A stretch of 33,666 bases of DNA from Cyanophora paradoxa CCMP329. Lineage: Eukaryota; Plantae; Glaucophyta. The notes below the pieces were generated by a model. The model was not told the origin of the DNA and did not search any database. It was given only the letters and a program-made list of their open reading frames with translations. Within the stretch, counting starts at the first letter, position 1. Each line of letters starts with the position of its first letter. This document shows, one piece after another, positions 1-33,666 of this stretch. The stretch lies in the NCBI GenBank assembly GCA_004431415.1, contig QPMI01000018.1:1-33666 (forward strand), written 5' to 3'. The position numbers and the translations under genes were made by a program.

Positions 1-500
1 GAGCACGGCCACCACGCGTCGGCGTGCACGAAGCCGGTGCGCTGCTACAACTGCGGAGGGGAGGGTCACACGCAGAACCGCTGCCCCAGTGGCAAGCGCC
101 AGCACGACGGCGGTCCCCCACACGGTCCGTCCCCGAAGCGTGGCCCCGATGGTGGTGCTGGCGGCGCAGGAGGCGGCGGGCACCGTGGTGGCCATCGCGG
201 CGGTGGCAGGGGCGGCTACCAGAGCGGCGGTGGAGGCGGCGGCCAAGGCGGGACGGGATCTAACGCCACCCTCCTCGGCAATCCCGCCCCGATGCAGCGC
301 CCGACTGGCCCCGTTGTTGACGCGCCGTCTTCGCGCCCGACTGGCCCCGTTGTTGACGCGCCGTCTTCGCGCCCGGCTGGCCCCGTCACTGACGCGCTGC
401 CTTCGCGCCCGACTGGCTCCGTTGCTGACGCGCCGTCTCCGCGCCCGACCGGCCCCATCGCTAAGCGCCGCCCCCGAACCCTCGCCCGACTGACCACGGA
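1..500 (+). CDS. gag: Gag C-terminus: two CCHC zinc knuckles (first truncated by window edge), Gly/RGG-rich tract, Pro-rich repeats
   Basis: Frame 1 from base 1 reads EHGHHASAC-TKPVR-CYNCGGEGHTQNRC (CX2CX4HX4C), then GGHRGGHRGGGRGG. Confidence 0.85.
298..491 (+). repeat. 36-bp coding tandem repeat, ~5 copies (RPTGPVVDAPSS)
   Basis: Units cgcccgactggccccgttgttgacgcgccgtcttcg start at 298, 334, 370, 406 and 442 with increasing divergence. Confidence 0.95.
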
Positions 501-3500
501 GACGCCGTGCAGTCCGGTGGTCCTGACTCGGGCCGGGAGACCGAGGCTACGACGGACAGCCTGGCCATGGTACCGATCGCTCCGGTGCAAACTGTCCCGA
601 TCACGCCGACGCAGCCCTCGGCATCGGACATCGCGCACTTCGTTCGGGACGTCAACGCCACGACGGCGACGCAGCCGGTAACGTCGGCGGCGGAGAGGAC
701 GGCCCCCGTCCCCGTCGCCATCCCCGTCGCTGAACCCGCGTCGCCGTCCCCCTCGTCGACTCACGCGACCGGCCCGTCGTCGCCGGCCCCGTCTGACTTG
801 TCGACAGAGATGGAAACGGGAAGCCGTACTGCGGCCGAGTCCCGTGTTCCAATTCGGTGTGCGCAGCCCCGGCGGGGCGTCACTGCCGGCAGTATCCGCG
901 ACCTCATCAACGCTGGCCTCCGCCGGCACGACCACACTCGCATGTCCGCCGCCTTGGCTCCCGTCACGTCCAAGAAAACCCCGCTCTTCACTCGAAACTT
1001 TGGCCGTATGCACCGCCCGCGCCCGAACGCCATCAATCCCGTCGCCCGCGTCGCAGTCACGAGGTCGCTCACCTTCGCGGCCGCCCCCTCGGCGAAGAGC
1101 ACGAACTCCGACGCTGACTCTGTGCGGGAGCCGAAGACCCGGACGTACTGCGCCCTGGGGGACCCCGTCACAGAGTCGCCGATGGACACTGCACTCGGCC
1201 CGCTAACCTCCAAATCGAGCACCGACTCCCCCGCAGCCACCTCGCAGCAGGAGGGGAACGTCTCGAAGGGAAGTGGGCGGCCGACCCCGAACTACAAGGC
1301 CCCGCCCGCCAAGATGCCCGAAATCGACTCGCTACCGGCGGTCGAGGGCTGCGAGTCCTTGGTACCCCTTTGCACTGACTGGCTCGACAACGTTGCTTAC
1401 AACATGCACACTCGCCGTGTTAACAACCGCATGCACGTCGACGGCATCCAGTGCACTGACTGGCTTCGTGATGGCATCCCTTCGAGCGACCAGCGCCAGA
1501 TCCACGCGCGTACCATCCTTTACTGCCCCGCCCTCCAGATGCTCACGACGTACCTCGAGCCGAAGGGCCCCGGTGTCTGCTGGGCTCGCGTCCGCAACGC
1601 TATCGATGCGGAAGGCGACTCGGAGGAGGCGCGCGCGCACCGCTTCCCCAAGCCCCACGACAACATGTACCCCGTCTTCACGCAGGCCTCCAATTACCGT
1701 ACCGCGGTATTCACGGAGGATGCGCACATGCCTCGCCGTCGGGACCTGTCTTTCGCCAACGAGACGTGTGCTGACTGCCACCCCCATGTCGTCGGCCGCC
1801 AGGAGAATGGTACCCTTGTTGCCCGCCCCATTCCCTCGGCACACCGTCGTGACGCGCCCAATGACGGACTTCGTACTGCTCACTCCGCGCTCATCGCTGC
1901 GCTTGAAAGCCTCCCTACGTCGCACCCCGTTCGTGACCCGACCAGGGAGATGGAGTTCTTTGTGATCGCCCGCGACATCTCCGGACACGCGAAGAACGGG
2001 CGGTTCCCGATCCCGCCGGCGCTCGACGTGAACCCCGGCATCCCGTGCGCTGACGGCACTCACGCTCACCACAGCCACCCGCATTGGCACTTGCTGGCGA
2101 CCCGCCCGCTCATCAACCCGAAAGGCCACAGTGAGCACAAGCGTCTGAATGCGGCCGTCACACGCATCATTGCAGACACGGCCACTGAGGATGACGTGAC
2201 AACGTTGCGCACGTGGATCGCAATCGCCCGTGAGACGACGACTATCGCGGCAATTAACACTAACATCTCGAACACCAACGAGCAGCTTCGCCGGCCCTAC
2301 CGGGGCGCTGAGGGCGAGCAGCTGTTACACTTGGTTGAAATGGCAGCGATGGCCATCACGAACACGGGCGCCCCGCCGCCTCGCACGCGGCAGGCTGCGG
2401 CCAACCACGTCACGAGTGTACTGCGTAAGGAGCTCGAGGCATTCGATGTTGACACTACGGTTCAGGCAATCGTCAACGCTCTGTGCGCCCGTCGTGTCTT
2501 CACTTTCACCGACGGCGCCATGGACACAACCGACGCGCCGCCTGCACCTACGACAACGCTGACGCTCCCAGGAGCTGCTGTCGTCGAGTCCCTCCTGAAC
2601 CGTGTCAAGACGTCCTTCACCGACGCGCAGAACCGCAGCCCAACATTCATGCGCCCCAACCGACGAACGGCCGCTGTCAATTACGTTGAGAGCACACTCC
2701 GCACGTACCTCCGTGGCTACGACGTCGAGTCTACGATCCTACTTCTCGTCTACATTCTCGAGCGCGAGGGTGAGCTACGGTTCGCCTCAGGCCCTGACGC
2801 GACTTCGGCAAAGGCTGCTGACGCCTACGCTCGTTTCGTCGCGGCAAACGCTCCGACCGACCCCGTCGCCGGACCCAGCTCTGTCGCGACGGCAGAGGGC
2901 CTCGCCCCTGAGGACAAGACGCCAATCGTCCCGCCGACCACGCCCACTCCACCCGCGCCCGCCGTACTGCGGCCCAAGGCGTCGGAGGACAGGGCTGACA
3001 ATGACCCCATCAACCGCAACCGGAAGTTGCGCGAGATGCTGATGGACATTGCGGAAGACTCGATCACGCTCATCGCTCGTCGCCACCAGGCAGCGGGGAG
3101 GTATGAGCGCGAGGGTGGAGACCGCGTCTTCGCCTCTCGCACGGTCGAGAAGATCATGGTCAGTGTTGGGGGACAGCAATTCTTCTCTTCCTGTCGCCAG
3201 TCGACATGCCTGCACCGTGCCACACGTGCAAGCATCGGCCCCGATGGCTCACCCGTCATCGTGAACCACGCTCCGTGCATCAGTGATCAGCATTGCGCAC
3301 CGCTACTACGAGTACATCGACTCGCCACGGGCACACGGTGACAATGACTAACGTCGACTTCAGGAGCACTGCCGCCTCTGCAACGCCGCCGTACATGGAG
3401 TTCGTCCGCAACTGCCCGTGCCGTCGCCAACTTCACGCCAGCGCACGCCGTACCCGAGTACTCTGCGACCTGACGATGCACCGGCGGACATCACGCTCGA

Positions 3501-6500
3501 CGCTCTGTACGGAGTGACGATGGAAATGAAGACGCTCTTCCTGCGGATTATGGTCTGTTAATGGATATCACCCCACAGGAACGACGTCTTGACGGGGAAC
3601 GACGACTGGCCTCGGGTCGCTGACATCTTCCTTAACGTCGACGTCAGCCCCTTCACCGTCCGCGCCAGCACCCTTCGGCCTGGCGTTTTGCGACGCGAGT
3701 ACTGGACCGATAGGCACTCGGCCAATCATTCTCGCTCCGGGAGTCGTCAACACCTCTGGGCAGGACACGTCCCGACTCGCGCGACGACTGTGAACGCGTC
3801 GCTTCCCGTCTGCTTGTCGCACCGGCGTTCTACCATGCTCACGCGTTAATGCACCCGTCGATGAGCCGAACACGCGCCTCGGCCGACACAACTGATCTCC
3901 GCCTACCCGGTGCCTGAGACCACGGTCGCTGCAGCTGGGGGAGTGAGCCGCAAGTTGGCGTCGATTTACGTCGCTGCGTTCTACACGACTGCCGGCCGAC
4001 AGCGGACAAGACTAAGCCGCATCTCACTCTCCGAACCAACGACGTCGACATGGAATACTTGCGACTCGCGCCGAGAACGCGCGACTTCGGGACCCGACGC
4101 AGTTTTCGGCGAGGTACCTCGAAGTCCACAACGTGTTGACAGACATCCTTCGTCGCCGCACGCCTGGAACGCCGTCCCGACCACATCCGCCCGACAAGCA
4201 CGCGCAGCTGCTGGCCGACGAACAGCTTGCACGTGAACTGCAGGCTCGCCTCGACGCCGAAGCTGCCAAGGGAGAGGACCCGGTGCAGGCCCGCGGCGCA
4301 AGCCCCTACTTGCAGGCTGCAATCGGTGGTATTGCTCGTGGCCGCACCATGACGCCCGTCGCCGTACTGCGGCAGCACAGGCTCCACCGCGCCAATCGGC
4401 GAGGCACGGGGGAACGTTCAGGGGCCGCGGCCCGCGCGCTCCCGATTCATACCAGCCGGCCCCAGACCCCGGGCAACCCTCACTACCACGATGACGACAT
4501 GACGTGCCCAACGGCACCCGGTGACACCGCCGACCGACGTCCGGAGCCCCCGGCCCCGCGGAACGACCTACCCCCTGCGCCCGAGTGACGCCTCGTCGAC
4601 GGACACTCCGGACGCCCAGCCCGTTGCACCCGCGACGACGACTCCGGACGCCCAGCCCGTTGCACCCGTGACGACGACTCGGTGGCCCCGACGCCCGCTC
4701 TCGAGACGCCGGTCTCGTCGACGGCCGCTCGAGATGCTTCGCCCATCGCACCGGCGATGGCGACCTCGCTGACGACCCCGCACAGCGTCCCGTCCCCCAC
4801 GGCCGTGGCTGCGTCTCGACGCCCCGTCGCCTCCGCGCCTGAGCTACTGGCCCCGTCCGACGCCCCGCAGCCCCGGCCACGACTGTACGGCGGCCCCGCC
4901 GCAGAGCCGGCCCAACCCCCGATGCTGCCGATCCCGTCACTTCACCCCGACTACACTGCACCGACCGACGCGTCGATGCCTGACTCGACGACTGCCGACT
5001 CGTCGGGCACTGAGAGGACCGAGGGCGTGCCATGGGCGACCCGCGCGTTTCGAGGGGATCATCGTCGACACGCCGACCTTGCCGAGCCCTCACGACGACC
5101 GTGACAGTCCTCCTGACACCGACGAAGACACGTCAGCGACTCGGAGCCGAGATCAAGGACGTGGCCGCCGACCTTGGACACCGCCACGCCTGGACGATCC
5201 TTCGCCTCAAGCCCGTGGTGCACAACCAGCTGCGTGCGTACCTGGACACGCCGCGACGCTTCATGGTCACAACGACGACGACGGATTGGCGCAAGACCCC
5301 TGAGACGCCGACCCTCTTCGCCGCCAGCGAGCTCACGAGCTGCATGCACCTCGCAGCTGCCCGCAGCAACACGCCTACTGGGCAACCGTTGCTGGGTACT
5401 CGCCGAGTGACAGGCTCACTACCTCCTTCAACATCTGACCGAATTCCGCTCGTCATCCACGTCATCATGCGCCTCGCGCGGGCTCAGCCTTCGCGCCTGG
5501 GAGACGGCGACCACGTGGCCTCACCCGAACGACCCGCTCGCCGATGTCCTCGGACGCCAGAGATGCTGGAGCTGTTTGGTTTGACACCGACAGAGTTCAC
5601 TCTTGTACACCAGTCCAAGACTCCAGTCGTACCGTGCATCCTTCAGGTGGCTGTCAACCTTGCCCGCAATCTCCGGACGCTGCACTACGACGTGGAGATG
5701 ACGGAGAGCGATGAACGGTTCTTGAACTTCGACAAGATCACGAACACGGCGACGCGCCTTGCAACAATCAGGCAACTGGTCCAAATGTCAAGTTCACGGC
5801 CCCGCTCACAGGACCTGACGACATCTATCTGTCTACGCTTCGACACGGTTCACCGCCGCCCGACATCGCCTTGTCGATGCGTTCGACGCCCTGGCGCGGG
5901 CGTGGGACATCGCTGCATACTTCGACCATTACAAGTGGGACGAGACGCGCGACCGCTACGGGGATAGCCGATTTGCTCACCTCTACGACGTTCGTGACCC
6001 AGCACCGAGCTCCGACCGTCCATGGCCGACGAGTCACGCGCCGTTGCTGTCAATGCTCACCGAGCAAGTCGAGAACGTACTCCGCCTCGTCAACATCACA
6101 GCCGACGTCGAGGGCCCCGGCAACTTCCTGCGCCGTTACTACACGTCCCGTTTCAACCCGAAATCCGACGCGAACCCGGCTACGAACCAGCGGGCGACCG
6201 CCGAGCTCGCGGAGGAGATCCGGCTGAACAGCCAGTTAGCAGTGGTCGCGGCACGCGATGTCCATCGTCTGCGCACGCCCCCCGTCAGCGAGTCCGACCT
6301 ACACCACTGTCTTCGGCACGGACTGTCCCGTCACCGCTCCGGCGTCCCCCCCTCAAATTTCACGAACGTCGTCGCCGCGTCTGTCACGGAGACGACTGCG
6401 CTGGCAAGGCTCGCCGAGCTACATGACACCACCGTTGTCGCGATGTCAATCACTACGTTCATGCACAAGCGTCAACTCGCCAAGAAGGGCAAACCGATCC

Positions 6501-9500
6501 GTCTCGAATCGCGACTGCACGCCCCCGTCTTCACCCCGAAGCAGCCCGAGCCAGCTGTCGAGCTCTATTACAACTCTGACCGTTACATAATGGTGCACCC
6601 TGAAGAGGCGGCGCTCCTGGCGTGCAAAACTGCGTGGCGCTCCCATATCCTCCAGCTGACTCTCGAGGCCATGCGTCGCGCGTACAAGCTCGAGACGGAG
6701 TCAAGCACTCGTACTGCGAGCAAGCTTGCTTTCGGCCTCGTCGCTCGACTCGACACTGCACTTAGCAAGGCTACGACCACCCAGCGCTTGGCGGTAACAC
6801 GGGCCTTCCTCCTGGACGCCGAGCATCGATTGAATCTGTTCTACTGCATGCTTTACCCGCGCTACCGCGATCACCTACTCCCTGTCCTCCCCAGTCCGAT
6901 GGTACCCGTCACCGACCCTCTCGCCGTCCCGGTCCCACGGCCCCCTGAGCGCGACGTTGACGAGTACGGATACCTGACACAGTGGACGTCGGACGGCATC
7001 GACATCTTGCCTCGCGTTCCTGACTGGGATTCCCTCGTTGGACTTGTCGACGACATGAGCAAGGACACTTTCTGGAACTCCAACACGTATTTCGGGCTTC
7101 GCGCCCGCGCTATGGTCTACGGAACAGAGCGCAAGCGCCCCCGCGAGAAGCGACCGAATGACGAGAAGTTGCAGAAGAAGGAGCGCAAGGCCGCCCGGCT
7201 CACTCCCGAGGAGGTCGACTCCATCATCTCCAGAATTTTGAGCGAACTCCACACTGTTCCTTTCAAGGAGGTGCTACTCTCGGAGAACGCTGACATCCCT
7301 GACGTCTATTTCTGGGCCTTCCTCAACGAGAATGGGCGAAGGGCTTCACGGTCGTCGACGGCGCTGGCTACCAGCACGGAGTGTGGCCGGATCTGAGCGG
7401 CGTGATGGTCCGACGGGAACCGCGACCTGATTCGACGGAGAACGAGCGCGACACGTTCTATGCGGGTTTGGACGGCGCAACAATCACATCAACGGGAATT
7501 ATTCGCCCAAACGATCAACGACTGGTACCCAATCCGTCTCCACAATCCTCGCCCCCACTCCCGTACGGCATGCGCACATACAGCCCCGAGGAGACGCGAG
7601 CTGGAGGTGACTTCCTACCTCTGGATACTGATCCGGGACGGGATACCTCCTATCACATCTTCATGACACCGCTTCTCTTCACGAACACGGACTTCCTGGC
7701 CACAGCGTACTGCAAAACGATCCAGGAACATGGCGACACGCGCCCCACATCTTCGCCGTCGCGGCTCACATCCTCGGAGGCCCAGCCCCGTTCGGACAGA
7801 CGGCTGATCTGACGAGGAGCTCACTGTGGAGGACGGGCACAGACCGGAGGAGCTCCGGAGCCGCCGCCGGTCGAAGAGCTGGAGGGAATCCCGACTCGGA
7901 CCCACCCCCAGTTCATCCCGCCACCACGACAAAGAAGTACATGCACGTCCTAGGTGAGGTCCACATGCCATACGTGCTACTCGGCGACTCTGGTCTCGAG
8001 GCATTTCTCCGGCGCGTCCGTACATGCGCCCATTCCTCATGAAGATGCACGTACGCTGGTCGAACTTCTCGAGAGCACTCAGTCGTGTCCTACGCTACGG
8101 TGTCGGCCCCGGCACCTACCCGTACCGCGCCGGCGCCCCCGGCCATGGCGAACTCAGCCAGCACAACCGCGCGGGCCTGCCCTTCCGATCGTTCTGATCA
8201 CGGCCGCCGACGAGTTCCACCCGGCCAACAAGTATGCGACTACTTCGACTGCATCTACGACGAGGACAACCACGCGCACCTCCGTGACTCCGCTTCACGT
8301 CAAGATGTCGAACGATGCTTCTACGAGATTGCCATGCCCGACGACCTCAGCGCGCCGCCCATGACTCTTACGCCGGCCAACGCTGACCTGTGCGGCCTCG
8401 AATCGTCCGATTCACGCACGTTGCACCGGCCGGACCCAGCCGCGGTGCCCCCAACGCGATCCAGAACCGCTCGCACATCACTATCTTCGACGCGAACAAC
8501 CGGAACACCTGGCAGCAGATCATCGCGGGCACGAGGAAACCCCAAACGAGGCGGCGGGGCCGCACCCGTGCGGCCCCGACCCCAGTACTTCCCGGTGTCC
8601 GTCAATGACTACACTGGCCCTGGGGCGTCGTCGTGTCTCTGCGTCGTCGCGGGCCCACGGGCACCGCGCCTGCAACGCCCCCGTCGTCCACCAGGTCCTG
8701 GGGTTCCCGCTTTCGGTACACACTTGGGTGTACGGAATCGCAGCGTACCTGGCGGCGGCAGTCAAGCTGCACGGTGCCTTGTCGTTCTTCCTCGAGCCCC
8801 TACCGGGGAACTCGGGAACATCATCATCGACTACGTTCGTAGCCACGAGGATGAGCTGCACTTCCGCTTCACGGCTTCAGGCGAAGTGGCGCGCAGTGCC
8901 AAACTCGACAAATGGTACGAGGTCGAGTACCCTGACTGCGAACGCGTCGACCCGGCACATTTAATCACAGCCTTCGAATCCCTACTGCACAAGGCAACCA
9001 ACGACTGGTTGGCGGTCCAGATCAAGCACGAGACACCCCGGCGGCTCGCGAAGATGTCGACATGGATCGAAACCACTGCTGGCCCGTAGCATTCCGACTC
9101 CCGGATGGAGTCATCAACGCACTCAACGCCCAAGTCCGGGCGCTGACTTCGATCCCACGAACGATCCGTCACACCCGCATCGTCCCAGTGTCTATGACGT
9201 CAACGCGAGCGCAGTGCGCAACGCTATTATGGATTTCGAACAGCGATACGCCGACATACACGAGCAATTCCGTCACGCCGAATATGGCAACTTCACATTC
9301 GATCCATTCTACAATGAATTCGGCGCCGCCATCTTCAGTCGCGAACCGCAGGCGCGGGCGCTACTCCACGGTTGGTTGGAACAATTCGTTTACAATCACG
9401 CCACCGTCGACGCGGCGACGAGGCGGCCCATCACGTTCACTAGCCGCGAAGCCTACCGGGCGGTACAGATCGTCGACGTCCTCCCCTGCGTCACTCCCTG

Positions 9501-11100
9501 GGCGATCCGGACAACGACAGCCTCCTTCGTCAGATCCCCCACATTTACATTGGTCACGGCCCCCACGGCGCGCCTGTCGACCCGTACGAAGGCCGCACGC
9601 GCTTCACTAACATCATGAACTACATCACTACGACGAAGGCAGAGGAGTCGCGCGCGTACATTTGGGACCCGCGCCTCGACGGCAAGATCAAGCTCGTGGG
9701 CACGGACGAGTACATTCGTCGGAACCCTGGGATTGCGCGCAAGCCCTTTGTCCGACCCTTCGTCGTCTGGTCGACCGACTTCAAGGATCTGCGCACCAAC
9801 GAGCCGACGGGACTGGCACGCTTCGGTCACATCCAGGGTGTTGTCTTCAAGCCATCTGGCAGTAACAGGCCTCCGCGTCGTAGTCCTACGGGGACCGAGA
9901 CGACGGGAACCTCTGACGGCGACGACTCCAGCTCGGACAGTGGTGGCTCCACCGCCGAGTCCGTAGCTCCATCGGAGACCCCGTCGGCCGGGACGCCGAG
10001 CCTAGCCTCGCGCGTGCAGTCGTCCGCGTTCGCCCCCCACGGCCTCCTTGGACCGCTCACACGGCAGCACACGCACACGATCGCATACAACGACCTCACT
10101 AATCCCAGGACGTCGACGGATCTCACGATGGGCTGCTGGCTCCTCTACTCTGGACGGGGACCGGACTACGAGCGGATCACGTCCGCGCGACACCGTGCCT
10201 TCGAGGACCCTGAATTCGCCGCCAGTTATCACTTGTACGACTGGTCGCCGCTTCAGCGGTCTCACCAACTCAACGCCCACGCAATCCTGGAGACGCTCCA
10301 CGAGATCGAGAACTTTCGGTGGGATTTCACAACCTCTCAGGGCCTGTCAGCCGACCTCGCTTTCACTCGCGCCTTGTTCACTCGGGCGGCCTTCATCCTC
10401 AATTCAATCGGCCTCGCGGCGTGGGACGTGGTCCTCCACAATGACTTCCGTAGTCATGACGCTCAACGGACACGTTTCTACGAGCGGCACGTACTCCAAC
10501 GCGACACGCGCCTCCGCCACGCTTGGCCCCAACTCGTCAAATATCTCCGGGCGTCTCTCTCGCGCCACCGCGAAGCCATCCCGTTCCGATCCCCCGGAGA
10601 GCCTGGCTACCGGCCGGCTGAACGACGGGATGGCGCAGCGGGGACCGAAGTTGACGCGATCAACGAGATTCACTATGGCTGGCCCAGCAACCGCCACCTC
10701 AACAAGCTCGCAAACGCCGACTGCAAGCCCATCCTTGGCGTCGGATACTTTTCAGCCACAATGCGCAATAACCGGCCCCCGCTGCGTCTGTCGGCAGCTC
10801 CCTGCAGGGCACGCCCATTCGCCGCGACGGACGTCCTCATGAACGTGCACAGGCGGACAACCACGCGGAAGCGACCTCGCCTCAAGCGGACGGCACCGCT
10901 CCCGCCAGCCAGCGTCATCTCCGGTTCGACACCGTGCACACCGTATGAGCAGAGCTACCTCGCCTCGCTTCGCGTCTGCGCGGCACGCATGTTGGGATTT
11001 GACGATGTCGAGGACCCCCTTGACGTTCCCCTCTTCGGCGACGGCGGCCCGTCAGTACCACACCCCATTGCGCGAATGACGGACACGAACCGCACGCTCA
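483..11100 (+). CDS. Very long unassigned coding region between Gag NC and protease (frameshifted)
   Basis: Overlapping + ORFs 507-3341 (944 aa), 4133-4588, 4682-5104, 5032-5967, 6044-7396 (450 aa), 7381-7812, 8085-9089, 9062-9618 and 9615-11840. Junctions traced (e.g. ~465, ~3615, ~7340) join into protein-like sequence on adding one base. No family recognised. Confidence 0.7.
4605..4683 (+). repeat. 36-bp tandem duplication (TPDAQPVAPxTT x2)
   Basis: actccggacgcccagcccgttgcaccc at 4605 and 4641. Confidence 0.9.
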
Positions 11101-11119
11101 GAGAGCGCATCAACGACGG

Positions 11120-11537
11120 CCGAATCTGCGTCAACTTGCACATCGCCGCTATCGATCACCGACGACAAGTCCTTCAATACCTCCTCACCAAGGCATTGGT
11201 GGATACAGGAGCCGCTGCGGACGTACTCGACGGCAGTATCGCCGACAAACTGCCAGGCCTTCGCTACAGCAACGCTCCGCGCGTGCACCTCACCGGCTTT
11301 GGAACGGACATGACTGCCTATGCGCGCATCGCATTCATTGCAATTAAGGTTGGTCCGGTCACAATTCCGCGGAAAGTCCTCGTCGTCGCGCCTGGTCTCA
11401 TGGGCAACACTCCAATGCTACTCGGCCTCACAACGCTGGTGGCGCTCAACGCTCACATCGTGCTCGACCCAGCAAATTGGGGAATGACGATCACGTCGCC
11501 TGACTCCTCGGATGGCGAACGATTCCACGTCCCTTTT
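11120..11537 (+). CDS. Retropepsin-type aspartic protease domain
   Basis: ALVDTGAAADVL (DTG at 11202-11210), flap-like VHLTGFG, C-terminal MLLGLTTL, within ORF 9615-11840. Confidence 0.9.
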
Positions 11538-14500
11538 CGGCTGCGGGCCAGCACGACGGCGGCGTTCTGGTCCGATTGGCGAAGGACATCACTGTACGGC
11601 CGGGTGAATCGCTCGTTCGATGTTACATGCCACAAACGACTTCGAACACGACTCTCGGCGCACCGGAAGTCCTCCTCACTCCGCCACCACTCCTCCTCGA
11701 CGACGACGGCTTCGACGGAGCCGACGAAGTCGAATTCTTGGTGCCATACCAAATTCACCGCAACCCAGCACACGGCACGTTTTTCGTGCAGATCTGCAAC
11801 CCTCACAGGCGGCCTGTCCGCCTGCAAGCCGGAACTGTGATTGCGGAGACTGAATTCGGGACTTGGCCGGAGTCCGAATTCCGTCCACACGAGAATGTCG
11901 AGACCTACCCCAAGGGGTGCTACAGCTCCTGGACACCTCAACAACAACTGACATTCCCGATCTCTTCCGTAGCCGCGCAAATCTACGAGAACTTCAAGCC
12001 TGTTGTCGTACCCCGACGCTCGCAACCACGGCGCTACATCTCCCGAGCCCGACGCCTCTATCCGGAGGTCTACCACCGACGACCGCCCGAACCCAACTAC
12101 ACGGAGGGCGAGGCGGCGCATGTTGGCTCCGTCAATGCTGCTGCCGACATCCCGCTATCCCACGAGGCCAGCGAGCGTCTCATGTCGTACGTCGCACGTG
12201 TCGTCACCCCTTACACTGCTCGAACCGGTGATCACTTCAACGACAAGGAGCTCATGGAGCTGGCCAGCTTCTTCGAGCCTCACTTCGCCCGCTTCGACTC
12301 CGAGCCGATGCTGGTTGGCCCCGCAGTCGGCCCCACGGTGCCCATCGCGTCCGTCAATGCCGACGCTCGAATGGAGCCCCCGTCGAGTGACACTGCGCCT
12401 CCTACAAAGCCATCGCCCGAGACCATCAAGGCGATGGTGGACGCCCTGTTGAAACCATCGGAGTCGAACCCCGACGCCCTTCCCGAGGATCGCACTCAAC
12501 TCCAGAACCTTCTCACGCAACGCCAGCACTGCTTCGCCCAGAACATCAATCCACGCGAGCTCCTGAAGTACAAGCACAGCATCCGACTTCTGCCCGGCGT
12601 CCCCGCCAAGCACCTCCCGCTGTACACCGTTCCTCGCCGGCTCTCTCCGCCTGCGGAGAAGGCTGCGAAGGCGGAAATCGAGAAGCTGCTACGCGACGGT
12701 CTCATCGAGCCTTCGCAAGCTGGTTTCGGCAGCCCCGTGGTGCTGGCACCGAAGAAGGATGGCACGATGCGATTCTGCGTCGACTACAGGAAGCTCAATT
12801 CCCTCACGGAACGTGATGTCTTCCCGTTGCCACGCATTGAGGACCAATTGGAGCGCCTACAGGGCGCGTCCACGTTCTCGACTGGCGACGCAACGTCGGG
12901 CTTCTGGCAGTTGGAACTCGACGAGGAGTCACGTGACCTGACGACATTCATCGTCCCCTGGGGAATGTACAGGTGGAAAGTGACCCCTTTCGGTATCACG
13001 AACGGCCCAGCGGCGTTCTGCCGAGCCGTGACGTCAATTTTGGGCAACCTTTTGTCCACCTGCGTCGTGGCGTACGTCGATGACCTCACGGTCCACTCGC
13101 CGAACGTCAAACAACACCTTCTCGACTTGGAGGCCTTCTTCGCTGCGATCGACCGCGGTAACCTCAAACTCAAGCCCAGCAAATGTCGTTTCATGGTGCG
13201 GGAAGTCGAGCTGCTCGGATTCCGCGTTAGCAGCGACGGCATTCGCATGGACCCCAAGAAGGTCGAGATCATCTCCAAGATCACGGCGAACGAACTCCAG
13301 ACTGTCGAGCAACTCCGCAGTTTCCTCGGCCTCACAGGCTTCTACCGGCGCTTCGTACAGAGTTACGCGCGACGGGAACTTCCCCTGCGAGACCTCCTCA
13401 CGGACGCACTACGAGCCGACCGGCTCAACTTGGTGTGGAATGACGAGGCTCTCGCTGCGTTGGACGACCTCAAGAAGGCGATGTGCGAGGACATTGTGCT
13501 GATGCTGCCCGACTTCACGAAGCCGTTCATCATTTACACGGACTGGAGCAAACGGGCCATGGGAGCGGTGCTCATGCAGGAGGACAAGGACGGCCGCGAG
13601 CGCCCAATCGCATTCATCAGTCGTACTCTGACAAACATGGAGCGCAAGTACCAATCACCAACGGAGGGCGAATGCATTGCAGTACTCTGGGCGGTTAAGG
13701 TCTGGCACCACTACTTCGTCTGCGGCCACCCGTTCACGATCCGCACGGATCATTCGGCGTTGCAATGGTTGAAGACACAGGAGCTGGCGAACAACAAGAC
13801 GCTTGGGCGCGCGGCCATCGCCCTCAACCACTACAACTACACTATCGAGTACCGCAACGGGCGGTCGAACGTCGTTGCGGACTGCTGCTCTCGCCTTGCG
13901 GAGACGCACGCAGTGTACAAGCCTGGCGGCGCTGACGGCACTGACATCACGACTTCGATACCCGACGGCGCTCACGGGTTCGGTGTGCCCGATGCGGGAG
14001 ACTACGACGATCCACGCGAACTCTACCGCGTCGCCATCCACCGCACCTCCTCGGCCCTGCAACATACTCTGGACGGGCCGGCGTGGATCCCTACTGGGGA
14101 TAGACGCCGCGCCACCACGCGACCCGAGCACCTTGCCCCGGCGCCACCGCGCCGAGACCGCGACGACCCTCAGACTTCACGGCGACGTCCAAGGTCGTTG
14201 ACGCCCGACACTCAGCGAGTGCGTGACATCGTCGAGAACGGCGGCCTGGAAGATGTGGAGTCCCAGATCACGCTGGAACGGCTCCACGAGAACGGCGCCC
14301 TCTCTGCCCCCGACGTCGTACCCATGGAAGTTGACACGCCTGCACCGGCCGCAGCGGCAGACGAGGCGGGCGCGACGGCCCCTCCTGCACGGCGACGCCG
14401 CGGGGTGACGAACCTCGAGCATACACTCGACGGCGCGGCTTGGCTACCGGCCGAGGGTCGCCGCCGCCGACTTCAAGCTCGAGGACAGGAGAGCTCCGCT

Positions 14501-15055
14501 GACGGGCTTCAAGCTCGAGGACAGGAGAGCTCGGCCCGGAGGCCTCGGTCTCAGTCACCGGAAGGAGGGGGAGGGGGTACAGACGAGGAGAGCGAGCCGT
14601 CGCTACCCCGTCCATCTTTGCGAGGCTTCGATCGTCAAGCAGCTGACCGCACGCTACGCGACTCTGTGGAACGGGCACGACGCCGGGCCCTCACGGATGA
14701 CGGCCAATCTTCGCAGTCCTCGGCGTCCGACGGAACGTCGAACTCAAGACGGAGCACGGCTTGGAGTGTCCCGCGCCAATACCAGCGACGGCTTGAAAAG
14801 GACTACGCTGACCGCCTCGCCAGTGATCGCGACAGACGTTCGCGTGCGGCCCGAGATCTGCACGAAGCCTCGCGGGAAAGGACGGCGACGACGCTCGAAC
14901 GGCGACGCCAACTGGCAGAGATGGGCCGTACCCCGTCTGAGATCGACGCGCTCGTACCCCTGCCCTCTGTTCGGAACCGAACCCCGGAGGAGCGGCGCAG
15001 ACGGCGACAATCCCGCAAGGCGCTGAACGCCAAGGCATGCCCGTACCGCGGGTGA
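11531..15055 (+). CDS. pol: Pol: dUTPase-like region, reverse transcriptase, RNase H, long low-complexity linker
   Basis: RT motifs SPVVLAPKKDGTMRFCVDYRKLN, FPLPRIED, GFWQ, PFGITNGPA, YVDD (13073-13084), LLGF, LRSFLGLTGFYRRF. RNase H motifs YTDWS (~13535), TEGECIA, IRTDHSAL, NVVADCCSR. Confidence 0.97.
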   Translation, partial: PFSAAGQHDGGVLVRLAKDITVRPGESLVRCYMPQTTSNTTLGAPEVLLTPPPLLLDDDGFDGADEVEFLVPYQIHRNPAHGTFFVQICNPHRRPVRLQAGTVIAETEFGTWPESEFRPHENVETYPKGCYSSWTPQQQLTFPISSVAAQIYENFKPVVVPRRSQPRRYISRARRLYPEVYHRRPPEPNYTEGEAAHVGSVNAAADIPLSHEASERLMSYVARVVTPYTARTGDHFNDKELMELASFFEPHFARFDSEPMLVGPAVGPTVPIASVNADARMEPPSSDTAPPTKPSPETIKAMVDALLKPSESNPDALPEDRTQLQNLLTQRQHCFAQNINPRELLKYKHSIRLLPGVPAKHLPLYTVPRRLSPPAEKAAKAEIEKLLRDGLIEPSQAGFGSPVVLAPKKDGTMRFCVDYRKLNSLTERDVFPLPRIEDQLERLQGASTFSTGDATSGFWQLELDEESRDLTTFIVPWGMYRWKVTPFGITNGPAAFCRAVTSILGNLLSTCVVAYVDDLTVHSPNVKQHLLDLEAFFAAIDRGNLKLKPSKCRFMVREVELLGFRVSSDGIRMDPKKVEIISKITANELQTVEQLRSFLGLTGFYRRFVQSYARRELPLRDLLTDALRADRLNLVWNDEALAALDDLKKAMCEDIVLMLPDFTKPFIIYTDWSKRAMGAVLMQEDKDGRERPIAFISRTLTNMERKYQSPTEGECIAVLWAVKVWHHYFVCGHPFTIRTDHSALQWLKTQELANNKTLGRAAIALNHYNYTIEYRNGRSNVVADCCSRLAETHAVYKPGGADGTDITTSIPDGAHGFGVPDAGDYDDPRELYRVAIHRTSSALQHTLDGPAWIPTGDRRRATTRPEHLAPAPPRRDRDDPQTSRRRPRSLTPDTQRVRDIVENGGLEDVESQITLERLHENGALSAPDVVPMEVDTPAPAAAADEAGATAPPARRRRGVTNLEHTLDGAAWLPAEGRRRRLQARGQESSADGLQARGQESSARRPRSQSPEGGGGGTDEESEPSLPRPSLRGFDRQAADRTLRDSVERARRRALTDDGQSSQSSASDGTSNSRRSTAWSVPRQYQRRLEKDYADRLASDRDRRSRAARDLHEASRERTATTLERRRQLAEMGRTPSEIDALVPLPSVRNRTPEERRRRRQSRKALNAKACPYRG

Positions 15056-16881
15056 AGCCTCCCAAGGGCAAGAATTCACGGCAGTCTCGATATGCCATTG
15101 CGCCCCCGTCGCATCTCGACGTTGCTGACGAGGAAGAGTACATGCACTTCCTGCAGCAAGAACGTGACCTCGGTCGTCCGCGACCTGATCCCACTTCTAG
15201 CAGCGCTATCGCCCCGCTGGACGAAGGTGAAGGCGCCCAGAATGAGCCGACACACGTTCGCTTGCCGCGTGGCACCGTTGTCATGGACACCTGGAGCGAG
15301 GGCCCCCGCCCCCTCGTTGACGTTCCTCCGCCACCGACGATCCGTGAACTTGTTTCCGATGGGACCGCGGTCATCATGGCTCAGGCTCGTGACCCTCTTT
15401 GCCAGATGGTGTTCGCACTTCTTCGCGAGAAGGAGAACCTGGCGCGCTGTCACTCCCACTACACTGCTGGTGAACGTGACCCGGAGGTGCTTGGGAGCTG
15501 CATTCTCTGCAAGTCTGCACGCGATCGCTTCGCTCGTGAAGCTACTCAGTACACGATCGATGAGCAAGATACCGTACTGCGGTTGCCCTTGCTCCCCACT
15601 ATGCGGCCTCAGATCGTTGTACCCCCAGAGTGGCGGGAGAAGATTGTTCACGCTTACCATGATGACTGGGCTCACCGTGGTGCCCCCATTGTTGCTCGGC
15701 GCATCGCCTCACGGTTTTGGTGGCCGGGCATGACGACTGCTGTCCATCGCTACGTGAAGACGTGCCGACACTGTCAGTTTGCCAAGGCTCACAAGAAGCC
15801 GAAGTCACAATTCACTGTGATCGAGTCTGAGCATCCTGGCGACTTGCGTCAAGCCGATCACTTCCCTATGGCGCCCTCTGAGAACGGTCGACTTCACCGT
15901 TTCACACTTGTGCACATTGATGTCGACGCTTTTACCAAGTACCCTGAGATTTTGATGCTGACGGAGGCTGATGGTCGTGCCTGTGAGTGGGCTGCACAAA
16001 CTGTGTACGCGAATCACGGCCCTTGCAAGCGGTATCTCACGGATAACGCCAAGGTCTTCACGCCTACTAGTCTCTGGGGCAAATTCTGGACTCGCCAGGG
16101 TACTCGGTTGATTTACGCTCCCACGTCCCACCAGTCCACGAACGGCGGTGCTGAGCGGCTTGGTGGCATTTACAAGCGCTTGGTGTATGCTCTTTGCGAT
16201 GAGAACGGGGAGGACAATTCCCATTGGCCTTTCTATCATTATCGCGTGCTCTTCGCTCTCCGGACCACGATCCACGCTGCCACTGGTTTTTCACCCGCCG
16301 CTCTGCACTTTGGACGAGAATTGATGTTGCCTGGCGATCTTCGTCTCGACCTCACCCTGCGCGAACCTCACGAAGATCCCGTTTCTCTCTACGATTACGC
16401 TTTGTCGGTCGCTCGAGCCGCCCGCGACCAAATCTCTGCCGTCCGAGAACACCGCAAACTTTACAACAAGAAGTTGCTTCGCTATGGCACTGGCCGTGAG
16501 CCGCATCGTGTTTTCAAGCCTGGTGACAAAGTGTTGTGCTGGATTATCAGCGCGAAGACCAGTAACGTCAAGCGCACTGGGCCTCGCAATGGTTGGACTG
16601 GCCCTTACACTGTCACTGAGGTTCACTCTCACGGTCTTTTGTACACTGTCCGAGGCGATGACACTTCACTGGTGTATCGCTCGCGCGAGGTTCTCATGCA
16701 CGTTGATCTCATGATCGCTTTTCACGAGCGTCCTGCCAATGTTCTCGCTCCCCGCAAAGCCGGTCGCCCTCGCAAGGCCCCCGTGCCTGTGCCGCCCGAT
16801 CATGAGGTCCCCGTGCCTCCGCCACCTGCCGTTGATCCCGATTCACTTTCCGATGATGACACGACGGATAACGAGTCTTGA
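15037..16881 (+). CDS. Integrase (HHCC zinc domain, DD36E core, GPY motif, C-terminal AT-hook), -1 frame relative to RT-RH
   Basis: HDDWAH...CRHC; QADHF...LTDN...NGGAERL with 36 residues between the second D and E; TGFSPAALHFG; WTGPYTV; RKAGRPRK; stop TGA ending at 16881. Confidence 0.95.
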   Translation: MPVPRVKPPKGKNSRQSRYAIAPPSHLDVADEEEYMHFLQQERDLGRPRPDPTSSSAIAPLDEGEGAQNEPTHVRLPRGTVVMDTWSEGPRPLVDVPPPPTIRELVSDGTAVIMAQARDPLCQMVFALLREKENLARCHSHYTAGERDPEVLGSCILCKSARDRFAREATQYTIDEQDTVLRLPLLPTMRPQIVVPPEWREKIVHAYHDDWAHRGAPIVARRIASRFWWPGMTTAVHRYVKTCRHCQFAKAHKKPKSQFTVIESEHPGDLRQADHFPMAPSENGRLHRFTLVHIDVDAFTKYPEILMLTEADGRACEWAAQTVYANHGPCKRYLTDNAKVFTPTSLWGKFWTRQGTRLIYAPTSHQSTNGGAERLGGIYKRLVYALCDENGEDNSHWPFYHYRVLFALRTTIHAATGFSPAALHFGRELMLPGDLRLDLTLREPHEDPVSLYDYALSVARAARDQISAVREHRKLYNKKLLRYGTGREPHRVFKPGDKVLCWIISAKTSNVKRTGPRNGWTGPYTVTEVHSHGLLYTVRGDDTSLVYRSREVLMHVDLMIAFHERPANVLAPRKAGRPRKAPVPVPPDHEVPVPPPPAVDPDSLSDDDTTDNES

Positions 16882-16926
16882 ATCACGGCCCGTACACTGG
16901 GAGTCGGATTCCTATTACACCCTGGG

Positions 16927-17398
16927 TGTATGACTATTACACCGAGTCCGCGCACCTATTACACCGAGGGGTTCGCCCGGGCTGCCGCCCGACTGCACCA
17001 GGACGCGCTGATAAGGGTTAGGATCTCTCAGTTGCATGTTCACGCATCGGCCGACGGTCGGCCTTGCGTCCGGTGACTCGCTGGAGTGGTGAAAGACCAC
17101 AGCCAGCGGACGGTCTTGAGCCACGTGGCGGAGCACCGCAGGAATCGTTTCGCCTGACTAAGTAGCTTGCTTCTAGTACTGTCGACAAGCTACAGACCTC
17201 CGGCCGGATTGGCCGGGTCGGTCGGCTCGGGTGCACGGATTTGAAGTGCCGCGCTTCGGAATTGCTACGGCTGATGTGCAGAACGGTTCTAGCGAAGCTA
17301 TGGGCCTGGGCAAGCTCAAGCGGCCGTGCGCCGTGGGTCGCTCGTGGTCGGTGTGAGAAGGGTCGGAGTAATAGGAGAAGGAGTACAAAGATGTTGCA
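16927..17398 (+). repeat. Putative 3' LTR (TGTA... to TACA at 17387 or TGCA at 17398)
   Basis: Non-coding segment 45 bp after the integrase stop that begins TGTA and reaches a CA end near a composition change. No 5' LTR is in the window to confirm it. Alternative: the purine tract at 17371-17391 is the PPT and the LTR starts TGTTGCA at 17392. Confidence 0.35.
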
Positions 17399-17399
17399 A

Positions 17400-18480
17400 A
17401 CTGAACTTTTTTTGCGGCTTCGAACCCTGGGATACGCCGGCGGGCCACTAGTACTGGGGATCGTCGGGGCTTCAACGCTGAATCCACTGCGTGGCTTCGA
17501 CGGGATCTTCAGGTGCGCGGCGGCCGCGCTCGCGGATGCACACCTTTCAAACTCTTGTTGACAGCAGCAAGGCGAGGATATCATCATGTCATATTCCGCA
17601 AGCTTGAAGGCGACGAGATCATCATGAAGAGTTGCGGCGCGCAGAAGGGGTGGCGCGCACCCGTTGCCGCGCGCGAGCGTCTCCCCCGGTTCGAGGTGCG
17701 TCCCCTCATCCACCTGCCACGCCTTGAATGTCGGTTCTTCTGAAAGATCTGACGCCAAAGATCTCATGGTTCGGGGAGGGCAGGCGCTGATGGGCTGCTC
17801 GGCCTTCCTCGGCCTTCCTCGAGGACGGGTTGATCGAGATTTGAAGACGGGCCCTCGGAGTGCGTGTTGATGAAGCAAGCAGATCCTCACTACGTCACAC
17901 TACGGTCTTCCACTTCTTTCACTTCTTCTGGATACGGAGGCCCCTTTTCAGACCCCTTTCCAGAGGCGATTGTTAAATGTCAATGGTGCAAAGAGCTCAG
18001 CAAGCTTCAGCTCTACGTAAGCATCTCGAGCTCAGCTCAAGGTCAGCAATGGCTGAAGCTCATGATCATGTTGGAGAAAAATCGACATCAGTGGTGCGAA
18101 ATTTCTGTAGTATAAGCTCGACCTTGAATTTGAGTATACGTACAAGAGTTTAACGAAAGGGACTTCCAGGTACTGCAACCGCTGCCGTCGTTGGGAGTTC
18201 GAGTTGTACATACTCAACAAAAAACACGAGCTCTACAGCTCCGTCCTCTTCAATTGCTTTGGTGATTCGTTCGTTGACGAAATTCCGTCGACGTACGCGT
18301 CGCGCGGGCGTCCCTTGCAGCGGTTCAGCAAAACGATGTGCACCGGCATTGCCTCTTCTTGGATTGATTTCTTCAATCGGTGCGTCCTTTTGAATATCCG
18401 CGGCGGCAGGCGAGGGCACCTTGTCCTTCTTGCCCGCTGCAGGTCGCCGAGGGCCCTACGTCCAAGTCACCGAGGGGGGT
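17400..18480 (-). pseudogene. Degenerate coding sequence with an AT-hook-like motif
   Basis: Protein-like fragments in shifting minus frames (18150-18419, 18032-18220, 17018-17890), including RPRGRPRK near 17805-17830, with several stops. Confidence 0.3.
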
Positions 18481-18942
18481 GAGGGCGCGAGGCTCGTTCG
18501 GGAGGCCTTAGAGGGCGAACCTGGCCGGCCGGGTGCGTTCATCCGTATCTACTTATCAATATCAAGCTGAAAAGTCGATTAACTGCGCAGCCCCGTTCGT
18601 GCAGGACGGGAGCCTGGCGCTGTCGGCGCACTTCAGAAACGATCGTCGACGTCGGCGCAGTTATTCGAAGAGGTCATGGTCTGCAACTCGCCTTGACTTG
18701 CTGCCGTTTCCGGGAGCTCGCGTTCACTTCCTCGACGACACGATCATCGACGTGAAAATCGGCATGGTCGATTCCGGCATGCATGTGAGGACGAAGGACG
18801 GCGGAGGCCAACGGCTACTCGTGCCAAGCGGCCTCGAGGCTGGTGCAGGACTCCGAAAAGCTAAAGGAGGTCTTTATCGAGCTGCACGGCCCTCCACATG
18901 ACATTGTGCGACCTCGAGCTCTTCGCCGTTTTACTCGATGTC

Positions 18943-19000
18943 GCGATCTAGATGTCGCGATCGTTCCGGAGAGCGATCTAGATGTCGCAATCGTTCCGGA
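18943..19000 (+). repeat. 30-bp direct tandem duplication
   Basis: gcgatctagatgtcgc(g/a)atcgttccgga at 18943 and 18973. Confidence 0.85.
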
Positions 19001-19207
19001 TCCGGCGTCAGCATAATCAGGGCGACCAATTAGAGCGGCGGCGGCGACGGCGCGGCTGCAGGGCGACGGCGGCGGCGTAGTTTCCCTATGGTAGATAGAG
19101 GTAAATGTAGCTTGTGTTTCTGGTAGTTCGGGTGTAGAAATTGCAAAGTGCTGTTTTTCACCACCGGAGCCAATAGACCTCTGCCACGCTTGATATTTAT
19201 ATTTGTC

Positions 19208-20000
19208 GAAAGCACCCTAAAGCGGGGCAGAGGCTCGTCTGGCCTTCCATTCTCGAAGGCGAGGTCCGATGCCCCACTGGGCCAGGCCACCCAGTGACCG
19301 TCATTTCCGGGGAAGAGTGCCGGGCGAACATTTATCTTTCTTTTTCTGTTATTCAAGATGCTAATCATGTTCGAAAGCACCCTAGAGCGGAGCAGAGGCT
19401 CGTCTGGCCTCCCATTCTCGAGGACGAGGTCCGATGCCCCACCCAGTGACCGAGCCATCATTTCCGGGGAGGAGTGCCGGGCGAACATTTATCTTTCTTT
19501 TTCTGTTAGTCAAGATGCTAATCATGTTCGAAAGCACCCTAGAGCGGAGCAGAGGCTCGTCTGGCCTTCCATTCTCGAGGACGAGGTCCGATGCCCCACC
19601 CAGTGACCGAGCCATCATTTCCGGGGAGGAGTGCCGGGCGAACATTTATCTTTCTTTTTCTGTTAGTCCAGATGCTAATCATGTTCGAAAGCACCCTAGA
19701 GCGGAGCAGAGGCTCGTCTGGCCTTCCATTCTCGAGGACGAGGTCCGATGCCCCACCCAGTGACCGAGCCATCATTTCCGGGGAGGAGTGCCGGGCGAAC
19801 ATTTATCTTTCTTTTTCTGTTAGTCCAGATGCTAATCATGTTCGAAAGCACCCTAGAGCGGAGCAGAGGCTCGTCTGGCCTTCCATTCTCGAGGACGAGG
19901 TCCGATGCCCGACCCAGTGACCGAGCCATCATTTCCGGGGAGGAGTGCCGGGCGAACATTTATCTTTCTTTTTCTGTTAGTCAAGATGCAAGTCATGTTT
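19208..20000 (+). repeat. 157-bp tandem array, 5 units, each an imperfect ~122-nt palindrome plus AT-rich linker
   Basis: gaaagcaccct starts at 19208, 19373, 19530, 19687 and 19844; units 2-5 are near identical. Confidence 0.97.
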
Positions 20001-20176
20001 GATGTTTATTTTGTTCGTAATCAACCTTGAATGACTACGTGATACAGCCTCCCGATGTTGCGTGATTGTTCAGCACCCTTCGTCATCACTGCGTTTTGTG
20101 AATCAAAAGAATGAAAATGAAATGATGAATGGTCTCGCCCTGAGATGTTGAAAATGTCCGCAAACGAGAGACCTTT

Positions 20177-21262
20177 TCAAATAAAAAGAAATGCATGAAA
20201 ACCCACATTGATGCCAAAACGTAAGCAAGACGGACCGGACGGCGCGGTACCAGGATCGTTTTCAACGAACACCTTTTTATACTCCTCCGCCATCGTGTCC
20301 ATGAACTTGCGCTCATCATCATCACCTTCCAAATCTTCGCAATGTTTCCAGTCGGAGACAGCACGCTCCGGCCTGAAGTCGACCTCTCGTGCGACAGACT
20401 CCATGAAAAACAAGACCCAAGGACCACAGTGGCTAGCGGCATCGGATCCGTGCTTGTCTTGAAGGACATTGTTTCGAATCTCGATCTTGTCTGTTTCGTC
20501 GACGATTGTAAAATCACGGAAAGCATCCACAAGCAACGTCTCCAATGCGTTTTCAATCGGGTCTTGCAGCGAGTCAAACCAGCGAATCCGCCTTGAACGG
20601 AAGTCGAAGACGAGAAGACACCAGTGTTGCCAGGCTGTGGATGCGTACAAGCCTTTCCAGACTACAATCGGCAAGAAACATAGCTTCCACTTTCCACCGA
20701 TGTTGTCAATGACACTGCGGCTGATTGCAGGGTCTCGATTTGCGAGCGCTTCCATTATCGAAAGCGCATCATCGATAGAGAGCGCCCATAGAAGAGCGAC
20801 GTCCCCGTGCGCAATCAAATCCTTCAAAAGATGGGCTGCAGCGAAGTCCAAATGGCAGTCCTAACCAAGACGAAAGTTCAATGCAGCCAAAAAGAAGCAT
20901 TGCCGCAAATATTTTGCTGCCCGCACCGTATAACAAGAATTGGAACCTTCCGGGAGTCCGTCGTGCGGAAACTCATCCACAAAGCGTTTGGAGTATATGG
21001 TGCCAAATGGAGCCCGATCTCGCTGGCGGTTTGGAGTATATTGAACCAACTGGAGCCCGAAAGGACAACGATTGGCAGGTCCCCGCGCTCCAGTCTGCTC
21101 ATCTAGGCAACGAATACACAACCTGCGCGCGGATCGCAGTCACAAAGAGCTGCGTACGCGGTCAACCTGGCGGGCGAACCCTTCGTCACATCTCTCGCAT
21201 TTCAGCACCGCAGCGTTCGAATTCGTGACGCCGCAGACGGAGCAAGACACCTCTGGAGTTCG
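20177..21262 (-). CDS. Ulp1/SENP-family (peptidase C48) protease with N-terminal PHD/ADD-like Cys-rich zinc finger; start exon unresolved
   Basis: Catalytic motifs QHWCLLVFD (His 20624-26), WFDSL (Asp 20573-75), LQD and SHCGPWVL (Cys 20426-28). Exons 21262-21180, 21122-20927 and 20860-20177 join in frame via GT-AG introns of 57 and 66 nt, each containing an in-frame stop. The product reads CSVC-x11-CERC-x4-CIRC...CPF, then CYTDCHLDF. Confidence 0.85.
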
Positions 21263-21627
21263 CTGCGCGTGCACGGGAGAAGCGCGTTAGGGAGAAGAGC
21301 ACGGGAGAAGCGCGTTAGGGAGTTGTGCAGACCGCGCAATCTCGGAATGTGTGCTGTTGTGCATGCTGCATCTGTTGATAAGGACGACCCGTACGCGTTG
21401 AAGTCGACAGTGATTAGGGGGGTACACACTGAAACCGATTTGAAAGCCGGCAGCGACGGTAGAAACCGTAGAAAGCCGGCAGCGCGTAGGATCGTGTAGA
21501 GTAACTAAGACTTACTTCCAATGCAGCTCCGCGATCGGGCGAAGCGAAAGTGAGCGTGCTGCTGCCTCTAGATCTGTTCCTCTATCTCTTGTGCCAAAAA
21601 CGCTGAACAACGCTCACGTGCACGCTC

Positions 21628-21672
21628 GGGGGGCGCGGAAACTCGGGGGGTGGGGGTGGGGGGCGGGGGGGG
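21628..21672 (+). other. G-quadruplex-forming tract
   Basis: Five G-runs of 5-8 nt; the last four are separated by single bases. Confidence 0.7.
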
Positions 21673-21713
21673 TCAGACTAGTCCCAGCCTCGCTTTAGAG
21701 TGCTTTTGACATT

Positions 21714-23417
21714 TACAATATATATATATAGCTGTTCATCAAGGTAGAAAGCACCATTAACCGGGGCAGGGGCTCGGCTTGCCTCAATGCCCCACCCAGC
21801 GACCGAGCCATCATTTCTGAGAAGAGTGCGGGGCGAACGTTTTTCTTCCATTTTCGATTAGTCGTACATCAATGTAGAAAGCACCCTAAACCGGGGCAGG
21901 GGCTCGGCTGGCCTTCCATTTTCGCGGACGAAGTTGACACTTTCGAGTTGAAATTCGGAAGAAACTGATGGCTGGCTGGCAGAGCTTGACCTCCTTGCGC
22001 AAGTCCCCGTCAAGGGCGGCCCATCGCTCGGAGATGATAAGGGCAATAGCTTTGTGTGTCTGCCGAGTGAGCTTTCCCTCGCCGATGTAGAAGCCAACGC
22101 AGTCTTACAATATATATATAGCTGTTCATCAAGGTAGAAAGCACCATTAACCGGGGCAGGGGCTCGGCTTGCCTCAATGCCCCCCCCAGCGACCGAGCCA
22201 TCATTTCTGAGAAGAGTGCGGGCGAACGTTTTTCTTCCATTTTCGATTAGTCGTACATCAATGTAGAAAGCACCCTAAACCGGGGCAGGGGCTCGGCTGG
22301 CCTTCCATTTTCGCGGACGAAGTTGACACTTTCGAGTTGAAATTCGGAAGAAACTGATGGCTGGCTGGCAGAGCTTGACCTCCTTGCGCAAGTCCCCGTC
22401 AAGGGCGGCCCATCGCTCGGAGATGATAAGGGCAATAGCTTTGTGTGTCTGCCGAGTGAGCTTTCCCTCGCCGATGTAGAAGCCAACGCAGTTTTACAAT
22501 ATATATATAGCTGTTCATCAAGGTAGAAAGCACCATTAACCGGGGCAGGGGCTCGGCTTGCCTCAATGCCCCCCCCAGCGACCGAGCCATCATTTCTGAG
22601 AAGAGTGCGGGGCGAACGTTTTTCTTCCATTTTCGATTAGTCGTACATCAATGTAGAAAGCACCCTAAACCGGGGCAGGGGCTCGGCTGGCCTTCCATTT
22701 TCGCGGACGAAGTTGACACTTTCGAGTTGAAATTCGGAAGAAACTGATGGCTGGCTGGCAGAGCTTGACCTCCTTGCGCAAGTCCCCGTCAAGGGCGGCC
22801 CATCGCTCGGAGATGATAAGGGCAATAGCTTTGTGTGTCTGCCGAGTGAGCTTTCCCTCGCCGATGTAGAAGCCAACGCAGTCTTACAATATATATATAG
22901 CTGTTCATCAAGGTAGAAAGCACCATTAACCGGGGCAGGGGCTCGGCTTGCCTCAATGCTCCACCCAGCGACCGAGCCATCATTTCCGAGAAGAGTGCGG
23001 GGCGCTCGTTTATCGTCCTTTTTCTAAAAGTCGTGATGGCTATCATATTCGCGGAGCAGAGGCTTGGTTGCCCTTCCATTTTCTAGGAAGACGGCCGATG
23101 CCCCCCCCAGCGACCGAGCCATCATTTCTGAGAAGAGTGCGGGGCGAACGTTTTTCTTCCATTTTCTATTAGTCGTACATCAATGTAGAAAGCACCCTAA
23201 ACCGGGGCAGGGGCTCGGCTGGCCTTCCATTTTCGCGGACGAAGTTGACGCTTTCGAGTTGAAATTCGGAAGAAACTGATGGCTGGCTGGCAGAGCTTGA
23301 CCTCCTTGCGCAAGTCCCCGTCAAGGGCGGCCCATCGCTCGGAGATGATAAGGGCAATAGCTTTGTGTGTCTGCCGAGTGAGCTTTCCCTCGCCGATGTA
23401 GAAGCCAACGCAGTCTT
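21714..23417 (+). repeat. ~390-bp tandem array, 4 units: diverged hairpin repeat plus ~190 bp of the LRR gene last exon
   Basis: tacaatatatatatag starts at 21714, 22106, 22495 and 22885; the last unit has an extra hairpin copy. It shares gaaagcacc, ggctcg, gaccgagccatcatttc and gagtgc with the 157-bp unit. Confidence 0.97.
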
Positions 23418-24103
23418 GCGCCGTTTGAAGGGCCTTAAAAAACGCCACGCCAGCCGCGTTCGTCAACTGTGACATACCCAATCAACGTACCTGTGACATA
23501 ATCACCACATGATCAACGTTAACGTACCTTGTCATTCTCGCCAACATTTACACCACGGATACAGAGCCCCGGAATTCCGAGAATCGGCAGGATGTACGCC
23601 TCAAACGAAGCGTCGTCCAAGCCCCAGCCGTGGCAGCGAAGAGCGCGCAATTGGCAGAGCTTACTGGCTTGCTTCGTGATGACCGCGAGCAGGCGCTGGA
23701 GCTAGAAGTATGTAGAGGTCAGCAAGGAGAAGCGCCGCGCAAGCTTGCATATGCATGCGCTGGCGTGCCTGATGCTCGGGAATGTCGGTTTTGTGACCAA
23801 GCAGCTGGATGGAGTCAAGTCCTTCTAGATCGTGCTCGGAAGCGATGCGATCGATCAGCTTGTCGAGCTCTTTGTTCGCACGCCAATCATTCCACTTCCC
23901 ACTCGAGCTGTGCAGATCGGCGAGGCTCAGGTCGTTGCTTTTCAGCAGCGCCAGCAGCGACGCCGTGCGCTCTGCAAGGCGATTCAAATTCAAAGCGCGG
24001 CAACTGCAGGCGCACAGTGCCACGCACCACGTCCCCACGATGATGTCCGCGTGACAAGATTCGGTTGCCACTGCGGCCGGTAGGCGGGCTCGTCGACGTC
24101 CAT
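23197..24103 (-). CDS. Leucine-rich-repeat (RNI-like) protein, 4 exons, 240 aa
   Basis: Exons 24103-24028, 23971-23769, 23701-23528 and 23466-23197 total 723 nt and splice in phase (GT-AG, GC-AG, GT-AG). Product contains LRALRCHGWGLDDAS, IRGVNVGENDKLTNAAG and VGFYIGEGKLT. Confidence 0.7.
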
Positions 24104-24176
24104 GCGGACGGTCTGTAAAGTACGGTACCCCAACAGCACAGACGGAGTCTGACGGACTTGTACGGTGCAGCTCTCA

Positions 24177-26163
24177 ATGCAGCTCTGCGCTCGAGCGAAG
24201 CGAAAGAACGAGCGCGCTTCAGCTAGCACTTCGTCCGATGACGGGAGAGACTTCTTCGCAATGCTCCCCGACGATCTTGTCGTGCGCATATTTAGCCACG
24301 TGGAAGCTATGGAGGCATACGATACGTGTCAGCTCTGGCGCTTGAATCGGCGCCTTGGCCGTCTCGTCCGAGACGTGCTGTGGGAACGGCTGCAAATTGA
24401 CGTAGACATCTTGTGCGAGCGTACCGCGCCCGCCGCGGAGAGCAAATTGTCTTCTTTTTATAGCACAAACGCAGCGCCGTGGCGTGCACGTCCGCACGCG
24501 AGCGCGGTTTCGGACGAACAGCGGATCGTAAAAGCCCTTTCCCGGCAGCACAATCGAATAGTGGCACTCGTGGAGACCCGAATGTTTGCTGGATGTAGGC
24601 GGCTCGAGATATATGACGTTCTGGGCTCAGCCGTCATGAACGTTAATCCTCGGTGGTGTCCGTGTATAATGGCAGAGTCTGCCGCAGAGTCGTATGTTCG
24701 CCTCATACAGAGTGCGTCACGAGCGCAATCAATTCATCTCCGTTGCCTGACCGTTGAATGGCAGAAATTATTTCAGCTTTGACGAAGCCCCCCGCAAGCG
24801 GCCCTGAGGAATTGTTCTTCGGTGCAGGCCTCCTAGGATATTGCGGGCAAACTGAATTCCCCCGAGAGTTTGGAGTTGCAATCGATTTCCTGTCGTCGGT
24901 CACCAGTTCTCCCGTCCGTACGTTACGGGTCGGCTCAGAACGTCTTTTGCAAGATATCGTGGATGCAGCTGTTCCAGGCTGCGTTCCCACTCTGGAGGAT
25001 ATCAGCGCTGTGATTCCTCCGGAATTGCATGGAATAGAAATTGCGAATTTCATGGATGCCGCTCTTACCGTGAGCATTATTATAATCGAAAAATGATAAT
25101 GCTCAGATGCAGTCTAATTTCAGAATGCGCAGGAGAAAATGGCACGTTTGTGGCCAGCGCTGCAGCGGCTTCACAGCGGGTTTCGTGGAGGGGAATCCCT
25201 GCTAGCACTACTGCCGCTCCCCTTGACGGACTTAAAAGCGACCATTTGTGGAGCACACAACGCTGCTGAGGCGCAATCCGTTGATAAGGCGCTCGAGGCT
25301 CTTAAGCCCAGTATTTTGAAGTCACTGAGATTCGCTTGCAACACGTATGATGAAATCGTTCTCGGAGCAGCAAGCCCACGTACGATTGCTTCTATTCTTC
25401 GTTTTTTGAATCTTTCAGAGTTGGATATTACGGTCCGTTTGCTGCGAGAAGTATTTGATTTGCGAGATGCTTACTCCTCTCAGGTTTCCGAGAACTCCGG
25501 TTTTGGTTTGGCGGAGCTGGGCGCACTTACAAGACTTCGGAGTATGAGACTCACGTGCGAGTTTAACGTGCGTAATGGTTGTTGCTGGGCAGTTTTTTGG
25601 AAGATTCTTGACGTACACCGCGATCACAGACCGCTTTGGATTCGAATTCTGGAGCGGGTGTTCTCCGATCCGCTACTACGGGGTTTAGATCGAGTTCATC
25701 TCTCAAGTCCTGGAGATCGTAATGAGGATATCCATGCATACGCGCGACGACCACATAATATCAACAACTCTTGAAGACGTCATCCTCGCGTCGCAGCAGT
25801 TTTTAACAAAGCTAACGACGGTCAACGTTCCGCCGTGGTACCTGCAGGTATGTTTTACTTGGTGCTGATCTCGACTGGCGATTTCACAACGTGTTGCACG
25901 CGCAGGCAGCCGTTTCATCTCCGAAACTCGAATCTCTAAGTGTCAAATACCCATGGCAAGACGGGACATTGGCACGCCTTTCTGCACTCTCGGCGTTGCG
26001 GGGGATTTCGAAAGAAAGAGCAAGACAGTTTGAGGTCTCTTTGGTCGTGTCCAAGGAGCTTGTGGAGTCAGCGCGTCGTGCTGTGTCACCCTGGGTTGAA
26101 GGGCGTTTTACCGTAAGCGTTGGCGACTATCCTAGCACGCTGTTAATTCAATATCTCGCATAA
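24177..26163 (+). CDS. F-box protein with LRR-like C-terminal region, 5 exons, ~580 aa, one apparent -1 frameshift near 25705
   Basis: F-box motif FAMLPDDLVVRIFSHV...LWRLNRRLGRLV. Phase-consistent introns at 24712-24776, 25070-25123 (or 25132), 25568-25629 and 25848-25905. LRR-like segments NLSELDI, ALTRLRSMRL and PKLESLSV. Confidence 0.8.
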
Positions 26164-26437
26164 TTTCAATATCTCTCATGAGAAAGACGCTCTTCCCGTG
26201 CACTTCCTTAGTTCCCGGAATGAAAGCTTGGTCGCGGGCACTGAAAGCTTGGCAGGGGTTGCTCATGCAGTTGGCGACTATCTAGGACGCTGTAAATTCA
26301 TATCTCTCACGCGAAAGAGGCTCGAGAATGGTCCGTCTTGCTTACGTTTTGGCATCAATGTGGATATTCATGCATTTCTTTGTATTTCAAAGGTTTCTCG
26401 TTTGCGGACATTTTTAACATCTCAAGGCGAGATCTCC

Positions 26438-27036
26438 TCCTCGAGAATGGAAGGCCAGACGAGCCTCTGCTCCGCTCTAGGTGCTTTCAAACATGATAAG
26501 CATCTTGACTAACAGAAAAAGAAAGATAAATGTTCGCCGGCACTCCTCCCCGGAAATGATGGCTCGGTCACTGGGTGGGGCATCGGACCTCGTCCTCGAG
26601 AATGGAAGGCCAGACGAGCCTCTGCTCCGCTCTAGGGTGCTTTCGAACATGATTAGCATCTTGACTAACAGAAAAAGAAAGATAATGTTCGCCCGGCACT
26701 CCTCCCGGAAATGATGGCTCGGTCACTGGGTGGGGCATCGGACCTCGTCCTCGAGAATGGAAGGCCAGACGAGCCTCTGCTCCGCTCTAGGGTGCTTTCG
26801 AACATGATTAGCATCTTGACTAACAGAAAAGAAAGATAAATGTTCGCCCGGCACTCTTCCCCGGAAATGATGGCTCGGTCACTGGGTCGGGCATCGGACC
26901 TCGTCCTCGAGAATGGAAGGCCAGACGAGCCTCTGCTCCGCTCTAGGGTGCTTTCGAACATGATTAGCATCTTGACTAACAGAAAAAGAAAGATAAATGT
27001 TCGCCCGGCACTCTTCCCGGAAATGATGGCTCGGTC
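26438..27036 (-). repeat. Inverted copy of the 157-bp array, ~3.8 units (further partial copy 27155-27190)
   Basis: Reverse complement of the 19373-20000 units with scattered 1-nt deletions. Confidence 0.97.
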
Positions 27037-27264
27037 GCAGAATTCGAAGTCTATTTCCACCCTCAAATAATGGTGGTGGTCGCAGATGCTGGCTCCGGTC
27101 GAGAAAAACAGCACTTTGCAATTTCTACACCACATTCTAGAAAGCCCTGCCCCGCCGTTCGCCCCGCACTCTTCTCGGAAATGATGGCTCAATTCAATTG
27201 AATTCAAAAGTGTACGTCAGATGTCCCATTTGCTTCACATCTTTACTGGCCTGCTCCTCTTTCA

Positions 27265-28087
27265 GGCGCTTGGAAATGTCCTAAAGAACTCGATGTCGCA
27301 GTTGCTGAGGCGGAGTCCGCAGATGTCGCGAAGCGCTTTATCCACGGACGGATGAAGAGGATCGCGAACGCGGAAACCACCAGAACAGAGCTGAAACATG
27401 CGCAGCGGCTCTTCGCCACTTGAAAGCCTTCGAGGGTGACCATACAGATGTGCTCCCAGAGTCCCCTGCGCTCATGATCACTGGCTATGTGAAAGCAGAA
27501 TTTCTCGGGTAAATTAAAACAGAAGGCCATGCGCACTGTTCAGGTCCAGAGGCCCCTCCCCTCCGACGGCAGAGATTCAATCAGGGTGGTGCAGTAATTC
27601 GTGTCCTCACCTTCTCCTTCGAGATCGCTGTCCTCGCCCGATTGGGGAGGATGTCGAAGGCCCGCGACTGCCGGTGGAGCTTGGCGATCCGAAGCGCCAA
27701 ATTAGCGAAGGGCCGAACGTCCATAGGGATTTCGTCCAAAGTGCTGGCACTCTCGATAGCCAGGATGATGGCGCATATGCACAGTGGGGCTGACGGGTTC
27801 TCGACACAGGTACGACACGGAAGCTCCTTTGGCCGCTCTTCTGCTGCTTCGTCATCGCTGAGAGCTCTTGCGTCGTTCTTGGCGGCTGCAGCCCGCTCCT
27901 CAGCCTTCCGCAGACGTCGATAGATCTCCGCAACCGCTTCCGCTGACGCTTGCCTCTCGAGCTGCCGCCGCGTCGCCTCATCCACGCTGACGTTTTCGGC
28001 TGTGCGCTCCTCGCGCGCGCGCTTCTGCGCACGCGCCGGGCCGCTTTCCTCTGGTTCGAGCGCGCGTTTCTCCTCGCCGCTCTCCAT
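27265..28087 (-). CDS. Hypothetical protein with charged/coiled-coil N-terminus and CxxC...CxC motif; 3' exon structure unresolved
   Basis: ATG at 28087 opens ~160 codons (MESGEEKRALEP...PCRTCVENPSAPLCIC). Candidate donors at ~27610 and ~27536; protein-like frame downstream to ~27265. Confidence 0.5.
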
Positions 28088-28769
28088 TCTCAACGTATGT
28101 CAACACACGTGTCGCTGCGGATTCGGAGGAGGTCGATTTCTTTGTGCAAGGTTGCAGGGGTACGCTACCTGCAGGGGTACGCTACTCACAATTTGAAGAC
28201 TCCTACAAGCATGAGCTCTGAAGAGCAGGCCAGCATGCCCTTGACTAGACCATGGGAAGGCTCTTTTAACATGGTGGATGTACAGTGCAAACTGTTTTCA
28301 TTGCATGCGTATCGGAATTCCGACTTCGATGCGCACGTTCGTAACCTTGGCATGATTGTGTCACCTTACTTGTGCTGACATTTGAATTTCAGCCAGATGC
28401 TTGCAAAAACTCCAATCTAAACTATTTCCGCTCGTACGACACATCAAGTGCTTCAGGTGTAGTTCCATCCGAGTCGAACATTTTTGTGCGGTTTTTCTGC
28501 AGTCGAACTGCAGTGCGAACTGCGGCGAATAACACATCTGTCCATGACAGATTGTTTTCAAAGGCGAGGGAAGTGTCCGCCTTCACGGAAATGTAACCTT
28601 TTATTTCAAGGATCCTGATTCTGACCCGTATACATGGAGAGGGAACGCAAGGTAAGGAAACTCGTGATTGCGTTTTTCGTTCTTACCCGCACACTCGCAG
28701 CTGGAAACCACACATCCTTTCTCAAGGATCCGCACTGGATGTAGCCGTCCCTGGTTTTACGATGTTTAA

Positions 28770-31700
28770 ATCACCCAAAACAAGCACAAGGGCAGTTATA
28801 ACAATCGGACTGGGAAAACGGAAATTTGAACTTGAGATCAACGTGAGAACAAGTTCGTTCTGGTTTGAATTTTGTACAGTTCTTTTCAATTTGTGACTTT
28901 TTGTCATTAGATCTTCGAAATCTTCCGGAAAATGTGACGTTAGACGACTCTGTGGTCATTTCGTCAACGGTGCGGTTCATTTCACATCATTTCAATACCT
29001 GACATATGTACAGGCAATGATAAATGCACTTGCCGGAAAAGAGAAGCGCAGACAAGGCTCGACAAAACGTCTTCTTAAATCAATCCCACGAAGCCATCGA
29101 GCCATGCGGCGCTTATGTTTTCAGCTGTCAAATCTCTTTTTCAAGCTGGCGAGGCGGACGCCCCAGCAGTGCGCTTCCGCGATATATCTACCGGCGAGGA
29201 GGTACTCGCTCCTCTCTTTTTGTTCTGTGTGCTTTCTCACTGTTTTTCAGTGGACGCTCACAAGACAAGCTGGGCAATATACTTTTAGAGTTGGCACGGA
29301 TACGTCAAAGAGAACCGGCTCTGTTGACATCGAAGAAGAATTAACTGATGAATAGATAGGCAGGCAGAAGATAGGCAGAAAATCGACAGATTGCATTGTT
29401 CAAGCAAGAAAAGTACATTGCCCGGACCGAAACTACGTGCTAGCGCAGCAGGGCCGTGGAGTTGCGTTCGTGACTGCTGCGTATCCGATATTCCCGTTTT
29501 CCTGGAAAATGTTTAGGACGTTAATTCAAATCCAAAACGACAAAGGAACGAACAGAAGCGTGAGATGGCCAGATCCAGTAAGCCCAACGTTTGAAGGTGT
29601 CTCCGAGGCGCGAAGCGTGTTGTACCCCACCAAGCTCCATCCCTTCGGGACACAGCTTGAGCAGGACGCAAGCACGTTCCACAGCGGATCCGAACGTTTC
29701 GGTAGAAAGCATATAAAATGGCGTAAGTTGAGTGACTTCACCACTGTCGCAGTGGTCGATTTTCAAGGAAACGCTGCGGTTGGATCGTCAAATGAAAAAC
29801 GGTTCTACTGTCAAAACAATTGTTTCGCACTCTTCACAGCCTTTCAACTTTTTTTCCGTTTCGTTATTATGTTCAAGTTCAATCCGGAGTTGCTTGTCTT
29901 CCAGTTTAGCGTCGTCTCGAATTCGCATTTCTGTTGTTGGAGCTCGAGGTGTTCCGGTGATTTTGCGTTTTTCTTGGTGGGTCCAGATTTGCTGCGACTT
30001 GTCAATATTTAACATTTACAGTATATATAAACGAATCCTCGGCTCACAGAAGGGTCAGAAAACGCGATCAGTAAGGCCGACGTCTGCAGGTGTCTCCGAA
30101 CGCGAAGCGGTTCTCATCCCACCACAACTCCATTCCCTCCGGACTCGTCTTGAACTCGATGCAAGCACGTTTCACAGCCGATGCGAATGTCTCATTAGGA
30201 AGCATTATAACGGCATTATCTGAGCGACAACGCACCGTCGCAATATTCGATATTAAGGGTAACCCTGTACATATTAATTACGAAATGAATCACGTTTGCC
30301 TAAATGATGGAACGTGGCGCACTCTTCCGAGTCTGTCATTTGCAGTTTTGAAGGTTTAAAAACAGGCGTCAACACGTCATCTGATCATCCTCCTGTATAC
30401 GTACGTACATGCAAGTTACGAATGATGCGCGTTTACATAAATGATGTAAAGTGGCGCACTCTTCTGAGTCTTTCTTTTGCAGTTTTGAAGGTTTAAAAAC
30501 AGGCGTCAACACGTCATCTGAATCATCATTCCTGTACATATAAGTTACGATATGATGTGCGTTTGCGAAAATGATGGATCCGGAACGTGGCGCACTCTTC
30601 CGAGTCTTTCAGCTGCATTTTTCTTCCGAAGGTTTAAAAGAGGCATCAACACGTCCTTTGCACGCTTAATGCGTTGCAAAAAGTCCTGCGGCAACGATGT
30701 AATTCTATGTAAGATTCGCACCCAAGCATCAGCCTCCAAAAGGCAGGGTTCGCACCCAAGCATCAGCCTCGCATTTAGTACAATGACACATTTCGGCGTT
30801 TCATCACACACACGTTTCATCGATGTCGGTTTCGCTGGCTCGAATTCAACTTCGCAGGCGATAGCTCTGTCAGCTTTACCGTCGCAACCACGAGCAAGCG
30901 TGAATTCGAATGCGTACCGATCGTTCGATTGCAACCGGCGACATCGTGTTTGGAGCTTGCATCGACATCGTTCCCGCGACAAAACAATGTAGTACCCCCC
31001 GTCGCATTGTACCCTCAGAACTACCGATGTACCGTTGGGGTCTACTCTCCCCCGATTGGTTCTCAATGTTTGTGGATTTCTAAATGGACATGCGTGCAGC
31101 CCCTTTTCAAAGTGTCGCACGGATATCAAGCAATCCTTTCAACACATCATGCGTTCGCAAAGATTGATATTGTCTTCAAAACACTCATATCCTCTGCAGA
31201 AGATTCATATAGTGAGGTCTCCCACAAAGCGATTGAATTCAGCATCCTCAGATCAGCGATTTTCGCTGAATAGAAGACGATGAATTTCGCGGAACGATTG
31301 ACAATGAATATTAAAAAAACGCCATACCGCGCAAATTGAAATTTCATCTAGCGTTTGCGTCTAAGTCAATGCCCAGGCCCAGAGCGTCAAATCAAAACGC
31401 ACAGTGCTTACGCGCAGAGTTCGACTTCATCTATTTATGACTCGACGTAAGAACACACGTTTTGCGACGGAATCTGAATGTACACGAAGAGCTCTCTTCT
31501 GAGATTGGAGAGCTGCAATACAGCTGCAATTCACAACCAGATGTTTCAAAAAGAGAGTCAAGAAGGTACCGTTCAGAGCGTTGAAGTTGCGTATCGGGAC
31601 TGAGTTCCAGCTGTTTGTGACGGTACGTCAAACAATATCGTACGAAAGATTCTGGCTTGCGAATTTACATTGCAGCGCTGAAGCTGGGCGACTAACGAGC

Positions 31701-32440
31701 ATTCTGAGACTGGACACCTGCAACGTTTAAAACGAAGAAACGTCATTCTCGGCTGTCAACTTGCAGCTGCTGAAGTGGGTGGCCGGGAGTGGTATATGCT
31801 TGCATTGCTGAAGTGTGGCGACAAGAGAAGCATTCTCAGACTGAACCTGCACGATGTTCAGACAAAAGAAAAGGCTTCGGTTGGTGATCTTGCCTTGCAG
31901 CCGGGCGATCAAGGAAGCATTCTCAGTTTGGACGCCTGGCAATCTTTTTAAAAAAAGCGAAATAATACTCGGAAAAATCTATTCACCCTCCATCTGGTCT
32001 TTTGAGTGTCGCAGAAGTTCGTTCTCATCTTCAAGTAATTTATTCCGATTACGCATGTTTTGAACCTCCGCCCGAAGCGAGGAAATCTCATGATCTGATG
32101 AAGAACCTGCATAAGATGGTTATTAATCAACACGTTGCGCGTTTTAAGACGGCTCTTTGCGCTCACTAGGGTTCATGTGACTGCGTCCATAGGTCGAGGC
32201 CCATTCCGACTGGAGAGTTGATGCATTTTGTGGTCGGACAAACGAAATGGGAGGTGTCGATGTTTCAATTGCTTCCGAAATGGGAGTTGTCGATGTTTGA
32301 ATTGCTTCCGGTTTGTTAAGGTGCAGCGCAAAGCGTGTGTCCTGCAGTTTTTTGAATGCTCATGCATGCAAAAACGAATCCAGCTCACCTCCTTCTCACA
32401 GAAATCGAGTATGAACCGCCTGCTCTCCTCCGGATACTGT
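28770..32440 (-). pseudogene. Decayed multi-exon gene(s) with coiled-coil repeats and tandem SUMO/ubiquitin-like domains
   Basis: Two homologous segments 29772-29545 and 30263-30046 read VSLKI...FYMLSTETFGSAVERAC...GMEL...LRASETPSNVGL...LTLL and VTLNI...MLPNETFASAVKRAC...GMELWW...SETPADVGLTD. Three VQ(T/S)(E/Q)NA...AxLQ repeats at 31675-31940. Multiple stops and frameshifts. Confidence 0.55.
30279..30657 (+). repeat. Diverged ~130-138 bp tandem repeat, ~2.8 copies
   Basis: gtggcgcactcttc...gaaggtttaaaa.aggc.tcaacacgtc recurs at ~30314, ~30451 and ~30587. Confidence 0.9.
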
Positions 32441-32481
32441 AAACGTTGTGATGAAAGAAGGGAGTTTGAACGAATAACGAA

Positions 32482-33111
32482 TTACTCACCCTCTTCACAA
32501 TGATATGAAGAATCGCGGCTCCCGTCCATCAGTTCCCGAAAAGCGTACTTGAGTCGGGCGTTTTCCGCCAATTCGGCGTTCCGATTATCATCCTGCAATT
32601 TGGGGTTTTCCCACCCAGTCGTGAAGAACTTGTAATTCGTGGGTCTTTTAAACGGTAATGACAGAAATTCCGAAGAAAGAGCCTCCAGTCCAGACTTAAT
32701 CCCCTTTCGTCGTATGTCCTTCTCCAAGGTGCCGTCAAGTTTCGCTGCGGTTGCTAGATCGTCGATCTCGATCGCCCGAAGACACGGCCACTGGATGCTT
32801 AGAGATGCACGAATCCGATCGAAGTGCTCCGTTCCGTTGCTCCAAACGCCGCAGTAGACGATGCTGGGATCGAATATAGGCAGCAACAATGCTCGATGGT
32901 CGTCCGACGCGAGGAAGGTATTGTCGATGCATATCTGGACATTGGGTGACGCGATTCCAAGGAACGCTATTCCCTGTTCCTTTCGCCAATTTGAAGGCCA
33001 CTTCGGACAAATGAACAGAATCGTCCGGTCACCGAGCAGAGAGTTTTTCGAATCCAAAAGGAGGGCACGGATCTTGTTTCCAACCTGATTTGCAGTCATG
33101 ATCAGCTGCAA
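32482..33111 (-). CDS. WRN/EXD/Mut-7-like 3'-5' exonuclease-fold domain, probably catalytically inactive; part of a multi-exon gene
   Basis: Pattern ILFICPKWP...IAFLGIAS...LLPIFDPSIVYCGV...IDDLATAA...SGLEALSSEFL...K...TTGWENPKL...ELAENA parallels the DEDDy family. Introns at 32489-32437 and 32388-32342 follow. Confidence 0.6.
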   Translation of the reverse strand: MQLIMTANQVGNKIRALLLDSKNSLLGDRTILFICPKWPSNWRKEQGIAFLGIASPNVQICIDNTFLASDDHRALLLPIFDPSIVYCGVWSNGTEHFDRIRASLSIQWPCLRAIEIDDLATAAKLDGTLEKDIRRKGIKSGLEALSSEFLSLPFKRPTNYKFFTTGWENPKLQDDNRNAELAENARLKYAFRELMDGSRDSSYHCEEGE

Positions 33112-33666
33112 ACCGTTTTATGTGTGTCGCAAGGCACGGCACACATCTCCAAGTGCGTCGCGGTCGGTCAACAGCCATTGTGTGCGCATCACTGCAGGAG
33201 ACACTTCTCTTCGAACGCCCGCTTGAGCTCGGCGATGCAAGGCGCTAAAACTTTCGGTCGAGGTTTCGACCTGCGTATGCATCCAAAAGGTTGGATGCAA
33301 GTTACAGCAGTTCGCAAGTTGCGTTCTACATCGCGCGCACCTTTTGCGATCCGAGACCGCTTCGACCGCCCTCTCGCTCCACAAGTTGCGAGCGGCGAGC
33401 CGAATGGAGGGGTACACTGCAGTTCTCGAAACCAGGTCGAAGGCATGGGCGGCAAAGAGACTCATAAACGCAAATCGACCGGCTGTCAAGGAGATGCCCG
33501 TGCCGATCTTCGGGGCCGACGCAGAACCGGCGTGGACGATCCTTCCAAGGTACGCCGGCCCGTGCGGCCGTATGCGCAAATGCGTGCACCGATAAGCACC
33601 AGGGAAGCACCGGAGATGCAGGGACGAATCAGGAATCAGAGCGTGCGGAGATCCTCCAACTTGCTC

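Follow-up and report, generated by a model that had tools for sequence, protein, structure and literature searches.

Positions 1-16881 of the window (the whole stretch of DNA analysed, 33,666 nucleotides) are a Ty3/Gypsy element of Cyanophora paradoxa, the species label carried by identical proteins, that is present in multiple copies. The element probably carries about 3,700 conserved cargo codons between its nucleocapsid and its protease, likely in one frame, with a predicted -1 shift leading into pol. An initial annotation of this DNA had placed the zinc knuckles (1-84) and the protease DTG (11202) of a Ty3/Gypsy element about 11 kb apart. Pfam matches and positions bear this out, and its figure of ~3,500 codons for the interval is corrected here to ~3,700.

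Domain organization of the element

The domain order GAG-PR-RT-RH-IN, which defines Ty3/Gypsy elements (Metaviridae; PMC6317226), is found in the window by Pfam matches and the ORF map. The knuckle, protease, RT, RNase H and H2C2 integrase all lie where they had been annotated. RT and RNase H are of the Ty3 type (PF17917, PF17919), and the top PDB match of a combined profile of this family (A) and its sister family B is the Ty3 RT 4OL8 (E 5e-56). The features outside the interval are as follows.

1..84, + strand: two CCHC zinc knuckles of the nucleocapsid (Pfam PF00098, zf-CCHC; residues 14-30 of frame 1)
11115..11530, + strand: aspartic protease (DTG at 11202; PF13975, PF13650), the final domain of ORF1
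11531..11574, + strand: predicted -1 frameshift signal, C_CCU_UUU at 11531-11537 plus a hairpin at 11544-11574 (heptamer search, folding)
11543..11860, + strand: first pol-frame domain, dUTPase-like by position only, common to families B, C and E
12749..13834, + strand: reverse transcriptase (YVDD at 13073) and RNase H (PF00078, PF17917, PF17919)
13900..15600, + strand: low-complexity linker of ~550 aa between RNase H and integrase, across which P0005 reads
15619..16881, + strand: integrase (PF17921 and motifs), with H2C2, D-D-E motifs at 15856/16042/16153, GPY at 16600 and an AT-hook-like motif at 16753
16895, no strand: exit point of this copy from the family sequence; other copies continue with 224 different letters

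The first knuckle is truncated by the window start and is whole in P0124, residues 558-678 of which correspond to window positions 1-363. Other copies have 557 more Gag codons upstream of the knuckles. These N-terminal 557 residues match no Pfam entry and no capsid family; the family A Gag aligns to the family E Gag with a score above 200 of 200 shuffles.

In the pol region, the domain at 11543..11860 has no match in Pfam or PDB and none to dUTPases, and a comparison with P0049 was negative. The spacer between RNase H and integrase has a hydrophobic fraction of 0.14, and the Pfam scan gives no match to a second RNase H (aRH) there. The rve integrase core scores in sister families and not in the window ORF. 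This ORF ends in the AT-hook-like motif and an acidic tail, with no Pfam chromodomain match at E 10 in 16351-16878. No 3' LTR is found in the window, no PBS, PPT or target-site duplication was seen, the 5' end of the element is outside the window, and Rfam and tRNA scans were empty. The internal region of the element is ~19 kb.

The interval belongs to the element

In the window, 13,033 nt separate the knuckle from the RT YVDD motif. The same distance ranges from 1,485 to 2,838 nt in 18 of 56 metagenome Ty3 loci, those in which a knuckle is visible, and in 23 of 92 outside proteins its median is 556 aa and its maximum 904. The interval is part of the element, because gene models on other contigs cover it and its read depth is level with that of pol. 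On 15 other contigs, models together account for 221 of its 222 bins, so that it passes the check proposed with the annotation, that other copies share it. A single gene model (P0121) spans 1314 to 14458 and joins the interval to pol. In run X5, short reads cover the interval to a depth of 202-248 and pol to 230, with 51-53 in the flank. Sequencing runs presumed to be RNA also cover the element, a coverage that cannot show transcription, with higher depth outside 1333-8368. These coordinates delimit the one large deletion seen among the copies:

1333..8368, + strand: segment absent from an internally deleted sister copy (P0123; joint in run X15)

This 7-kb deletion is out of frame and has 3-nt microhomology at its joint. 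Splicing was rejected as the origin of the joint, where GT-AG, GC-AG and AT-AC are absent in every register.

It is extremely unlikely that the interval represents a nested mobile element, such as a Helitron, or a host gene lodged in an otherwise ordinary Ty3/Gypsy copy. By its Atlas features, P0157, a protein of the interval, lies closest to Helitron_like_N clusters (0.90; 138 of 256 features shared), but nine in ten same-family Atlas matches share at least 170 features. There is no PHxH motif in P0157 or P0131 and no PF14214 match at E 1, and no terminal repeats were found. Everything from Gag through protease lies on the same strand and in the same frame, which together with the level depth counts against the nested insertion or unrelated host gene that would have undone the initial annotation. 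The interval models have no Pfam match to a Helitron HUH Rep or PIF1 helicase; block 1 of the cargo has one HPHWHL, with no YxxK nearby by eye. The Helitron lead from the Atlas was rejected as weak. A nested element or host gene is largely refuted; parts of other elements may have been captured in frame long ago.

A probable single reading frame from Gag to protease

The interval had been described as filled by overlapping same-strand ORFs. The strand assignment stands, and what looked like separate ORFs is probably one frame broken by missing letters. With training on pol alone, a 3-periodic coding model can follow the + strand across 90-11100 without meeting a stop, using 25 frame switches, at -1.34 per base. 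For comparison, the minus strand needs 72 switches (-1.42), the flank 78 (-1.47) and pol itself 2 (-1.25). Between 3000 and 9600 the window differs from short-read contigs by 73 indels versus 25 substitutions. Each of the 20 distinct indels shown in the alignments is a single letter that the window lacks, and in all 12 tested the missing letter extends a neighbouring one. The frame hops of the window are mostly single missing letters relative to the contigs, and the frame switch near 15016, in the RNase H-integrase linker, is likewise a missing letter.

Net-indel arithmetic is consistent with one frame in 14 of 16 contig pieces, and the two misses end at an indel. Gag, the ~3,700 interval codons and the protease likely form one frame of ~4,520 codons. 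This continuity is worked out from indel counts in the contigs and from ab initio gene models, whose tiling leaves two small gaps, at 6892-6899 and 7522-7585.

A predicted -1 frameshift after the protease

The element has one genuine frame change, a -1 step directly after the protease. All four pieces that cross 11535 keep an extra frame step, which is exactly -1 in three. C_CCU_UUU at 11531 is a canonical X_XXY_YYZ heptamer in the ORF1 frame, inside the ORF overlap, and the sole such heptamer in 11300-11850. The pol frame is open from 11504, and the heptamer sits where this frame begins aligning with the sister families. Families B and C also have Pro-Phe at the corresponding position downstream of the protease, which suggests a shared slippery site. 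A stimulatory RNA structure is expected 5-9 nt past such a heptamer, and the hairpin begins 6-7 nt past it. It has z scores of -1.43, +0.24 and -0.45 depending on the segment folded, with 14 of 200 shuffles as good in the first case, so that it is not significant alone.

Ogre elements have an intron that separates gag-pro from pol. A similar arrangement, or separate initiation, could bring pol into use here in place of ribosomal slippage, and the statistics of the hairpin leave room for it. We regard this as very unlikely, given a canonical heptamer in the right frame at the point where the pol alignment starts. There is also no joint at this place in four short-read runs, whose contigs show presence and not absence. 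A -1 frameshift at the heptamer is predicted to yield a fusion of 6,204 residues. The element annotated as giant is larger than had been claimed.

Content of the interval

The interval alternates between cargo blocks and linkers.

85..1310, + strand: Gly-rich tail, 36-nt tandem repeats (297-470) and a Pro/Ser/Thr linker (PST 0.38, hydrophobic 0.17)
1314..2150, + strand: cargo block 1, Cys/His-rich (CTDW twice, CADCH, HHSHPHWH); no homologue found
2100..2330, + strand: short helical stretch that only marginally matches Pfam EAD10 (25.5 bits against a cut-off of 24.1, scanned alone)
2298..2804, + strand: two tandem units of ~78 aa, 32% identical, predicted winged-helix-like (model pLDDT 65)
3000..4350, + strand: cargo block 3, two CxxC pairs, indel-rich in this copy; P0159 and P0160 read through
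4350..5150, + strand: Pro/Thr linker with 36-nt repeats (sequence composition)
5150..7400, + strand: cargo block 4; no homologue found
7400..9850, + strand: cargo block 5, collinear with sister family B from ~7940
10020..10640, + strand: cargo block 6, common to family B (32%)

The tandem repeat at 2298-2804 is the sole structural lead among the cargo, and is a lead only. VIA-align of its model gives Z 6.1-6.6 for the top 12 rows, which are mostly winged-helix domains. The match to the CUL1 WHB domain (Z 6.6, rmsd 2.4, 66 aligned) is tied with other rows and stays under Z 8. A winged helix combines a three-helix core with a C-terminal wing; the model shows no strand, and Foldseek with a repeat unit returned nothing at E 0.001. 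The adjacent EAD10 match falls below cut-off when scanned in context, and the AlphaFold2 model of block 6 has a pLDDT of 37.

Searches of the cargo against Pfam, PHROGs, NCBIfam, PDB and the Atlas gave nothing usable, and no function could be given to any of the blocks. In a set of 5.8 billion proteins, matches were only to proteins with the same contig-style names. A search of 1.84 billion proteins with block 6 found four matches, all in families A and B and none outside. None of the 56 metagenome Ty3 loci matches the interval, and their best RT segments are 27-50% identical. Matches to haemoglobin (E 0.05) and endolysin (E 0.29) were dismissed as chance. The label 'globular cargo domains' for these blocks is largely unproven.

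Burro elements have env homology in the same position (PMC6431247), and the cargo here might instead include a module for an envelope or for leaving the cell, in which case the element would be virus-like and infectious. Weak hydrophobic stretches occur at the homologous site in families A (1.62) and B (1.97), and one occurs in C (1.76). Nevertheless, no hydrophobic 19-mer in the family A models exceeds the 1.62 of this site, these models have no clear transmembrane helix, and no fusion-protein match was found in Pfam or PDB. An envelope module is quite unlikely.

Sister families and selection on the cargo

The RT of sister family B is 75% identical to that of family A. A and B have two stretches in common at 24-35%, of ~590 and ~530 residues, which lie upstream of the protease and across it: P0157 and P0131 align at 24% over 588 columns (E 5e-22), and 10053-11585, which includes the protease, is 35-36% identical to family B. 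Families C and E have unrelated inserts of ~2,430 and ~790 aa in gene models. Family A and its sister families appear to form one isolated clade in an RT tree that contains no Burro sequence, in line with the annotated suggestion that this may be an undescribed giant lineage. The initial annotation had missed both the sister families and the -1 frame change after the protease.

Several of these observations would also be expected of a spacer that drifts fast and stays open only for the sake of the protease and pol behind it. Database searches found no outside homologues, the insert content differs among A/B, C and E, about one quarter of the interval is low-complexity linker, and a copy without 7 kb of it exists. 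However, an open frame requires only the absence of stops, yet 20 of the 25 substitutions in 3000-9600 are synonymous (33% expected, P 2e-6), corresponding to a dN/dS of ~0.13; a value below 1 between copies had been named beforehand as support. The two long stretches collinear with family B, the protein-like composition of the blocks (hydrophobic 0.28-0.31 versus 0.36 for RT) and the out-of-frame nature of the 7-kb deletion also argue against a spacer, which is unlikely to make up most of the interval.

Proposed expression and function

On the preferred reading, that of conserved cargo, ribosomes would slip by -1 immediately past the protease to reach RT, RNase H and integrase, giving a fusion of ~6,200 residues. 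Most ribosomes would presumably stop at the end of ORF1, and cargo and protease would therefore be made one-to-one with Gag, and pol rarely. The element's own protease may free the cargo blocks by cutting at the Pro/Thr/Ser linkers.

Repeats of Cyanophora paradoxa are CpG-methylated (PMC12344493). We tentatively propose, at slightly less than an even chance, that the cargo supplies intracellular accessory factors acting on nucleic acid or on host silencing machinery, rather than an envelope, and that conflict with the host might drive the rapid gain and replacement of such factors. The chances seem evenly balanced for a broader reading, in which an undescribed glaucophyte Ty3/Gypsy lineage would use the slot between nucleocapsid and protease as an exchangeable cargo bay. 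This bay would hold 800-3,700 residues of protein with new folds, made in the same amount as Gag through the placing of the -1 frameshift after the protease, and its products would be counter-silencing or particle-modifying proteins.

Comparison with known systems

Ogre/Tat elements are likewise large Ty3/Gypsy elements that lack a chromodomain and have extra coding capacity of no assigned function (PMC6431247, PMC6317226). As described there, the size of Ogre is largely LTR, its internal region is 11-13 kb, and it has separate extra ORFs and an aRH between RH and IN (PMC6431247, PMC6317226). The Cyanophora element, in contrast, has an internal region of ~19 kb, carries its cargo in frame, and has a low-complexity spacer, with no aRH match, between RH and IN.

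Rous sarcoma virus carries its protease inside gag. Its expression plan resembles the one predicted here, with a -1 frameshift between gag and pol and with RT and IN in the -1 frame (PMC5009743). The Cyanophora element differs in its Ty3-type RT/RH, an ORF1 several times longer and no env found. Gypsy-7a_cRei of Chlamydomonas, an active algal Gypsy, is likewise large (15.4 kb), and its polyprotein includes an accessory domain (PMC9940879). Its internal region is 11.3 kb and this domain is a known PHD finger, and the account of it in PMC9940879, as far as it bears on this point, describes no giant insert between NC and PR.

The closest precedent is the planarian Burro (GYPSM1), which also has a Gag with CCHC, very long in-frame cargo, PR, a small PR-RT domain, RT, RH and IN (PMC6431247). 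Burro ORF1 is 4,873-5,140 aa, there are thousands of copies, and the cargo is recognisable: MATH, BIR, ankyrin, BCL2, SUMO-like and env (PMC6431247). None of the Burro-type MATH, BIR, ankyrin, BCL2 or env Pfam domains is found in the interval models. The PR-RT domain of Burro is dUTPase-like (PMC6431247); a conserved domain sits at that place here too, with no dUTPase match. The Cyanophora element also has a longer predicted fusion, its pol in the -1 frame after PR, few copies and a glaucophyte host. It is likely independent in origin from Burro.

A 2019 review treats giant in-frame cargo in LTR elements, in the parts that address it, as a unique planarian case (PMC6431247). The element described here adds a second case, from a glaucophyte alga whose several sister families carry different cargo, and makes testable the limits on genome and polyprotein size in LTR elements and the use of accessory proteins to retrotransposons. 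Its ~2,900 residues of selected non-linker protein have no relative among the billions of sequences searched. The predicted Gag-cargo-protease/pol frameshift is unusual and occurs in a culturable alga. The predicted polyprotein would be longer than the planarian giants reviewed in 2019, and the longest LTR-retrotransposon polyprotein found on record.

Layout and reading frame of the element

The plus strand of 1-16881 encodes, in Ty3/Gypsy order, a CCHC knuckle, a protease (DTG at 11202), RT, RNase H and an H2C2 integrase. As the initial annotation held, a gap of about 11 kb (11.1 kb) separates knuckle from protease. A pol-like codon signal runs through this interval, hopping among the three forward frames; under a model trained on pol alone, a stop-free path requires 25 switches, versus 72 for the minus strand and 78 for flanking sequence. 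The knuckle-to-YVDD distance is 13,033 nt in the window, 1,485-2,838 nt in control loci (18 of 56 with a knuckle) and 347-904 aa in control proteins (23 of 92 with a knuckle).

At 3000-9600 the window differs from short-read contigs by 73 indels and only 25 substitutions, versus 2 indels and 36 substitutions at 9316-16611. At each of the 20 distinct indels among those listed the window is one letter short, and the missing letter extends a neighbouring one in all 12 tested. This pattern fits long-read error. There is a small chance that the indels reflect decay of this one copy, but that would leave the result for the family unchanged.

The net length differences of 20 listed contig pieces were compared with frames from gene models of other copies. 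Of the 16 pieces lying wholly to one side of 11535, 14 agree with one continuous frame (P 1e-5 at a one-in-three chance); both misfits end at an indel. Apart from two gaps (7 and 63 nt), each spanned by contigs, 3-11741 is covered by tiled gene models. Seven pieces from sequencing run X5, which leave a 13-nt stretch (3473-3485) unlisted, sum to 61 missing letters; base 1 and 11537 then share a frame. The overlapping ORFs first described do lie on one strand, but their frame hops are mostly missing letters within what is likely one frame. The large stretch of uncharacterized codons is also real, at about 3,726 from knuckle to DTG after frame correction rather than about 3,500. ORF1 (Gag, cargo and protease) has about 4,523 codons, counting 557 upstream codons from P0124, a gene model of this family (family A). 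The giant-element interpretation is supported and extended.

Frame change after the protease

An additional frame step is kept in all four contig pieces across 11535. It is exactly -1 in three; the fourth starts two letters past an indel, which mis-sets its start frame. The frame change is real. Within 11300-11850, just one X_XXY_YYZ heptamer occurs: C_CCU_UUU (11531), read in the ORF1 frame. It codes for Pro-Phe, which also occurs at the equivalent position in sister family B and in family C. A hairpin begins 6-7 nt past the heptamer, but equally good ones arise in 14 of 200 shuffles, so it is not significant alone, and longer windows score worse. Slippage at 11531 is predicted to yield 4,423 + 1,781 = 6,204 residues.

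Copies, ends and selection

The top RT-RH matches are EukProt proteins (100, 100, 90, 79 and 75% identity), labelled Cyanophora paradoxa where looked up; identity to outside proteins is at most 44%. At least half of the words of 5000-14000 are present in 18 of the 24 runs listed. Gene models matching the element come from 16 contig names; with the one identical to the window left out, they cover 221 of 222 50-nt bins of 100-11200. A single model (P0121) joins 1314 to 14458. Contig depth, which is not copy number, is level across interval and pol at about four times the flank (X5: 202-248, 230 and 51-53; run X2: 1057-1460, 1384 and 322). Other copies carry the interval, and the copy number of family A lies between about four and fifteen or more.

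One copy lacks 1333-8368 (P0123, with an identical joint in run X15). The two edges of the deletion share 3 letters of microhomology without a splice signal, and their fusion is out of frame, so this copy would make Gag only. In run X17 a contig departs from the family sequence at 856, suggesting a further truncated copy, and in X5 another departs at 3699-3784 (7 differences in 86 nt), suggesting a diverged variant.

Family contigs reach back about 2.1 kb before base 1 and continue for 224 letters beyond 16895, where the window copy enters different, lower-depth DNA. If these contig ends are LTR edges, the internal region would be near 19.3 kb; no LTR was found within the window. Directly past the break point, 16895-17040 holds three copies of TATTACACC plus a GATAAGGGTTAGG stretch.

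Substitutions between copies indicate purifying selection: in 3000-9600 (complete X5 list), 20 of 25 are synonymous versus 33% expected for transitions (P 2e-6), with dN/dS about 0.13. Six frame calls among the interval substitutions are less sure; with sure calls only, 17 of 23 are synonymous across the whole interval (P 8e-5). In PR-pol, 6 of the 10 listed are synonymous (P 0.08).

Sister families

Across 588 columns the window aligns collinearly with family B (RT 75%) at 24% (E 5e-22), and over 10053-11585, protease included, the figure is 35-36%. Three further families are represented by ab initio models, so their lengths are rough: knuckle and DTG fall at 560 and 3008 in family C (P0137) and at 719 and 1522 in family E (P0180), and at least 1,000 residues precede DTG in family D. 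Their inserts show no similarity to those of A and B at E 0.01. A quick ML tree was built from 68 RT-RH rows, none of them dropped, with 46 outside rows chosen from RT-RH matches and reference lineages such as Burro not included. In it, a single branch sets the 22 Cyanophora rows apart from all others (SH-aLRT 100, stem 0.87), and A and B are sisters. A long knuckle-protease insert is a lineage trait of the Cyanophora families.

Residues 280-480 of P0178 (family D) form a long Arg/Ser-rich, SR-protein-like stretch ahead of the protease. Tandem LRLRGGG units at 1005-1125 in the P0180 insert, a possible cleavage signal, recall the ubiquitin C-terminus.

Cargo content and possible function

The cargo blocks have no relatives outside the Cyanophora families in the protein sequence sets and metagenome Ty3 loci searched, and no convincing match in Pfam, PHROGs or NCBIfam. 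For two 78-aa repeats (2298-2804; model pLDDT 65), the best structural alignments are to winged-helix domains (top Z 6.6, rmsd 2.4, 66 aligned; Z < 8 is common); the modelled likeness is a lead. Blocks 1 (1314-2150) and 3 (3000-4350) contain Cys/His clusters, there is a marginal EAD10 match, and family A models have no clear membrane helix. A Helitron reading came from a weak Atlas hint, and motifs gave it no backing.

Ty3/Gypsy elements spread by copy-and-paste via a Gag particle. A shift placed after the protease would put cargo and protease at Gag-level abundance; the linkers between blocks could serve as cleavage sites. Strong selection within one family together with replacement between families suggests conflict with the host. 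An intracellular accessory role for the cargo is possible, at just short of an even chance. Repeats in the host alga are CpG-methylated (PMC12344493).

Remainder of the window

The DNA past the element contains the following features.

19131-20236 (+) and 26330-27190 (-): inverted arrays of a 156-157 nt unit, 95-97% alike, flanking about 6 kb, with further matching arms
18851-19500: high X2 depth
20177-20860 (-): Ulp1/C48 peptidase catalytic fragment (PF02902, E 8e-6), adjoining the first array
21720-23441: 390-nt repeats related to the arrays
24153-24782 (+): F-box-like ORF (E 2e-4, under cut-off), between the arrays
25118-25774 (+): leucine-rich ORF following it, between the arrays
29576-30622: diverged repeats, two spaced 493 nt and three spaced 137 nt

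The inverted arrays look like a DNA transposon's long sub-terminal repeats, and the peptidase fragment is possibly transposon cargo.

Comparison with known elements

Literature listings returned no description of giant Cyanophora elements; subscription journals, Repbase or supplements could hold a consensus entry. Excerpts of the C. paradoxa genome paper give LTRs as 1.77% of the genome and unknown repeats as 11.5%, without the word retrotransposon (PMC6704402). Excerpts of a survey report no non-chromoviruses in the algae covered, Cyanophora being unmentioned there, and state that extra ORFs are usually separate (PMC6317226). Rous sarcoma virus joins gag to pol by a -1 frameshift (PMC5009743), and Gypsy-7a_cRei of Chlamydomonas is a large algal Gypsy element of 15.4 kb (PMC9940879). 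The layout described here has a precedent in Burro, the giant planarian Ty3/Gypsy element of 4,873-5,140 aa, which has been termed a unique example (PMC6431247).

Follow-up and report, generated by a model that had tools for sequence, protein, structure and literature searches.

The window, which is the whole stretch of 33,666 nucleotides analysed here, is occupied from 1 to 16881 (forward strand) by an unusually long retroelement region of the Ty3/gypsy type, in which a zinc knuckle at the window start is followed by a protease, RT-RNase H and an integrase zinc finger. Between the zinc knuckle and the protease, about 10 kb consists of long open frames (958 aa, 525 aa and part of one of 798 aa) that match no family. 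The GC content is lower downstream of 16881, and three tandem arrays are located in that lower-GC part. The genes and their apparent introns point to a eukaryote. A decayed transposase was considered for 17018-18900 on the reverse strand (AT-hook match, E 0.0065) and rejected, as read-through gave no family and the coding score was poor. The stretch 29552-30655 contains dispersed direct repeats of 130-260 bp that have diverged (74-79% identity) and bear no relation to the 157-bp unit of the arrays. A short likeness to the centre of that unit at 17795-17830, missed by both the profile and the covariance model, is probably due to chance. The arrays and the reading frames around them are the following.

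18512..18901, forward: outer-left open frame; coding-like, no family match, stop 302 bp from A0
19131..19172, forward: left copy of the outer 42-bp inverted repeat, 95% identical to 27090-27131
19206..20002, forward: left array, 157-bp period; a diverged copy (A0) and four near-identical copies, with a 35-bp AT-rich spacer after each
19367..19488, forward: unit copy A1, an imperfect inverted repeat (5' arm X of about 46 nt, centre of about 28 nt, 3' arm Y of about 48 nt)
20133..20236, forward: left copy of the inner 104-bp inverted repeat, 92% identical to 26330-26432, with the last codons and stop of Ulp1
20177..20860, reverse: Ulp1 (Peptidase_C48) frame; Pfam E 8e-6, Atlas 0.95 to Peptidase_C48 clusters
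21519..21560, forward: relic of an F-box start, 84% identical over 44 nt to 24175-24218; divergent from Ulp1
21671..21718, reverse: lone inverted arm X, 77% identical over 48 nt to 19197-19244
21713..23417, forward: middle array, 390-bp period, made up of a shortened unit (B), a single arm X (C) and 172 bp of neighbouring unique DNA
23033..23151, forward: older full unit D, inside the middle array
23661..24173, reverse: frame originally called LRR; coding-like, no Pfam family match
24153..26163, forward: F-box gene in several open frames; Pfam F-box-like E 2e-4, under the curated cut-off
26330..26432, reverse: right copy of the inner 104-bp inverted repeat, behind the F-box gene
26431..27036, reverse: right array, 156-bp period; three full units and partial arms, an inverted copy of the left array
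27090..27131, reverse: right copy of the outer 42-bp inverted repeat
27157..27193, reverse: partial arm Y of type B, the farthest remnant of the unit
27262..28099, reverse: outer-right gene candidate; two coding-like frames, no homologue, stop 72 bp from the partial arm

The repeat is a 157-base unit with weakly self-complementary halves, arranged in three local arrays. Profile and covariance-model searches found 13 full or nearly full units and eight partial arms, all within 19202-27193, and the covariance model gave no further copy above noise in the window outside 19202-27279. Right and left arrays are 97% identical over 605 bases, with 153-157 of 157 bases identical between units. Including the 42-bp and 104-bp repeats, the full mirror-image arms extend over 19131-20236 and 27131-26330 and enclose an 8-kb segment with the Ulp1 and F-box genes. 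An 11-bp direct repeat, itself part of the unit, flanks the right 104-bp copy (26321-26449), as a templated repair insertion would leave. In the middle array, the 172 bp of unique flank inside the 390-bp period are the mark of plain tandem duplication.

The Ulp1 segment is closed by the lone inverted arm X, whose local alignment score of 50 was reached by none of 2000 shuffles. It adjoins the spacer at the place where arm Y normally stands, and GAGTGC and ACATTTA are common to it and the end of Y. This spacer context and the two common motifs suggest that Y might be an older, more decayed copy of X; in direct local alignment the homology of X and Y is not significant (214 of 2000 shuffles were as good) and the X profile misses Y. 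TGT-type starts are found at A0 (TGTCG at 19204), on the inverted arm (TGTCA) and also in C, and the amplified A unit starts with TGTTC.

The relic of an F-box start beside Ulp1 indicates that the two inner segments have a common layout and some common history. Upstream of Ulp1 (21100-21260, reverse), a PHD-like cysteine pattern was seen by eye, with no Pfam match. To score coding potential, a three-periodic model was trained on the Ulp1 and F-box frames (776 codons); it favours stop-free frames. Held-out true frames scored between -0.057 and +0.058 and their other frames between -0.13 and -0.26. With the 95th percentile of the null at -0.039, the outer-right (+0.018), outer-left (-0.011) and 23661-24173 frames (-0.035) all score as coding-like, as does a minus-strand frame at 18153-18455 (-0.023). 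The label LRR, given to the 23661-24173 frame in the original prediction, was not confirmed, as no Pfam match accompanies its coding score. Protein searches at E 0.001 returned no relative of the Ulp1 frame or the outer-right frame and, among longer proteins, none of the first F-box frame.

It was borne out that Ulp1, the frame at 23661-24173 and the F-box gene approach the unit on one and the same strand of it. This strand is the reverse complement of the unit as written, so that the term sense orientation was misapplied to these three inner frames. Nor do the genes run into the repeat, as had been stated: the distance from their stop codons to the array edge is 175, 244 and 268 bases, and that to the closest full unit 218, 510 and 367 bases. 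The outer-left and outer-right frames are likewise directed at the arrays, but on the written strand, which contradicts the claim that the unit lies 3' of each gene of the island in one orientation. The arrays apparently occupy the space between 3' ends that converge on them, with no fixed sense. Moreover, Ulp1 and the F-box gene do not count as independent cases, because the arms are one inverted duplication; this single event explains the orientation of the unit.

Twenty of the 24 listed sequencing runs contain 80-84% of the words of the region, and none of them is registered as an RNA run. For 18800-19366, contigs of three DNA runs were compared at 80% likeness, and for 22880-26432 those of two runs. 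The contigs of two runs carry a single extra base at each of 25708, 26218, 26281, 26299 and 26329. These five added bases likely mark single-base assembly errors in the window, the first of them in the F-box gene, so that one break of the F-box frame (25708) is likely an assembly error. Some of the differences between repeat copies are likely of the same kind. The first comparison listed 22 of 31 loose contig ends and the second eight; each of the listed ends that falls inside the unit continues into window sequence, while those listed outside it, from the 18800-19366 comparison, are in the flank. Among the listed contigs, the passage from the left flank into A0 had no alternative neighbour and the left flank no second insertion site, and for 22880-26432 no joints, hence none indicating excision, were listed in the contigs of two runs.

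Read depth in run X5 was 335 in the left flank, 362 in A0, 364 in the F-box segment, 381 at the right end and 427 in D, and rose to 1413 in C and 2257 at the A-A junction. Relative to the left flank, these are ratios of depth (not of copy number) of 1.08-1.28 for the unique parts, 4.2 for C and 6.7 for the A-A junction; the corresponding ratios in run X10 were 1.08-1.12, 3.9 and 4.6. The X5 ratios are near the unit counts inside the window. No near-identical dispersed family was seen, in a comparison that copies near 80% identity or below would escape. A paralogous contig of 5.7 kb was present at about one third of the island depth in two runs (106 versus 335 and 40 versus 113), and the island with its left flank may occur about three times in identical form. 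In two runs the flank contig starts at about 17782. The stretch 17782-27190 may have been duplicated recently into several copies, or may belong to a larger element. Pattern scans gave no match in viral contigs and none in prokaryote genomes; two matches in metagenome contigs, both in the same unrelated context of 40% GC with no wider similarity, were set aside as chance. Nothing in three presumed RNA contig sets aligned to the unit or the inner genes, which provides no evidence on expression.

The five nested pairings originally described in A1 are all present (19367/19482, 19377/19474, 19388/19463, 19397/19451 and 19404/19443), and the minimum free energy (MFE) structure of the plus strand is indeed the rod (-45.5 kcal/mol). 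Its stability, by contrast, is not above chance, with z -1.19 and 25 of 200 shuffles as good. On the reverse strand, z is -0.39 (66 of 200 shuffles) and only the two outer stems are retained; the rod is not the preferred fold of this strand, which the inner genes would transcribe. When only the duplex of arms X and Y of type A is considered, z reaches -3.96 on the plus strand, with 0 of 500 shuffles as good at the chosen register, and -3.66 on the minus strand; 0 of 172 background windows reached z -3. With all registers scanned, 2 and 6 of 150 shuffles were as good on the plus strand and 3 and 35 of 150 on the minus strand. The nested-stem score of the rod, designed after the rod had been seen, was 25 against 13.1 ± 3.4 (3 of 1000 shuffles). 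The imperfect inverted repeat of type A is real, if modest, and its near-equal Watson-Crick pairing on both strands fits an inverted repeat of DNA. The unit has no hammerhead core, pol III B box, AATAAA or attC box motifs, and gave no Rfam match at E up to 10 and no tRNA. An Rfam scan of the window gave two matches, both by chance and both outside the arrays.

The 390-bp array was said to keep the inner stems. This applies to GGCTCGG/CCGAGCC, which is found in the B unit, but the halves of GCTGG/CCAGC come from two different sub-units, GCTGG from the C half-unit and CCAGC from the B unit, where the 5' arm has GCTTG instead. The variants have also lost pairing. B units break three of the seven outer and one of the four inner pairs, D is without stem 2, and A0 has indels in Y. 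The rod scores of A0, B1, B4 and D do not exceed those of shuffled sequences (257, 282, 228 and 134 of 300 shuffles as good). In terms of MFE on the plus strand, B is at z +0.07 to +0.49, D at -1.73 (7 of 150 shuffles) and C at -2.14 (3 of 150); on the minus strand B-type units fold worse than shuffles (z +1.08 to +1.31). The register of type A is nevertheless the best duplex in A0, B and D, though a weak one (z -0.6 to -2.3).

Covariation was scored on an alignment of 11 of the 13 units, with two near-identical copies omitted; as seven of the 11 are of type A, it comprises about four types and has low power. On these 11 copies of about four types, the covariation score was 0.074, compared to 0.072 ± 0.005 for shuffles, 158 of 500 of which reached it, and RNAalifold found 0 of 19 pairs compensatory in the aligned copies. 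Of 25 pairs, one has changed on both sides; it belongs to the outer stem, which is broken at another place in the same copy. All substitutions in stems 3 and 4 (columns 28/113, 30/111, 35/106 and 40/100) are compatible with G-U pairing on the written strand; four such changes have a chance of about 1 in 16 if they are independent transitions. Along with the folding of D and C above shuffles on the written strand, they hint that the pairing may not be purely decaying.

The original prediction named a structured 3' RNA element first, and these results do not support it. In the form weighed here, transcripts running into the arrays would fold into the rod or form double-stranded RNA, thereby ending transcription or feeding small-RNA silencing. 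Frames that point at the arrays from both sides, the G-U-compatible changes of the middle stems on the written strand, and arms that could pair over hundreds of bases if transcribed through are what such a role would draw on. It is nonetheless improbable in view of the missing covariation and of an Rfam search with nothing above chance, of a rod that is not the best fold on the inner-gene strand, where B units do worse than shuffles, and of the non-uniform orientation of the unit, which as far as seen is confined to one locus and so cannot be a general 3'-end signal.

The best explanation, with a probability only slightly above one half (about 0.52), is that the unit is a decayed pair of transposon-type terminal repeats, the inside of which was deleted, and that it was amplified locally into foldback-like arms. 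Arms X and Y would descend from one terminal repeat of about 45 bp. A short pair of such repeats would have lost its inside, which would leave an empty X-Y unit, and this unit, along with its spacer, may have been multiplied in place through slippage or unequal exchange. By template switching or gene conversion involving both ends, an inverted copy of the array and of the 104 bp next to it could then have been made, a step that would have set the orientation of the inner genes relative to the unit. The hairpin would be a decaying remnant of the similarity of the arms. A terminal-repeat origin is supported by the inverted arms, by the inverted X bracketing Ulp1 and by TGTC at both ends, and decay by the loss of stem pairs in the variant units, with the rod scores of A0, B1, B4 and D at shuffle level. 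The original alternative of a transposon terminus amplified in tandem is partly supported in the form of a terminal inverted repeat (inverted arms, inverted half-unit, TGT-type ends), but neither as a dispersed MITE nor as the 3' end of a Helitron. In appearance the structure is that of terminal repeats of the foldback type, although it now seems to be fixed in place.

No target-site duplication (TSD) was found at any of the five candidate end pairs, and matches of 4-5 bp at three of them need uneven shifts of the ends. For this reason ATTTA was rejected as the TSD of the pair formed by A0 and the inverted arm. A transposase family was not found in the 21 read-through frames of 16900-33666. 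These absences, and that of dispersed near-identical copies, are what would be expected of a plain local satellite, in which a weakly palindromic stretch of 157 bp, of chance origin and situated in a segment rich in young genes, was amplified and then inverted by template switching in repair. The register-corrected pairing, which only 2-6 of 150 shuffles match, and the microhomology and patchwork junctions (the 11-bp direct repeat, and the 390-bp unit with 172 bp of flank) would also suit such an origin. It does not, however, explain why an inverted arm takes the place of Y or why that arm, A0 and C have TGT-type starts, and is considered unlikely, if a serious candidate.

A Helitron-like terminus, or a central tandem repeat produced by read-through replication with Ulp1 and F-box captured, is very improbable. 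Helitron-like elements (HLEs) do capture Ulp1 and F-box-associated domains, and those of the HLE2 group have short inverted repeats and insert between T and T (PMC11417382); central repeats of Helitrons give rise to satellites (PMC9659126). At the locus studied here, the ends at A0 and the inverted arm lie in T-rich DNA. The amplified unit, on the other hand, has on neither strand a perfect hairpin (stem of at least 6) followed by CTRR, the one match being in A0 only, and no Rep or helicase (RepHel) family is present in the scanned frames. Subterminal repeats of 12-16 nt, a 3' stem-loop, T/T insertion and a RepHel partner characterize HLE2 in the available text of PMC11417382, and long mirror-image arms are not among the HLE features described there.

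Bacterial integron attC sites are imperfect inverted repeats of about 120 nt near the 3' ends of genes. By analogy, the unit might be a cassette site, with a single-stranded DNA hairpin at which a recombinase joins divergent gene pairs (Ulp1, F-box) into an array; empty sites would be amplified between the cassettes, and the whole island would be there in about three copies. As a whole, this proposal is hardly credible. Both inner segments do read arm, reverse frame, forward F-box start and inverted arm; empty X-Y units alternate with filled ones, with similar spacers between; and in length, imperfect symmetry and position near gene 3' ends the unit resembles attC. Against this stand the absence of the consensus R''/R' boxes of attC on both strands, the lack of a recombinase family in the scanned frames and of excision joints listed for 22880-26432, and junctions that are ragged. 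The filled segments, moreover, are only two and have sequence in common, so that they are not independent. The eukaryotic context, the tandem empty copies and the occurrence in both orientations set the locus further apart from attC.

Ulp1 domains occur in ordinary host genes too. Among transposons, Ulp1 is carried by Ginger1 and Mutator elements, and Ginger1 elements have terminal repeats of 40-270 bp that start with TGTNR, and Ulp1 as cargo with or without a PHD (PMC2836005). Like them, the locus has arms of about 45 bp with TGTCG and TGTCA (77% over 48 nt) that bracket a Ulp1 frame. Unlike them, it has no 4-bp TSD at CCGG or CCGT, its flanks are AT-rich, and the amplified A unit starts with TGTTC. 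The Gypsy-like integrase of Ginger1, which is fused to Ulp1 or OTU, was sought between the arms (20000-21720): Peptidase_C48 was the only family in the three minus frames, and nothing resembling the integrase was seen by eye in the plus frames.

Satellites derived from terminal inverted repeats (Xstir, miDNA4 and Tetris TIR-220) consist of tandem monomers that resemble such repeats (PMC9659126). Unlike these and MITEs, about 13 full units are gathered here at one locus as far as seen, and a parent element was not found; many dispersed near-identical copies with TSD, as in MITEs, were not present in the listed contigs. In tests for a Foldback/Mutator-like element, long terminal inverted repeats with internal tandem repeats were present, and a TSD of 8-10 bp was absent at all five end pairs. 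Since the defining features failed, the locus is not filed as a member of Mutator, Ginger, MITE or Helitron; as a known kind, it is a local satellite derived from an inverted repeat. A literature search for Ulp1, F-box, tandem repeats, terminal inverted repeats and transposon in combination found no paper joining them, and returned analogues only. The biology is that of ordinary repeats, and the locus at most illustrates, on a small scale, the way in which foldback-like arms around genes of the ubiquitin/SUMO pathway can grow from a short inverted repeat. It would matter more if the arrays bring about silencing or termination of the genes they enclose or, far less probably, the joining of cassettes.

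For the preferred reading of a decayed, locally amplified pair of terminal repeats, the closest comparison is with Galileo and Tm1. According to PMC3573991, the terminal repeats of Galileo grow by two to three internal copies of a 210-bp unit and also by recruiting neighbouring sequence in inverted orientation; Tm1 defines a foldback type with 9-bp TSDs (PMC3169594). The locus differs from both in that no TSD, transposase or second insertion site was found, that a third array lies inside and that the sub-repeat is itself an imperfect inverted repeat. It resembles both in its long inverted arms of about 0.8-1.1 kb with tandem sub-repeats in unequal number, and in the copying of internal neighbouring sequence, inverted, to the other end (PMC3573991, PMC3169594).
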